Assembly (NCBI GenBank): GCA_018242625.1
Contig: JAFEBO010000006.1
Coordinates: 241,132 to 281,131 of the forward strand
Length of the DNA: 40,000 nucleotides
Direction: 5' to 3'
From: Planctomycetota bacterium
Lineage (GTDB): Bacteria > Planctomycetota > Phycisphaerae > Phycisphaerales > UBA1924
A program made the position numbers and the translations under genes. Positions 1-40,000 of this stretch are shown here, piece by piece; within the stretch, counting starts at the first letter, position 1; each line of letters begins with the position of its first letter. Under the pieces are notes generated by a model. The model saw only the letters and a list, made by a program, of their open reading frames with translations. It did no database searches and had not been told where the DNA came from.

Positions 1-1026
1 CGCAGGCTGCCATGCCGACAGGATCCCCGGAACTCCCGTGACCCCAGCCCACGGGACACTCTGCGCAGTCTGCGCGACCGTCGCCACCATCGCCGCGGGA
101 GTCTGCCCGATCCGCTGGCGAGGCGTGATGCTCGTGTATGTCCCGCCGCCCGCCGGCGTGCGCACCTGCACGTCGAGATAGCGGTCCGGAGCATTGACAA
201 ACCACGAAGGATCAGCGGGAATCTGCACGCTGAACACGCCGGCGAGCACCGGAACACCCGCAAGCGCAACCGACTCCCCCACCTTCACGCCGCCGCTCTG
301 ACTGTCATAGATCGTGCAGATCAGGTCGGCGTTCCCTGTGTACGGCTGTCCACCGCTCGTCAGACGTCCCTGATAGGAAAAAGTGCCTCCGCTCCCGCTC
401 GCGCGCACCGCAAAGTACCCCGGAAACCCGATACTATCGATTGGGGTAAAGGAATACACATTCGGAGGCTTGGTGGCGTCGTAGGGCGGCGCAGCGACCG
501 CAAGCAGCGCCCGGTTTGGAAGCGCTCCAGAAGGAACATAATGCCAGGCGGCGACAAAGGTCGTCCCGTCGGTCACCGACGAAAAGCCGACATAAAAGCG
601 ACCGCTCACGGGCACCGCCTTGGTGAGTGTGTACGCATTCATGGTCGTTGTGTCCGCGTTCGCCGCCACCACGCTCTGCTCGTGAATCAGCTTCGCGCTC
701 GACATCGAATTGGAACCGTCATCCTGCCAGATGAATATGCGCTGCGTGCTCCCGTTCGCCACGGCCTTCCACACGCACGAAACCGATGTCAGCAGGTCGC
801 TGCCGCCGACCGCATCGAACGCGTTTACACCGATCATCTCGGCGGTGAACCCAGCTCCGAAGTTCCAGCCGCTGTAGGGCGGCGAATCGTACTGATACGT
901 GCTCGGCGCCGAACGGTCATCGAACGATCCCCCCGTCTCGATCGGACCCGGCCGCGGCTGAGGAGCGGCCAATGCACTCACCCCCATCAAAAAAGACAGC
1001 GCCACCTCCCGAATCCTGCCGCGCAT
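1..1026 (-). CDS. hypothetical secreted protein; the C-terminal part runs off the left edge of the window
   Basis: I checked every + strand triplet starting at 1,4,7...1024 and found no TTA/CTA/TCA, so the minus frame is open from the ATG at 1026 down to base 1. The N-terminus MRGRIREVALSFLMGVSALAAPQP looks like a signal peptide. It is absent from the ORF track because no stop lies in the window. The listed 541..1173 + ORF is its Arg-rich antisense shadow. Confidence 0.55.
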   Translation of the reverse strand, partial: MRGRIREVALSFLMGVSALAAPQPRPGPIETGGSFDDRSAPSTYQYDSPPYSGWNFGAGFTAEMIGVNAFDAVGGSDLLTSVSCVWKAVANGSTQRIFIWQDDGSNSMSSAKLIHEQSVVAANADTTTMNAYTLTKAVPVSGRFYVGFSSVTDGTTFVAAWHYVPSGALPNRALLAVAAPPYDATKPPNVYSFTPIDSIGFPGYFAVRASGSGGTFSYQGRLTSGGQPYTGNADLICTIYDSQSGGVKVGESVALAGVPVLAGVFSVQIPADPSWFVNAPDRYLDVQVRTPAGGGTYTSITPRQRIGQTPAAMVATVAQTAQSVPWAGVTGVPGILSAWQPA

Positions 1027-1145
1027 AAGGCCTCCCTTGATCGCCCGAACTCCGTGTTACCAAGATACCAGCGGCAACCGCACGGCCAAACCCTCATCGG
1101 GCACGCCCTTTCCAGTTTGTTTCGCCAACCCGATACCATCGCCCC

Positions 1146-2822
1146 ATGCCCCTCCGCCTGTACAACACCCTGACAAAGCGCGTCGAAGACTTCCGCCCCC
1201 GCGACCACTCGCACATCTCCTTCTACTCCTGCGGCCCAACCGTCTACGACGACGCCCACATCGGAAACTTCCGCTCTTTCCTCGCCGCCGACCTGCTCCG
1301 CCGCTGGATCGAATCCCCCCTCTGCGAACTCGCCGACGACGGCGGCGGCATCCACAAAGGCCCGCGCACCGTCACCCACGTGATGAATATCACCGACGTC
1401 GGCCACATGACCGACGACGACAACGCCGACGGCGCCGGCGAAGACAAAATGGAACAGGCCGCCAAGCGCCTGAACGAAGCCAAGAAGGCCGGCAAGATCC
1501 CCGCCGGAGTCACCGTCGATCCCGGCGACCCCTACCAGGTCGCCCGCTTCTACGAAGCCCGCTTCCGCGAAGACGCCAAAGCCCTCGGACTCAAGCTCGT
1601 CCTCCAGGCCGAAAAAGACCCCTCACTCATGCCCCGCGCCACCGACAGCGTGCAGGGCATGATCGCCCTCGTCCGGCGCCTCATCGACAAGGGCAACGCC
1701 TATGTCGTCGGCAGCCCGGGCTCGCGCGTCGTCTACTTCCGCGTGAAGTCCTTCCCCGGCTACGGCCGCCTCAGCGGCAACACGCTCGACAAACTCAAGG
1801 AAGGCGAGGGCGGCCGAGTCGCCGCGGCACACCAGTCCCAGAAAGAACATCCCGCCGACTTCCTGCTCTGGAAAGAAGACCCTCGCCACATCATGAAATG
1901 GGAAAGCCCCTGGGGACCCGGCTACCCCGGCTGGCACATCGAGTGCAGCGTCATGAGCGCCGCCCGCCTGCTCGCCGATGGAACCGCTCACGGCGGCGAG
2001 AAATCGGCCGCGCACCCGGCTCCGCCAAGCCTCTCCACCGAAGCCCTCTCCACGCTCACCATCCCCAACGCCTCACCCATCATCGACCTCCACTCCGGCG
2101 GCGAAGACAACATCTTCCCCCACCACGAGTGCGAGATCGCGCAGTCCTGCTGCGCCTTCAACGCCGAGCCCGGCGCCGCCCCCTACGCCTCCATGTGGTT
2201 CCACCCGCGCTTCCTCATGGTGGAAGGCTCCAAGATGTCCAAGAGCAAGGGCAACTTCTTCACCGCGCGCGACCTCTTCGCCAAAGGCATCGAGCCCGCC
2301 GCACTCCGCCTCGAACTCATCAAGACCCACTACCGCTCCAACGCCAACTTCACCATGCAGGGCCTCACCGACAGCCAGCGCATGATCGAGCGCTGGCGCA
2401 AGATCGGCGACCTCACCATCGCCCACGGCGATCCCTCGCCCGCCACCACCGAAGCGCTCGCCGCCTTCGCGCAGGCCATGCACGACGATCTCAACATCGC
2501 CGCCGCCATCGCCGCACTCAACACATGGTCCGCCAAACTCGATCGCTCCTCGAGCGGCGATGTCGCCGCCATGCGCACGTTCGAAAACGTGCTCGGCGTG
2601 CTCTCGCTCGAACGCCCCCGCGCCACCACCTCCGACATCGGCGTCTTCCTCGGCGGCCTCGCCCCCGACCCCGCCGTCACCGCCAAGCTCGAAGAGCGCC
2701 GCGCCGCCCGCGCCGCCAAGGACTTCAAAAAGTCCGATCAGATCCGCGATGAATTGCTCGCGATGGGCTACGCCATCAAAGACGTCGCCGGGGGCAGAGT
2801 GGAAGTGTCCAGGCGCAGCTGA
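1146..2822 (+). CDS. cysS: cysteine--tRNA ligase
   Basis: 558-aa ORF. It has the class I aaRS signatures HIGN (DDAHIGNFRSF) and KMSKSKGN, plus the CysRS-typical GWHIECS and FPHHECEIAQS. Confidence 0.95.
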   Translation: MPLRLYNTLTKRVEDFRPRDHSHISFYSCGPTVYDDAHIGNFRSFLAADLLRRWIESPLCELADDGGGIHKGPRTVTHVMNITDVGHMTDDDNADGAGEDKMEQAAKRLNEAKKAGKIPAGVTVDPGDPYQVARFYEARFREDAKALGLKLVLQAEKDPSLMPRATDSVQGMIALVRRLIDKGNAYVVGSPGSRVVYFRVKSFPGYGRLSGNTLDKLKEGEGGRVAAAHQSQKEHPADFLLWKEDPRHIMKWESPWGPGYPGWHIECSVMSAARLLADGTAHGGEKSAAHPAPPSLSTEALSTLTIPNASPIIDLHSGGEDNIFPHHECEIAQSCCAFNAEPGAAPYASMWFHPRFLMVEGSKMSKSKGNFFTARDLFAKGIEPAALRLELIKTHYRSNANFTMQGLTDSQRMIERWRKIGDLTIAHGDPSPATTEALAAFAQAMHDDLNIAAAIAALNTWSAKLDRSSSGDVAAMRTFENVLGVLSLERPRATTSDIGVFLGGLAPDPAVTAKLEERRAARAAKDFKKSDQIRDELLAMGYAIKDVAGGRVEVSRRS

Positions 2823-2825
2823 GCG

Positions 2826-4595
2826 TTACTGAGGCTTGGCCGCCGGCGCCTTCTCTTCAACTCTGGCGGGCGCGGCCGCCGGAGCGGGCGTGCCGCCGTC
2901 GCGCGTCGGCATCCAAACCCCGCGCAGAAAAACAGCCAGCGCCTGCTCGTTCAGCGTCGGTTCGCTCCTGCCGTCAAAGGTCGTCAGCATCATCTGCAGG
3001 CCGCGGTCGACAGCCTTCGAGTCCCCGAGCTGATAGCCCAGATACGCCCGCAAAAGACCCGCATCGCGCAGGCTCTTGAGCCCCGTCGTCCCCAGCATCC
3101 TGGGATTCAGCGACATGCGATTGTCCAGGTCCTCCTCCAGCAGTTTCGCTCGCTCTTCGTTGGGGAGCAGATCGCGCGCATAGCGGATTGTCGCGATCTC
3201 CGGGTTCGTCGTGAGCAGGTCCCGCAGGTTCGACGCCGCGGACTGATACATCCCGCCCGCGAGCTGCGCATGCACCCGCGCCGTCAGCGCGCTCGTGTCG
3301 CCCGGCCGTAGCGAGAGCGCCCGCGCAAACTTTTCCTCCGCAAGGAAAAACTGGCTCTTCTGGAAATACCGCTCGCCCGAAGCCATCTCCGTAAAGAATG
3401 GATCCCGATCGTTGGGGATCGGCTTGACGAACCGGGCGCCCGTCGTCCCGCTCTCGCGGATCACCCCGAGCACGCTCTCGTCCACCAGCGGCACCAGCTT
3501 GCCCGCATCGTTGTACGTCATCCCCGGAGGCGGCTTGGGCATACCCGGCGGGATCTTCGTCACTTCCGTCCCCGGCGCCTTGGTCAGCTTCGACACGGCC
3601 GCGGACTTCTCCCGCTGCTCGTTCAGGTTGTTCTTGAGCTTCTCGATATCCCGCATCCACTTGGGCATGTTCGTCGGCTGACCGTTCTCGTCCTTGAACT
3701 GGTCCTTCGCTTCGTCCGCCTTGTCGCCCTCCTGGTTCATCGACTTGCCCGCGGCCTTCAGCCGCTGCGCAGCCTCGTCGTACGACGTCGTCGAAATCTT
3801 CCCCGATGTCGTCGACGCGTCCGCCCGGTCGTTCGGACTCCCGGGCGCCGCCGAACGCGGATCGGCCGCCGCATCCGCCGCGCCCGTCTTGGCCGGCGCA
3901 TTCACCGGCACGTTGAGCGGCGAACTCACCTCGCGCGATAGCGTCTGCAGCCCCAGCATCGGCGACGCTGCCACCGTCCTGTAGTTCCCGTTCTCGTCCA
4001 CGCGCTCGCCCACGATCGAAGGCTTCAGCATGCTCGAAGTCACAAACGACGAAGTGGCGCGCAGCGCGCCGCCAGTCGATTGCAGATTGTCCGTCCGCCA
4101 CTCCGACGCGTAGTCCTTTGTCAGCGCCCGCCCCACCGCCGGGTTCTCCGTCACCGTCGCGCCGGTCGTGCCGTATCGCCCGATCGCGAGCGAACCCTCC
4201 AAGAGCCCCGGCTTGCGCACCGCGCCGCCCGTCGTCATCGCAAACTGATACTGCAACGCATCCGTCGACCGGATCCCCTGCCCAGCAAGACCGGAGAAGT
4301 ACGAGTCGCGGCGGAAGTTGTACAGCGAGTCGGTCCCCAGCACCCCCATGAACTGGCTCGAGTCCGGCAGCGAACTCACGCGGGTCGTCAAGCCGCCGGG
4401 CGCACGGCCGAACACGATCGCGTCCCGCATCCGCGCCGCCTGGATGTCAAACCCCTTGTTCTCCGGCCCAAGGCTTGTGTCGTACTTGTTCGTGTTCTTC
4501 TGCATCCCGCGCCCGTCGCCCAGCGCGTTCTGCGCATGCGCACCGGCCGCCAGACCCGCGGCCCCGAGGATGACGGCAACCCATTGATGTTTCAT
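2826..4595 (-). CDS. secreted protein with C-terminal TPR-like helical region
   Basis: ORF 2826..4751. The preferred start is the ATG at 4595, giving MKHQWVAVILGAAGLAAGAHAQ (signal peptide) with AGGAAGGA about 8 nt upstream. The C-terminal half has TPR-like helices (FFLAEEKFARALSLRPGDTSALTARVHAQLAGGMYQSAASNLRDLL). It is convergent with cysS, 3 nt apart. Confidence 0.7.
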   Translation of the reverse strand: MKHQWVAVILGAAGLAAGAHAQNALGDGRGMQKNTNKYDTSLGPENKGFDIQAARMRDAIVFGRAPGGLTTRVSSLPDSSQFMGVLGTDSLYNFRRDSYFSGLAGQGIRSTDALQYQFAMTTGGAVRKPGLLEGSLAIGRYGTTGATVTENPAVGRALTKDYASEWRTDNLQSTGGALRATSSFVTSSMLKPSIVGERVDENGNYRTVAASPMLGLQTLSREVSSPLNVPVNAPAKTGAADAAADPRSAAPGSPNDRADASTTSGKISTTSYDEAAQRLKAAGKSMNQEGDKADEAKDQFKDENGQPTNMPKWMRDIEKLKNNLNEQREKSAAVSKLTKAPGTEVTKIPPGMPKPPPGMTYNDAGKLVPLVDESVLGVIRESGTTGARFVKPIPNDRDPFFTEMASGERYFQKSQFFLAEEKFARALSLRPGDTSALTARVHAQLAGGMYQSAASNLRDLLTTNPEIATIRYARDLLPNEERAKLLEEDLDNRMSLNPRMLGTTGLKSLRDAGLLRAYLGYQLGDSKAVDRGLQMMLTTFDGRSEPTLNEQALAVFLRGVWMPTRDGGTPAPAAAPARVEEKAPAAKPQ

Positions 4596-4822
4596 GGCTC
4601 GATCCTTCCTCTTTCCATACTCCCCGCCGCCCGCCCCGGTTCTCTCACAGAGCGAACATCCCCCAAACTTCCGTCCGCTGCTCTCTCCGCCTTTATCGAA
4701 TCCCCGGCCTCTCCCCCTGAACCCCGCCGGCACATTCACCCCTTCTAGCACGTATTTCCGCCGCCTCGCCCCCCGTGCCCGCAGAATGCAGAAGAAGACC
4801 CCGCCAAGGCTATCCTGCCCGC

Positions 4823-6436
4823 ATGTCTGAACGAACGGTCTACATCACGACCCCAATCTACTACGTCAACGACCGCCCCCACATCGGGCACTGCTACACC
4901 ACGCTCCTGGGCGACGTGACCGCCCGCTTCCACCGCCTCATGGACCCCACCCCGGGTTCAACGTTCTTCCTGACCGGCACAGATGAGCACGCGGACAAGG
5001 TCGTTACCTCGGCCGCGGCCCACGGCGTGACCCCGCAGCAGTGGGCGGACCGCAACGCCGCCGAGTTCGAGAAGGCCTTCGCCTTCATGAATTCCAGCCA
5101 CGACGACTTCATCCGCACCACGCAGGACCGCCACAAAAGCAAAGTCCTCGAGTACATCCGCGCCCTGCAGAAGCGCGGCGACATCTACCTCGGCGACTAC
5201 ACCGGCTGGTTCGACGCCTCGCAGGAGGAGTACCTCACCGAGACCGCCGCAAAGGAAGCCAACTACGTCAGCCCTGTCACCGGCGTGCCGCTGGTCAAGA
5301 AGACCGAGAAGAACTACTTCTTCAAGCTCAGCGCCTACGAAGCAAGGCTGAAGGATCATTTCGCGAAGCACCCCGGGTTCGTCCAGCCCGAGGCCCGCCG
5401 CAACGAAGTCCTCGGACGCCTGAACGAACTCCGCGACATCCCCATCTCGCGGGCCATCACCGACGACCCGACCAGCCAGTGGGGCATCAAGATGCCCGAC
5501 GATCCGACCCACCGCATCTACGTCTGGATCGATGCGCTCTTTAACTACCTCAGCGTCGTCGACACCGACGCCCGCCGGAAGTACTGGCCCGCCAGCGTGC
5601 ACTTCATCGCCAAAGACATCCTCTGGTTCCACGCGGTGATCTGGCCGGCGCTCCTGATGGCCCTGCACGATTCCGACGCGAAATACGGCTTTGTCCAGCT
5701 CCCCACCGCGGTGTACAGCCACGCCTACTGGGTGCGCGAAGGCCGCAAGATGAGCAAGAGCCTGGGCAACTTCGTCAGCATCGAAGTGCTGCAGGCCTAC
5801 GCCGCCAGGTACGGTCTCGACGCCGTGCGCTGGTACCTGATCACGCAAGGTCCTCAAGGCGCGACCGACGCCGACTTCAGCCACGCGAAGTTCGTCGAGG
5901 TCTACAACGCCGAACTCGCTAACGGCATCGGCAACTGCGCAAGCCGCGTCAGCAACATGATCGAAAAGTACTTCGGCGGCTCCACCCCCGCGATCGGGGC
6001 CGCGAGCACGCGCGTCCATGCCGCATGCGCCGACGCCGGCGGCAAGGTGGCGACCGCGCTCAAGTCGCTCGATACCCACGCCGTCACATCGCTCGCAGTC
6101 GCCATCATCCGCGAAGTGGATGCCTACATCAACGACACGCAGCCGTTCAAGCTCGCAAAGACCGTCGACCAGAACCCCGCCGCCAAAGACGACCTGGGCG
6201 CCATCCTCGCGAACTGCGCCGAAGCCATCCGCATCGCCTCTGTCCTCATGTCCCCTGCCATGCCTCAAAAAATGGCCCAGCTCTGGCAGGCCTGGAGCTG
6301 CACGCCGGCGCCCGGAGCCCCCCTCGCCTCTCTCTGCACCTTCGCGGGGCCCCACTCGCTCAAGCCCGGCCAGAAGATCGCCAAGGGCGACGCCCTCTTC
6401 ATGCGCGCCGATCCCGCCGAAGCCCCGCCGGCCTGA
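4823..6436 (+). CDS. metG: methionine--tRNA ligase
   Basis: ORF 4775..6436. The internal ATG at 4823 gives MSERTVYITTPIYYVNDRPHIGHCYTT (HIGH-type motif). KMSKSLGN is present, and the remaining length is typical of MetRS without a C-terminal appended domain. Confidence 0.93.
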   Translation: MSERTVYITTPIYYVNDRPHIGHCYTTLLGDVTARFHRLMDPTPGSTFFLTGTDEHADKVVTSAAAHGVTPQQWADRNAAEFEKAFAFMNSSHDDFIRTTQDRHKSKVLEYIRALQKRGDIYLGDYTGWFDASQEEYLTETAAKEANYVSPVTGVPLVKKTEKNYFFKLSAYEARLKDHFAKHPGFVQPEARRNEVLGRLNELRDIPISRAITDDPTSQWGIKMPDDPTHRIYVWIDALFNYLSVVDTDARRKYWPASVHFIAKDILWFHAVIWPALLMALHDSDAKYGFVQLPTAVYSHAYWVREGRKMSKSLGNFVSIEVLQAYAARYGLDAVRWYLITQGPQGATDADFSHAKFVEVYNAELANGIGNCASRVSNMIEKYFGGSTPAIGAASTRVHAACADAGGKVATALKSLDTHAVTSLAVAIIREVDAYINDTQPFKLAKTVDQNPAAKDDLGAILANCAEAIRIASVLMSPAMPQKMAQLWQAWSCTPAPGAPLASLCTFAGPHSLKPGQKIAKGDALFMRADPAEAPPA

Positions 6437-6552
6437 GAACGCTTCCACAGCGTCCCAGCCCGGTTATTCCCCGTCCCAGAACGCACTTTCATCCTCACAC
6501 TTCTTGGGGCGTGCACGCCCGCGCGGTATGCTCTTCTTTCGAGAGGTTCCAA

Positions 6553-7356
6553 ATGCGCCTCATTCCAATGCTGCTGTGCACGCTCCCCGCCGCCTTCGCC
6601 GCGGCCGGCGCCATCTACACCGCCGACAGCCGCTACGTCCAGGCCCAGAACTCCTTCGCCCAAAACGACATCAAGCAGCCCGTTGCCTTCACCCCCTTCA
6701 ACGCCTCCGCCGCCAGCAACACCACCAACGCGACCGGCTCCTGCAGCAGCTCCGCCTCGCAAACGTCCCAGCTCACAACCACCGCAATGTCCGGCACCGG
6801 CGCCGCTCAGTCCGACGCCTCCGCATCCGCCACCTCCGGCCTCGTGTACGGCGCCTCGGGCGTGAGCTCGTTTGTCATCAAGCTCAAATTCCCCGTCAAG
6901 ACCTCCTGCTCCTTCGGCGGCCAGCTCAACGGCTCCGCGTTGCACTCAAACGTCCGCGCCTCCATCGAGTCCGGCGGCTCCACCCTCTTCATCCGTCAGA
7001 CCACCGGCCCCTTTTCCTATCAGTCCGTGGTCGATCCGGGAACGGAACTGCTCGTCACCGTCTCAGGCTCCTGCAACGCGTTCGCCCTCTATTCAAGCTC
7101 GCCCGTCACCGCCTCCGGATCCGCCGGCTTCACTTTTCAGTTCGCGTCGGCCCCTTCCTGCCCCGGCGACCTCAACAGCGACGGACAGGTGGACGACTCG
7201 GATTTCAGCATCTTCGTCGTCGGCTACGACATGCTCGACTGCGCCGACCCCAACATGACCCCAGGCTGCCCGGCAGACCTCAACAACGACGGACTCGTCG
7301 ACGACGCCGACTTCAGCATCTTCGTCAACGCGTACGACGCCCTGCTCTGCCCCTAG
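6553..7356 (+). CDS. secreted protein with two C-terminal dockerin/EF-hand-like repeats
   Basis: It lies inside ORF 6025..7356. The ATG at 6553 follows GAGAGG and gives the signal peptide MRLIPMLLCTLPAAFAAAGA. The C-terminus carries two repeats, CPGDLNSDGQVDDSDFSIFVVGYDMLDC and CPADLNNDGLVDDADFSIFVNAYDALLCP. Confidence 0.75.
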   Translation: MRLIPMLLCTLPAAFAAAGAIYTADSRYVQAQNSFAQNDIKQPVAFTPFNASAASNTTNATGSCSSSASQTSQLTTTAMSGTGAAQSDASASATSGLVYGASGVSSFVIKLKFPVKTSCSFGGQLNGSALHSNVRASIESGGSTLFIRQTTGPFSYQSVVDPGTELLVTVSGSCNAFALYSSSPVTASGSAGFTFQFASAPSCPGDLNSDGQVDDSDFSIFVVGYDMLDCADPNMTPGCPADLNNDGLVDDADFSIFVNAYDALLCP

Positions 7357-7380
7357 GCAAAGCAATCCACACCAAAAGAA

Positions 7381-7412
7381 AAACCCCGGCCGCAAAGCCG
7401 GGGCTTTTTTTC
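7381..7412 (+). terminator. rho-independent terminator (A-tract upstream, so possibly bidirectional)
   Basis: Stem CCCCGGC (7384-7390) pairs with GCCGGGG (7398-7404), followed by a T-run at 7405-7412. It sits between the convergent genes ending at 7356 (+) and 7425 (-). Confidence 0.8.
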
Positions 7413-7424
7413 TTGTCCGATCAA

Positions 7425-8282
7425 TCAGCTGCGCTTGCCGATCACCATGCCGATCACGGCCGCAACAGCAGTAAACCCGGCAAGCCCGCCCACCACCGCC
7501 CAGATGTTGTTTCCAAAGGTCTCAAGGAACTCCGCGCCCGATCCGCTCAGCTGCAGCGTCACCGCAAACACGCACACCAGGAGCGTCGCGATCACCCCAA
7601 ACGCCAGCCCGCCAAGCACGCCCGACCAGAGCCCGTCATAAGGCTCGGCGGCAACCATCGCCGCCATCTGCATCCCCGCCGGAGCCGCAGGCTCCGAAAC
7701 CCCACCCTCAAAGAGCGCCCCGCCTTCCGACGGCGCCACACCCGAGCCCTCCGCATCCACCGATCCCGAACCGGCATTCGCGGTCACACCGAACGCGTCT
7801 TCCGCAAGCCCCGCACCGCCCGTCCCCGAAAGATCCATCATCCCCGAGCCCGCAGAAGAATCCGCCGCCGTCTGGCCAAGCCCGACCACCGGCGAATTGG
7901 TCACACGCGTCACCGCCGACGGATCCGAATCGTCCGTCGCGTCCGCGTCAAAGATGCTGATGCCCGTCTGCTCCTTGGGGCTCTCCGCCACCGGCGACCC
8001 AGAGCCGCCGAGGCTGATCCCGCTCCCCATCGCAGCCCCCGACCCGCTGCTCGCCAGCCCGATCGGCTCAAGTTCCGAGCTGCTGTCCGCCAGCGGAATG
8101 ATCTCCTCTTCGCCGCCCGACTTGCCGCCGGCCAGCAGATCAACCTGCTCCACCTTGAACATCAGGCGGTCCCGGTCGCGGAATACCTCGAGCTGCCGCT
8201 TGTCCGCCATCGCCTTCACCTCGTCGGGCGAAAGCTTGAGCTTCTGGGCGGCCTCTTCGAGCGAGTAGAACATCTTGGCCAT
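7425..8282 (-). CDS. helix-turn-helix (excisionase/MerR-like HTH) protein with C-terminal transmembrane segments
   Basis: ORF 7425..8348. The ATG at 8282 is preceded by AGGAG and gives MAKMFYSLEEAAQKLKLSPDEVKAMADKRQLEVFRDRDRLMFKVEQVDLL, an HTH_17-like pattern. The C-terminus is hydrophobic (LAFGVIATLLVCVFAV, VVGGLAGFTAVAAVIGMVIG). Confidence 0.65.
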   Translation of the reverse strand: MAKMFYSLEEAAQKLKLSPDEVKAMADKRQLEVFRDRDRLMFKVEQVDLLAGGKSGGEEEIIPLADSSSELEPIGLASSGSGAAMGSGISLGGSGSPVAESPKEQTGISIFDADATDDSDPSAVTRVTNSPVVGLGQTAADSSAGSGMMDLSGTGGAGLAEDAFGVTANAGSGSVDAEGSGVAPSEGGALFEGGVSEPAAPAGMQMAAMVAAEPYDGLWSGVLGGLAFGVIATLLVCVFAVTLQLSGSGAEFLETFGNNIWAVVGGLAGFTAVAAVIGMVIGKRS

Positions 8283-8346
8283 AATGAAGAGACTCCTGCT
8301 GGTCCCCGCCGGTCTGCCCGGGGGGCCTAGATAGTACCTGCCCCCC

Positions 8347-9222
8347 ATGACACCCGCACAACTCCGTCAAACCCAGCCCGCCTTGACCTGTATCGGCCCC
8401 GGGCCCCGCCCGGTCTGGTCATTCCGCAACCCGCACCCCCCACGCCCTATCGAACCCTTCGACCTCTTCCACCCCGCGGTTCCCCCAGAGCTCGAAGGCC
8501 TCCGCATCCTTCATCTCTCCGATCTTCATATAGAACGCCTCCGGCCAAGACCCGCATACCTCGAGCGAACCCTCGCCGCCCTCCGTGTCACCCCCGCCGA
8601 CCTCGTCGTCCTCACGGGCGACTACATGACCCACCCCGGCGACGAACCCGCCGCCCTCGCCGCTCTCATCCGCTGTGCCAGCGCCTGGAACTCCCGCTTC
8701 GGAGCCTGCGCCATCGCCGGCAATCACGACACGCCCGGGTTCCTCAAGAGCGCCCGGATCCCCGGACTCAAGTGGCTCTCCCACGAATCCGTGGAAATAC
8801 CGATCGACCGCGGCCGCGGCAAAACCACCCTCCGCCTCATCGGCTCGGGCTTCCCCGAGAGCCTTCTCGCCGCCTCCTCGCCGCCCTCCGACAACTTCTC
8901 CCTCGCGCTCGTCCACGACCCCGCGCAGGTCTACGCCGCCGCACGACTCTCCATCCCCATCGTCCTCGCCGGACACACGCACGGCGGCCAATTCCGTCCG
9001 CACAAATCTTTCGCGCCGCACACAAGCTGCGATCTCCCCGGCGCATTTGCGTCCGGTATTTTCAGGCTCGACAGCACCATCCTCTGCATCTCGCGCGGCC
9101 TGGGCTCCGCCTTTCTCCCCTTCCGATTCAACTGCCCGCCGCAAGCGCCGCTCTATACCCTGCGCCGCGCAGAGCACGCCGCGCAAGCATGCCCGACGCT
9201 CTCGTGCGTGCGCCGCTGGTAA
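8347..9222 (+). CDS. calcineurin-like metallophosphoesterase
   Basis: Phosphoesterase motifs occur in the expected order: ILHLSDLH, VLTGDYM, AGNHD, LAGHTHGGQ. Confidence 0.85.
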   Translation: MTPAQLRQTQPALTCIGPGPRPVWSFRNPHPPRPIEPFDLFHPAVPPELEGLRILHLSDLHIERLRPRPAYLERTLAALRVTPADLVVLTGDYMTHPGDEPAALAALIRCASAWNSRFGACAIAGNHDTPGFLKSARIPGLKWLSHESVEIPIDRGRGKTTLRLIGSGFPESLLAASSPPSDNFSLALVHDPAQVYAAARLSIPIVLAGHTHGGQFRPHKSFAPHTSCDLPGAFASGIFRLDSTILCISRGLGSAFLPFRFNCPPQAPLYTLRRAEHAAQACPTLSCVRRW

Positions 9223-10138
9223 TCACGCCTCCACGTTTCTATTGCATGAAAATCGCCCGCGCGTCGCGTTTTTTTGCGCGCGACGCCGCGATCTCCCGAC
9301 CGCGCAAAACCGCCGCCCGATCCTGAAAACGCCCCGCAGAACCCCGCCACGAACCATTTTTTCGAAACCGCACGAATCCTGCGTCGAAACGAATACCGTC
9401 TGGAGCGTTCTCCCCAACGCTCCTGGGCCTGCTCAGGAATATCAGCACAACGAACTCTTCCGCCTCTACCAACGAGTCACACAAAACTCGCTTGTCCGGT
9501 TCGTTCTTGTGGGCGTTCTTCCAGTTCTTTTATTGCGGCTTCGCTCACAACCATCCGGCCAGGCTCCCAAGCGACCCGCTCGGTCTGTGCTTGGAGGTCC
9601 GCGTTCAACCGCGCCCTCCAGGGTTTGTTTGCGCCCTTTTCCATCCTCCGCGTCCGACTCCTTCACTGGTTCCGCCGCGCGATCGATCGGGCGCAACACA
9701 AGCGGTTCGGCACGCACACTCGTCTCACCGCCCCTGTGTGCTGCCAGGCCTCTCGTCTCCCGGGTTCTCGTGGGCTTTGTTTCAGATCGTCCGGGGTCGG
9801 GGGAGATGGGTTTGCGCGGTGGGGGGAAAGGTGGGGGAACGGGTGGGGGTCTCGTAGGGGGAAAGGTGGGGAGGGTTGGAGGGATGGAACGGGATCGGGG
9901 AGAGAGTGTTGAGGAGGGGTGGCCCGCCGCGTGTGTAAACCGGGCGGGCCCTTGATAAATCCGCGGCGAAGCGCCAAAGCGCCCGCCGCAGCTTCGATCC
10001 GGACCGCCGGATCCGCACGCATGAAAAGCGTGCACCACAAGTCCGCCCGCGCCAGGGCCTGAAGAACGACCCGCACTTGCTTCAGGCCCGCAAACCGCCC
10101 GCTTGAGCCGAAAGGTTCGCGGGCGGCTTTCTTTCCAG

Positions 10139-10178
10139 ACAAAAAACGGGGCCGGACGCCTTCAAGCGCCCGACCCCG
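10139..10178 (-). terminator. rho-independent terminator downstream of the rhodanese gene
   Basis: The minus strand reads CGGGGTCGGGCGC-TTGAA-GGCGTCCGGCCCCG followed by TTTTTT (plus-strand A-run at 10141-10146). It begins about 50 nt after the stop at 10228. Confidence 0.7.
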
Positions 10179-10227
10179 TTCGAAGGTGGTCCCCCGTCTT
10201 ACCAGCGCACCGCCCACACCGTTGCGT

Positions 10228-11079
10228 TTACCGCTCAATCGGAACGCCGATCACGCTCCCATACTCCGTCCACGACCCGTCGTAATTCCGCACATCCTTC
10301 AGCCCCAACAGGTACTTCAGCACAAACCACGTGTGGCTGCTGCGCTCTCCAATGCGGCAGTACGCAACCGTCGGCTTCCCGGGGTTCAGCTTCGCCTCGA
10401 CCAGGTAAAGCTGCTTCAGCTCCTCGAGCGGCTTGAAAGTCCCGTCCTGATTCACCGCCCGGGCCCAGGGCACACTCGCCGCGCCCGGCACGTGCCCGCC
10501 ACGCTGCGCCGTTTCGGTCATCCCCGGCGGCGCGATCACCTTCCCGCTGAATTCATCCGGCGAGCGCACATCCACCAGATTCGATGGCCGCGAAGAGCTC
10601 CGCGCAATCTCGATCACATCGAGCAGCTTCGCCCGCAGCGACTCGTCCGCCGACGCAGCCCTGTACGCCGTCGGGGTCACGGCCGTCTTCTCCGCCGTGA
10701 GCGGCAAGTCCGCGCCCGCCAGCCACTTCACCCGCCCGCCATTCAGCAGCCGCACGTCCCTGTGCCCGTACAGCTTGAACAGCCAGAACGCATACGCCGC
10801 AAACCAGTTGTTGTTGTCGCCATACAGAATCACCGTGTCGCTGTTCGTGATCCCGGCGCCGCCCACCAGCTTCTCAAACTCCTCCTTGCTCACAATGTCG
10901 CGCCGCACCTGGTCCTGCAGCTGCGTCTGCCAGTTGAACCCCACAGCGCCGGGGATATGACCAACCTCGTACGCCTTGGTGTCCACATCGACCTCAACAA
11001 ACCTGATCCCGGGCTTGCTGATATTCGCCTTCGCCCAATCGGTTTCAACCAGAACTTCTGGATATGCGTAGCTGCTCAT
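10228..11079 (-). CDS. thiosulfate/3-mercaptopyruvate sulfurtransferase (tandem rhodanese domains)
   Basis: 283 aa. The active-site loop CRIGERSSHTW lies in the C-terminal rhodanese domain, and the N-terminal part (GHIPGAVGFNW) fits an inactive rhodanese domain. It sits 67 nt downstream of the cysteine synthase gene on the same strand. Confidence 0.85.
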   Translation of the reverse strand: MSSYAYPEVLVETDWAKANISKPGIRFVEVDVDTKAYEVGHIPGAVGFNWQTQLQDQVRRDIVSKEEFEKLVGGAGITNSDTVILYGDNNNWFAAYAFWLFKLYGHRDVRLLNGGRVKWLAGADLPLTAEKTAVTPTAYRAASADESLRAKLLDVIEIARSSSRPSNLVDVRSPDEFSGKVIAPPGMTETAQRGGHVPGAASVPWARAVNQDGTFKPLEELKQLYLVEAKLNPGKPTVAYCRIGERSSHTWFVLKYLLGLKDVRNYDGSWTEYGSVIGVPIER

Positions 11080-11146
11080 TGCTGAACCCCTTTCAAAACG
11101 CTCGCTCGCGCGATGCCTTTATGTGTCACTTGCCAACATCGACTCT

Positions 11147-12127
11147 TCACTCTTCCCCCAGCCCAGGCACATGCCTCACCATGCTCGACACGTACTTGAA
11201 CACGTTGTCACAGAACATCATCACCCCCACACCCTTCTGCTTCGTGTCGCGCTCCAGCACCCGCCGGGCGCCCTCGTAGATCAACCCGCTGGAAGGCCCC
11301 GCGAAGAGACCTTCCGTTCGACACAATTCCAGCACCCGCGTGTACGCCAGCTCGAACGGAATCTCGAGAATCTCGTCGATCTGCTTCTCATCAAACAGCT
11401 TCGTCACGTGCAGTTCGCTCTTGTTGCGAAGCCCCGGCACATCGTGCCCTTCGCTCGGCTGCACCGCGATGATCCTGATCGCCGGGTTCTTCCCCTTCAG
11501 GAATCTCGACAGCCCCATCGCCGTCCCCGCCGTCCCCAGCGAAACAAACGCGTGCGTAATCCGGCCCTCGGTCTGTCTCCAGATCTCCGGCCCGGTCGTC
11601 CGCACGTGCGCCGCCACGTTCAGCTCATTCTCGTACTGGTTCGGCATCACGTAATGGTCCTTCTGCGCTTTCGCATACGACCTGGCGATGCCGATCGAAC
11701 CCTCGCCCATGCCCGGGCTCGGACACATCTGATCGTTGATGACATCCACATCCGCCCCCGCGATGCGCAGCAGCACTCTCTTCTCCAGCGGGACTTTCTG
11801 CGGCACAACCGCCCGCATCGCATACCCCTTCGCCGACGCCATCGCCGCCAGGCTGATCCCCGTGTTGCCGCTCGTCGGCTCCACGATCCCCCGGCCGCTC
11901 GCCCGCGTCTCGCCGCGCCTGAGTTCCCCGCGACTCTCCAGATCGCGGATCATCTCCGACGCGGCGCGGTCCTTGATCGAACCGAACGGATTCAACCACT
12001 CCAGTTTCGCGTACAACTCAAAGGCCGGTGCCGGGTTCATCTTCCCGATCCGCACCATCGGCGAGGGATTCTCCTCGCCCGGAAGCATCTCGAAAATGCT
12101 GTCGTACACGCGTGTCCGATGATTCAT
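11147..12127 (-). CDS. PLP-dependent cysteine synthase family protein (CysK/CysM-like)
   Basis: 326 aa. It has the PLP-lysine motif NPFGSIKDRAA, plus EPTSGNTGISLA and a glycine loop region (LGTAGTAMG). Confidence 0.88.
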   Translation of the reverse strand: MNHRTRVYDSIFEMLPGEENPSPMVRIGKMNPAPAFELYAKLEWLNPFGSIKDRAASEMIRDLESRGELRRGETRASGRGIVEPTSGNTGISLAAMASAKGYAMRAVVPQKVPLEKRVLLRIAGADVDVINDQMCPSPGMGEGSIGIARSYAKAQKDHYVMPNQYENELNVAAHVRTTGPEIWRQTEGRITHAFVSLGTAGTAMGLSRFLKGKNPAIRIIAVQPSEGHDVPGLRNKSELHVTKLFDEKQIDEILEIPFELAYTRVLELCRTEGLFAGPSSGLIYEGARRVLERDTKQKGVGVMMFCDNVFKYVSSMVRHVPGLGEE

Positions 12128-12429
12128 GCCTTCTCACTCACAGTCTCGCCCCGCGGGGCGTAACGCCGCCCGTGGAACGCAAAGGTCCGTCCGATCGCCT
12201 GTTCAAATGACCCGGTTTCGCGGCACATCCGCGCCGGCGCGATTACGCGCAGCGCGTACACAGCGCATCGGCGCTCGCCACGCATCGAACGAAGCTGTTC
12301 AAAGCCTCATGCTGCATACAGCAAGTATACCGCACCCAGCAAGGACGGGACCACGCGAGAGAGCCCGCCCGCCCTTCCCCGCCACATGTCTCTGTGGATC
12401 GGAGTCTCTGCGCTGAACTCTTGCGCCTC

Positions 12430-13215
12430 TTATTTGCCCGAAAAATGCTTGTTCACGTCCGACATCATCTGCAGCGTCCGCTGCGACTGGATCGGGTTCG
12501 CATGATTCGCGACATTCCCGTTCAGAAACGTCACAATCCCCGCCGCCATCTTCGCCGAGCGCTCCGGACCCATCTTCTTCCGCATCTCTTCCCGCTGCTT
12601 CGTCTGCTTGCGGACATCTTCCAGGATCTCCTCGTCGCTCCGGTCGCCCCGCCCGGAAACCTGGTCGCCGATCCGCGTCCATTCGATCACCGATTTCTCA
12701 AGAAACGCGCCCCGCTCCTCGGGCGGCACCTTCGCATAGTCCACCGCGCTCGCATCCACCATGTCGAGCATAAGTTTCGCCCCGTTCTCCTGAATCTGCT
12801 CACGCGCCCGCCCGCTGATCCCCGCCGCAAAGCTCGCCAGGATCGCCGAATCCGAACTGCTCGCGTTCCGCACCCGGTCCGCAAACTCCCGGATCAGCTT
12901 CAGCCGCTCCTTGATCGGAAGCGCATTGAAGTCGCTCCGCAAGAAGGTGTACTCCGCCAGATCATCCACCGGATCAAGCTCGTAGTTGGGCCGATGGTGC
13001 AGCCGCCAGTACTCATACCCCCCCGCCGCGCCGCCCCCGACAAGCACCACCGCCCCGGCAATCACCAGCCGCCGCCTCGCCGCCGCACTCCCCCACAAAG
13101 CACCAGCGATCCTCGCAATCGCCGCGCGCACCACGCCCGGCCCCGCCGGCCGTCCGGCCGCCGCCGCATCGATCTGCAGGTCGTCAAGCAGCGATCCCGC
13201 CTTGTGCTCGCTCAT
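12430..13215 (-). CDS. hypothetical membrane-anchored protein
   Basis: 261-aa ORF with a single predicted TM segment (LVIAGAVVLVGGGAAGGY) after an Ala/Gly-rich N-terminus. The composition is protein-like, but I recognise no motif. Confidence 0.55.
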   Translation of the reverse strand: MSEHKAGSLLDDLQIDAAAAGRPAGPGVVRAAIARIAGALWGSAAARRRLVIAGAVVLVGGGAAGGYEYWRLHHRPNYELDPVDDLAEYTFLRSDFNALPIKERLKLIREFADRVRNASSSDSAILASFAAGISGRAREQIQENGAKLMLDMVDASAVDYAKVPPEERGAFLEKSVIEWTRIGDQVSGRGDRSDEEILEDVRKQTKQREEMRKKMGPERSAKMAAGIVTFLNGNVANHANPIQSQRTLQMMSDVNKHFSGK

Positions 13216-13222
13216 AAACCCC

Positions 13223-13900
13223 TCACTTCAGCCGATCGTTCGGCTCTTTGAAAAGCTGCATGATCAGTTCCGCAATCTGCGCACTCGACGGCCGCGCAAT
13301 CGACCAGTCCACCCGCATCCCGTTGTCCATGTAAAGGGCATTCCGCCTGTCCATCGATGCCGGCCTCACCTTGTGCCACTGATCGCCGCACGCCAGCACC
13401 GGCCAGAAGTTCTTCTCGTAGAACTTCGTGATCGAAAACTCCGGCCGCGTCAGCTTCAGATTGATGAAGTCCGTCAGCAGCATGATCGAGCCCGGCCAGT
13501 ATTCATAGCTGCTCCCGCCCACCCGCCAGGTCGGTTCGAGATTCGTCGCCGGATCCGTGCCGATCACGTCCGAAGGACACTTCCACGGCTCGTTCGAACG
13601 GAAATACCCGTCCGCCTCCTTGATCGGCCGCGGCGCATCCAGGTATTCCCCCACCACCGCCGGAAACGTCGGCCGGTCCGTCGCCTCGATCAGCCCGCTC
13701 GCAAACGGCAGCAGCCCCTTCGACTTGGTGTCCATGTACATCTGCAGCCCCTTGCCGATGCTCGACAGGTTCGCCATGCACTTGACGCGCCGCGCCGTCT
13801 CCCGCGCGCCGCTCATCGCCGGTAGCGCAATGCCCAAGAGCAGCGCAATGACCGCGATGACCACCAGCAGCTCGATCAGGGTGAACGCAACTCGACGCAT
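13223..13900 (-). CDS. prepilin-type N-terminal cleavage/methylation domain protein (DUF1559-like pseudopilin)
   Basis: The N-terminus [28 protein letters not shown] is the classic type IV pilin/pseudopilin leader plus hydrophobic helix. The body resembles the large planctomycete DUF1559 family. Confidence 0.85.
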
Positions 13901-13934
13901 AGGCCCCCGGGCGTAATGGTAGAGGGCCCCACGC

Positions 13935-15185
13935 TCACTTCCCCTCCCGCGCCACCCGCTCCACCTCCGCGCCCGCCGCGGCCTGCTTGGCCATGTTCAC
14001 AACCACCTCTTCGCCCGGCGCCACCCCTTCCAGTATCTCAATCTTCGCGCCGCTGTCGCGCCCGATCGTCACGGGCCGATATTCCAGCTTCCCATCCTTC
14101 ACCACGGCCAATTGCGCCTTCCCATCCCGGATCAGGAGCGCCTCGCTGGGCACCAGCACGCCCCGCGCCTCCCCCGGAATGGTCAGTTGCACCTCCGCAA
14201 ACATCCCGGGCAAAAGCTCGTTCGCCGGGTTCTCCACCCGCGCCTCGGCGAGCCGCGTCCGCGTCGATGTGTCCATCGCCGAAGCAATCCGCACAATCTC
14301 ACCCTCGAACACCTTGCCCGGCAGCTCGCGGACCGTCAGCCGGATCTTGTGCCCGGGCACCACGCGCACGGCCGCCGACTGCGGCAGATCAATAAACACC
14401 CGCATCTGCGCCCGGTCCACCACCCGGAACACCGGCTTGTTGCTGTCCGTCTTGTCCGCGATCACCAGGTCGCCGACATCAAACCCGCGCTCGCCGATCT
14501 CCCCCGCAAACGGCGCGACGATCGTCGCCAGCTCCTTCTGCTCCCGCAGCCGCTGCATGTTCGCCTGCTCCGCCTCGAGCGATGTCTTCGCCGCCGCCAG
14601 CGCCGCGGCATCCACATCCGCTCTCCCCTGCGCATCGTCGATCGACTGCTGCGACACAACCCCCGCGTCCACGCTCCGCAGCCGCCGGATCGTCAGCTCC
14701 GACGATTTCGCCTGCGCCTCCGCCTGGACCACCTTCGCCCGCGACGTCGCAACGTTCGCGCTCGCCGAGCGGATCTGCTGGTCAAGCACCGGAGTATCGA
14801 TGATCGCCAGCACCTGCCCCGCCCTCACCCGGTCCCCGATGTCCGCCCGGATCTCCTTCACATACCCGCCCTCGCGCGCGTAAATCGCCGCCGATACAAC
14901 CGCCTGCAGCCGCGCGGGCAGCTCGATCTTCTGATCCGCACCCGCCGCCGCCGCAACCACCGTGCTCACACGAGGCTTCTCCGCCAGACGATCGCCCGTA
15001 CGCTGCACAAGCGACGCCCGAGCCTGCATCCGCGGCACAACCCCAAGCACGATCACCAGCACCGCCATCACCACCAGCACCAGCCCGAGCGAAACCGGCA
15101 CGACGAGGCGCGCACGCCGCGTAATCTCCGGCACGCCGTGCCCGGCCGCGGCAGTCTGTTCCGTTTGTGTGTTTGTCTCGCTCAT
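13935..15185 (-). CDS. RND efflux periplasmic adaptor (membrane fusion protein)
   Basis: 416 aa. It has an N-terminal TM segment, a coiled-coil hairpin ([25 protein letters not shown]), and lipoyl/beta-barrel-like segments. It overlaps the RND pump gene by 4 nt. Confidence 0.85.
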
Positions 15186-18100
15186 GCGACCGCAAGCTCC
15201 GGTTCAAGACCAGTCTCCGGCGCCCGCCGACGCAGCACCGAATACAACACGGGCACAACCAGCAACGTCACCCCCGTCGCCACCACAAGGCCCCCGATCA
15301 CCGCCCGCCCCAGCGGCGCATTCTGCTCCCCGCCCTCCCCCATCCCGACCGCCATCGGCAGCATCCCCATGATCATCGCGCCCGCCGTCATAAGCACCGG
15401 ACGCAGCCGCGTGTGCCCGGCACTGAACGCCGCGCTCAGCGCATCCGCCCCCTCACGCCGCTGATCGTTCGCAAATGTCACCAGCAGGATCGCGTTCGCC
15501 GTCGCCACGCCCACGCACATGATCGCCCCCATCAGCGACGGCACGCTGAACGTCGTCCCCGTCATCAGCAGCATCGCGATCACGCCCACCAGAGCCCCGG
15601 GCACCGCCATGATGATGATGAACGGATCCGTCCACGACTGAAAATTCACGACCATCAGGAAGTAGACCAGCAGCACCGCCGCCACCAGCCCCGTGCTCAG
15701 CCCGATGAAACTCTCCTGCATCGCCCGATACTGCCCCCGCACCACGATCGTCGTGCCCCGCGGCAGGTCCTTCTTCACCTCCGCGATGATCGCGTCCACA
15801 CGCTCCCCGACCGAAGCAAGATCCGTCCCCGCCGCAGAGGCCAGCACGTCGAACACCGGCTGCACGTTGTAGTGGCTGATCGAGAGCGGCGTCACCGACC
15901 GCTTCACCGTCGCAAGGTTCTCCAGAAGCTGCGGCGATTTCCCCGGCCCCGACGTGATCGGCGTCGTCGCCAGGTCGCTCAGGTGCTCGAACCGGTACGG
16001 AGGCGTCTGCACCGCCACCAGGTAGTTCACGCCGTTCTGCGGATTCAGCCAGTAGTTCGGCGCCGCCTGCCCCGACCCCGACAGCGACGTCAGCAGGCTC
16101 GACGCCACATCCCGCTGCGTCATCCCGATCTCCGCCGCACGCGTCCGATCCACCTCCACAAACATGCTCGGCGCTTCCGCCACCTGCTGCAGATGCACGT
16201 CCGCCGCGCCGGGGATCTTCTCGATCTCCGCCAGCAGCCTGTTCGCCACCGCCAGGTTCGACGCCCGGTTCGGACCCGTCACCTGCACGTCGATCGGCGC
16301 CGCAAGCCCGAAGTTCAGAATCTGCGACACAATGTCCGCGCTCTGAAAGAAGAACGACAACTCGGGGAACTTCCTGGGCAAGTCCTCACGCAGATGCGCC
16401 ACGATCTCCTCGGTGCTCCCGCCGTACTCAGGCTTCAGCGACACCAGGATCTCCCCGTCCGCCGTCGATACCGTCGACGAATCCGAAAACGCAAGATTCA
16501 CGCCCCCCGCCGGCAGCCCGATGTTGTCCAGCACCATCCCGAGCGCCTTCCCGGGGATCGCCTCGCGGATGTAGTCCTCCACCGCCATGAAATACTGCTC
16601 GCTCTGCTCGATCCGTGTCCCCGCAGGACAACGCACGTGCAGCCGGAACTGCCCCGCATCCACCGACGGAAAGAAATCCCGTCCCACGAGCGGCGCCGCG
16701 GCAATCCCGCCCGCGATCAGCACACCAAACCCAAGCAGCGTCACAACACGGTTCCGAAGGGTCCACGCCAGCGCTGTCTCATATCCCGCTCGCAGCACGT
16801 CAAACCCGGCATTAAACCCGCGATGCACCGCCCAGATCGGCCCCGTCCCCGACCCGTGCTCGCCCGACTGATAGATCGCCGTCTCCCGCACCAGGAGGTA
16901 CCGCGCCAGCGTCGGCACGATCGTCCGCGACAGCGCATAACTCGCCAGCATCGCAAACACCACCGCCAGCGCGAGCGGCACAAACAGGAACTTGCCCGCT
17001 CCCGTAATAAACAGCACCGGCACAAACACGATGCAGATCGCCAGCGTCGACACAAACGCCGGCAGCGCAATCTGCTGCGCCCCGTCCAGAATCGCCGTCA
17101 AGAGCGGCTTCTTCATGGCGAGATTCCGGTGGATGTTCTCGATCTCCACCGTCGCATCGTCCACCAGGATGCCCACCGCCAGCCCCAGCCCGCCCAGCGT
17201 CATCGTGTTCAGCGTGTAGCCCAGAGCATTCAGGCAGATGATCGACACCAGCACCGCCAGCGGAATCGAAATCGCGATGATCACCGTCGACCGCCACGAA
17301 CCCAGGAAGAGCAGGATCATCAGCGCCGTCAGCCCCGCCGCGATCAGGGCCTCGTGCAGCACGCCATCAATCGCCGCCCGCACGAACAGCGACTGGTCGA
17401 ACAGCAGCTGGATATCCACGCCCTGCGGGATCGTCGCCTTGATCTGCGGCAGCGCCTCCTTCACCCGCTCCACAATGTCCAGCGTCGAGTAACCCGCCGA
17501 CTTCAGAATCGTCAGAAGCGCCGACCGCACCCCGTCCACATGCACCATCGACGTCTGCACCGCAAACCCGTCCCGCACCTGCGCCACATCCCGCAGGTAC
17601 ACCGTCTTGTCCCCGCTGTGCAGCACCGGAATCCGCTCCAGTTCCGCCAGCACCGCCGGGCTCGAGTTGGTCAGCACGCTGTAATCGCTGCCGCCCAGCT
17701 TGAGAGATCCCGCCGGAAGAATGACGTTCTGCGCGTTGATCTGGACCGATATGTCCGCCGGCGAAAGCCCACGCGCGGTCAGTTCCTGCGGATTCAGATC
17801 CACCTGGATCTGCCGCGCCTTCCCGCCCCAGGGCAGCGGCACCTGCGCACCCTGCACCGTCGCCAGCCGGGTGCGGATGAAGTTCAGACCGATATCAAAC
17901 AGCGACTGCTCCGACAGCGTCTTGGACCCAAGCGCCATCTGCAGGATCGGCACGTTCGACGCCGAATACCGGATGATCAGGGGCGGCGTCGTGCCCGGCG
18001 GCATGATCCGCAGCAGCGTTTGATTGATCGCGGTCACCTGCGCCACCGCCGCGTCCACCTTCACATCCGGCTGAAAGAAAATCCGGATCACCGACACGCC

Positions 18101-18361
18101 CGTCAGCGACGTGCTCTCGATGTGCTCGATGCCCGACACCGTGGTCGTCATCGCACGCTCCGAGATCGTCACAATCCGCCGCTCCATCTCCTCCGGCGAA
18201 ATCCCGCCGTACGACCAGATCACCGACACCACCGGAATGTCAATCTCCGGAAAGATGTCCACCGGCATCCGCCGGATCGTCACCATCCCAAAGAGAATGA
18301 GCACCAGCGACGCCACCACAAAGGTGTACGGCCTGCGAAGAGCGAGTCGGACAATCCACAT
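15182..18361 (-). CDS. RND family efflux transporter (AcrB/CzcA-type permease)
   Basis: 1059 aa. The N-terminus MWIVRLALRRPYTFVVASLVLILFGMVTIRRMPVDIFPEIDIPVV is typical of the family. The ORF shows a 12-TM architecture with two large periplasmic loops. Confidence 0.93.
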   Translation of the reverse strand: MWIVRLALRRPYTFVVASLVLILFGMVTIRRMPVDIFPEIDIPVVSVIWSYGGISPEEMERRIVTISERAMTTTVSGIEHIESTSLTGVSVIRIFFQPDVKVDAAVAQVTAINQTLLRIMPPGTTPPLIIRYSASNVPILQMALGSKTLSEQSLFDIGLNFIRTRLATVQGAQVPLPWGGKARQIQVDLNPQELTARGLSPADISVQINAQNVILPAGSLKLGGSDYSVLTNSSPAVLAELERIPVLHSGDKTVYLRDVAQVRDGFAVQTSMVHVDGVRSALLTILKSAGYSTLDIVERVKEALPQIKATIPQGVDIQLLFDQSLFVRAAIDGVLHEALIAAGLTALMILLFLGSWRSTVIIAISIPLAVLVSIICLNALGYTLNTMTLGGLGLAVGILVDDATVEIENIHRNLAMKKPLLTAILDGAQQIALPAFVSTLAICIVFVPVLFITGAGKFLFVPLALAVVFAMLASYALSRTIVPTLARYLLVRETAIYQSGEHGSGTGPIWAVHRGFNAGFDVLRAGYETALAWTLRNRVVTLLGFGVLIAGGIAAAPLVGRDFFPSVDAGQFRLHVRCPAGTRIEQSEQYFMAVEDYIREAIPGKALGMVLDNIGLPAGGVNLAFSDSSTVSTADGEILVSLKPEYGGSTEEIVAHLREDLPRKFPELSFFFQSADIVSQILNFGLAAPIDVQVTGPNRASNLAVANRLLAEIEKIPGAADVHLQQVAEAPSMFVEVDRTRAAEIGMTQRDVASSLLTSLSGSGQAAPNYWLNPQNGVNYLVAVQTPPYRFEHLSDLATTPITSGPGKSPQLLENLATVKRSVTPLSISHYNVQPVFDVLASAAGTDLASVGERVDAIIAEVKKDLPRGTTIVVRGQYRAMQESFIGLSTGLVAAVLLVYFLMVVNFQSWTDPFIIIMAVPGALVGVIAMLLMTGTTFSVPSLMGAIMCVGVATANAILLVTFANDQRREGADALSAAFSAGHTRLRPVLMTAGAMIMGMLPMAVGMGEGGEQNAPLGRAVIGGLVVATGVTLLVVPVLYSVLRRRAPETGLEPELAVA

Positions 18362-18395
18362 TCAAAGATCCGCGGCAAAGGAAACCCGGACAAAC

Positions 18396-18425
18396 CTTAC
18401 GCTGTAAGTGTACGATACAATCGAT
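18396..18425. promoter_or_regulatory. candidate TetR operator / divergent promoter region
   Basis: The 113-nt divergent intergenic region between the RND start (18361) and the TetR start (18475) holds two inverted repeats: CTTAC-GCT-GTAAG (18396-18408) and CGAT-ACA-ATCG (18413-18423). Confidence 0.25.
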
Positions 18426-18474
18426 GCTCCACCGCGCGTAAAGTTTCGCCCGGACCGGCCCGGACCCGAATTTC

Positions 18475-19182
18475 ATGCCCCGCACTACGAAAAAATCCCG
18501 AAGACCCCGCCTCTCCTGCGCCAGAATCACGCAGCACGCCATCCGGATCATCGACCGCTCCGGCACCGAATCCCTCTCCATGAGATCGCTCTCATCCTCC
18601 CTCGGCGTCGAAGCCATGTCGCTCTACGCCCACTTCGCCAGCAAGGACGAGCTCCTCGGCGCCGTCGCCGCCGCGCTCCTCGACGAAGTCGAGCTTCCCG
18701 CCACCCGCTCTTCGCCCCGCTCTCGGCTCGAATCGCTCGCCCGCGGCATGCGCCTGCTCGGTCACAAGCACCCCAACGCCTTCGCGCTCGTCATCCTCAA
18801 CCCCCAGCGCCTCGCCTCCGCGCTCCGCCTCACCGAATTCGCTCTCCACGCCTTCACCGACGCCGGACTCTCCGGCCGCGCCGCCGTCCAGGCCCAGCGC
18901 GTCCTGCTCGGCTTCGTCCGCGGCTACACCCTCTGGGAAATCGGCGGATTCGCCATCGGCTGCCGCCCCGGCCCCGGCCGCCCCGTCCGCGCCCGCGTCG
19001 CCCGCGACCTGCGCGCACTCGGCCAGCCCCGCTTCCCCAACATCCACCGCTTCGCCGACGAACTCACCCACTTCTCGCCCGACGCCGAGTTCGAGAGCGG
19101 AGTCCGCCTCATCCTCGACGCAACCCTGCCGGCCCGCAAAAACAAAAGCGGGCGCACTTCGCGCCCGCATACCCCGCGCTGA
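18475..19182 (+). CDS. TetR/AcrR family transcriptional regulator
   Basis: 235 aa. The N-terminal HTH is ITQHAIRIIDRSGTESLSMRSLSSSLGVEAMSLYAHFASKDELL. It is divergent from the RND operon. Confidence 0.88.
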   Translation: MPRTTKKSRRPRLSCARITQHAIRIIDRSGTESLSMRSLSSSLGVEAMSLYAHFASKDELLGAVAAALLDEVELPATRSSPRSRLESLARGMRLLGHKHPNAFALVILNPQRLASALRLTEFALHAFTDAGLSGRAAVQAQRVLLGFVRGYTLWEIGGFAIGCRPGPGRPVRARVARDLRALGQPRFPNIHRFADELTHFSPDAEFESGVRLILDATLPARKNKSGRTSRPHTPR

Positions 19183-19188
19183 TCGCGT

Positions 19189-20253
19189 TTACCGGTTCGG
19201 CCGCGTCGGAGCGCCCCGCCGGAATCCGCCGCCGCCCCCCGGCCCCCCGCGGAACCCCGGCCGCTCCAGCGTCCCGCCCGACTCGATCACCTGCCGCTCG
19301 TACCGCGCCTTCCCCGCCTTGTAATCCATCAGGAACAGCGCCTTCTCCGCCTTCTGCCCCGCAACTTCATACAGCCGCTTGCGCGCAAACATCAGGTCCG
19401 TCCGCCGCGAAACATGGCAGAGCACAAGCGCCTGACACTGCAGCACACCCAGCCACTCCGCCACATCATCCACGTGCATGTGCATGCCCACCTTCGCCCG
19501 CTCCTTGTGGTCGGGCTCAAAGAACGTGCACTCACAGATCACGATCTGCGCCGTCAGCACCTCCGGCCGCAGCAGCGCCGCGCACGGCTGCGTGTCCCCA
19601 AGGTACGCAAGCAGCGGAATCTCCAGCGTCCGCGTGATCTCGATCCCGCGGTCCTTCAGCTCCTTGAGCTTCTCCTGCGGCAGATCCACGTACTCCGGCT
19701 TCAGCTTGCTCCGCTTCTCGATCACCGCGTAGCCCATCGAAGGCGCCGTGTGCTCCGTGTAAAACCCGCGCAAAAAAATGTTGTTCTTGATCTCGACCTG
19801 ATCGTTCTCTTTCAGCTCGATCAGTTCGTACGGGGTCGTCTGCTGCTCCAGATCAATGAACCCCTCCATCATCCGCCGGATCGACGGCGCAATCCGCGCA
19901 TCGCACACGATCCGCGCATCACCCATCCCCTGGAACCGCCTCTGGCTGCTGTAATACGCCAGGCCCCCAACGTGATCCATGTGCCCGTGGCTGATCGCGC
20001 AGTACTTGCTCGCCAGCGCCGCACGCGGACACTGCCCCATGTCGAAGCACACATCCAACTCCGGAACCTGGATCGTCGTCACCTCGCCCGCGACAGAAAA
20101 TCCCTGCACGCGGTACGGCGGTATGAAATAGAAGCCCAGGGAGCCCTCACGGGGCGGCGGTTTCGGAATCATCCGGCAAATCTCCGTCAAGCGAAGGCCT
20201 TCGCCCTCGCCGGCTTGGTGCGCGGCGAACACCGCCACGCTCATCTCATCCAT
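19189..20253 (-). CDS. MBL-fold metallo-hydrolase (RNase Z-like) with RGG-rich tail
   Basis: It lies inside ORF 19189..20559. It has the HGHMDH metal motif (ISHGHMDHVGG). I take the ATG at 20253 (MDEMSV...) because it overlaps the ATPase stop as TAATG; MSVAVF or MIPKPPP are alternative starts. The C-terminus is GFRGGPGGGGGFRRGAPTRPNR. Confidence 0.75.
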   Translation of the reverse strand: MDEMSVAVFAAHQAGEGEGLRLTEICRMIPKPPPREGSLGFYFIPPYRVQGFSVAGEVTTIQVPELDVCFDMGQCPRAALASKYCAISHGHMDHVGGLAYYSSQRRFQGMGDARIVCDARIAPSIRRMMEGFIDLEQQTTPYELIELKENDQVEIKNNIFLRGFYTEHTAPSMGYAVIEKRSKLKPEYVDLPQEKLKELKDRGIEITRTLEIPLLAYLGDTQPCAALLRPEVLTAQIVICECTFFEPDHKERAKVGMHMHVDDVAEWLGVLQCQALVLCHVSRRTDLMFARKRLYEVAGQKAEKALFLMDYKAGKARYERQVIESGGTLERPGFRGGPGGGGGFRRGAPTRPNR

Positions 20254-22370
20254 TATACAAGTTCGCCCGACGCCGTCATCGACCCCTCCCCACGATTCAC
20301 AGATCTTTCCGCCTTCGGCTCCGACCCCCGCCGGCTCGCCGCCAGCCGCGGCGGCGCCATCCACAAAAGCCGCAGCGAATTCAAAACCACCAGCAGCGTC
20401 CCCCCCTCGTGCGCAAACACGCCCAGCCCAAGCGCCACCGGCCGCCGCAGGATCGACCCCACCAGCGTCGAAACCCCCATCACCCCGATCACCGACAGCG
20501 CAAACATCATGTTCGCCCGAACCGTCGCCCGCGCCCGCCGCGCCAGCCGCACCGCCCACGGCACCGCCGACAGATCATCCGACAGCAGCACAATGTCCGC
20601 CGACTCAAGCGCCGCATCGCTCCCGATCGACCCGATCGCCACAGACACATCCGCCGCCGCCAGCGCCGGCGCATCGTTCACCCCGTCCCCAATCACCGCA
20701 ACCCCGCGCTCCTCCCCATTCCCAACCTGCGCGCGATACTTCAGATCCTCCTTCAGCGCCGCCACTGCATCCAGCTTGTCCTGAGGCAGAAGCTCCGCCC
20801 CAAAGTCATCAATCCCAAGACTCCTCGCCACCCGCTCCGCCGTCGTCCGATTGTCGCCCGTCAACATCTTGACCGGCTTCACCCCAAGCTTGTGCAGCTC
20901 GCTCACAAGCGTCCTCGCCCCCGGCCTCACCGCATCGTTCATCACCAGCACCGCCGCACCGCCCACACCCTCCGAATTCCCATCAACCCCCTCCGCAGCC
21001 CCGAGCGCAATCACAACCCCCATCTGCCCCCGGTTCTGGATCGTCCTGAGCACATCATGCACGCGCTGCCGCAGACACACCGGCGTCACCGCATCCGTAT
21101 GCGCCGTGCTCCCGAGCCGCACCGGCATCCCCCGCCACACCGCGCTCATCCCGCGCCCCGTCGTGTGCGTGATCTCCGATAGCTCCGCGCTCGGCTCCAC
21201 CCCGCGCAGCTTCGCGCCCTCCCGCACCGCCGCCGCGATCGGATGCGTGCTCTCCCCCTCGATCGCCGCCGCCAGCCCCAAAAGCTCCTTCCCCTCCGAC
21301 CACGCCACCGCGTGCACCTGCTCCAGCCGCGGCCGGCCCATCGTCAGCGTCCCCGTCTTGTCAAAGCACACCGCCCCCACCCGCGACAGCCGCTCGATCG
21401 CCTGCCCGCCCTTGAACAGCACCCCCGACCTCGCCCCACGCGCAATCGCCGAAAGCGTCGCCGTCGGCGTCGCGATAATCAGCGCACACGGAGACGCCAC
21501 GATCAAAAACGTGATCGCCGTATAAAGAGATTCATCAAAGCCCCGCTTCAGCCCCAGCCACCACACAACCAGCACCAGCGCGCTCAGCACCATCACCCCA
21601 ACCGAATACGGCCCGCTCAGCCTGTCGATCGTCCGCTGCACCGGCTCACGCTGCTCCCGCGCCGTCGTCACAAGCTCCAGCACCTTCTGCAGGCTGCTCT
21701 CCCGCGCAGCCCGCGTCACCTCCGCCTCCACCGGATCATCCAGGTTGATCGTCCCCGCAAACAGCTCATCGCCCGGATGCACGCTCCGCGGCATGCTCTC
21801 GCCCGTGATCGCCGACTGATCCATCTCCGTCCGGCCCTGCACAACCCTGCAATCCGCCGGCACACGCTGCCCCGGCCGTATCTTCACCCGCTCCCCACGC
21901 ACCAGGCTCTCCGGCGTCGCCTCCACCCACTCCCCGCCCCGAAGCACCGTCGTCTCCGTCGGCATCAGCTTGTGCAATGCCTCCACCTCGCGCTTCGTCC
22001 GCGCCATCGCCAGGTCCTCAAGCGCACCCGACAGCACAAACAAAAACAGCAGCAGCGCGCCCTCTTCCGAATGCCCGATCGCCGCCGCCGCCACCGCGCC
22101 CACCACCATCAGCACATCAATATCAACTCGCCCCACACGCAGCGACTTCCACGCCGCACGCGCCCCATGCACAAGCCCCAGCAGCAGACTCGCCCAGATC
22201 GCAACATCCGCCCGCGGCCACCCAAACACCGCATGCAGCCCCCAGCCCACCAGCAGCAGCGCCCCCGCCAGGCTCGCCGAGTAAAGCTCCCCCTCCGTCG
22301 ATAAAACCCACCCCATCACCCCCGGAGATTTCGCCTCTCGCCCGCTCATCTCCCGCGACCGCTCATTCAC
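20253..22370 (-). CDS. heavy-metal P-type ATPase, P1B-4 subtype (Co/Zn/Ni-type exporter)
   Basis: P-type motifs DKTGTLT, TGDN and GDGVNDAPAL are present. The TM signature is SPC (FLIVASPCALIIATP) plus HEGGTLLVVLNS, which matches the published P1B-4 signature SPC / HEG[SG]T-x5-[NS][GAS]. There is no N-terminal CxxC metal-binding domain. The GTG start at 22370 overlaps the MoxR stop (GTGA); an ATG at 22349 is an alternative. Confidence 0.9.
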   Translation of the reverse strand: MNERSREMSGREAKSPGVMGWVLSTEGELYSASLAGALLLVGWGLHAVFGWPRADVAIWASLLLGLVHGARAAWKSLRVGRVDIDVLMVVGAVAAAAIGHSEEGALLLFLFVLSGALEDLAMARTKREVEALHKLMPTETTVLRGGEWVEATPESLVRGERVKIRPGQRVPADCRVVQGRTEMDQSAITGESMPRSVHPGDELFAGTINLDDPVEAEVTRAARESSLQKVLELVTTAREQREPVQRTIDRLSGPYSVGVMVLSALVLVVWWLGLKRGFDESLYTAITFLIVASPCALIIATPTATLSAIARGARSGVLFKGGQAIERLSRVGAVCFDKTGTLTMGRPRLEQVHAVAWSEGKELLGLAAAIEGESTHPIAAAVREGAKLRGVEPSAELSEITHTTGRGMSAVWRGMPVRLGSTAHTDAVTPVCLRQRVHDVLRTIQNRGQMGVVIALGAAEGVDGNSEGVGGAAVLVMNDAVRPGARTLVSELHKLGVKPVKMLTGDNRTTAERVARSLGIDDFGAELLPQDKLDAVAALKEDLKYRAQVGNGEERGVAVIGDGVNDAPALAAADVSVAIGSIGSDAALESADIVLLSDDLSAVPWAVRLARRARATVRANMMFALSVIGVMGVSTLVGSILRRPVALGLGVFAHEGGTLLVVLNSLRLLWMAPPRLAASRRGSEPKAERSVNRGEGSMTASGELV

Positions 22371-23434
22371 CTCAAAACCTCGTTCATCTGCTTGCGCTCA
22401 AGCGCCGTCGACCCGTCCACCGGAATCTCCTTCACCAGGTTCTCCACGATCGCATCCGTCGTCACCTGGTCCGCTTCCGCGTTGAAGTTCGTCATCAGCC
22501 TGTGCCGCAGCACCGGCTTGGCCACCTGCCTCACATGCTCCGGCGTCACGTGCGTCGCCCCGGTCAGGATCGCACGCGCCTTCGCCGCCAGAATCAAAAA
22601 CTCACTCGCCCGCGGCCCCGCGCCCCACTGCAAATAAGCCTCCACCAGCTTCGGCCGCTTCACACCGCCATCCATCGGCTCCTTCACACGCGTCGCCCGC
22701 ACCAGCCGCAACGCATACCGGATCACATGATCCGGCGCCGGCATCGCCCGCACCAGATCCTGCACCTTCTTGATATCCGGCGCGCCCAGCACCGGCTGCG
22801 TCACATTCGCCCCGCGCGTCGCGCTCCGCTTCACAATCTCCTCTTCCTCGCTCGCCGTCGGATACGAAATCTGAATCTGGAACATGAACCGGTCCAGCTG
22901 CGCCTCCGGCAGCGGATACGTCCCCTCCTGCTCGATCGGATTCTGCGTCGCCAGCACAAAGAACGGGTTCGGCAAATCGTGCTGAATCCCCCCAACCGTC
23001 ACGTGCCGCTCCTGCATCGCCTCCAAAAGCGCCGCCTGCGTCTTCGGCGGCGTCCGATTCACCTCATCCGCCAGAATGATGTTCCCGAAAATCGGCCCCC
23101 GCACAAACCGCAACTGCCGATGCCCCGTCGTCTTGTCCTCCTGGATCACCTCCGTCCCCGTGATGTCGCTCGGCATCAGGTCCGGCGTGAACTGAATCCG
23201 GCTGAACTGCAGGCTCAGCGTCTTCGCCAGCGTGCTGATCAACAGCGTCTTCGCCAGCCCCGGCACCCCCACCACCACCGCATGCCCGCGGCAGAAGATC
23301 GCCATCAACGTCTGATCCACCACCTCTTCCTGACCCACAATCGTCTTGCGGATCTCTTCCTTCAGCCGCGACGCCGCAGAGCGCACATGCTCAACATCCG
23401 CCATCGTCGCCTGCTGCTCCATTCCATCGCTCAT
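22367..23434 (-). CDS. MoxR-like AAA+ ATPase
   Basis: 355 aa. It has Walker A GVPGLAKT, Walker B ILADEVNR, and the MoxR-typical FMFQIQISYP and helical lid. Confidence 0.9.
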   Translation of the reverse strand: MSDGMEQQATMADVEHVRSAASRLKEEIRKTIVGQEEVVDQTLMAIFCRGHAVVVGVPGLAKTLLISTLAKTLSLQFSRIQFTPDLMPSDITGTEVIQEDKTTGHRQLRFVRGPIFGNIILADEVNRTPPKTQAALLEAMQERHVTVGGIQHDLPNPFFVLATQNPIEQEGTYPLPEAQLDRFMFQIQISYPTASEEEEIVKRSATRGANVTQPVLGAPDIKKVQDLVRAMPAPDHVIRYALRLVRATRVKEPMDGGVKRPKLVEAYLQWGAGPRASEFLILAAKARAILTGATHVTPEHVRQVAKPVLRHRLMTNFNAEADQVTTDAIVENLVKEIPVDGSTALERKQMNEVLR

Positions 23435-23473
23435 TTCTGCCTCCCTGCTTTCCTCATCCTACCGCCCCCACCC

Positions 23474-23830
23474 TCACTCCCCCTCATACACACACCCGCA
23501 CTTGGCCGTTTCCCGTAATTCAATCCGGTACATCCCCGGCAGCCCCGGCCGAATCCGCTCCCACAACCACTTCGTGATCCGCTCCGCCGTCGGATTCTCC
23601 AGCCCCTTCACCTCATTCAGACACCGGTGATCCAACTCCTCCACCACCGGGTCCACAATCTTCCTCATCTCCGAAAAATCCATCACCCACCCGCTCCGCT
23701 CCCCAATCTCGCCCCTCACATACACCACAAACCGGTACGAATGCCCGTGCATCCGCGCACACTTATGCCCCGCCGGCACGTGCGGCAGCCAGTGCGCCGC
23801 TTCAAACCCAAACTCCCGAAAAAGCATCAT
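23474..23830 (-). CDS. queD: 6-carboxy-5,6,7,8-tetrahydropterin synthase (high-GC, resident copy)
   Basis: ORF 23474..23881. The likely start is at MMLFREFGFEAAH (23830). QueD hallmarks are present: FEAAHWLP, HKCARMHGHSY, GWVMDF, LDHRCLNE. The Gly-rich extension upstream of the start is probably not translated. Confidence 0.88.
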   Translation of the reverse strand: MMLFREFGFEAAHWLPHVPAGHKCARMHGHSYRFVVYVRGEIGERSGWVMDFSEMRKIVDPVVEELDHRCLNEVKGLENPTAERITKWLWERIRPGLPGMYRIELRETAKCGCVYEGE

Positions 23831-23880
23831 CCCCGATGCTAGAGCCCCTCCCCCGCCCCCCGAAACCCCGCCTCCCCACA

Positions 23881-23915
23881 AGTGCCCAGTGACCAGTGAC
23901 CAGCGCCCAGCGCCC
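23881..23915. repeat. heptanucleotide tandem repeat, 5 units
   Basis: AGTGCCC AGTGACC AGTGACC AGCGCCC AGCGCCC read directly from the sequence. It lies between the frameshifted gene end (23936) and the queD start (23830). Confidence 0.9.
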
Positions 23916-23935
23916 CCCTCTCCCCCCTTGCCCCT

Positions 23936-24609
23936 TTAGCTCTTTGCCCCTTTCCCCATCTCCCCCTTCAACTCCAACACCTCCACCGGACACCCCTTCC
24001 AGTCATCCTCCCAGCACACCACCAGATCACACCCACTCGGATCGTGATCAAACCGGCTGCTCACAAACTCAAACTCGATCCGCACCCGCCTCCACTCCCA
24101 TCCACCAGCCTCCGCCCCTCACAATCCGGATACCCCGTCCCCACCGACTCCACCTCAAACCCAAGCCCTCGCGCCATCGCTCCAAACAACAACACCACCC
24201 CCTGCTCATTCACAGGCTCCCGCACCATCACCGACCCCTCGAGCGGCAGCCCCAGCCGCCTCCCAAATCGCTCCCCCTTCGTACGCCACGTCACCGCCTC
24301 CAAATCCCGAAAACTCCCAAAGAACTCCCTCCACCGCGGCAGCCACCGATCACACTCCGCCCGCGTCGGCCTCCGGTTCACCAATATCAACAAATCCCAA
24401 TACCGCTCCAAAACCTCCCGCGCACCAGGCATCTCATGCCGCGCATCCACCTCCACCCGCCTCAGCCGCCCCAACACCTCCTCCCAACTCCCCACCCCAC
24501 CCCCATTCCCACCCCCAACCCCCCCAAGCACACGCCCCCACACCCGCCCCATCTCAGCGCGTGCGGCGTCCCCCCCGCCACTCTCCATTGGCATCAGTCC
24601 ACCCCCCAA
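23936..24609 (-). pseudogene. frameshifted PD-(D/E)xK-like nuclease-fold gene
   Basis: ORF 24061..24609 ends 20 codons after ...VVLLFGAMARGLGFEVESVGTGYPDCEGRRLV. The -1 frame continues directly with WEWRRVRIEFEFVSSRFDHDPSGCDLVVCWEDDWKGCPVEVLELKGEMGKGAKS and stops at 23936. The two halves together form one coherent nuclease-like core (PD...E.R...IEFE...CD.VVCW). The frame switch must lie within 24088-24118. Confidence 0.6.
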
Positions 24610-24772
24610 AAAAGCAAAAACGCGCCACCCCCAAAGCCCACCACAGCCTCAGCCCGCACCCAAATTGCAAGAACCCCCAACCACCCTCAGTTTACCACAA
24701 CTCCCAAAATTCCAACCCCCCATTTTCCATCCCAACCGAAACAAAAACCCCATTCCCCCTTCCTCAACCCCT

Positions 24773-24787
24773 GTCTGCCAGGCAGAC
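24773..24787. promoter_or_regulatory. perfect 15-nt palindrome upstream of the HNH gene
   Basis: GTCTGCC-A-GGCAGAC, about 80 nt upstream of the ATG at 24865. The 1-nt spacer is too tight for a hairpin, so a dimeric protein-binding site is more plausible. Confidence 0.3.
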
Positions 24788-24864
24788 GCAAAGCAACCTC
24801 TTTTCCCCGCATCCGTTACGCTCTCTCCGTGCCACGCTTCCACGAAATCATCTCGCACCAGACC

Positions 24865-25635
24865 ATGTGCCACAACGAGCAGATGTCTCTTCAGCGTGGG
24901 ATGAACTTCCGCGTCCGCGCCGGCAAAGCCGGCTACTCCATCTTCCTCATGAGCGTTCGCAAAGGAGCCCCCTATCAGGACCACTGGCATGACGAGGCCG
25001 CAGGCGGCCCTCACGCCGGCATGCTCGAGTACGAAGGCCACGACGCTCCGAAAAACGTGGCGCTCCGCTCCGACCCAAAGAAAATCGACCAGCCCCAATT
25101 CCTGCCGAGCGGCAAGCCAACCGACAACGGCAAGTTCTATCAGGCCGCCATGGCCGCCAAGGCCGGCGCCGTCCCCGAAGTCGTTCAGGTTTACGAAAAG
25201 ATCGCCGATGGCCGGTGGTGCGATCGGGGGCGGTATCTTCTCGTCGATGCCGAGATCAAGACTGTTCCCATTTCAACGACGAGCAAGAAGACCCGGAAGG
25301 TCTTCCGTTTCTTTTTGAAGCCGACTGTGACCCCCGCCGCCCGTACCCGCGAAGAAGAACGCGAACTCTCAATCTCACGCCAAATCCCCACCGCTATCAA
25401 AATCGCCGTCTGGAATCGCGACCGCGGCAAGTGCGTCCAGTGCGGCAGCACCGACAACCTTCACTTCGATCATGACGTGCCACACTCCAAGGGCGGCTCC
25501 AGCTTCACCGAAGCCAACGTCAAGATCCTCTGTGCCCGCCACAATCTCGAAAAGTCGGACAAGATTCTGTCACTTGGCCCACTGCTCGGGCCACTGGTGG
25601 TTGCGGCGACGGCGTCGATGCTACGAGGAGCATAA
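24865..25635 (+). CDS. HNH endonuclease with N-terminal SRA/PUA-like putative modified-base-reader domain (type IV restriction-like)
   Basis: This is the 3' part of ORF 23896..25635; the Pro-rich 5' part is an antisense shadow. Candidate starts are 24865, 24883 and 24901. The C-terminus is a classic HNH: CVQCGSTDNLHFDHDVPHSKGG...NVKILCARHNLEKSDK. The N-terminal roughly 170 aa (GYSIFLMSVRKGAPYQDHWHDEAAG..MLEYEGHD...DQ...PEVVQVYEKIADGRWCDRGRYLLVD) follows the order of SRA/YDG-type domains as I remember them. The domain call is from memory, not from a search. Confidence 0.7.
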   Translation: MCHNEQMSLQRGMNFRVRAGKAGYSIFLMSVRKGAPYQDHWHDEAAGGPHAGMLEYEGHDAPKNVALRSDPKKIDQPQFLPSGKPTDNGKFYQAAMAAKAGAVPEVVQVYEKIADGRWCDRGRYLLVDAEIKTVPISTTSKKTRKVFRFFLKPTVTPAARTREEERELSISRQIPTAIKIAVWNRDRGKCVQCGSTDNLHFDHDVPHSKGGSSFTEANVKILCARHNLEKSDKILSLGPLLGPLVVAATASMLRGA

Positions 25636-25654
25636 ACCGCCGCAACGCCTGGCA

Positions 25655-25683
25655 TTCCAAACGATTCGGTGGCCTGGTATAGT
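25655..25683 (+). promoter_or_regulatory. sigma70-like promoter candidate for the DpdA-like operon
   Basis: TTCCAA (25655-25660), a 17-nt spacer, then TATAGT (25678-25683), 18 nt upstream of the ATG at 25701. It would give a very short leader. Promoter rules in this lineage are uncertain. Confidence 0.3.
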
Positions 25684-25700
25684 GATATCTTTGGGCGCAA

Positions 25701-27413
25701 ATGCGAAAACTGCTTGTACTAGGCTGCTCTTCCACCAAGCGCGACACGCACAACAAGCTGCCCGCGGTTGATCTTTACGATGGGCCGTTTTATCGCGTCC
25801 TTCGCACATTTCTACGAGATCACTTGTGGCCACAAGACTTATCAGTCGCGGTTTTGTCTGCTGAGTACGGACTGATGGGCGGCTTGACTCACATTCAAAC
25901 CTATGACCGCGTGATGACAAAGGAACGCGCCGTTCAGCTATCTGGTGATGTACGCCACACCCTTTTAGGCTGGCGGGACTGTCACTCGAGCATTCAATTA
26001 GTGCTCGGCGAAACGTACTTGGGCGCTATTCAACCAGCTGCAAATGAGCTTTGGCGACGAAGCGTCGATCTTGCAGCGGGTCCAATAGGGATGAAGCTGC
26101 AGTATTTGCACAATGCGCTTCATCGCGGCGCAAAGAAGGCCCCTCGATGCCGAGACGATGTGCCCAGCGCAGACGGACGCCCGATGTACTTCCTTCCGGA
26201 CTGGGATGACTTTGTCGATACGAATTTTGATTTTGTTCGAGACAAGTTTTCATGCAGTGCTCGGGCCGATCGAGATGAAACCCACTGTTCGGCGCTGGTA
26301 AAGCCAAAGCGGTTAGCAGATGGGATTCTGGTGAGCCTTGCCCAGAGCTTTGGGGGGAAGGGGCTGCTGAGAGCCCTCCAGGCGAGTTCGCCAGACTCTC
26401 TTGCACCCAAGCCTGTAAAACGGCATTTTGGGTTAGCGGATGACCAGTGGGCTTTCGGAGACTGCGGCGCCTTTAGTTATGTGAACGAAGAATCCCCGAC
26501 CATTTCGGTTGAGCAGGCTGTCGCTACCTACGAGTTGTACGGGTTTGATCTCGGCGCAAGCGTAGATCACATCCCGGTTCCCGAGGTCGTTAGAAAGGGA
26601 AAGCGCGTAACACTGACAGACGCGGAGCGTCGCAAGCGGGTAGCGCTCACTCGATCGAACGCGCAAGATTTTTTGGACTTGTGGCGCAGGCGCGAGTGCC
26701 GCTTTAACCCAGTGGGAATCGTTCAAGCCCTATCGCCTAGACAATTCGCCTCGTCGGTCGCTGAATACGCTGAAATGGGGTATCGCAGAATCGCGCTTGG
26801 TGGCCTAGTTCCCAGGTCCGACGACGAAATCTTGGCCATTGTGACCGCTGTGTGTAAGAAGATGAGCAGCCTTCGCCAGCGTCCCTGGCTTCACCTAATG
26901 GGCATTTATCGTCCAAACTTGCAAGCGGCGTTTCGTCGATTGCGCGTCGACAGCTTTGATAGCGCCACGTACTTTCGAAAAGCTTGGCTGCGGTCGGATC
27001 AAAACTATCTCGGGGCAACGGGCAATTGGTACGCAGCAATCCGGGTTCCGCCATCCCACGATCCTCGCACAGCGAAGCGCCTCGCCTCCACTGGTGTTTC
27101 GCTTTCAAAGATCCAGCGACTTGAAGCGGCGGCCCTTCAGGCCCTGCGCGCATATGCCGGAAGACGAATTGGAATAGAACGATGCCTCAAGTGCGTCCTC
27201 CACTACGATCTGTTGTTGCCACGTGGCGAGACAGACGCCAAGTCCATGGAAGAGGCCTATCGACGCACGCTTTCTGATCGGCCCTGGGAATTGTGCGAAT
27301 GCCCTATTTGCAAGAAAGTAGGAATTGACGTACTGATCTTCCGCGGGCTCAACCGCAACAAGCGTCGTGGGGCGCACAACACCCTTATGCTGTACAACAC
27401 TATTGCGCGATAA
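25701..27413 (+). CDS. DUF6884-like N-terminal domain fused to a TGT-fold transglycosylase (DpdA-like, putative DNA 7-deazaguanine transglycosylase)
   Basis: 570 aa. C-terminal TGT-fold landmarks occur in the expected order: FGDCGAFSY (cf. DSGGFQ), RIALGGLVPRSDDE (cf. AIGGLxVGE), LHLMGIYRP (cf. LMGVGxP), VDSFDSATYFRKA (cf. FDCVxPTRxA). The zinc site is CECPIC...GAHN (CxCxxC...H). The N-terminal roughly 150 aa, LLVLGCSSTKRD...PAVDLYDGPFY...VAVLSAEYGLMGG...IQTYDRVMT, matches the pattern I recall for DUF6884. Confidence 0.8.
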   Translation: MRKLLVLGCSSTKRDTHNKLPAVDLYDGPFYRVLRTFLRDHLWPQDLSVAVLSAEYGLMGGLTHIQTYDRVMTKERAVQLSGDVRHTLLGWRDCHSSIQLVLGETYLGAIQPAANELWRRSVDLAAGPIGMKLQYLHNALHRGAKKAPRCRDDVPSADGRPMYFLPDWDDFVDTNFDFVRDKFSCSARADRDETHCSALVKPKRLADGILVSLAQSFGGKGLLRALQASSPDSLAPKPVKRHFGLADDQWAFGDCGAFSYVNEESPTISVEQAVATYELYGFDLGASVDHIPVPEVVRKGKRVTLTDAERRKRVALTRSNAQDFLDLWRRRECRFNPVGIVQALSPRQFASSVAEYAEMGYRRIALGGLVPRSDDEILAIVTAVCKKMSSLRQRPWLHLMGIYRPNLQAAFRRLRVDSFDSATYFRKAWLRSDQNYLGATGNWYAAIRVPPSHDPRTAKRLASTGVSLSKIQRLEAAALQALRAYAGRRIGIERCLKCVLHYDLLLPRGETDAKSMEEAYRRTLSDRPWELCECPICKKVGIDVLIFRGLNRNKRRGAHNTLMLYNTIAR

Positions 27414-27454
27414 AATTGCGTCTGCTTCCGATTGCGACGAGGTGGCGAGAAATC

Positions 27455-29887
27455 ATGCTGATAGAACCGGCAGATTTTGTTGGACGCTTGCAGGCCTCAA
27501 TACCACTCCAATTCGGCGCGAGACCGCCGAATCCGCGCCAGTTGGAATGTATTGAAGCACCCTTACAGGCGCCTTTGTTTATCGTCGCCGGTCCGGGAAC
27601 TGGCAAAACGACAGTGTTGGTGCTGCGGGCTCTTCGCATGGTTTTTGTGGAAGGCCTATTGCCCGAGCAGTTGCTGATTACGACCTTTACCCGAAAGGCG
27701 GCTGAAGAGTTGCGATCGCGGCTGCTCACTTGGGGAATGCAACTTCAAGAAAGTCTTGTGGCTCAGCCCCCTGCTCATTGGCAAGCTCAACACCGGGTGC
27801 GTTCAAACGCATTGGACTTGAATCGATTTGTAACTGGCACCCTTGATAGCGTTTGTGAGGACCTTCTTTCTCGAGCTCGCGAACCTGGAGAAATCACGCC
27901 AGCACTAATCGATGGATTTGTTGCGGACGCGCTTTTGTTGAGACACGCCGTCTATCCGTCTGGCGCTTATGCTGATGGTGCCATCGACCCTGATTTGGCC
28001 GCATATCTCGCCCAATTTAATTGGCAACAAGAAGCACCGACCAATGTCGGCGAATTGGTCAAACTGGTGCGGCTGGTAAGCGATCGGCTTACTCATGATT
28101 TGGCAGACGTAACACACTTTGCTGGAAGCTCCGCCCATTCCAACGCAAGACACAGGCTGGCGGATGTTCACGACCGCTATCGCCGGCATCTAGCGGCAGA
28201 ATATCGGCTGGATTTCTCCACACTTGAGCACACTTTTTTTACCAGGTTGGCGGCGGGTCGCCTGGATCGTGTACTTCACGGAATCGCTGCTGTGTTGGTA
28301 GATGAATACCAAGACACGAATCCCCTGCAAGAGCAAATCTACTTCACGCTCGCCGACCGCCTCGGTGCATCGCTCACCATCGTGGGCGACGACGATCAAT
28401 CACTCTACCGTTTTCGAGGCGCCACGGTGGAAATTTTTCGAGACTTCGTCGCGCGATGGACTGCAGCAGGGGGTGCAACACCCTCTGTCAAATTTCTCAT
28501 AGACAACTATCGCTCTACCCCAGAGATTGTTGCGTTTTTTAATGACTTTATCGAGAGCGATCCATCCTTTGCCGGTGCTCGTGTTACACCTCCCAAACCG
28601 AGAATTGTTCCACAGAGATCAAGCGTGCAGTTGCCCGTATTTGGGCTATTTCGACCGACTCGAGAGGATTTGGCGGACGCGATTTGTGGTATCGTCCGCG
28701 ATGTATTTCGCGGTAACGGTCATCGGGTGGTAGCAAATGGTCAAACCTATTTGATAGAGCGTGCCGCGTCCGGTGGAGATGTCGGCGACTCCGTGCTCCT
28801 CTCTCACTCTGTGGAGGAGTTTAAAGAGACAAGAGGGCAAACCCCGCCGGAAGCCAGACTTCCCGCGCTCCTTCGAGTACGACTTGGGCCGACCATAAAT
28901 GTTTACAACCCGCGAGGCAGATCGCTTCGCGATGTACCGGAGGTTCAACAACTCCTGGGACTCATGCTTGAGTGTATTGACCCCGATCAACCGAATGGGG
29001 CGGCGGGCGGGATCCAAGCCTCAATGAGGTTGCGTCGGGATTCACAAAGATACCTGCCAATCTGGCGTGACGCCGCAAGAGCATTGATCGCCACCAACCC
29101 CGAACCGCGATCACCCCATCGGCTTAGAGATTTTGTGGACGGCTGGCAACGACGAGTGCCGCAATCTGCAGCCGTGGGAGCTTGGCCACAGGAATGGCCT
29201 GCGCTTGATCTATTCTTTAAGCTCCTCGTGTGGCTTCCTGAATTGCGGGCGAGCCCAGAGGGGCAGGTATATTTGGAAGCGGTCGCCCGCGCAATTGCAG
29301 CTTCGGCAACGGTTTCAAATTATCGTTCGATGATCGTTTTTGGACAGACCCCCCACGGACAACAGAGCGTCAGCTCGTTCATTTCTTCGGTACTGCAGCC
29401 CCTCGCGGAATCGGCGGTGGATATTGACGAAGAGGTCATGCCGGATGTGCCCCGGTCGGCGTTTCCGATCATGACGATACACCAAGCCAAGGGCTTGGAG
29501 TTTCCACTCGTCTTTGTTGACGTTGGATCGGACTATAAAAGAGAACACCCACTGAATCGCTTTAAGCGACATCCAACTCAGCCAGATGGTGTACATAACT
29601 TAGAAGACGACCTGGCTCATTGCACCCCCGTCGGCGCTTCTCGCACCAGCCGCGACGGAATTACTCGCGCGTTTGACGACCTGCGAAGACTTTATTACGT
29701 GGCATACAGCAGGCCGGAGACGGTGTTAATTCTCGTTGGGCTGAACAAGTGTCTGGAAGTCGCCCGACCGCTCCCGCATGTTGCGACTTGGTACCGGCAG
29801 GATGGCTCCTGGGCGTGGCTTTTGCAGCCACCTGGTCAACGCAGGCGACCCGCGATGCCCAATTCACTCCCACTCACATTGATATAG
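27455..29887 (+). CDS. UvrD/PcrA-type SF1 DNA helicase
   Basis: ORF 27416..29887 has a TTG at 27416, but an ATG at 27455 follows GAGGTGG. The SF1 motifs are: I AGPGTGKTT, Ia TFTRKAAEEL, II VLVDEYQDTNPLQ, III TIVGDDDQSLYRFRGA, IV NYRSTPEIV, V TIHQAKGLEFPLVFV, VI RRLYYVAYSRPETVLIL. Confidence 0.92.
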   Translation: MLIEPADFVGRLQASIPLQFGARPPNPRQLECIEAPLQAPLFIVAGPGTGKTTVLVLRALRMVFVEGLLPEQLLITTFTRKAAEELRSRLLTWGMQLQESLVAQPPAHWQAQHRVRSNALDLNRFVTGTLDSVCEDLLSRAREPGEITPALIDGFVADALLLRHAVYPSGAYADGAIDPDLAAYLAQFNWQQEAPTNVGELVKLVRLVSDRLTHDLADVTHFAGSSAHSNARHRLADVHDRYRRHLAAEYRLDFSTLEHTFFTRLAAGRLDRVLHGIAAVLVDEYQDTNPLQEQIYFTLADRLGASLTIVGDDDQSLYRFRGATVEIFRDFVARWTAAGGATPSVKFLIDNYRSTPEIVAFFNDFIESDPSFAGARVTPPKPRIVPQRSSVQLPVFGLFRPTREDLADAICGIVRDVFRGNGHRVVANGQTYLIERAASGGDVGDSVLLSHSVEEFKETRGQTPPEARLPALLRVRLGPTINVYNPRGRSLRDVPEVQQLLGLMLECIDPDQPNGAAGGIQASMRLRRDSQRYLPIWRDAARALIATNPEPRSPHRLRDFVDGWQRRVPQSAAVGAWPQEWPALDLFFKLLVWLPELRASPEGQVYLEAVARAIAASATVSNYRSMIVFGQTPHGQQSVSSFISSVLQPLAESAVDIDEEVMPDVPRSAFPIMTIHQAKGLEFPLVFVDVGSDYKREHPLNRFKRHPTQPDGVHNLEDDLAHCTPVGASRTSRDGITRAFDDLRRLYYVAYSRPETVLILVGLNKCLEVARPLPHVATWYRQDGSWAWLLQPPGQRRRPAMPNSLPLTLI

Positions 29888-29895
29888 GGAATTCC

Positions 29896-31077
29896 ATGCC
29901 CATCGGAAATCGACGATTGCCATTGGTCCTGCCCCGCTACAGCTTGACGGGCGATCTTCTTTCTTTTCGGCGTTGCCCCCTTCAATACCGGTATTTGAAC
30001 GGAAGCAAGCTCCCGCCTTCCAGGCCCGTTCAGCTCTGGTTTGGCGAGTTTATTCATGGCGTTCTTGAGATGTCGTATCGCATCTGGCGGGATACTACTC
30101 CCAGGCTCTCTTTTCCTTGGCCTGAACATCGAGCGGACTGGCGCGCAGAGCCCGATCCAACATGGGCAACACATGATATTGGGCGGATTGGCTATTCAGT
30201 CGAACAGGCATTGCGAGCACAAGGAAAGAGTTCCCGCGATAGGGACGCTCGTGAAGCGGCTTATCGACGAGCGTTTAGGGCGGTGAACGACATCGGGCCG
30301 CATCTTTTTCCACTCGTAGTTGCGGCAGAGGAAAAAATCATTGGTACGAGGCTGGTTGGCGGCGGACCAACTCAGGGTCGTACCGACCGATACGAATTGC
30401 ACGGCATTGTTGACGTGCTTACAAGTCTCACCCTTGGGATGGTGGATCGTTCAAATCTCATCCGCACGGCGATACAAGATGTTACGTCCGGGCTCAACGG
30501 CAATTACGAGGTCATCGTCGACTATAAGGGTGCGCGGCGGCCCGACTTGGCGGATCCAGATCGACCATATTGGCAACAGGGCGAATGGCAGGTGCTTACC
30601 TACGCATGGCTGCGCGGGCGTCAACCCGGTGCAATTCCTGTTGCTGCGGGCGTTCTGCTTTACATTAACGAACTCTCTCCGGGCCAGGACGATATCGCGG
30701 CAATGAAGCGGGCGCTTAGTTCCAACAATTCAGACGTGCTTCCAGCGCAAGGAACTGCGGATTGGTATGCACTGACAAACTGGAGACCTGGACTTCAAAT
30801 CCCCGCGCTAACGGACGAGTTTCGATTCAAACGAACCATTCGCGTTGTTCCTGTAGACCAGAGTCGGGTTAATGCTGCGCTGTCTGCATTTGACTCTGTT
30901 GTGAACGAGATTGAGCAGTGCGTCACTAGCGAACTGGTCGCGGGTACGATCGAACGACAATGGTCGCCGTGTGGGGACGAAGAAACCTGTAACGCATGCG
31001 ACTGTCGGTATTTTTGCCCTCATCCGGCTCCTCGCGGCCCTTCCTTGCGTCCCGTGGAGGCTCCGCATGCGCCTTAG
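29896..31077 (+). CDS. Cas4/AddB-like PD-(D/E)xK nuclease with C-terminal Fe-S cysteine cluster
   Basis: It lies inside ORF 29749..31077. The ATG at 29896 sits 8 nt after the helicase stop and follows AGGGA. The motifs are an N-terminal Cys (SFRRCPLQYRY), FGEFIHGVLE, GIVDVL, VIVDYKG (D-x-K), QVLTYAWL (QxxxY) and a C-terminal CNACDCRYFC (C-x2-C-x5-C). Confidence 0.85.
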   Translation: MPIGNRRLPLVLPRYSLTGDLLSFRRCPLQYRYLNGSKLPPSRPVQLWFGEFIHGVLEMSYRIWRDTTPRLSFPWPEHRADWRAEPDPTWATHDIGRIGYSVEQALRAQGKSSRDRDAREAAYRRAFRAVNDIGPHLFPLVVAAEEKIIGTRLVGGGPTQGRTDRYELHGIVDVLTSLTLGMVDRSNLIRTAIQDVTSGLNGNYEVIVDYKGARRPDLADPDRPYWQQGEWQVLTYAWLRGRQPGAIPVAAGVLLYINELSPGQDDIAAMKRALSSNNSDVLPAQGTADWYALTNWRPGLQIPALTDEFRFKRTIRVVPVDQSRVNAALSAFDSVVNEIEQCVTSELVAGTIERQWSPCGDEETCNACDCRYFCPHPAPRGPSLRPVEAPHAP

Positions 31078-31102
31078 TTCGTCCATCTTCTAATGCGCGA
31101 CG

Positions 31103-31492
31103 CTATGAACTGGTCTCTTGGTCTTCTCCCCGATAGATGCAGCCGCATTTGGAGGTTTCAAAAAGCTCGAGCTTGCAGAGTCCGGGCATCGACGGCTTCA
31201 GTCGCGACCAAATCCAGCGAGCGATGACCTCGGCTGTCGGCACAGCTAGGCCTTCTATTTCGTTTAAATACTGATGATCCAGTTGGTCCACCACGGGGTC
31301 CACGTTGCGTCGAATCTCTGCAAAATCCATCACCCAGCCTGTGCTGCAATTGATTTGGCCACGGACGTGAACAACGAGTCGGTACGAGTGTCCGTGCAAC
31401 CGCGCGCACTTGTGTTCGGGCGGCACATTTGAAAGTCGATGTGCGGCTTCAAACCGAAACTCTCGAAATACAACCATGCCTCCATTGTACAT
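31103..31492 (-). CDS. queD: 6-carboxy-5,6,7,8-tetrahydropterin synthase (low-GC, island-borne second copy)
   Basis: ORF 31103..31534. The start is ambiguous: ATG at 31492 (MYNGGMVVF) or 31477 (MVVFREF). QueD hallmarks are FEAAHRL, HKCARLHGHSY, GWVMDF, LDHQYLNE. By hand ungapped alignment, 72 of 117 positions are identical to the copy at 23474-23830. Confidence 0.88.
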   Translation of the reverse strand: MYNGGMVVFREFRFEAAHRLSNVPPEHKCARLHGHSYRLVVHVRGQINCSTGWVMDFAEIRRNVDPVVDQLDHQYLNEIEGLAVPTAEVIARWIWSRLKPSMPGLCKLELFETSKCGCIYRGEDQETSS

Positions 31493-31553
31493 CCGCATGT
31501 TCTGCAACTTTTTCCGGGCCCTTTTCCAACGCACTCCCTGCTCGCAACCAGCG

Positions 31554-32162
31554 TCATCTGGTCGCGGCCAGAATCCTTATCCTCTCCCGCGGCAATCGCG
31601 CCGCCCCCACAAACGTCACCTCCTGCACCTCCGCCGCCGAAAACTCGCACGCCCCCGGCGGCAGGAACGTCCCGGCCCCCCTCGGCGATTTTCTGCCACC
31701 GCTGCACCTCGGCGCCCCGGAATTGAACCGGCAGAACTGCACGCCCGGATTCAGAGCCAACATCGCCTCGGTCTCCACCACCAACACCTTGCAGTCTTCC
31801 CCCGCATAACGCGCAAAGTGGTTGCGCCCCGCCACGATCGGCCCGCGCTCGTCTCCCGGCCAGAAGAACACTCTTTCATTGAGCAACTCAATCACGTCTT
31901 CGAAGCTCGTCCCCGGCTCCATCTCCATATTGCCGGCATGAAGCGGCGCCTGATCGCGCACATGCACCACCCGCTCACCGATCCGCAGCGTCAGGTGTTG
32001 CTTGCGCTTTTGTCGTAAGTAGGAAGTGTCCGCCGCCCGCTCCATCAGCACGCGCGCAGACTCTAGCAGTCCACCCTCCAGAATCGCGTCAACATTTGCC
32101 GCCGCCGTCAAATGAAAAAGCCGCGGCCGCCGCACTGCAAATTGCCAAAGGTCGATTCCCAT
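31554..32162 (-). CDS. hypothetical protein, possible DarT-like (DUF4433-like) ADP-ribosyltransferase fold
   Basis: 202 aa, with GAGAAGG upstream of the ATG. LFHLTAAANVDAILEGGLL, then LRQKRK, FFWPG, FCRFNSGAP and a late AAEVQEVTF parallel the H-x-T / R / N / E-containing segments of DarT as I recall them. This is weak, by-eye similarity only. Confidence 0.55.
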   Translation of the reverse strand: MGIDLWQFAVRRPRLFHLTAAANVDAILEGGLLESARVLMERAADTSYLRQKRKQHLTLRIGERVVHVRDQAPLHAGNMEMEPGTSFEDVIELLNERVFFWPGDERGPIVAGRNHFARYAGEDCKVLVVETEAMLALNPGVQFCRFNSGAPRCSGGRKSPRGAGTFLPPGACEFSAAEVQEVTFVGAARLPRERIRILAATR

Positions 32163-32216
32163 CCCGCCTTCTCTCCCCGCCTACACGAGTGCCAGCGTAT
32201 TGCAATTCAAAGATCA

Positions 32217-32513
32217 CTACACCGCCGCCCGACCCACACGCAGCGGCAACTCCAACTTCACCCGCCCCCAAAACCGCCGCGGCAGCCAAACGCCCGCAAA
32301 CGTTCGCACTCCCCACATCACCCACTGCCACCTCCCCACCGCATGCTCCACAAACCCCACCAGCCGCGGCGGCACAAACACATCACGCCATAAAAACTCC
32401 AGCCCGCACTCCGAGCACCGCCCCTCCACCGGACACGATTCCCTCCACGCCCCCACAGCGCCCGCCTGGTCATACCCACACCGCGGACATGCCAGCCTCG
32501 CCTCACCACTCAT
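32217..32513 (-). CDS. small zinc-ribbon protein (CPxCG...CxECG)
   Basis: 98 aa. CPRCGYDQ...CSECGLEF has two Cys pairs followed by a Trp-rich hydrophobic stretch. Coding status is uncertain, and it may be a truncated member of a longer family. Confidence 0.4.
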   Translation of the reverse strand: MSGEARLACPRCGYDQAGAVGAWRESCPVEGRCSECGLEFLWRDVFVPPRLVGFVEHAVGRWQWVMWGVRTFAGVWLPRRFWGRVKLELPLRVGRAAV

Positions 32514-32698
32514 AAAAGTTCCTCACCCCTCCACTCTCTCATATTCCCCCCGCTCTCACCTCTGCCACCCCCTGCTATTCTGCCAACCCACACCCCCCGC
32601 GCCTTCTCCCCCATCAAGCCCTCTGAAAATTTGACGCTTTGGCCCTTTCCCCGACTCTTCTCCCCATTTGGCGCTTTAGAAATTTGGCCCTTTCCCCC

Positions 32699-33847
32699 AT
32701 GCCCACCCCCATCTCCATCCGCAACATCACCAAAGAGTTCCCCTCACTAGGTGGGGGCGGCCCAGCCACCACGCGCGCCGTCGACAACATCTCCCTCGAA
32801 ATCAACACCGGCGAACTCTTCTTCCTCCTCGGGCCCTCCGGGTGCGGCAAGACCACACTCCTCCGAATGATCGCCGGATTCATCGACCCCTCACACGGCC
32901 AGATCCTCTTCGGCTCCCGCGATGTCACCCACCTGCCGCCCAACCAGCGAAACACCGGCATGGTCTTCCAGTCCTACGCCCTCTGGCCTCACATGACCAT
33001 CGAGGCCAACGTCGCCTTCGGCCTCGACGTGCGAAAGACCCCAGCAAATGAGGCCAAAACACGCATCCACGACGCGCTCGCCGCCGTCCGCATGGACCAG
33101 TACGCAAAGCGAAAACCCAACCAGCTCTCCGGCGGCCAGCAGCAACGCGTCGCCCTCGCCCGCGCACTGGTCATCCGCCCAGATGTCCTCCTCCTCGACG
33201 AACCCCTCTCAAACCTCGACGCAAAACTCCGCCTCGAGCTCCGCTCCGAAATCCGACGCATCTGCAAAGAGAGCGGCATAACCACCGTCTACGTCACCCA
33301 CGATCAGAAAGAAGCCCTGAGCATGGCCGACCGCGTCGCCATCCTCCGCGCCGGCAAACTCGAACAGCTCGGCGCACCCGCCGACCTCTATAAACGCCCC
33401 CACTCCCGCTTCGTCGCCGAATTCCTCGGCGAAACCAACATCCTCGAAGGCACCGTCCTCTCGCTCAGCTCCCGCCCCGACCCTTCCAGGAAAAACGCCT
33501 CCCTCACCACCGCCACCATCCAGACCCAGGCCGGCGATCTCACCGGCCTCATCCCCGAAGGCGTCTCCCCCCCAGCCCCCGGCACCCAAGCCCTCATCTC
33601 CATCCGCCCAGAATCCATCTGCCTCGGCAACCTCGCCAACTCAGAAACCCCCCACCGCGGCAAGGTCTCCTCCGCCCTCTACTTAGGCGAAGTCGAACAA
33701 GGCCACATCCAAGTAAAGTCCTATAACTTCAAGTTCCTGCGCATCGCATCCCTCGCCAACCCCCTCGCCGCAGGCAGCGAAGACCACCAGGTCCACTTCA
33801 CCGACGCCGTCGTCCTCCCCCTCACCGACGCCCAGTCCGGCACCTGA
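32699..33847 (+). CDS. ABC transporter ATP-binding protein (PotA/FbpC-like importer ATPase with C-terminal TOBE-like domain)
   Basis: It lies inside ORF 32639..33847, with an ATG at 32699 (MPTPISIRNITKEF). It has Walker A GPSGCGKTT, Q-loop, signature LSGGQQQRVALARAL, Walker B LLLDEPLSNLD, and an H-loop in VTHDQ. No permease or binding-protein gene is adjacent. Confidence 0.9.
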   Translation: MPTPISIRNITKEFPSLGGGGPATTRAVDNISLEINTGELFFLLGPSGCGKTTLLRMIAGFIDPSHGQILFGSRDVTHLPPNQRNTGMVFQSYALWPHMTIEANVAFGLDVRKTPANEAKTRIHDALAAVRMDQYAKRKPNQLSGGQQQRVALARALVIRPDVLLLDEPLSNLDAKLRLELRSEIRRICKESGITTVYVTHDQKEALSMADRVAILRAGKLEQLGAPADLYKRPHSRFVAEFLGETNILEGTVLSLSSRPDPSRKNASLTTATIQTQAGDLTGLIPEGVSPPAPGTQALISIRPESICLGNLANSETPHRGKVSSALYLGEVEQGHIQVKSYNFKFLRIASLANPLAAGSEDHQVHFTDAVVLPLTDAQSGT

Positions 33848-33975
33848 CCCCAGCGCCGCACCCCGCGTCACCCTCACTCCAAACCGCCCCCCCTCCCCCC
33901 GCGCGCAAAGCCACCCGCGCCAAAGCTCCCTCACGCCCCCACTCACCCCATCCCAATCAACGTCCTATAATAGCA

Positions 33976-34422
33976 TCACCCCCGCGTTGATTTGAACTTC
34001 AACGTCCGATTGATCGGATGTTCTCCCAGATACACCCCCACCTGCTTCATCATCGCCTTCGGCAGCACCCGCACCTTCCCCGCCTGCCCCCACTCCATCC
34101 ATCGAAACTCTAGGTGCTTCTCCCGCGCCTTGATCCGCTCCGGCGCGCGCACTTCAAACACAAACGAGTACTCATGCCGCGACTTCCCCTTCTGCACGAA
34201 CCTGTTCTCATGCACCAGGACTAGCCGCCCCACCCCCACCGCCTTCCCCGTCTCCTCCAAAAACTCCCGCCTAAGCGCCCTCTCCGCCGACTCCCCCGGC
34301 TCCACATGCCCCCCCGGCAAATACCAATAGTCCGCCCCCCTGTTCCGACACAACAAAATCTGCCCCTCCCGCAGACAAATCCCCCTTGCCAACACCTCAA
34401 TTTCTTTCACTCGCTTCGCCAT
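33976..34422 (-). CDS. NUDIX hydrolase
   Basis: 148 aa. The Nudix box GGHVEPGESAERALRREFLEETG fits GX5EX7REUXEEXGU. Confidence 0.9.
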   Translation of the reverse strand: MAKRVKEIEVLARGICLREGQILLCRNRGADYWYLPGGHVEPGESAERALRREFLEETGKAVGVGRLVLVHENRFVQKGKSRHEYSFVFEVRAPERIKAREKHLEFRWMEWGQAGKVRVLPKAMMKQVGVYLGEHPINRTLKFKSTRG

Positions 34423-34472
34423 CCCCCCAGCCTAGCGACCCCACCAAAATCTTCAACCCACCCCACCCCGGG

Positions 34473-34500
34473 TCCACCCCAATCCACCCCAATCCACCCA
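34473..34500. repeat. 10-nt tandem repeat TCCACCCCAA, about 2.7 units
   Basis: TCCACCCCAA TCCACCCCAA TCCACCCA read directly, in the divergent Nudix/parB intergenic region. Confidence 0.85.
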
Positions 34501-34516
34501 CCCCCCACCCACAAAC

Positions 34517-34532
34517 TGTTCCGCGCGGAACA
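34517..34532. promoter_or_regulatory. parS-like perfect 16-bp palindrome
   Basis: TGTTCCGCGCGGAACA is a perfect palindrome. It matches the canonical parS TGTTTCACGTGAAACA at 12 of 16 positions, and all four differences are symmetric. It lies 87 nt upstream of the parB ATG. Confidence 0.55.
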
Positions 34533-34618
34533 TGGCGGAATTCACTTCCTGGATGTCTTTGGTACGATCATGCCCCATGTTCCTCGAGGAACATGGGGGA
34601 GCAGTCAAGGAGGATGCC

Positions 34619-35560
34619 ATGGCGGATGTTGTTGCTGGGTCGGACAAGGTGCGGAAGTTGGGGCGCGGGTTGTCGGCGCTTTTGCAGACGCCGGTGCGGG
34701 TGGACTTGCCGGGGAAGGTTGGGGGTGAGGTGAGTGTGGTGGCGGAGGTGGTGGGGGGAGGGGGGCTCGAGATGGTGGAGGTGGGGGCGATCAGCCCTAG
34801 CCGGTTTCAGGCGCGGCGGGTGTTTGATGAGGCGACGCTGAAGGGGTTGGCGGAGTCGATTCGGCGGGATGGGGTGATGCAGCCGGTTATTTTACGTCCT
34901 ATAACCGGTGGGTTTGAGTTGGTGGCGGGGGAGCGGCGGTGGCGGGCGGCGAAGATGGCGGGGCTGGCGCGGGTGCCGGCGATTGTGCGGGAGATGAGTG
35001 ATGAGCAGTCGGCGGAGTGGGGGCTGGTTGAGAACGTGCAGCGGGAGGACTTGAACCCGATGGATCGGGCGACGGGATTGAGGATGATGCAGGAACGGTT
35101 TGGGCTGACGCACGGGCAGATTGCGGAGCGTGTGGGGCTGGAGCGTGCGACGGTGACGAACCTGGTGCGGCTGACGGAATTGGAGGATGAGATTGCGGAG
35201 CTGCTGGCGGGCGGCGCGTTGACGAGTGCGCACGGGAAGTCGCTGCTGGCTGCCGCGCCGGGCGCGGGGCGTGTGGCGCTTGCGAAGCGTGCGCATGCGG
35301 AGTCGTGGAGCGTGCGCCGGCTTGATGCGGCGATCGCGGCGGGCGTGCGCGAGATTGAGGCGCGGGAGAAGAAGGAGACGATTCGCGGCGATGGTGGGGG
35401 GCGGAGCGCGATTGTGCTTGATCTTGAGCGCAGGCTCTCGCAGCAGCTTGGGACGAAGGTTGAGATCTCGATGAAGAATTCGAAGAAGGGGACGATCATC
35501 ATCGAGTTTTACGGGCTTGATCACTTTGATGGCCTGGCGGCGAAGATGGGTCTGAAGTAA
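34619..35560 (+). CDS. parB: ParB/Spo0J chromosome partitioning protein
   Basis: It lies inside ORF 34532..35560. The ATG at 34619 follows AAGGAGG. It has KLGRGLSALL, the ParB box GERRWRAAKMAGL, an HTH (GLTHGQIAERVGLERATVTNLVRL), and a C-terminal dimerisation segment (GTIIIEFYGLDHFDGL). No parA is adjacent. Confidence 0.92.
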   Translation: MADVVAGSDKVRKLGRGLSALLQTPVRVDLPGKVGGEVSVVAEVVGGGGLEMVEVGAISPSRFQARRVFDEATLKGLAESIRRDGVMQPVILRPITGGFELVAGERRWRAAKMAGLARVPAIVREMSDEQSAEWGLVENVQREDLNPMDRATGLRMMQERFGLTHGQIAERVGLERATVTNLVRLTELEDEIAELLAGGALTSAHGKSLLAAAPGAGRVALAKRAHAESWSVRRLDAAIAAGVREIEAREKKETIRGDGGGRSAIVLDLERRLSQQLGTKVEISMKNSKKGTIIIEFYGLDHFDGLAAKMGLK

Positions 35561-35633
35561 GTTTGCGGGCGCTGGTGTGCGGGTTGTGCGCGCGCTGTCT
35601 GCGCGGCGCGGGTGCGCTGCGGGTTACGGCGCA

Positions 35634-35665
35634 AGAAAAAGGGCCCGGCGCTGTGCGCGGGGCCC
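35634..35665 (-). terminator. rho-independent terminator (possibly bidirectional)
   Basis: Stem GGGCCCGGCGC / GCGCGGGGCCC (35641-35665, one mismatch, loop TGT). On the minus strand it is followed by TTTTTC (plus-strand A-run at 35636-35640). It lies between the convergent parB and PEP-CTERM genes. Confidence 0.65.
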
Positions 35666-35698
35666 TCGTGTGATTTTGGATGGAATATGCCGGGAGAA

Positions 35699-36379
35699 TC
35701 AGCGGCGGCGACGGGCGAGGAGCGCGGCGCCGGCGAGGCCGATCGTGAAGGTGTGGGGAGCGGGGACGGTGATATCGGCGACGAAGTTGGCGACGCCGTA
35801 GGCGCCGGAGCCGAAGGAGAAGAGGCTCCAGGAAGAGCCGTTGTAGAACGAGGCGTTGTTGGTGTAGTAGCCGGCGGTCTGTCCGAAGGCTGAGGAGCAC
35901 TGGAAGCCGAGGTTGCCGTCGCTATTGAAGTTGCTGACGCCGACGGACCAGCCGACGTTGTTGAATCCGCCGGTGGTGAAGACGCCGGGGAGCGCGATGG
36001 TGAGCGAGAAGAAGGCGGGGCCGCCGATGTCGGAGGTGTCGGGGAGCTGGACGTTGTGGATGGTGGTGGAGTAGAGAACGGCGCCGGTGCCGAAGACGAG
36101 GTGGCTGGGATCGCCGTCGTTGAAGGTGAAGTTGATGTCGGTGGTTCCGGCGTGGGAGGAGTTGGTCACCACGAGGCCGAGGGTGATGGCTTCGAGGCCG
36201 ACGGGCGCATCGGCGCCGGAGCCGAACCAGCCGCTGTCGCCGTAACGGATCGACGAGGAGGTGGAGGAGTTGAACGGCGTGAAGTAGCCGTTGTCCTGGA
36301 TGTTGTGGAAGACGCTGGGGCCGGCGAGTGCGGCGGATGCAATGGACAATGCGGAAACAACGGCGGTGCGATACGACAT
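35699..36379 (-). CDS. secreted protein with PEP-CTERM-like sorting tail
   Basis: 226 aa. The signal peptide is MSYRTAVVSALSIASAALAGPS. The C-terminus is VPAPHTFTIGLAGAALLARRRR: a VPxP motif, a TM helix and an Arg cluster. Confidence 0.75.
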   Translation of the reverse strand: MSYRTAVVSALSIASAALAGPSVFHNIQDNGYFTPFNSSTSSSIRYGDSGWFGSGADAPVGLEAITLGLVVTNSSHAGTTDINFTFNDGDPSHLVFGTGAVLYSTTIHNVQLPDTSDIGGPAFFSLTIALPGVFTTGGFNNVGWSVGVSNFNSDGNLGFQCSSAFGQTAGYYTNNASFYNGSSWSLFSFGSGAYGVANFVADITVPAPHTFTIGLAGAALLARRRR

Positions 36380-36620
36380 TTTGTCTCTCTCCTATTGATG
36401 CGGATGGCCCGCGCTTGCCGCGGGCTCTGGCTTGTAGATTAACGCGCTGATGAAAGGGGAGAAAGAGGTTTTTCACGTGAAGCACGCGAGAGGCGCGGCA
36501 ATGGCGGGGCTTTGAGGCGGCCAGTGGTCGGCGGGGGCGTTGATTGGGGGGACGATTGGCGAAAAGGGGCCGATAACAGGGTTGATGGGTGTGGTCCGCG
36601 GCGGTGAGCTTGGGGTGTGT

Positions 36621-36656
36621 GGGCGGATGAGCGGGCGGATGAGCGGGCGGAGTGGA
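36621..36656. repeat. 12-nt tandem repeat GGGCGGATGAGC, about 2.5 units
   Basis: GGGCGGATGAGC GGGCGGATGAGC GGGCGGAGTGGA read directly. It ends 20 nt upstream of the aminopeptidase ATG. Confidence 0.85.
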
Positions 36657-36675
36657 AACTTGGGAGACTGGTCGG

Positions 36676-37890
36676 ATGCGGGACGTGATGGTGGACAGGT
36701 TTGCGCGGGTGGTTGTGGAGCATTGCGCGCGGGTGCGGCCGGGGGACCTTGTGTCGATCCTGGTGGATCCGGATGCGCTTGGGATGTGCGGCTCGCCGTT
36801 TGGGATGGTGCGGGATTTTGGAAGTGGTGGCGGGGGGCGGGGTGGGGGTGGGGGTGGGGTGTGGCTTGAGGGGGTGTATGAGGCGGTGGTTCGTGCGGGC
36901 GGGCATGCTGCGGTGGATGCGCGGTGCGAGAGGCTGCTGGAGATTTTGCTGAGTGTGGGGAGTGATGAGCAGGTGCGGACGGTTTCGCCGCTCGAGGTGT
37001 TTCGGCTGCGCACGTGCGATGTGCTGATTGTGCTGCGGACGCAGAGGAACACGCGATCGCTGACGCGGCTATCGCGGCTTGGGATGTATCAGTCGGCGCG
37101 GCGAGAAGTGATGGGTGCGTCGCTGGCGCGGGGGGCGCGTGGGGAGATGCGGTACGTGCTGGCGGAGGTGCCGAGCGTTGGGGCGGCGCAGGAGGCGGAG
37201 ATGTCGCTTGCGGAGTATGAGGAGTGGTGCTGCCGCGCGGGGTTTTTGGAGGATGCGGACCCGGTGTCGTCGTGGGGGGAGCTTGCCCGGCGGCACGAGC
37301 GGATGATCGAATACTTGAGCGGTCGGCGGGAGCTTCGGTTTGTGGCGCCGGGGACGGACTTATATATAGATGTGGGAGGGAGGACGTGGGTGAGCGGGGC
37401 GGGGGGAGAGAACTTTCCGGATGGCGAGGTGTTCACGGGCCCGGCGGATGTGCGGGGGGTGGTGGAGTTTGGGTTTCCGCAGGGGTATCGCGGGGGTGTG
37501 GTGGGGGGGATTCGGCTGGAGTTTTCGGGTGGAAGGGTGTGTGATGCGCGGGCGGCGCACAACGAGGCGTACCTGATGCGGATGCTGGAGACGGATGAGG
37601 GGGCGCGGACGGTGGGAGAGCTTGGGATCGGGACGAATTACCGCATCGGGGAGTACATCAACAACGCGTTCTTTGATGAGAAGATCGGCGGGACCTTTCA
37701 TGTGGCGCTCGGGGCGGGGTATCCGCAGACGGGGAACACGAACCAGTCGGGGCTGCACTGGGATCTTGTGTGTGATTTGAGGCGGGGAGGGGAGATCTGG
37801 GCCGATGGAGAGCTGATTCAGAAGGATGGGCGGTTTTTGCGTGAGGGGTGGCCGGGAGGGGGAGGCGCAAAGGGTCAAGGGGCCAGATAG
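36676..37890 (+). CDS. M29 family aminopeptidase (AmpS/PepS-like)
   Basis: It lies inside ORF 36652..37890, with an ATG at 36676 (MRDVMVDRFARVVVEHCARVRPGDLV). The C-terminal catalytic region is typical: GELGIGTNY, FFDEKIGGTFHVALGAGYPQTGNTNQSGLHWDLV. It contains a Gly-run insertion, FGSGGGGRGGGGGGVW. Confidence 0.85.
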   Translation: MRDVMVDRFARVVVEHCARVRPGDLVSILVDPDALGMCGSPFGMVRDFGSGGGGRGGGGGGVWLEGVYEAVVRAGGHAAVDARCERLLEILLSVGSDEQVRTVSPLEVFRLRTCDVLIVLRTQRNTRSLTRLSRLGMYQSARREVMGASLARGARGEMRYVLAEVPSVGAAQEAEMSLAEYEEWCCRAGFLEDADPVSSWGELARRHERMIEYLSGRRELRFVAPGTDLYIDVGGRTWVSGAGGENFPDGEVFTGPADVRGVVEFGFPQGYRGGVVGGIRLEFSGGRVCDARAAHNEAYLMRMLETDEGARTVGELGIGTNYRIGEYINNAFFDEKIGGTFHVALGAGYPQTGNTNQSGLHWDLVCDLRRGGEIWADGELIQKDGRFLREGWPGGGGAKGQGAR

Positions 37891-38119
37891 CCAAAGGGCC
37901 AAAGAGGAGGTGGTGGGGGGCAAATTTGGAGGGGGTGGAAGCCGGGGGAGGGGGGCGACCGTATAGAGGGGGCTTTGGAGGGTAAACTTGCGGCCCGGGA
38001 CCGGGGGGGTTTGAGGAGTTTGTGGGAGTGATGGGAGCGGTGGTGGGGCTGGACGGGATTGGGTGGAGGTTGGGTGGGGGTTGTGTAGGCGATCCATTGG
38101 TTCTTTGTCGAGGTGAAGC

Positions 38120-39517
38120 ATGGCGAGTCGGACGAGCACGAGTGTTGGCGTTGGTGTGGCCCTGACTCTTTTGGGGCTGACGTCGCTTGGCTTGTTTGTG
38201 ACTTCGGCGGTGCTGTACGGCAAGTGGAACCAGACGCAGCGGGAGCTGAACGACGCGAAGGTGGGGATTCGCGATTTCATTTCTGACGGCGAGCGGCAGC
38301 AGGACGACATTCGGCAGATAGCGGAGGCGGCGCGGAAGGCGGGGCGGCAGTCGCTTGTCGGGTATCTGGTCAAGAGCAACAAGGACCTGGCGACGGCGAT
38401 CACGGGGAACGGGAACGACTCGATCGACCGGCTGCTGGAGCAGACGCGTGCGGAGAGCGCGAAGTCGAACAACCAGCCCCTGCTGCGGGTGGCGCAGGAT
38501 CGCTCGGCGCAGATCGAGGATCTGACGAAGCAGCTGGAGCAGGCGAACTCGGCGCGGCTGGCGGCGCAGGCGGATCTCAAGAGCGAGCAGGAGCGGGTGG
38601 CGGGGATTGTGCAGCGGCACAACGAATCGCTGGCGGCGCTCAACAGCGAGGTGGGCACGTACAAGGGTCAGCTTGCGGACTATCGCAGCGGCATCGACAC
38701 GGTGCAGAACCAGATGCAGAAGCAGTTTGAGGCGCAGCTGGCGGCGGGCAAGAGCCGGGAGACGGAGCTGAACGGCAAGATCAGCGACCTGCAGCAGCGG
38801 AGCCTGATCCTGGAGGATCAGCTGGCGCGGCTGCGCGGGGAGCGGTCGAAGACGACGGCGCGCGGGACGGCGGAAGAGGCGCTGGTGGACGGGACGATCA
38901 TCGGCGTGAACGCGACGCAGAAGCAGGTGTTCCTGAGCATCGGGCGTCGGCAGAAGGTGAACGTGGGGATGACGTTTGCGGTGTACAACGACGCGAACTC
39001 GATCAAGCAGGACTCGGAGGGGAACTACAAGCCGGGGAAGGCGACGGTCGAGGTTGTGAACGTGGGCGAGGATTCGAGCACGGCGCGGATCATCAGCGAG
39101 ACGCGGGGCAATCCGATCGTGAACGGGGATGTGATCGCGAACGCGGCGTTTGATCCGGACAAGATCTATAAGTTTGTGGTGTTTGGAAACTTTGACACCA
39201 AGGGGACGGGGATGCCGACGGCGGCGGGGCGGACGGATGTTGCGGCGATGGTGACGAGCTGGGGCGGCGAGGTTGTGGATGACCTGGACGGGGACGTTGA
39301 TTTCCTGGTGCTCGGCGCGAAGCCGGTGCTGCCGCCGCGGCCGGGCGTGGATCAGCCGATCGAGGTGGTGCAGGAGTATGTGCGGCTGGAGCGGTCGGTG
39401 AACAAGTACAACGAGATGCTGAAGCAGGCGACGTCGATGGGGCTGCCGGTGCTGAATGAGAACCGGTTTTACACGCTGGTGGGGCTGAAGCCTGTGAGCC
39501 GGAAGACGGCGCAGTAA
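38120..39517 (+). CDS. membrane-anchored coiled-coil protein with C-terminal BRCT-like domain
   Basis: 465 aa. It has an N-terminal TM segment (VGVALTLLGLTSLGLFVTSAVL) and a long heptad-like region (QIEDLTKQLEQANSARLAAQADLKSEQERV...). The C-terminal FVVFGNFD...TDVAAMVTSWGGEVVDDLDGDVDFLVLGAKP resembles BRCT. The domain call is by eye. Confidence 0.6.
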   Translation: MASRTSTSVGVGVALTLLGLTSLGLFVTSAVLYGKWNQTQRELNDAKVGIRDFISDGERQQDDIRQIAEAARKAGRQSLVGYLVKSNKDLATAITGNGNDSIDRLLEQTRAESAKSNNQPLLRVAQDRSAQIEDLTKQLEQANSARLAAQADLKSEQERVAGIVQRHNESLAALNSEVGTYKGQLADYRSGIDTVQNQMQKQFEAQLAAGKSRETELNGKISDLQQRSLILEDQLARLRGERSKTTARGTAEEALVDGTIIGVNATQKQVFLSIGRRQKVNVGMTFAVYNDANSIKQDSEGNYKPGKATVEVVNVGEDSSTARIISETRGNPIVNGDVIANAAFDPDKIYKFVVFGNFDTKGTGMPTAAGRTDVAAMVTSWGGEVVDDLDGDVDFLVLGAKPVLPPRPGVDQPIEVVQEYVRLERSVNKYNEMLKQATSMGLPVLNENRFYTLVGLKPVSRKTAQ

Positions 39518-39541
39518 GAAAACGAGAGTTGGGATATGAGA

Positions 39542-39568
39542 ACACCCGCGGAAAGCGGGTGTTTTTTT
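39542..39568 (+). terminator. rho-independent terminator
   Basis: Stem ACACCCGC (39542-39549), loop GGAAA, stem GCGGGTGT (39555-39562), then a run of T to 39568. It begins 25 nt after the stop at 39517. Confidence 0.85.
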
Positions 39569-39663
39569 CGGGGGGTGAGTGGGGATGTGATCGGGGCGCG
39601 GCTTTCGTTTCCGCAAATCAGGCGGCGTGTTCAAAGCGGGTGGTGATGCTCGCGATACGTCGT

Positions 39664-40000
39664 CTAGCCTTTTCCGAAGAGCCGCTTCCAGAAGCTGGGC
39701 TTTGAGGGACCCGGGGGCGGCGAAGGGGTGGGGTCCTGGGCTTTCGGATTAGCGGCGCCTGGGCCGAACGTCTTCATGATCATTTTGCAGAAGAATTCGA
39801 CGTTGTCGCCGTCGTCGCCGTCCAATCTGCCGGCGACTTTCCCGAAGGTGCTGATGGTTACGTCGCCGGGCAATCTCACGTAGGGCAGCTCGGGCGGGCC
39901 GGGGAATTTGTCCGGGAAATCGCGCCCCCAGATCCATTCGCCGCCCGCCTGGCGCACAATGACCTCGCCGAGATAGCAGGCAATTGCCCAGACGGTGTTG
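39664..40000 (-). CDS. hypothetical protein; the N-terminal part runs off the right edge
   Basis: ORF 39664..39957 begins at a GTG, but the same frame stays open upstream to base 40000 (...NTVWAIACYLGEVIV-RQAGGEW...). The gene therefore probably starts outside the window. I recognise no motif. Confidence 0.4.
   Translation of the reverse strand, partial: NTVWAIACYLGEVIVRQAGGEWIWGRDFPDKFPGPPELPYVRLPGDVTISTFGKVAGRLDGDDGDNVEFFCKMIMKTFGPGAANPKAQDPTPSPPPGPSKPSFWKRLFGKG

Follow-up and report, generated by a model that had tools for sequence, protein, structure and literature searches.

The block from 25.64 to 31.55 kb of the window, by which we mean the whole analysed stretch of 40,000 nucleotides, is a horizontally acquired, mobile four-gene cassette, and we lean towards reading it as a compact, DpdB-less, restriction-modification-like variant of the Dpd 7-deazaguanine DNA-modification and defence system. 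Its genes are listed in Table 1. According to the ORF coordinates, genes 1 to 3 run on the plus strand with gaps of 41 and then 8 nt, the minus-strand queD gene ends 25 nt past the nuclease stop in convergent orientation, and an HNH gene ends 65 nt 5' of gene 1, all of which agrees with the earlier note. The domains named there were also recovered by HMM searches (DUF6884 and TGT/DpdA, UvrD-helicase/UvrD_C, PDDEXK_1, PTPS/QueD), the HNH call being marginal.

Table 1. Predicted features of the cassette and the second queD gene, in window positions.
Feature	Position	Strand	Remarks
Gene 1, DUF6884 (DpdC-superfamily)-DpdA fusion	25701..27413	+	570 aa
N-terminal DUF6884 domain of gene 1	25701-26150 (residues ~1-150)	+	Pfam DUF6884 39.5 bits
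DpdA DNA-guanine transglycosylase domain of gene 1	26178-27404 (residues ~160-568)	+	
Gene 2, UvrD/PcrA/AddA-like SF1A helicase	27455..29887	+	810 aa
Gene 3, AddB/Cas4-like RecB-family PD-(D/E)xK nuclease with 4-Cys Fe-S site	29896..31077	+	393 aa
Cassette queD paralogue (6-carboxytetrahydropterin synthase, preQ0 pathway)	31103..31477	-	convergent on nuclease gene
Host-like queD copy	23474-23830	-	GC3 0.78

Base composition separates the block from its surroundings, with 55.1% G+C in 25636-31553 compared with 65.3% on the left side, 64.1% on the right side and 64-65% in the genome, and a GC3 of 0.53-0.58 in the four cassette genes (0.58 in queD) compared with 0.75-0.86 in flanking genes. The foreign composition proposed earlier is thus borne out by both measures, but not its extent: because the HNH gene and the DUF7002 gene have a host-like GC3 (0.75 each), the foreign block begins at about 25.64 kb and not at 24.61 kb. 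The G+C content of the helicase gene, previously put at about 48%, is actually 54.8%. In related loci the G+C content of the cassette was below that of the flanks in 28 of 31 cases; elsewhere the cassette adjoins integrases, BrxR and TIR genes, and in this lineage it lies within a variable interval holding Type IV-like and ubiquitin-like defence genes.

The HNH gene had been counted among the members of the system, with a supposed SRA-like fold. The predicted structure (moderate confidence, pLDDT 65) agrees with that fold, matching the SRA-HNH Type IV enzymes MspJI, ScoMcrA and TagI (Foldseek E 6e-5 to 1.5e-4), and the C-terminal HNH region has invariant Cys, His, Asp and Asn, although the protein lacks a sequence-level Pfam SAD_SRA match and its Pfam HNH score stayed marginal (21.0 bits, cutoff 21.4). 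Membership, on the other hand, had to be abandoned: since the gene is of host composition and a homologue was absent from 67 of 67 related loci, it is an independent neighbour, and its family was met in unrelated contexts.

Judged from its sequence, gene 1 encodes a bacterial DpdA of orthologue grade, in which both the active site and the Zn site are intact. The protein reached 346.1 bits against the NCBIfam DpdA equivalog NF041059 (cutoff 200), E 7.6e-99 against the PADLOC DpdA model and E 2e-70 against PDB 7UI4; D254, D289 and D420 are the equivalents of DpdA Asp95, Asp130 and Asp256, and the Zn ligands C532, C534, C537 and H559 are invariant. The earlier suspicion that the TGT-fold protein is a DpdA, and not a tRNA Tgt or ArcTGT, is supported by the contrast with the tRNA-type models, which gave 23 bits (TgtA) and 20 bits (general TGT model). 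The N-terminal domain, with its motifs CxxxK (C9..K13) and LSAxxG (L52-S53-A54..G57), is predicted to be a distant homologue of DpdC in the DpdC/YaaA superfamily (hhalign against the DpdC profile: probability 91%, E 1e-6). DpdC-like chemistry is nevertheless uncertain, because the domain comprises only about 150 aa and lies nearer to the small, free-standing DUF6884 proteins than to DpdC itself. The former statement that no gene resembles DpdB, DpdC or DpdD-K therefore needs correction for DpdC at the level of the superfamily, but stands for DpdB and DpdD: using tblastn, DpdB, DpdC and DpdD were found at none of the fusion loci, and DpdJ/DpdK-like matches occurred at only three of them, never directly beside the cassette, and none lay in the window.

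Genes 2 and 3 encode a UvrD-type helicase and an AddB-like Fe-S nuclease that are inherited together as a mini-AddAB-like pair. Gene 2 matched Pfam UvrD-helicase (E 4.9e-44) as well as UvrD_C, displays the motifs GPGTGKT (Walker A), DEYQD, GDDDQSLYRFRGA and QAKGLEF, and found UvrD, PcrA, AddA and GajB in the PDB; its top NCBIfam models were AddA and PcrA, with scores far under the cutoffs (AddA 130 vs 708 bits). Gene 3 matched PDDEXK_1 (E 2.4e-12), and 32 homologues all share its C27, C365, C368, C374, D173, D209-x-K211 and Q232-xxx-Y236; its AF2 model (pLDDT 73.6) was closest to AddB of AddAB (4ceh_B, E 6.7e-6), followed by the Argonaute-associated Cas4 protein ACE1. With these motifs intact, both proteins look active. 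Helicase and nuclease co-evolve closely (Spearman 0.91) while the pair and the fusion do not (rho 0.10), as would be expected of exchangeable modification and effector modules. A sister assembly differed from the window over 21.7 kb solely by a nonsense codon in the nuclease gene, which fits a loss of restriction with modification kept, but was observed only once and may be an assembly variant.

The arrangement is widely distributed. Among 65 species with a full-length fusion, the helicase was present in 58 and the nuclease in 57, mostly directly 3', which confirms the operonic and strongly co-conserved association of DpdA with both proteins, and the fusion cassette extends over at least 17 bacterial phyla. 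A pair of HerA and a second protein replaces helicase and nuclease at four further fusion loci, and both modules occur together at seven; an NTP-driven motor gene adjoins the fusion at 62 of 65 loci; at the other three, neither a motor nor a nuclease partner was detected within 10 kb. With its order repeated in dozens of phylogenetically distant genomes, the gene arrangement is not due to chance. The same helicase-nuclease subtype stands beside a divergent fusion (39% identity) and a long one of about 718 aa, and also accompanies canonical DpdB, DpdD, DpdK and DpdJ genes; UvrD and PDDEXK_1 turn up in about 2.5% of the dpdAB islands published so far. In Leptolyngbya, the pair occurs with the full DpdB/DpdD-K set and hence can be neither a needed substitute for DpdB nor the sole effector there.

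The QueD protein of the cassette (PTPS E 9e-37; TIGR03367 104.9 bits, cutoff 89) shares 62% amino-acid identity with the host-like copy, the other of the two in the window. Its description as a private QueD was too narrow, inasmuch as queD is an optional accessory near roughly one in five to six loci and typical of canonical dpd islands too, 78% of which contain PTPS (PMC11888242). Genes related to preQ0 near fusion loci were QueC at 12, QueD at 10-13 depending on the method, and YhhQ at eight. QueD here, and QueC and the preQ0 transporter YhhQ elsewhere, tie the cassette to preQ0 supply; the 40-kb window showed no queC, queE or folE, and preQ0 is assumed to come from the host.

In the explanation we favour, the fusion would exchange guanine for preQ0 at specific sites of the host chromosome, and its N-terminal domain might either hydrate the nitrile to yield dADG, as DpdC does, or aid binding and flipping of the target base. 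The energy input contributed in the canonical system by the ATPase of DpdB may here come from the ATP-driven helicase or, at some loci, from the HerA module, and helicase and nuclease, which we infer to be the effector, would processively degrade unmarked DNA, e.g., of phages or plasmids. If true, a two-module restriction-modification logic would take the place of DpdD-K.

A possible, though clearly less probable, alternative is a machine for modification only, in which helicase or HerA replaces DpdB by opening or remodelling duplex DNA for base exchange and the nuclease deals with the nicks, abasic sites or DNA-protein adducts that result from failed exchanges, leaving an epigenetic or protective mark without restriction. 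It would account for the motor genes at nearly all fusion loci and for the absence of DpdB from all of them, given that canonical DpdA activity needs the DpdB ATPase (PMC10164549), and is in line with the link of the DUF6884 member YfjM to abasic or RNA-base lesions (PMC11701544) and with the tolerated nonsense allele. However, an Fe-S RecB-family nuclease with invariant catalytic residues, conserved as tightly as the helicase, exceeds the needs of a helper ATPase; moreover, the pair coexists with DpdB in Leptolyngbya, the alternative partners are likewise motor-containing pairs, and the cassette is set among defence islands and mobile elements. It is unlikely that the fusion instead recognises damaged guanines or foreign 7-deazaguanine DNA of phages and removes or exchanges the base, followed by degradation or repair through helicase and nuclease in a Type IV-like or base-excision-like manner. 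TGT-type base exchange is in principle reversible by general enzymology, defence glycosylases attacking 7-deazaguanine phage DNA are known (bioRxiv 10.1101/2025.10.29.685425), and DUF6884 and YaaA are tied to lesion binding and oxidative stress, but the repeated linkage to QueC, QueD and YhhQ points to preQ0 being consumed as a substrate, i.e., to writing and not erasing, and the DpdA domain scores as an equivalog of the modifying enzyme, whose catalytic residues it shares.

Even less credible is a phage or prophage anti-restriction remnant resembling phage 9g, with helicase and nuclease as replication or recombination genes. Phage 9g does possess a helicase and a Cas4-like exonuclease close to its dG+ genes (PMC5567051), one phage-like contig carries a DUF6884 gene and dpdA, and the composition of the cassette is foreign; against this, the fusion was matched in only one of 2.9 million viral contigs, 50,697 phage genomes contained no homologue of the nuclease and one distant DpdA match, and neither here nor in the long chromosomal loci is the cassette flanked by structural or replication genes of phages. 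By these searches the cassette appears bacterial, not viral. An ordinary tRNA-modifying Tgt beside unrelated repair genes could be suspected from the weak Pfam TGT score alone (30.7 bits), but is refuted by the equivalog score, the similarity to 7UI4, which is a DNA enzyme, and a gene order kept across at least 17 phyla.

As to novelty, neither a catalogued system nor a paper characterising the helicase-nuclease-DpdA arrangement was found in the literature searched, so the view that the system is undescribed holds with one reservation: a paper of 2017 mentioned in passing, as 'data not shown', that tgt-like genes occur together with a helicase and a Cas4-like nuclease (PMC5567051). The published dpd survey left out the fusion family because it required dpdB (PMC11888242).

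Compared with the canonical Dpd system (dpdA-dpdK; Salmonella Montevideo; DpdA PDB 7UI4), the cassette shares an equivalog-grade DpdA domain with equivalents of Asp95 and Asp256 and the Zn site, a DpdC-superfamily domain linked in the order dpdC-then-dpdA, an extra queD and horizontal mobility. It lacks DpdB (a ParB/DndB-like ATPase), full-length DpdC and DpdD-K, in whose place stand the UvrD helicase and the AddB-like nuclease (elsewhere the HerA-containing pair), and takes up four genes in about 5.9 kb, whereas the canonical island extends over about 20 kb. Phage DpdA systems (9g/CAjan; DpdA1-4) likewise have a TGT-fold enzyme writing 7-deazaguanines into DNA, as predicted here, but the window enzyme falls in the bacterial DpdA clade, and the phage systems serve anti-restriction and not host defence. 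BREX-related capture (BRC) also has a predicted Dpd-derived modification module, a TGT without DpdB or DpdC for which a different NTPase was proposed as substitute (PMC12839542, Nucleic Acids Res 2026); its partners differ (PglZ, BrxC-like, STAND NTPase, HerA/FtsK, GNAT), and a DUF6884 fusion, UvrD and an AddB-like nuclease are not described there. Gabija (GajA/GajB), Hachiman and Nhi are defence modules of an SF1/SF2 helicase and a nuclease resembling the cassette pair, but have no DNA-modification partner; the matches of the window helicase to PADLOC GajB models (E 4.5e-31) reflect generic UvrD similarity, and no GajA model matched any of the eight proteins scanned. Finally, AddAB/RecBCD (B. 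subtilis AddAB, PDB 4CEH) shares the SF1A UvrD-family motor and a nuclease of the RecB family with a stapling 4-Cys Fe-S cluster, with AddB as the top structural match of the nuclease and AddA as the top NCBIfam match of the helicase. The AddAB proteins are much larger, the cassette helicase having no nuclease domain of its own and the cassette nuclease no helicase-like domain, and whereas AddAB is a housekeeping repair operon, the cassette pair is specifically linked to DpdA genes.

The cassette comprises three plus-strand genes, encoding a fusion of a DUF6884 domain with DpdA, a UvrD-type helicase and an AddB-like nuclease, as well as a second queD copy (queD-2) on the opposite strand. The gaps between the three plus-strand ORFs amount to 41 and 8 nt, queD-2 ends 25 nt past the nuclease gene and an HNH gene stops 65 nt 5' of the fusion gene; all these spacings had been read correctly in the earlier note. 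G+C content of positions 25636-31553 is 55.1%, with 65.3% in the left and 64.1% in the right flank. GC3 ranges from 0.53 to 0.58 for fusion, helicase, nuclease and queD-2 and from 0.75 to 0.86 for the flank genes MoxR, host queD, HNH, DUF7002, ABC, NUDIX and ParB. Since GC3 splits the cassette from the flank genes, the foreign block starts after the HNH gene and not at 24610, as had been assumed from sequence inspection, and a hand-counted helicase G+C of about 48% has to be replaced by the computed value of about 55%.

Coordinates of the cassette, its domains and neighbouring features (window positions unless residues are named)
Feature	Position	Strand	Description
Metallo-beta-lactamase-fold gene	19189-20172	-	weak precomputed match to Anti-Pycsar Apyc1 family
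Host-like queD	23474-23830		
C-rich low-complexity stretch	23880-24860		strongly skewed; short GCCCCTTT-type repeats
Doubtful ORF in C-rich stretch	24061-24609	-	NCBI calls only 77 aa of this ORF
HNH gene	24865-25635	+	
Fusion (gene 1)	25701-27413	+	570 aa
DUF6884 domain of fusion	residues 1-150		Pfam 39.5 bits (cutoff 30); CxxxK and LSAxxG motifs of DUF6884 family
DpdA domain of fusion	residues ~160-568		NCBIfam NF041059 equivalog
Helicase (gene 2)	27455-29887	+	810 aa; UvrD/PcrA/AddA-like SF1A; all motor/ATPase motifs intact; no nuclease domain
Nuclease (gene 3)	29896-31077	+	393 aa; PDDEXK_1
queD-2 (gene 4)	31103-31477	-	QueD paralogue, 62% identical to host-like queD
DUF7002	31554-32162	-	E 3.5e-27; weak PADLOC DarT match, E 0.007
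Weak copies similar to the C-rich repeats	32614-32697		
NUDIX	33976-34422	-	
parB	34619-35560	+	

No integrase was identified in the gene calls around the cassette, and a search for att-like flanking repeats yielded nothing beyond weak low-complexity repeats, rich in C, at 23.9 and 32.6 kb, with no tRNA gene. That the cassette was inserted when one queD copy recombined with the other is unsupported, since the DNA repeat is merely 70% identical over 128 nt; promoter and terminator scans were uninformative. The GC skew of the cassette is near zero. At about 34.4 kb, between the NUDIX and parB genes, it changes from about -0.5 to +0.4, a point at which the genes also switch their orientation. An origin of replication at this flip was considered and discarded, as no cluster of DnaA boxes was detected (2 near-matches in 40 kb versus 3 expected), and the flip is probably a gene-strand bias.

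That the TGT-fold gene belongs to the DpdA branch, as previously proposed, was borne out by profile comparisons: the fusion reaches 346.1 bits with the NF041059 DpdA equivalog (cutoff 200), in contrast to 22.9 bits with TgtA (cutoff 350) and 20 bits with tgt_general (cutoff 47.6), and its identity as a tRNA-modifying Tgt or ArcTGT was rejected on these values. The PADLOC DpdA model matches with E 7.6e-99, and the structure of the S. Montevideo DNA-guanine transglycosylase (7UI4) aligns along its full length (E 2e-70). In the S. Montevideo enzyme Asp95 was defined experimentally as general acid/base and Asp256 as nucleophile, and Asp130 also lies in the active site (PMC10164549). By alignment these residues correspond to D254 (GDCGAF), D420 (SFDS) and D289 of the fusion, respectively, of which D254 and D420 are invariant in 23 family members and D289 is likewise invariant in the family. 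The TGT-type zinc site CxCxxC...H (C532, C534, C537, H559) is invariant as well and matches CECNIC...H of 7UI4. Judged by its residues, the fusion is a catalytically intact transglycosylase of the DNA type.

DUF6884 is a large family of unknown function. The N-domain of the fusion, which also gives a weak YaaA match, is nearer to stand-alone DUF6884 proteins of 140-260 aa than to DpdC. A match to full-length DpdC (~280-310 aa) was absent, the N-domain with its ~150 aa having about half that length, and the best PADLOC DpdC match covered 59 residues with 21.5 bits (E 3e-5), where canonical DpdC scores 470 bits. Alignment of the N-domain profile with the DpdC profile by hhalign extended over 140 columns that include shared motifs, at a probability of 91% and E 1.1e-6, and the core homology of DpdC, a DUF6884/YaaA-like fold with LYxG and LSAxxG motifs, was found in the N-domain. 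DUF6884 is also matched, weakly, by a verified DpdC encoded on a dpd plasmid of Enterobacter, and canonical DpdC was placed in the same superfamily as DUF6884 (PMC11888242), the name used elsewhere being DUF328 (PMC12839542).

Two further arrangements of these domains were observed. On a Planctomycetota MAG contig of 4.3 kb (L072), DUF6884 and DpdA are separate genes with a 4-nt overlap, which may represent an unfused precursor arrangement; the neighbours, judged by eye, are QueE-like, lytic-transglycosylase-like and VRR-NUC-like ORFs in a phage-like context. Proteins of ~690-720 aa with a longer DpdC-like N-terminal extension, labelled in RefSeq as DpdA only, were encountered on plasmids of Allocoleopsis (L078), Paenibacillus (L079) and Nostoc (L081) and at a further locus (L086). 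A second short TGT paralogue clusters with them at L079, L081 and L086, and DEAD/DEAH helicases or a DndB-like gene lie beside them at several of these loci. Here, too, a Dpd architecture not described so far seems to be present.

In the nuclease, the RecB-family motifs D173, D209-x-K211 and Q232-xxx-Y236 are invariant in 32 homologues, as are the cysteines C27, C365, C368 and C374 of an AddB-type 4-Cys Fe-S 'staple'. A sequence search of the PDB gave no match and a fold search was used instead, in which the AlphaFold model (pLDDT 73.6) retrieved AddB of AddAB as best Foldseek match, followed by an Argonaute-associated Cas4-family protein. Assignment to Cas4 itself was rejected in view of 20.5 bits with TIGR00372 (cutoff 65), no CRISPR repeat array in 22.5-33.5 kb and no cas genes in the gene calls surrounding the cassette. 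Gabija was dismissed because none of the eight proteins scanned matched a model of GajA (OLD-family ATPase-nuclease); the GajB matches of the helicase reflect generic UvrD similarity. As far as conserved motifs tell, both helicase and nuclease are intact, and with queD-2 a gene of the preQ0 pathway lies inside the island.

Relatives of the fusion number more than 1,300 at 90% clustering, nearly all of them 570-600 aa in length. When one genome was scanned for each GTDB species, 67 loci were recovered, 65 with a full-length fusion, which span at least 17 phyla (Planctomycetota, Acidobacteriota, Chloroflexota, Latescibacterota, Nitrospirota, Bacillota, Actinomycetota, Pseudomonadota, Armatimonadota, Spirochaetota, Bacteroidota, Verrucomicrobiota, Gemmatimonadota, Elusimicrobiota, Sumerlaeota, Desulfobacterota and Binatia). 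De novo clustering of the ORFs near the fusion in these 65 loci revealed a UvrD-type helicase in 58 and an AddB-like nuclease in 57, mostly immediately 3' of the fusion on the same strand and in many cases so close that start and stop codons overlap; fusion, helicase and nuclease form an obligate neighbourhood. A HerA-like ATPase and a ~640-aa protein are placed between fusion and helicase in seven of the 65 loci and replace helicase and nuclease in four, and three loci possess neither module within 10 kb. The cassette is linked to genes of preQ0 supply, with QueC near the fusion in 12/65, QueD in at least 10/65 and YhhQ/Vut_1 (preQ0 transporter family) in 8/65 loci.

The HerA-like ATPase matches PADLOC HerA with E 3.5e-85, its ~640-aa partner is without Pfam or PADLOC match (e.g., L034:11604-15365), and the pair was seen beside the fusion at loci L010, L013, L025, L027, L034, L038, L039, L046, L064 and L070. 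A 315-aa protein, equally without Pfam or PADLOC match, was counted near the fusion in 11/65 loci and flanks the cassette at 11-13 loci (L005:8954-9907, L009:8915-9862, L012, L069 and about nine others); it is absent from the window and may be a fourth accessory component.

Of 31 evaluable loci, 28 have a cassette G+C (~0.50-0.58) below that of the flanks, and the cassette was hence regarded as a mobile unit. Two integrase genes bracket it in Phycisphaera CP098402, and BrxR and TIR genes adjoin it in another genome. A phage origin was rejected, for a scan of viral contigs and searches of phage genomes were essentially negative; the distribution of the cassette is bacterial, not viral.

Divergence of the helicase follows that of the nuclease closely (Spearman 0.91), which suggests that the two are an obligate pair, and divergence of both is almost uncoupled from that of the fusion (~0.10). 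The fairly uniform fusion family is combined with three or more deep helicase-nuclease subtypes, and the subtype of the window was also detected beside a fusion of just 39% identity and beside a long DpdC-DpdA fusion of ~718 aa accompanied by HerA, a second TGT paralogue and DEAD helicases. The same UvrD and AddB-like pair, with a nuclease 51% identical, occurs in Leptolyngbya sp. GGD (L085, JAPQKE010000007.1) inside an otherwise canonical cluster of DndB/DpdB, DpdD, PLDc_2 (PLD/DpdK) and DpdJ-like genes, a 1526-aa DEAD helicase among them; no DpdA was detectable within 9 kb of this pair, and part of a transposase gene is close by. A survey of dpdAB islands listed UvrD-helicase in 63 and PDDEXK_1 in 59 of 2,335 islands (PMC11888242 supplement). 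Taken together, these other settings and the surveyed islands identify helicase and nuclease as a general Dpd-associated module, which is the dominant partner where DpdB is absent.

Regarding DpdB, a ParB/DndB-like DGQHR ATPase, no DndB/DGQHR match occurred among the cassette proteins, and tblastn with three DpdB/DndB queries found none in the window, in the compared loci L001-L076 or in L082; the parB gene at 34.6 kb is a chromosomal partition gene. By tblastn, DpdD, DpdI, DpdJ and DpdK were likewise not found in the window, and DpdB, DpdC and DpdD queries returned nothing at any related locus. Genes similar to DpdJ or DpdK occur at three loci only and never adjoin the cassette: L076 has DpdJ- and DpdK-like genes ~7 kb off, L021 and L071 weaker DpdJ-like matches.

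The HNH gene, which the earlier note had counted into the system as an SRA-like/HNH nuclease, is no component of it: tblastn detected a homologue in 0 of the 67 related loci, its GC3 is host-like and its large, strongly conserved family (2,887 matches, the best 120 at 60-100% identity) is found in other contexts. The description of its product as an SRA-like and HNH protein appears reasonable, because the structural model has as top Foldseek matches MspJI, ScoMcrA and TagI (E 6e-5 to 1.5e-4), all SRA-containing Type IV enzymes, albeit at a pLDDT of 65 and TM-scores of ~0.3; Pfam HNH scores 21.0 bits (cutoff 21.4), and residues of the HNH region are invariant in 30 homologues. DUF7002 was excluded as well, being host-like in composition and not co-conserved across the 67 loci. 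A relative (L083) carries the HNH gene in the same interval from queD to the ABC transporter, with a Multi_ubiq/ThiF (ubiquitin-like/E1) pair instead of the DpdA cassette, and this interval has the look of a hotspot of variable defence genes that received the cassette.

To our knowledge, the 11-gene Salmonella Dpd cluster is the sole bacterial 7-deazaguanine DNA-modification system studied; its restriction half is not understood, and its modification step needs the DpdB ATPase. For the present cassette the favoured reading, of moderate likelihood, is a DpdB-less system with restriction-modification logic. The fusion would write preQ0 into host DNA, and the Cys conserved in CxxxK could attack the nitrile to give dADG, just as an active-site Cys attacks a nitrile in QueF and nitrilases; alternatively, the N-domain would merely aid base binding or flipping. 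The helicase (or HerA) would stand in for the ATP input that DpdB gives to the canonical enzyme, and helicase and nuclease together would degrade DNA without the mark. A bolder reading, possible albeit doubtful, is that of a widespread, self-contained restriction-modification system that works without DpdB and is composed of just two modules. In this reading the fusion would write dPreQ0 or dADG into the chromosome, and the mini-AddAB-like helicase-nuclease, swappable with the HerA module, would translocate along DNA and degrade it unless 7-deazaguanine was met. A processive nuclease would then take the modified base as a Chi-like 'self' signal, instead of a site-specific endonuclease being blocked by it.

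The main rival to the favoured restriction-modification reading assigns helicase and nuclease a role in modification only, or one coupled to repair. The window matches the Phycisphaerales MAG GCA_046350515.1 (contig JAXMAH010000001.1), and the sole difference over the shared 21.7 kb is at window position 30823 in nuclease codon 310, which is CGA (Arg) in the window and SRR23459710 and TGA (stop, R310*) in the GenBank MAG and SRR26348422. The R310* allele, found in one of three read-set assemblies, removes three C-terminal Fe-S cysteines, and the TGA accounts for the 309-aa nuclease annotated by NCBI. Restriction-modification systems tolerate losing the effector when the modifier is retained, and R310* fits this logic, though as a single anecdote.

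The cassette type is widespread and uncharacterised. PADLOC-DB v2 recognises the DpdA domain only, plus generic GajB/Cas4 similarity, and present annotation and defence-finder rules call the fusion just 'DpdA' and overlook the system. In full-text searches, which covered part of the Dpd literature and leave an earlier mention possible, no paper describing a DUF6884-DpdA/UvrD/nuclease system was found. Cas4-like nucleases with a helicase were remarked upon in 2017, as 'data not shown', to be among the commonest nucleases adjoining tgt genes (PMC5567051), and the BRC systems, predicted in 2026, are a TGT system of another kind that lacks DpdB (PMC12839542). If the restriction-modification reading were true, a minimal three-protein version in at least 17 phyla would show DpdA working without DpdB, offer a tractable system for how a nuclease senses 7-deazaguanine in DNA, and provide the first functional context for DUF6884, and the helicase-nuclease module would join the defence effectors coupled to non-methyl DNA marks.

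In comparison with canonical Dpd, gene 1 belongs to the Dpd family and the cassette would work like Dpd; it lacks the features by which the canonical system is defined, namely DpdB, a DpdC of full length and DpdD-K. With AddAB, helicase and nuclease are alike in kind, combining an SF1A motor with a RecB-family Fe-S nuclease, but unlike in architecture: the helicase scores 130 bits with addA_Gpos (cutoff 708), and full AddA has ~1200 aa (helicase and nuclease) and AddB ~1150 aa (inactive helicase-like domain and nuclease), whereas the two proteins of the cassette comprise 810 and 393 aa.

Follow-up and report, generated by a model that had tools for sequence, protein, structure and literature searches.

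A DUF6884–DpdA fusion gene in a mobile helicase–nuclease cassette: a possible compact version of the Dpd system

The fusion gene and its neighbours

The window, i.e., the whole 40,000-nucleotide stretch of DNA that was analysed, contains a gene (25701..27413, + strand) whose product of 570 amino acids joins an N-terminal DUF6884 (DpdC-like) domain to a DpdA domain, as judged from the ORF, its homologues and an AlphaFold2 model. The ORF begins with ATG and is uninterrupted, as an earlier reading made from the letters alone (the sequence-only reading) had stated, and all of the motifs quoted in that reading were found in it. The same ORF is present in an NCBI MAG of Phycisphaerales and in Logan assemblies made independently, with an identical protein (database entry P0001) and with no stop or frameshift separating two genes. 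The survey for the same architecture that the earlier reading had proposed comprised a single-sequence scan of genome contigs, which yielded at least 4 loci, and an alignment query in metagenomes, which retrieved 390 stretches encoding relatives of the fusion. Both domains are kept in at least 120 full-length relatives (53–73% identity), and a single continuous frame was seen in the 80 metagenome loci that were looked at. The linker between the domains (residues 142–159; 26124..26177, +) is short and has the lowest conservation of the family alignment (mean top-residue frequency 0.43); its pLDDT is ~79–85 in an AlphaFold2 model that is confident for both domains (pLDDT 89.9 and pTM 0.87 for the fusion). 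The notion that the fusion is an artefact, e.g., a sequencing or assembly frameshift merging two genes, could lean on the related contig L017, in which DUF6884 and DpdA are adjacent split genes, but it is effectively refuted by the identical ORF in independent assemblies, by the continuous frame in homologues and metagenome loci, and by the short linker in a confident model; because at least 120 full-length relatives and 390 metagenome loci have the same architecture, the fusion is confirmed as genuine and is no chance read-through.

No published description of the fusion was found in the literature searched, which left out the original PNAS paper of 2016 and several reviews, and the earlier impression that it was undescribed holds within that scope. 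NCBI gives such proteins the product name 'tRNA-guanine transglycosylase DpdA', others carry the label 'hypothetical', and because they are annotated merely in this way, the DUF6884–DpdA architecture escapes both standard annotation and genome mining anchored on dpdAB.

The fusion gene is followed by a gene for a UvrD/AddA-like SF1 helicase of 810 amino acids (27455..29887, +; PF00580 at E 5e-44, with a weak UvrD_C match), which lies directly 3′ of the fusion in 65 of the 79 informative loci. The AddA, PcrA and RecB models match this protein below their cut-offs, and GajB-like models of PADLOC match it as well; the best equivalog, AddA, scored 130 bits against a cut-off of 708, and UvrD scored 106 against 1144, so that no equivalog-level identity with AddA, RecB or UvrD was reached and the SF1 UvrD-like domain architecture alone is held in common. 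Next comes a Cas4/AddB-like PD-(D/E)XK nuclease of 393 amino acids (29896..31077, +; PF12705 at E 4e-12, weak Cas4 matches) with a C-terminal cysteine cluster (CGDEETCNACDCRYFC), found downstream in 49 of 62 informative loci. Sequence searches of the PDB with the nuclease, and with a recurrent accessory protein of 315 amino acids, gave no match. In some loci, genes for HerA and a NurA-like protein take the place of the helicase and nuclease, and an ATP-driven motor, either UvrD-like or HerA, is always near the fusion.

The preQ0-pathway gene QueD (6-carboxytetrahydropterin synthase) is borne on the same island (31103..31477, −; TIGR03367 105.5 bits against a cut-off of 89.25, PF01242 E 6e-37); QueD homologues occur in 24 and QueC in 13 of 90 fusion loci. 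A second QueD paralogue (23474..23830, −; TIGR03367 102.1 bits, same cut-off of 89.25) is situated a short way beyond the low-GC block; this one may be the host's own copy, and its membership of the system is uncertain. The gene directly upstream of the fusion (24829..25635, +) encodes an HNH-motif protein of 268 amino acids (PF01844 20.9 bits, cut-off 21.4) and was rejected as a cassette member, being a locus-specific neighbour for which none of the 90 other loci has a homologue.

The cassette coincides with a low-GC block in the GC profile, and no tRNA genes or Rfam matches marking island ends were found in the window; elsewhere, it is flanked by integrases and by TraG/TrwC, MmeI, Type ISP and TIR genes. 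The fusion system is widespread in Planctomycetota, Acidobacteriota, Nitrospirota, and metagenomes from soil and sediment; among GenBank phages the family is essentially missing (one partial DpdA-only match). As the sequence-only reading had suspected, DpdB is missing: Pfam and PADLOC found no DpdB/DndB homologue in the window, and among 90 fusion loci there was one weak DpdB-like match (29% identity) and no DpdC. The neighbours, UvrD-like and PD-(D/E)XK proteins, gave no PADLOC match to DpdD-K, and the cassette has no conserved donor or cofactor gene (amidotransferase, reductase, methyltransferase). The seven-component HerA/TGT 'BRC' system (PMC12839542) was considered and rejected as a different assembly. 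The conserved helicase–nuclease–QueD cassette had not been part of the earlier reading and is the more novel part of the locus.

The DpdA half and the DUF6884 domain

The DpdA DNA-guanine transglycosylase domain occupies residues 160–570 (26178..27410, +). The NCBIfam DpdA equivalog NF041059 matches residues 163–568 with 346 bits (cut-off 200) over profile positions 3–403 of 406, the PADLOC DpdA model matches the fusion protein with 329 bits, and the crystallised Salmonella DpdA (7UI4) aligns in sequence with residues 160–568 at E 2e-70. Foldseek placed the model on 7UI4 at E 5e-34 (target TM-score 0.86, 412 aligned columns), with both the TIM-barrel and the large DpdA-specific insertion present. 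The TGT landmarks that had been noticed from about residue 250 are indeed there, but the homology to DpdA already begins near residue 160 (YFLPDWDD). With residue roles taken from PMC10164549, the alignment to DpdA gives D254 as general acid/base, F258 as gate, D289 and Q342 for base recognition, a GG loop at 367–368, D420 as nucleophile and C532/C534/C537/H559 as zinc ligands. Residue by residue, Asp95, Asp256, Asp130 and Phe99 of the Salmonella enzyme correspond to D254, D420, D289 and F258, and these four, together with the zinc ligands, are invariant in 71 homologues; the Salmonella His181 differs, being replaced by Gln342 in the fusion and likewise in the cyanobacterial, Paenibacillus and L017 DpdAs. 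Residues 160–568 are a full-length DpdA in which all catalytic and zinc-binding residues are present, and by analogy the domain is best read as one predicted to swap guanine for preQ0 in dsDNA. Phage DpdAs, e.g., those of 9g and CAjan, are DNA transglycosylases that work with no DpdB gene in the element, as is predicted for the fusion; unlike it, they are single-domain proteins of other DpdA subgroups that shield phage DNA from restriction.

The N-terminal domain (residues 1–141; 25701..26123, +) was delimited from PF21818, PADLOC, the model and its motifs. PF21818 (DUF6884) matches residues 6–137, over profile positions 3–134 of 135, with 35.6 bits in the whole protein (gathering cut-off 30) and with 38.6 bits in the N-terminal 200 residues by themselves, so that both PF21818 and NF041059 lie above cut-off, as expected from the earlier claim of a DUF6884-like domain fused to DpdA. 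PADLOC matched the domain with PDC-M57A at E 4e-9 and, partially, with its DpdC models PDLC02813 (E 3e-5 across 59 residues) and PDLC02818 (E 0.012). Its motifs are CxxxK (C9-S-S-T-K13), PA..LYDGP (21–29), LSAxxG (L52-S-A-E-Y-G57), Y68, G103/Y106 and GPIG (127–130), of which CxxxK and LSAxxG are conserved DUF6884 motifs according to the Pfam 2024 paper; C9, S10, K13, S53, A54, G57, Y68 and further residues do not vary among 120 homologues. Modelled by itself, the domain reached a pLDDT of 93.6; it has a domain match and a confidently predicted structure, where disorder had been held conceivable.

The model indicates a YaaA-like alpha/beta 'cantaloupe' fold. The sole PDB fold match at E<=0.001 was YaaA 5CAJ (E 6e-4, probability 1.00, query TM-score 0.56), and models of phage DUF6884 proteins matched the fold at E 6e-12 to 3e-7; a PDB sequence search with the domain gave no match, and hhalign against single-sequence YaaA gave no informative alignment. 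Proteins of the DUF6884/YaaA (DUF328, PF03883) group such as YfjM and E. coli YaaA have the same fold as the domain; LS[AG]xxG, PY and a cleft for DNA that is predicted to be positively charged are likewise found in both. The CxxxK motif is common to the domain and the DUF6884 proteins, whereas YaaA, read by eye, appears to lack the cysteine and has 'ISPAK' at its N-terminus. Proteins with DUF6884 are common in settings other than 7-deazaguanine ones, and the family's 1296 representative clusters are mostly standalone and include phage proteins and B. subtilis YfjM; in contrast to the fusion, the YfjM/YaaA-type proteins stand alone and are not linked to 7-deazaguanine genes, and we know of no enzymatic activity for them. 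The closest standalone DUF6884 protein, P0121, sits on a 1.2-kb contig.

Relation of the N-terminal domain to DpdC

The sequence-only reading had considered the function of the N-terminal domain unknown, a view overtaken by the sequence comparisons, which place DUF6884 in the same YaaA-fold superfamily as DpdC, the third modification enzyme of Dpd. DUF6884 is given as the DpdC domain in the GATOR-GC paper, many DpdC clusters carry a precomputed PF21818 annotation, and a genuine DpdC (PADLOC 470 bits) gives weak matches to both DUF6884 and YaaA in the corresponding region. When aligned by MAFFT with DpdC P0271 (318 aa) and with the bridging N-domains of Allocoleopsis and Paenibacillus described below, the order of motifs (strand-CxxxK, A..LY.G, LSAxxG, PY, G..DY) was the same in the N-domain and in full-length DpdC, and these core motifs are conserved inside the DpdC family. 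Against the enterobacterial DpdC family, hhalign gave a probability of 26% (E 7e-4), and at the level of the DpdC models the N-domain shows partial weak matches, not a family-level match. Nor does it have the full DpdC length of ~300 residues: at ~141 residues it is without the insertions and the C-terminal ~100 residues. MAFFT places its strand-CxxxK on DpdC residues 1–14, and an extended hhalign maps the domain to about DpdC 34–212. The local hhalign paired the cysteine of the N-domain wrongly with an internal DpdC cysteine, because the Enterobacter DpdC plasmid annotation is without the first 35 residues and has a 35-residue insertion after CxxxK.

Bridging proteins come from classical dpd clusters. 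The 'DpdA' proteins of Allocoleopsis PCC 7113 (pMIC7113.07, 698 aa) and Paenibacillus sp. 37 (pART37, 689 aa) have the same order, DUF6884/DpdC-like and then DpdA, with N-extensions of ~290 residues that match DUF6884 above cut-off and the DpdC models at E 1e-9 and 5e-14. Unlike the N-domain of the fusion, these extensions carry DpdC-type insertions and a tail, and their neighbours are DndB/DpdB, a DpdJ-like helicase and PLD/DpdK and not a UvrD-like and PD-(D/E)XK pair. As in the fusion loci, QueD or QueCDE is near and a separate DpdC gene is lacking, with no other DpdC-like ORF detectable in either cluster. Likewise, no second DUF6884/DpdC-like ORF was present in 91 fusion loci, so that the DpdC slot beside DpdA is filled solely by the N-domain. 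Fusions in the reverse order, TGT followed by DUF6884, were found as well; with the split genes of L017 and a decayed remnant of the DUF6884 gene at the locus L018, they make up a Rosetta-stone pattern that speaks for a DpdC-like role.

To our knowledge, Dpd is the largest and least understood of the restriction-modification systems, with some eleven genes. In Salmonella Montevideo it consists of a DpdA/DpdB/DpdC modification module and a DpdD-K restriction module, and the canonical dpdD–dpdK operon comprises SNF2 and DEAD helicases, the PLD nuclease DpdK and others. The fusion cassette resembles it in having a DpdA orthologue with the same catalytic apparatus, a module of the DpdC superfamily and an association with QueD/QueC, and in lying on a mobile or defence island where it is paired with helicase and nuclease genes. 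It differs in that the DpdC-like part is a minimal domain of ~140 residues on the N-terminus of DpdA, in the lack of DpdB (a DndB/ParB-like ATPase) and of DpdD-K, and in the use of the UvrD-like helicase with the Cas4/AddB-like nuclease, or of HerA with a NurA-like protein, in place of the latter. It looks like a stripped-down version of Dpd in a mobile three-gene cassette, apparently undescribed.

A proposed one-polypeptide writer and its alternatives

The activities of DpdA, DpdB and DpdC have been established biochemically, DpdC turning DNA-bound preQ0 into ADG, and the Salmonella DpdA requires DpdB and ATP in vitro (PMC10164549). Our preferred reading, with a probability of about 0.55, is that the fusion is a writer of dPreQ0/dADG in one polypeptide, within a compact Dpd-like restriction-modification system. 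What these loci show is which domains are present, how they are conserved and folded, which genes lie beside them, and that DpdB and a separate DpdC are lacking; what the N-domain does chemically, which base finally results, that DpdB is dispensable and that the cassette serves in defence are inferred from this. The DpdA domain would flip a guanine out of double-stranded DNA and displace it through a covalent Asp420–deoxyribose intermediate, with Asp254 as general acid/base, and preQ0 from the queuosine pathway of the cell, its supply boosted by the island QueD, would be put in. The DUF6884 domain, as a minimal DpdC kept near the fresh modification by the fusion, would then hydrate the 7-cyano group of the DNA-bound preQ0 to the amide, i.e., dADG. 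The invariant Cys9 would probably serve as nucleophile via a thioimidate intermediate, with Lys13 as acid/base; no catalytic residues of DpdC were found published in the literature searched. The mark would label the host's own DNA, and the co-transcribed UvrD/AddA-like helicase and Cas4/AddB-like Fe-S PD-(D/E)XK nuclease would act as the restriction arm, unwinding and degrading incoming DNA without it. The motor may also provide the ATP-dependent opening of DNA that is the task of DpdB in the classical system. More tentative, and somewhat short of even odds, is the wider proposal of a previously undescribed type of three-gene, DpdB-independent 7-deazaguanine restriction-modification, in which one polypeptide carries out dPreQ0 formation and its conversion to dADG and an AddAB-like UvrD/PD-(D/E)XK machine (or HerA/NurA) reads the mark and destroys DNA that does not carry it.

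If so, the fusion family would represent a natural minimal Dpd with one writer and a two-protein effector, for which reconstitution should be far easier, and it would bear on why DpdA requires the ATPase DpdB and on how DpdC works. The catalytic unit of DpdC would then likely be a compact core of ~140 residues with an invariant Cys and Lys, which would also give a concrete functional lead for DUF6884, a large orphan family, and a one-gene writer of dPreQ0/dADG would be useful for site-specific labelling of DNA.

The closest competitor, which we regard as unlikely though worth weighing, holds that DUF6884 is a DNA-binding or base-flipping accessory that replaces DpdB and helps DpdA to find or open its target, the mark then being dPreQ0. 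DpdB is missing in 89 of 90 loci, 7-deazaguanine genes are absent around most DUF6884 proteins, and the pTM of 0.87 for the whole protein suggests a rigid packing of the two domains. YaaA binds DNA, and in the AlphaFold3 model of YfjM by the Pfam authors a flipped nucleotide lies in a positively charged cleft, so the generic activity of DUF6884 may be DNA binding or base flipping instead of nitrile hydration. DUF6884, however, contains no NTPase motif, whereas DpdB is an ATPase, the ever-present motor could take the role of DpdB, and the strict invariance of Cys9, Ser10 and Lys13 suits catalysis better than mere binding. At the locus L018, the DUF6884 gene has decayed to a remnant while DpdA is intact, which suggests, from a single case, that the module is dispensable for DpdA. 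The sequence-only reading had offered three guesses for the N-domain; substitution for a missing partner is weakened because the Allocoleopsis fusion coexists with a DndB/DpdB gene and is without a separate DpdC, so that it is not simply a DpdB substitute there, supply of the base found no support, and further tailoring of the base is the best supported of the three.

Such tailoring could also differ from that of DpdC, and it is rather improbable, but conceivable, that the N-domain carries out other chemistry on DNA or bases and that the mark is a 7-deazaguanine derivative other than dADG; examples are another conversion of the 7-substituent, removal or repair of damaged bases, or release of preQ0 from the nucleoside. 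The domain family has diverged from DpdC, abasic and RNA-base lesions pulled down YfjM (Pfam paper), and phage work keeps revealing further 7-deazaguanine derivatives whose makers are unexpected enzymes (PMC10516641). Against this, the cassette contains no conserved gene for cofactor binding or donor supply, and the DpdC hydratase is the sole biochemically defined relative.

The preferred reading of a DNA-modifying writer also has to be set against that of a tRNA transglycosylase, or of a DNA-repair or recombination module of the AddAB type whose link to defence is coincidental. The NCBI product name would fit the former, but the DpdA equivalog and crystal structure are matched and tRNA TGTs far more weakly (TIGR00449 20 bits against a cut-off of 47.6; Foldseek E ~1e-7, compared with 5e-34 for DpdA). 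The latter is suggested by the resemblance of the UvrD-like and PD-(D/E)XK pairs to AddAB repair enzymes: AddAB/AdnAB, Cas4-type machines and Gabija GajB likewise pair a UvrD-like motor of the SF1 type with a PD-(D/E)XK nuclease that has an Fe-S-type cysteine cluster. The cassette proteins, in contrast to AddAB and Cas4-type machines, are separate, smaller and strictly tied to a DNA-modification gene, with the helicase far under the AddA, UvrD and RecB cut-offs. Both versions are made very improbable by these differences, by the position of the cassette in a low-GC mobile block beside integrases and other defence genes, and by the exchange of helicase–nuclease pairs among loci.

The fusion protein and its DpdA half

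The reading frame at 25701..27413 (+) encodes 570 residues without interruption, and the motifs quoted in the sequence-only reading are all exactly present in it. Residues 6–137 match Pfam DUF6884 (PF21818; 35.6 bits against a gathering score of 30), and the DpdA homology begins near residue 160, not near residue 250 as had been proposed, since the NCBIfam DpdA equivalog NF041059 covers residues 163–568 (346 bits against a cut-off of 200). An NCBI Phycisphaerales MAG (GCA_046350515.1, contig JAXMAH010000001.1) has a predicted protein of identical sequence, as do independent Logan assemblies. At least 120 full-length relatives with the same two Pfam domains and 53–73% identity were retrieved from a large protein database, their sources being Phycisphaerales, Gemmataceae, Planctomycetaceae, Nitrospira and many metagenomes; genome and metagenome scans added Acidobacteriaceae, Terriglobia and Thermoanaerobaculia, with 390 metagenome stretches carrying relatives of the fusion. 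The two-domain fusion is thus not an artefact, and it is under selection. The linker of 18 residues is the least conserved part of a 120-sequence alignment, and the AlphaFold2 model of the whole protein reaches a pLDDT of 89.9 and a pTM of 0.87.

The Salmonella DpdA crystal structure 7UI4 aligns end to end with the DpdA part (E 2e-70), and superposition of the model on it gave a target TM-score of 0.86. The residues shown by experiment to be essential in the Salmonella enzyme, with roles as given in PMC10164549, were mapped by explicit alignment with its Enterobacter orthologue: the general acid/base Asp95 corresponds to D254, the nucleophile Asp256 to D420, Asp130 to D289, Phe99 to F258, Gly206/207 to G367/G368, and the zinc ligands to C532, C534, C537 and H559. 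Salmonella His181 is replaced by Gln342, which is a subgroup trait and no defect, because the cyanobacterial and Paenibacillus DpdAs and that of the IMG/VR contig L017 share the Gln. The DpdA half is therefore predicted to be catalytically complete.

Cassette genes and their surroundings

The fusion is followed by genes for a UvrD/AddA-like SF1 helicase (27455..29887), a PD-(D/E)XK nuclease with a Cas4/AddB-type Cys cluster (29896..31077) and, on the opposite strand, a QueD (31103..31477, −), in a block of 53–57% GC between flanks of 60–66%. Among 90 related loci, the helicase lies directly downstream of the fusion in 65 of the 79 that are informative (and elsewhere in the locus in four more) and the nuclease is downstream in 49 of 62; QueD is present in 24 of the 90 and QueC in 13, while a DpdB-like match, a weak one, was seen at a single locus and a separate DpdC gene at none. 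In some loci a HerA (DUF87) and a NurA-like protein take the place of the helicase–nuclease pair; in two such variants (L028:3960-7639 and L030:3063-6898) the fusion and the HerA-type ATPase are accompanied by a partner of ~610–660 aa, which has a weak NurA-like match in L030 and no Pfam match in L028. Integrases, TraG/TrwC, MmeI and Type ISP restriction enzymes, and TIR proteins are neighbours at other fusion loci. A recurrent protein of ~315 aa, without a match in Pfam, PADLOC or the PDB, is found near the fusion, upstream or downstream, in 19 of the 90 loci (e.g., L007:8954-9907, L009:8915-9862 and L028:8307-9269), and is a possible fourth component.

With neither DpdB nor DpdD-K present, the locus does not qualify as a canonical Dpd island. 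It has the look of a restriction-modification-like defence cassette, given a conserved modification gene, interchangeable motor–nuclease effectors, a precursor supply and a mobile low-GC block among defence genes. This compact DpdB-less cassette is the more interesting finding than the domain fusion itself. No published account of either the fusion or the three-gene cassette was found in the literature searched, to which the 2016 PNAS article and certain reviews did not belong, and databases annotate the fusion proteins only as DpdA or hypothetical.

The sole difference in 21.7 kb between the window and the NCBI MAG record lies in the nuclease gene at 30823, where the codon is CGA (Arg) in the window and in an independent Logan contig but TGA in the MAG record. 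The stop shortens the nuclease from 393 to 309 aa, with loss of the C-terminal Cys cluster, and is either a nuclease-inactivating population polymorphism or an assembly error.

The region is bracketed by the downstream QueD and a paralogue at 23474..23830 (−), both above the QueD equivalog cut-off and about two-thirds identical over the first 60 residues. One stands in host-like GC and the other where the low-GC block ends; they may represent a host copy and an island copy, or the trace of an island insertion. Directly upstream of the fusion, the 268-aa product of 24829..25635 (+) has an HNH motif close to the threshold and weakly matches an IscB-like HNH; it is specific to this locus and not conserved among the 90. 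The ~1 kb at ~23850..24800 is very C/A-rich and G-poor on the + strand (GC skew ~−0.6, AT skew +0.28), holds short CCCCCTTT and CCCCACACCCAC arrays and gave no tRNA or Rfam match; a proline-rich 579-aa frame at 23896..25635 is spurious, a product of this stretch running into the real HNH gene. Right after the cassette lies a gene, 31554..32162 (−), whose product is assigned to DUF7002 (PF22531, E 3.5e-27), faintly matches a DarT-like model in PADLOC (E 0.007) and was not found in other fusion loci.

Relation of the N-terminal domain to DpdC

In the 120-sequence alignment, the invariant residues of the N-terminal domain (C9, S10, K13, P21, A22, Y26, D27, G28, P29, S53, A54, G57, G60, Y68, G103, Y106, G127, I129 and G130) take in the CxxxK and LSAxxG motifs, which Pfam curators picked out as the probable active site of DUF6884 (PMC11701544). 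For a separate model of residues 1–150 (pLDDT 93.6), the one solved structure matched significantly is E. coli YaaA (5CAJ, E 6e-4, probability 1.00), and phage DUF6884 and YaaA models are matched too; the predicted YaaA-type fold agrees with the same Pfam paper. DUF6884 is given as the domain of DpdC in the GATOR-GC study, and older papers termed DpdC DUF328/YaaA-like.

The reference was an authentic DpdC (470 bits with PADLOC DpdC) encoded in the dpd cluster of an Enterobacter plasmid. It scores 23.6 bits against DUF6884, below the cut-off, and weakly against YaaA, both over its N-terminal part, and PF21818 is precomputed for many closely related proteins. In PADLOC, the N-terminal domain gives weak matches to DpdC models (E 3e-5 and 0.012) and a better one to PDC-M57A, a candidate-defence model (E 4e-9). 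It matches the enterobacterial DpdC family weakly as well in profile–profile comparison (probability 26%, E 7e-4). Alignment showed the same motif series in the same order in the full 318-aa DpdC, i.e., an N-terminal strand with CxxxK (‘TTCTNGK’), A..LYKGG, ILSAGLG, PY and GSPDY; DpdC differs from the domain in a ~35-residue insertion after CxxxK and an additional ~100-residue C-terminal region. The YaaA N-terminus (‘ILISPAK’), read by eye, is without the Cys.

Every computational comparison made for DpdA and DUF6884 placed the fusion within both families, and by score and length the N-terminal domain falls outside the DpdC family. It is a true member of DUF6884 and, though no orthologue of DpdC, a distant and minimal relative that shares DpdC's motifs and genomic role. 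The fusion, whose N-terminal domain had been considered of unknown function, is less mysterious than thought. The protein encoded upstream of dpdA in Enterobacter cloacae pPOL9A (L010:8061-8912), ‘hypothetical’ in RefSeq, is DpdC; the start annotated for it (283 aa) seems to cut off ~35 N-terminal residues including CxxxK, its database relatives being mostly 318 aa.

Other domain arrangements and a proposed mechanism

Two plasmid ‘dpdA’ products, from Allocoleopsis PCC 7113 pMIC7113.07 (698 aa) and Paenibacillus sp. 37 pART37 (689 aa), carry N-terminal extensions of ~290 aa that exceed the DUF6884 threshold (41.3 and 47.2 bits) and are matched by DpdC models starting at the first residues (E 1e-9 and 5e-14, respectively). 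Both lie in classical dpd clusters, the former with QueD, DndB, a DEAD-box helicase and PLD, the latter with QueCDE, YhhQ and DpdJ. Six-frame searches found no other DpdC-like ORF in either cluster, and the fused domain therefore fills the DpdC slot. The earlier suggestion that the domain substitutes for a missing partner is argued against in its simple form, as a stand-in for DpdB, by the coexistence of the Allocoleopsis fusion with DndB/DpdB. The pART37 cluster also has a 1055-aa P-loop NTPase and a second short TGT-like gene (L022:11203-12126, 307 aa, annotated ‘queuine tRNA-ribosyltransferase’); an inspection of 19 kb revealed no DpdB there.

The modules are split on L017, where a 178-aa DUF6884 gene is followed by an adjacent 443-aa DpdA gene. 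On an 86-kb IMG/VR contig (L018:4500-4810), a DUF6884 gene has decayed, with ‘ILPCSKKK’ and ‘GKIGERM’ in different frames and stops between them, upstream of UvrD-like, PD-(D/E)XK and intact unfused DpdA genes. An exhaustive search with the N-terminal domain against 1.84 billion representatives (E<=1e-3) returned 1296 clusters, mostly standalone proteins of 140–260 aa, and also reverse-order fusions in which the TGT-like domain precedes DUF6884 (P0163, P0168, P0212 and P0231). The reverse-order fusion that was examined (L104:3843-5468) lies behind a BrxC/BrxD-like AAA ATPase in an operon otherwise unannotated, and may belong to another undescribed deazaguanine-type system. Fusion in both orders, together with the split and decayed versions, shows on comparative grounds a functional coupling of DUF6884 with DpdA-type transglycosylases.

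The DpdA domain would follow the Salmonella chemistry, since that mechanism is strictly conserved, and the N-terminal domain would, by analogy with DpdC, hydrate the nitrile of DNA-bound preQ0 to dADG, a reaction that DpdC performs in vitro independently of DpdA/B. Cys9 and Lys13 would form the putative catalytic pair, and fusion to DpdA plausibly takes over the DNA targeting of DpdC's own C-terminal region. The ATP-dependent DpdB step of Salmonella may be unnecessary, as for phage DpdAs (the phage 9g enzyme by itself modified plasmids in E. coli; PMC6884629), or else it may come from the UvrD-like or HerA motor. The main rival to a hydratase, a DNA-binding or base-flipping cofactor, is considered rather unlikely.

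Two giant proteins were also matched in the N-terminal domain search: P0161 (1657 aa), a cadherin/Ig-repeat protein with ten matched stretches, is probably a spurious match, and P0169 (3221 aa) has a single C-terminal match.

Follow-up and report, generated by a model that had tools for sequence, protein, structure and literature searches.

A 2023 study ranked the Dpd system of Salmonella Montevideo (dpdA-K) above all known restriction-modification systems in size and complexity and had no explanation for the latter (PMC10164549), and a 2016 review listed the identity of its restriction enzyme as an open question (PMC5699537). DpdA and DpdB with ATP, and DpdC, are enough for modification in vitro (PMC10164549), and the canonical system also has SNF2, DEAD and YprA helicases and a PLD nuclease. 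The archaeal BRIGADE systems, Dpd-like hybrids in which genes for 7-deazaguanine biosynthesis are joined by alternative nucleases, are defined by YprA-family helicases, have been reported only in haloarchaea and, in type I, often contain a DNA2-like helicase-nuclease fusion (10.1101/2025.09.15.676423). Helicases and nucleases are also combined in AddAB, AdnAB and RecBCD, with two motors and two nucleases, and in the defence systems Gabija (GajA/GajB) and Hachiman, the latter formed by an SF2 (DExH) helicase, HamB, and a DUF1837 nuclease, HamA; neither of these two defence systems is coupled to a DNA-modification enzyme.

The window, a 40-kb stretch of DNA from a Planctomycetota bacterium, contains a small cassette that has in common with Dpd a bona fide DpdA, a DUF6884 domain and a nearby QueD, and that differs from it by a DpdC-DpdA fusion and by the absence of DpdB and DpdD-K. 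The fusion gene (25701-27413, + strand), which codes for the putative modification enzyme of the cassette, is followed after 41 nt on the same strand by the gene for a UvrD/AddA-like SF1A helicase of 810 amino acids, the candidate motor subunit (27455-29887), and then by that for an AddB-like PD-(D/E)XK nuclease of 393 amino acids with a predicted 4Fe-4S cluster (29896-31077, + strand). The last gene, on the - strand (31103-31534), codes for QueD, a 6-carboxytetrahydropterin synthase of the preQ0 pathway (Pfam PTPS, E value of 9.2e-37), which NCBI annotates as a protein of 124 amino acids with its end at 31477 and which is found in the corresponding position at loci L011, L013, L018 and L078. 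The GC content of the four genes is 0.535-0.558 and they show no GC skew, whereas the surroundings have 0.63 and a strong skew, and QueD, with 0.535, matches the other three and differs from the background. The first-pass annotation had placed the pair in an island; the foreign block is narrower (25701-31534), its composition being common only to DpdC-DpdA, UvrD, nuclease and QueD, and the best reading is that the cassette was acquired horizontally as a single block.

In the fusion protein, a DUF6884 domain (residues 6-137, approximately) precedes a DpdA DNA-guanine transglycosylase domain (approximately 163-568). The latter is a DpdA by the definitions that PADLOC and NCBIfam use for the Dpd system, with 346 bits against NF041059 (cutoff of 200), an E value of 7.6e-99 for the PADLOC model and one of 2.5e-98 for the S. 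Montevideo DpdA structure (PDB 7UI4). The catalytic residues D95, D130 and D256 of 7UI4 align with the invariant D254, D289 and D420 of the fusion, which also has a Zn site (C532/C534/C537/H559), and its active site, judged from the alignment, is intact. The DUF6884 domain scores 35.6 bits (Pfam cutoff of 30), and its motifs CxxxK (C9...K13) and LSAxxG (S53) are invariant; at about 140 amino acids, compared with about 310 for full-length DpdC, it gives only a weak match to the PADLOC DpdC model (E value of 2.4e-4). A tblastn search of the whole 40-kb window with DpdB, the ParB/DndB-like ATPase that the definition of Dpd places beside DpdA, found no match, and neither did DpdD, E, F, G, H, J and K queries, so the window lacks the DpdD-DpdK restriction operon that belongs to the same definition; the genes called between 17.4 and 39.9 kb include no DndB-family member. 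In place of the canonical helicases and PLD nuclease, the candidate restriction arm consists of a UvrD-like SF1 helicase and an Fe-S PD-(D/E)XK nuclease. Compared with BRIGADE, with which it shares the hybrid character, the biosynthesis gene and the alternative nuclease, the cassette is bacterial, much smaller and without a YprA helicase.

The helicase ORF extends over 27416/27455-29887, with the ATG at 27455 as the point from which its homologues align. Pfam recognises UvrD-helicase (E value of 4.9e-44), AAA_19 and UvrD_C, and the complete set of SF1 motifs I-VI that had been described earlier is borne out by at least 90% conservation in 65 homologues: motif Q, I (VAGPGxGKT), Ia (TTFTRKAA), II (DEYQDTN), III (VGDDDQSLYRFRGA), IV (NYRST), V (MTIHQAKGLEFPLV) and VI (RLYYVAYSRP), a set that suggests an intact active site. 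A Foldseek search with the AF2 model (pLDDT of 81.5) matched UvrD, PcrA and Rep with E values of about 1e-24, as well as RecB and AdnB, and by query TM-score AddA ranked highest (0.55-0.57). Motifs and the 1A/1B/2A/2B fold together place the protein in the UvrD/PcrA/Rep SF1A superfamily; orthology to UvrD, PcrA or Rep was rejected, its scores being far under every NCBIfam equivalog cutoff. An identity as AddA was also rejected, as the protein reaches 130 bits against a TIGR02785 cutoff of 707.65 and, by Pfam and the AF2 model, has no nuclease domain where AddA carries a C-terminal RecB one.

The nuclease ORF (29749/29896-31077) begins to align with its homologues at Met1, the ATG at 29896. This start is indeed 8 nt past the helicase stop, as first annotated: the TAG occupies 29885-29887, the spacer GGAATTCC 29888-29895, and a purine-rich, Shine-Dalgarno-like AGGGA upstream of the ATG overlaps the TAG. 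Pfam PDDEXK_1 matches the protein with an E value of 2.4e-12, and its motifs are laid out as C27, D173, D209-Y-K211, Q232...Y236 and C365-x2-C368-x5-C374. Residues C27, D173, Y210, K211, Q232, Y236, C365, C368 and C374 do not vary over 28 sequences that represent many phyla, and conservation of D209 reaches at least 90%; the earlier description of a D...D-x-K...QxxxY nuclease with one plus three cysteines (C-x2-C-x5-C) is therefore correct. The active site appears to be intact, C27 together with C365, C368 and C374 are the predicted ligands of the 4Fe-4S cluster, and the C terminus carries a conserved AP-x-AP tail. With the AF2 model (pLDDT of 76), Foldseek placed the AddB chains of AddAB on top (E value of 1.6e-6), followed by Dna2, ACE1 and Cas4, in agreement with the AddB/Cas4-like Fe-S nuclease of the first-pass annotation; the target TM-score of 0.14 reflects the small part of AddB that is covered, and a sequence-level search of the PDB gave no match. 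RecB-type catalytic motifs and 1 + 3 cysteines bracketing the nuclease core assign the protein to the AddB/Cas4/Dna2-type fold class. Within this class, AddB itself was rejected, since the 393-aa protein is equivalent only to its nuclease domain, and so was Cas4, with which the nuclease shares the PD-(D/E)XK fold and the (here predicted) four-cysteine Fe-S cluster: the Cas4 profile matches are weak (20.5 bits against TIGR00372, with a cutoff of 65), the protein is twice the size of Cas4 and has two insertions, and the called genes include no cas genes or CRISPR context.

Helicase and nuclease behave as one unit. A search that started from the nuclease gave 80 genome loci; 78 of them have UvrD as the gene directly before it, and in the other two the contig stops at the nuclease. 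The gap between the genes has a median of 5.5 nt (range of -1 to 51 in 28 related loci), and the two proteins co-diverge, with identities to the window sequences that correlate over 115 loci (r=0.81). That the two ORFs are not products of chance follows from the number of their 90%-identity clusters (about 2,000 for the nuclease and 2,500 for the helicase) and from identities of 45-60% across phyla. The pair spans about 17 bacterial phyla with a patchy distribution, and Picosynechococcus sp. PCC 73109, a cyanobacterium in culture, carries a related pair on a plasmid of 38 kb. In haloarchaeal plasmids, a nuclease domain 25-27% identical to that of the window is found within a gene annotated as a helicase. 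DpdA is commonly used by phages; the pair family was not found in the 50,697 phage genomes searched and had a single match in 2.9 million viral contigs.

The resemblance to AddAB, AdnAB and RecBCD is considerable, as the motor has the same SF1A UvrD fold with AddA as the best global fit, the nuclease has the AddB fold with an identical 1 + CxxCx5C cysteine pattern and RecB-type catalytic motifs, and the two genes are adjacent and co-evolving. The pair nevertheless has only one motor and one nuclease, the helicase being without a C-terminal nuclease domain and the nuclease without an inactive helicase body, shows no evident Chi-recognition apparatus, and is horizontally mobile and linked to DNA-modification instead of recombination genes. 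The fold matches to AddA and AddB would be expected if the pair were the minimal AddAB/AdnAB orthologue of the host, in charge of housekeeping double-strand-break repair. We consider this extremely improbable given the AddA score of 130 bits against a cutoff of 707, the missing AddA nuclease domain and AddB helicase-like body, the location in a low-GC foreign block, the 50-60% identity between unrelated phyla with a patchy distribution and the linkage to dpd genes.

This linkage was seen in both directions. DpdA lies within 10 kb of the pair in 63 of the 80 genome loci, and seven more have DpdE-H, DpdD/J/K, DpdB/DndB or QueD near it; four are cut by contig ends and six have no dpd or que gene in the fetched flanks, so that 70 of 76 informative loci are linked. 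The reverse test covered 57 metagenome loci in which enough DNA follows the DpdC-DpdA fusion; in 48 of them the pair comes immediately after it, a count that takes in a second clade of pairs with only about 28% identity and unchanged motifs. These counts run against a pair that occurs only in housekeeping repair contexts, unlinked to TGT-like genes. Whichever gene starts the search, the same-strand adjacency of pair and DpdA is kept over more than ten phyla. The architectures around the pair vary: it occurs in islands that contain DpdB, DpdC and QueC/D/E, joined in some cases by DpdD/J/K or DpdE-H. In proteobacterial loci the pair accompanies a full set of DpdA/DpdB x2/DpdC/QueCDE, with no other nuclease gene recognised among their recurrent neighbour clusters, and in about 19 loci the pair is accompanied by two or three DpdB paralogues. 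As it directly precedes the canonical restriction genes DpdE-H in two loci and lies near DpdJ/DpdK in five, three of them with DpdD, the pair is not simply their replacement.

The identifiable neighbours of unlinked pairs belong to mobile elements or defence (AbiEii, reverse transcriptase, IS transposases and an integrase fragment). Disrupted pairs were found in 3 of 12 loci without DpdA and in 4 of 63 with it (Fisher p=0.08, not significant), and such an enrichment of pseudogenes could stem from errors in metagenome-assembled genomes. The six loci among the 80 that have no dpd or que gene in the fetched flanks count against a restriction arm, as a toxic restriction enzyme is unexpected there, and would be acceptable if DpdA were elsewhere in the genome or the copies inactive.

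Six pairs free of dpd and que genes, at least one of them beside AbiEii and a reverse transcriptase, and the joining of the pair to several different Dpd architectures are what a self-sufficient, Gabija/Nhi-like anti-phage pair would produce if it hitch-hiked with Dpd genes and was blind to the 7-deazaguanine mark. The best PADLOC matches of the helicase are also GajB models, each covering just parts of it. Such autonomy is nonetheless quite unlikely, because the conserved adjacency to DpdA is far tighter than the co-localisation typical of defence islands, the entire block has a single foreign composition, and a GajA-like partner is absent. Gabija was in fact rejected, with no OLD/TOPRIM GajA among the neighbouring proteins, and so was Hachiman, given the SF1 UvrD-type helicase and no HamA or HamB among the PADLOC matches listed for five island proteins. 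The two systems, which the first-pass annotation had brought in, are analogies only, sharing with the pair the logic of a helicase and a nuclease in defence.

In five of the nine exceptions of the reverse test, and in seven loci overall, the pair is replaced downstream of the fusion by NurA-like and HerA proteins, another ATP motor with a nuclease, and in Latescibacteria and Poribacteria both modules are present, stacked together. Their folds are unrelated to those of the pair, HerA being an FtsK/HerA hexameric translocase and NurA RNase-H-like.

The sole ATPase of a compact cassette, either the helicase or HerA, could serve modification, an observation that counts against the restriction arm. 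Helicase and nuclease might then open or process the duplex for guanine exchange by DpdA, in replacement of the DpdB ATPase that the compact cassette is missing; Salmonella DpdA needs DpdB in vitro, and a helicase-like role has been proposed for DpdB (PMC10164549). The short same-strand gap between fusion and helicase genes and the presence of HerA as the ATPase of alternative cassettes fit this helper function. It is still unlikely, as DpdB paralogues coexist with the pair, DpdA-using phage genomes do without it, the nuclease and DpdA show no joint divergence (r=-0.26), and base exchange gives no obvious role to a conserved nuclease site and Fe-S cluster. Alternatively, the pair might protect the host by clearing faulty transglycosylation products (abasic sites, nicks or trapped covalent DpdA-DNA). 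The DpdA reaction has a covalent enzyme-DNA intermediate (PMC10164549), DUF6884 relatives have been associated with the binding of abasic sites (PMC11701544), and enzymes of the UvrD and AddAB types work in repair. We hold such dedicated repair to be very unlikely: canonical Dpd systems and DpdA-carrying phages lack the pair, and the NurA-HerA swaps and the stacks of two or three motor-nuclease modules resemble effector diversification.

The best reading is that the pair is dispensable for modification, as full Dpd sets carry it too, modification proceeds in vitro without it and phages do without it. Since it is real, forms one unit and is almost always beside 7-deazaguanine genes, it is most likely the DNA-cutting half of the cassette. 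The restriction arm proposed in the first-pass annotation is favoured by the interchange with NurA-HerA, the presence of the pair in loci with complete DpdA/B/C, its absence from phages and the published pair-free modification; restriction itself is what we infer from them. We therefore think it probable that the pair is an AddAB-like motor-nuclease that serves as an exchangeable restriction arm in a Dpd-like system of three to four genes without DpdB and DpdD-K. The two proteins would form a physical complex, a two-subunit, ATP-driven helicase-nuclease in which the motor corresponds to AddA minus its nuclease domain and the nuclease to the Fe-S nuclease domain of AddB minus the dead helicase. 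The DpdC-DpdA fusion would swap guanines of the host DNA for preQ0, possibly then converted to ADG, with precursor from the host queuosine pathway and the QueD of the cassette. The helicase-nuclease would then load, translocate and degrade DNA unless it encountered 7-deazaguanine marks, which would therefore be the self signal; its nuclease would be active on unmodified DNA and blocked by the modification. It is possible, if rather doubtful, that the cassette is a minimal 7-deazaguanine restriction-modification system of three to four genes, in which the split, AddAB-like motor-nuclease scans DNA and reads sparse dPreQ0/dADG as a Chi-like stop that marks self, and in which the motor may also take over the ATP-dependent step of DpdB in canonical Dpd.

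A compact Dpd restriction-modification variant with this pair is apparently undescribed so far. No description of the helicase-nuclease cassette came up in the literature that could be searched. PADLOC lacks a model for the pair and does not include it in its Dpd models, which are absent from the three PADLOC matches of the nuclease and from the best 25 of 45 of the helicase. The variant would thus escape both these models and searches for dpdA plus dpdB (GATOR-GC study). DpdA marking appears to combine with interchangeable effectors, namely, the UvrD/AddB-like pair, its second divergent clade and NurA-HerA. Built from a single modification protein, a single motor and a single nuclease and recurrent in about 17 phyla, the cassette would be a far simpler system in which to test how marks are read and unmarked DNA is destroyed, with the plasmid pair of Picosynechococcus sp. 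PCC 73109 as an experimental entry point, and, if the minimal-system reading is true, it would offer a simple and widespread model for Dpd-type DNA restriction.

The window has a GC content of 63% and a strong strand skew, and in a block at ~25.7 to 31.5 kb the GC content falls to 54 to 56% and the skew is absent. Four genes lie inside this block: those for a 570-aa protein (25701-27413), an 810-aa helicase (27455-29887), and a 393-aa nuclease (29896-31077), all on the plus strand, and a minus-strand QueD (PTPS) gene (31103-31534) with the same foreign composition as the rest of the cassette. A QueD (PTPS) paralogue on the minus strand at 23474-23881 resembles the host in composition (GC 0.62, strong skew); the two paralogues flank the region, and by eye roughly two-thirds of their residues are identical. 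The 570-aa protein is a DpdC-DpdA fusion. Its residues ~163 to 568 are a true DpdA, scoring 346 bits against NCBIfam NF041059 (cutoff, 200), with E values of 7.6e-99 in PADLOC and, for the Salmonella DpdA structure 7UI4, 2.5e-98. The catalytic aspartate triad of the Salmonella enzyme (PMC10164549) aligns with the invariant D254, D289, and D420 of the fusion, and the zinc site consists of C532/C534/C537/H559. Residues ~6 to 137 are a DUF6884 domain with CxxxK and LSAxxG motifs. DpdC belongs to this Pfam family (GATOR-GC paper), which is distantly related to YaaA (PMC11701544).

The first-pass annotation had described a helicase with the full set of motifs I to VI, followed after 8 nt by a nuclease with a D...D-x-K...QxxxY core and one N-terminal plus three C-terminal cysteines, and all of these features were borne out. 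The helicase matches Pfam UvrD-helicase (4.9e-44), and aligning it with homologues (65 sequences) shows conservation of 90% or more for each of motifs Q, I, Ia, II, III, IV, V, and VI; K51 is its Walker A lysine. Its TAG stop (29885-29887), overlapped by a purine-rich AGGGA, is separated by 8 nt from the ATG of the nuclease, which matches Pfam PDDEXK_1 (2.4e-12). Among 28 nuclease sequences from many phyla, C27, D173, Y210, K211, Q232, Y236, C365, C368, and C374 never vary, and conservation of D209 is 90% or higher; we take the C-x2-C-x5-C arrangement plus one N-terminal cysteine to be the AddB/Cas4 pattern. An AP-x-AP tail at the C terminus of the nuclease is likewise invariant. The sequence profile of the nuclease found no match in the PDB. 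Its AlphaFold2 model (pLDDT 76) matched best the AddB chains of AddAB (E value, 1.6e-6), followed by Dna2, the Cas4-family protein ACE1, RecE, and Cas4. The helicase model (pLDDT 81.5) matched UvrD, PcrA, and Rep at E values of ~1e-24, with the highest query TM-score for AddA (0.55 to 0.57) and further matches to RecB and AdnB. As the folds match AddA and AddB while both proteins miss every NCBIfam equivalog cutoff, the pair looks like a pared-down, split AddAB, with an AddA-like motor devoid of a nuclease domain and an AddB-like Fe-S nuclease devoid of the helicase body.

Despite this likeness in fold, the pair differs from AddAB in domain architecture and scores and is not a member of that system. 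A housekeeping AddAB or UvrD orthologue was rejected on scores far under the equivalog cutoffs, foreign composition, and patchy occurrence across phyla, and a Cas4 role in CRISPR adaptation on a score under the cutoff and the lack of cas genes among the neighbors. Gabija and Hachiman, with which the pair had initially been compared, do not hold as assignments either, since their partner proteins are absent. The cassette resembles Dpd in its working and uses a genuine DpdA, but it lacks DpdB and DpdD to DpdK and thus falls outside Dpd. Because this compact cassette has no DpdB, a helper role in which the helicase acts in the modification step itself is a real alternative, albeit an unlikely one. 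Further alternatives are an autonomous defense module, quite unlikely, and dedicated repair of transglycosylation by-products, very unlikely. Canonical Dpd modification in vitro needs only DpdA, DpdB, ATP, and DpdC (PMC10164549). We found no prior description of the pair in the searchable literature; an earlier mention elsewhere is possible. The GATOR-GC study required dpdAB, and therefore cassettes without DpdB would be missed; it reported dpd islands "lacking the restriction operon" in Acidovorax and Archangium, and the pair is found in both genera. Archaeal BRIGADE systems, sometimes with a DNA2-like helicase-nuclease, are described in the YprA preprint (10.1101/2025.09.15.676423), and another TGT-containing hybrid is described in the BREX paper.

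Helicase and nuclease form a single functional unit associated with DNA modification of the DpdA type. A search with only the nuclease as query retrieved 80 genome loci, from ~17 phyla that include Planctomycetota, Acidobacteriota, Bacillota, Spirochaetota, Pseudomonadota, Myxococcota, Chloroflexota, Actinomycetota, Cyanobacteriota, Nitrospirota, Latescibacterota, Poribacteria, Armatimonadota, Elusimicrobiota, and Verrucomicrobiota. In 78 of them the gene immediately upstream of the nuclease encodes a UvrD homologue; the remaining two contigs stop at the nuclease. DpdA is present within 10 kb in 63/80 loci, ~43 of which have the DpdC-DpdA fusion directly upstream of the helicase and ~20 a separate DpdA inside DpdC-DpdB-DpdA-DpdB'-QueC-QueE-QueD clusters. 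The 17 loci without DpdA comprise two with DpdE-DpdF-DpdG(-DpdH) directly 3' of the nuclease, one with DpdD/K/J, one with QueD, three with a DpdB/DndB-family gene at the contig edge, four cut at the pair, and six without anything relevant. The identifiable neighbors of these six are mobile-element or defense genes (AbiEii, reverse transcriptase, IS transposases, and an integrase fragment). Enrichment of pseudogenes among pairs without DpdA is only suggestive (P = 0.08). In one Leptospiraceae MAG (L082), whose pair has no dpd or que neighbor, the flanking proteins on the same strand (204, 281, 388, and 465 aa; 4647-7507 and 11181-13518 of that locus) have no Pfam match on record and may be an alternative partner module. 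Proteobacterial islands with Dpd and the pair (e.g., L049, 4676-6201; L069, 19545-21140) repeatedly terminate with a HAD-family hydrolase, preceded by a PycTM-like membrane protein or an uncharacterized 333-aa protein.

The reverse search gave the same picture: in metagenome contigs retrieved with the DpdC-DpdA fusion, the helicase and nuclease directly follow it in 48 of the 57 loci for which 3.8 kb or more of downstream sequence is available, so that the co-occurrence with TGT-like genes proposed as a check at first pass was seen in both directions. These 48 include a second clade of the pair, only ~28% identical, whose shorter nuclease (~300 aa) keeps the N-terminal Cys, D, E-x-x-D-Y-K, Q...Y, and CxxCx5C. 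A NurA-like protein and a HerA ATPase occupy the position of the pair in five of the remaining nine loci, and in seven overall; Latescibacteria and Poribacteria have both NurA-HerA and the UvrD-nuclease pair. Both clades of the pair occur in tandem, as UvrD-Nuc-UvrD'-Nuc', 3' of a single DpdC-DpdA fusion in a Planctomycetia genome (L007, 10001-14353).

Identities to the window co-vary between helicase and nuclease (r = 0.81, 115 loci) and do not between DpdA and nuclease (r = -0.26). The gap separating the helicase and nuclease genes has a median of 5.5 nt in 28 related loci. Clustering at 50% identity leaves 471 representatives of the nuclease family among 1.84 billion proteins. It gave no match in the 50,697 phage genomes of INPHARED and a single one in 2.9 million viral contigs, on which grounds a phage origin or antirestriction function was rejected. 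In two haloarchaeal plasmids, from Natronococcus sp. CG52 and Halomicrobium (H6), the nuclease match (25 to 27% identity) falls within a gene whose annotation is ATP-dependent DNA helicase (1,073 aa in Natronococcus), consistent with a helicase-nuclease fusion. Plasmid unnamed3 (38 kb) of Picosynechococcus sp. PCC 73109 codes for the pair at 41% identity in a different TGT arrangement, and this cultured cyanobacterium is a possible experimental model. Here the pair adjoins AbiEii/DUF6088 and PIN toxin genes, and a short tRNA-guanine transglycosylase gene lies ~5 kb away between two 776-aa DEAD/DEAH helicases.

Over 22.4 kb, the Phycisphaerales MAG JAXMAH010000001.1 (NCBI) departs from the window at a single base: a C-to-T change at window position 30823 turns the nearly invariant R310 (CGA) of the nuclease into a TGA stop. 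The MAG protein is annotated as 309 aa, without the C-terminal Fe-S cysteines, and in an independent Logan assembly (SRR23459710) the gene is intact, as in the window. The stop reflects either an error in sequencing or a naturally occurring knockout allele of the nuclease.

The minimum of the cumulative GC skew and its change of sign fall at ~33000-35600, and a plus-strand ParB gene (34619-35560) lies exactly at the switch, which suggests that the cassette is within a few kilobases of an origin of replication or a partition region. No tRNA gene, and hence no tRNA integration site, was found in the window. An exact 14-nt direct repeat, CCTCCACCGGACAC, at 23980-23993 and 32423-32436 could be an integration scar, weak evidence as 14 nt is; as the sole bracketing repeat it was too weak to be relied on for att sites. 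Its copies flank the region that runs from the HNH gene to the DUF7002 gene. The 268-aa protein at 24829-25635 (plus strand) has a C-terminal HNH (Pfam HNH, 20.8 bits, slightly below the cutoff), an N-terminal region without a match, and a GC content of 0.60; with no homologue in 160 related loci and only intermediate composition, it is probably an independent gene outside the system. The DUF7002 protein at 31554-32162 (minus strand; E value, 3.5e-27), with a very weak DarT-like match in PADLOC (E value, 0.007), was set aside for its native composition and lack of homologues in the same 160 loci. The ~950 bp at 23882-24828 are extremely C-rich on the plus strand (skew, -0.61), producing long proline-rich spurious open reading frames, and contain a single called gene of 77 aa on the minus strand.

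The first-pass annotation had read the pair as a restriction arm or as an aid to transglycosylase access; its linkage to dpd genes is strong, and an effector role is likely. Many loci have the full DpdA/DpdB/DpdC modification machinery plus the pair, and no further nuclease gene was recognized among their recurrent neighbor clusters. Phage genomes commonly use DpdA, and they do so without the pair. Defense effectors tend to be alternative or stacked modules in one position, and just such motor-nuclease modules occur 3' of the modification gene. For these reasons, and because canonical modification proceeds in vitro without it, we favor the pair as the putative, and on balance probable, restriction arm of a DpdA-type system.
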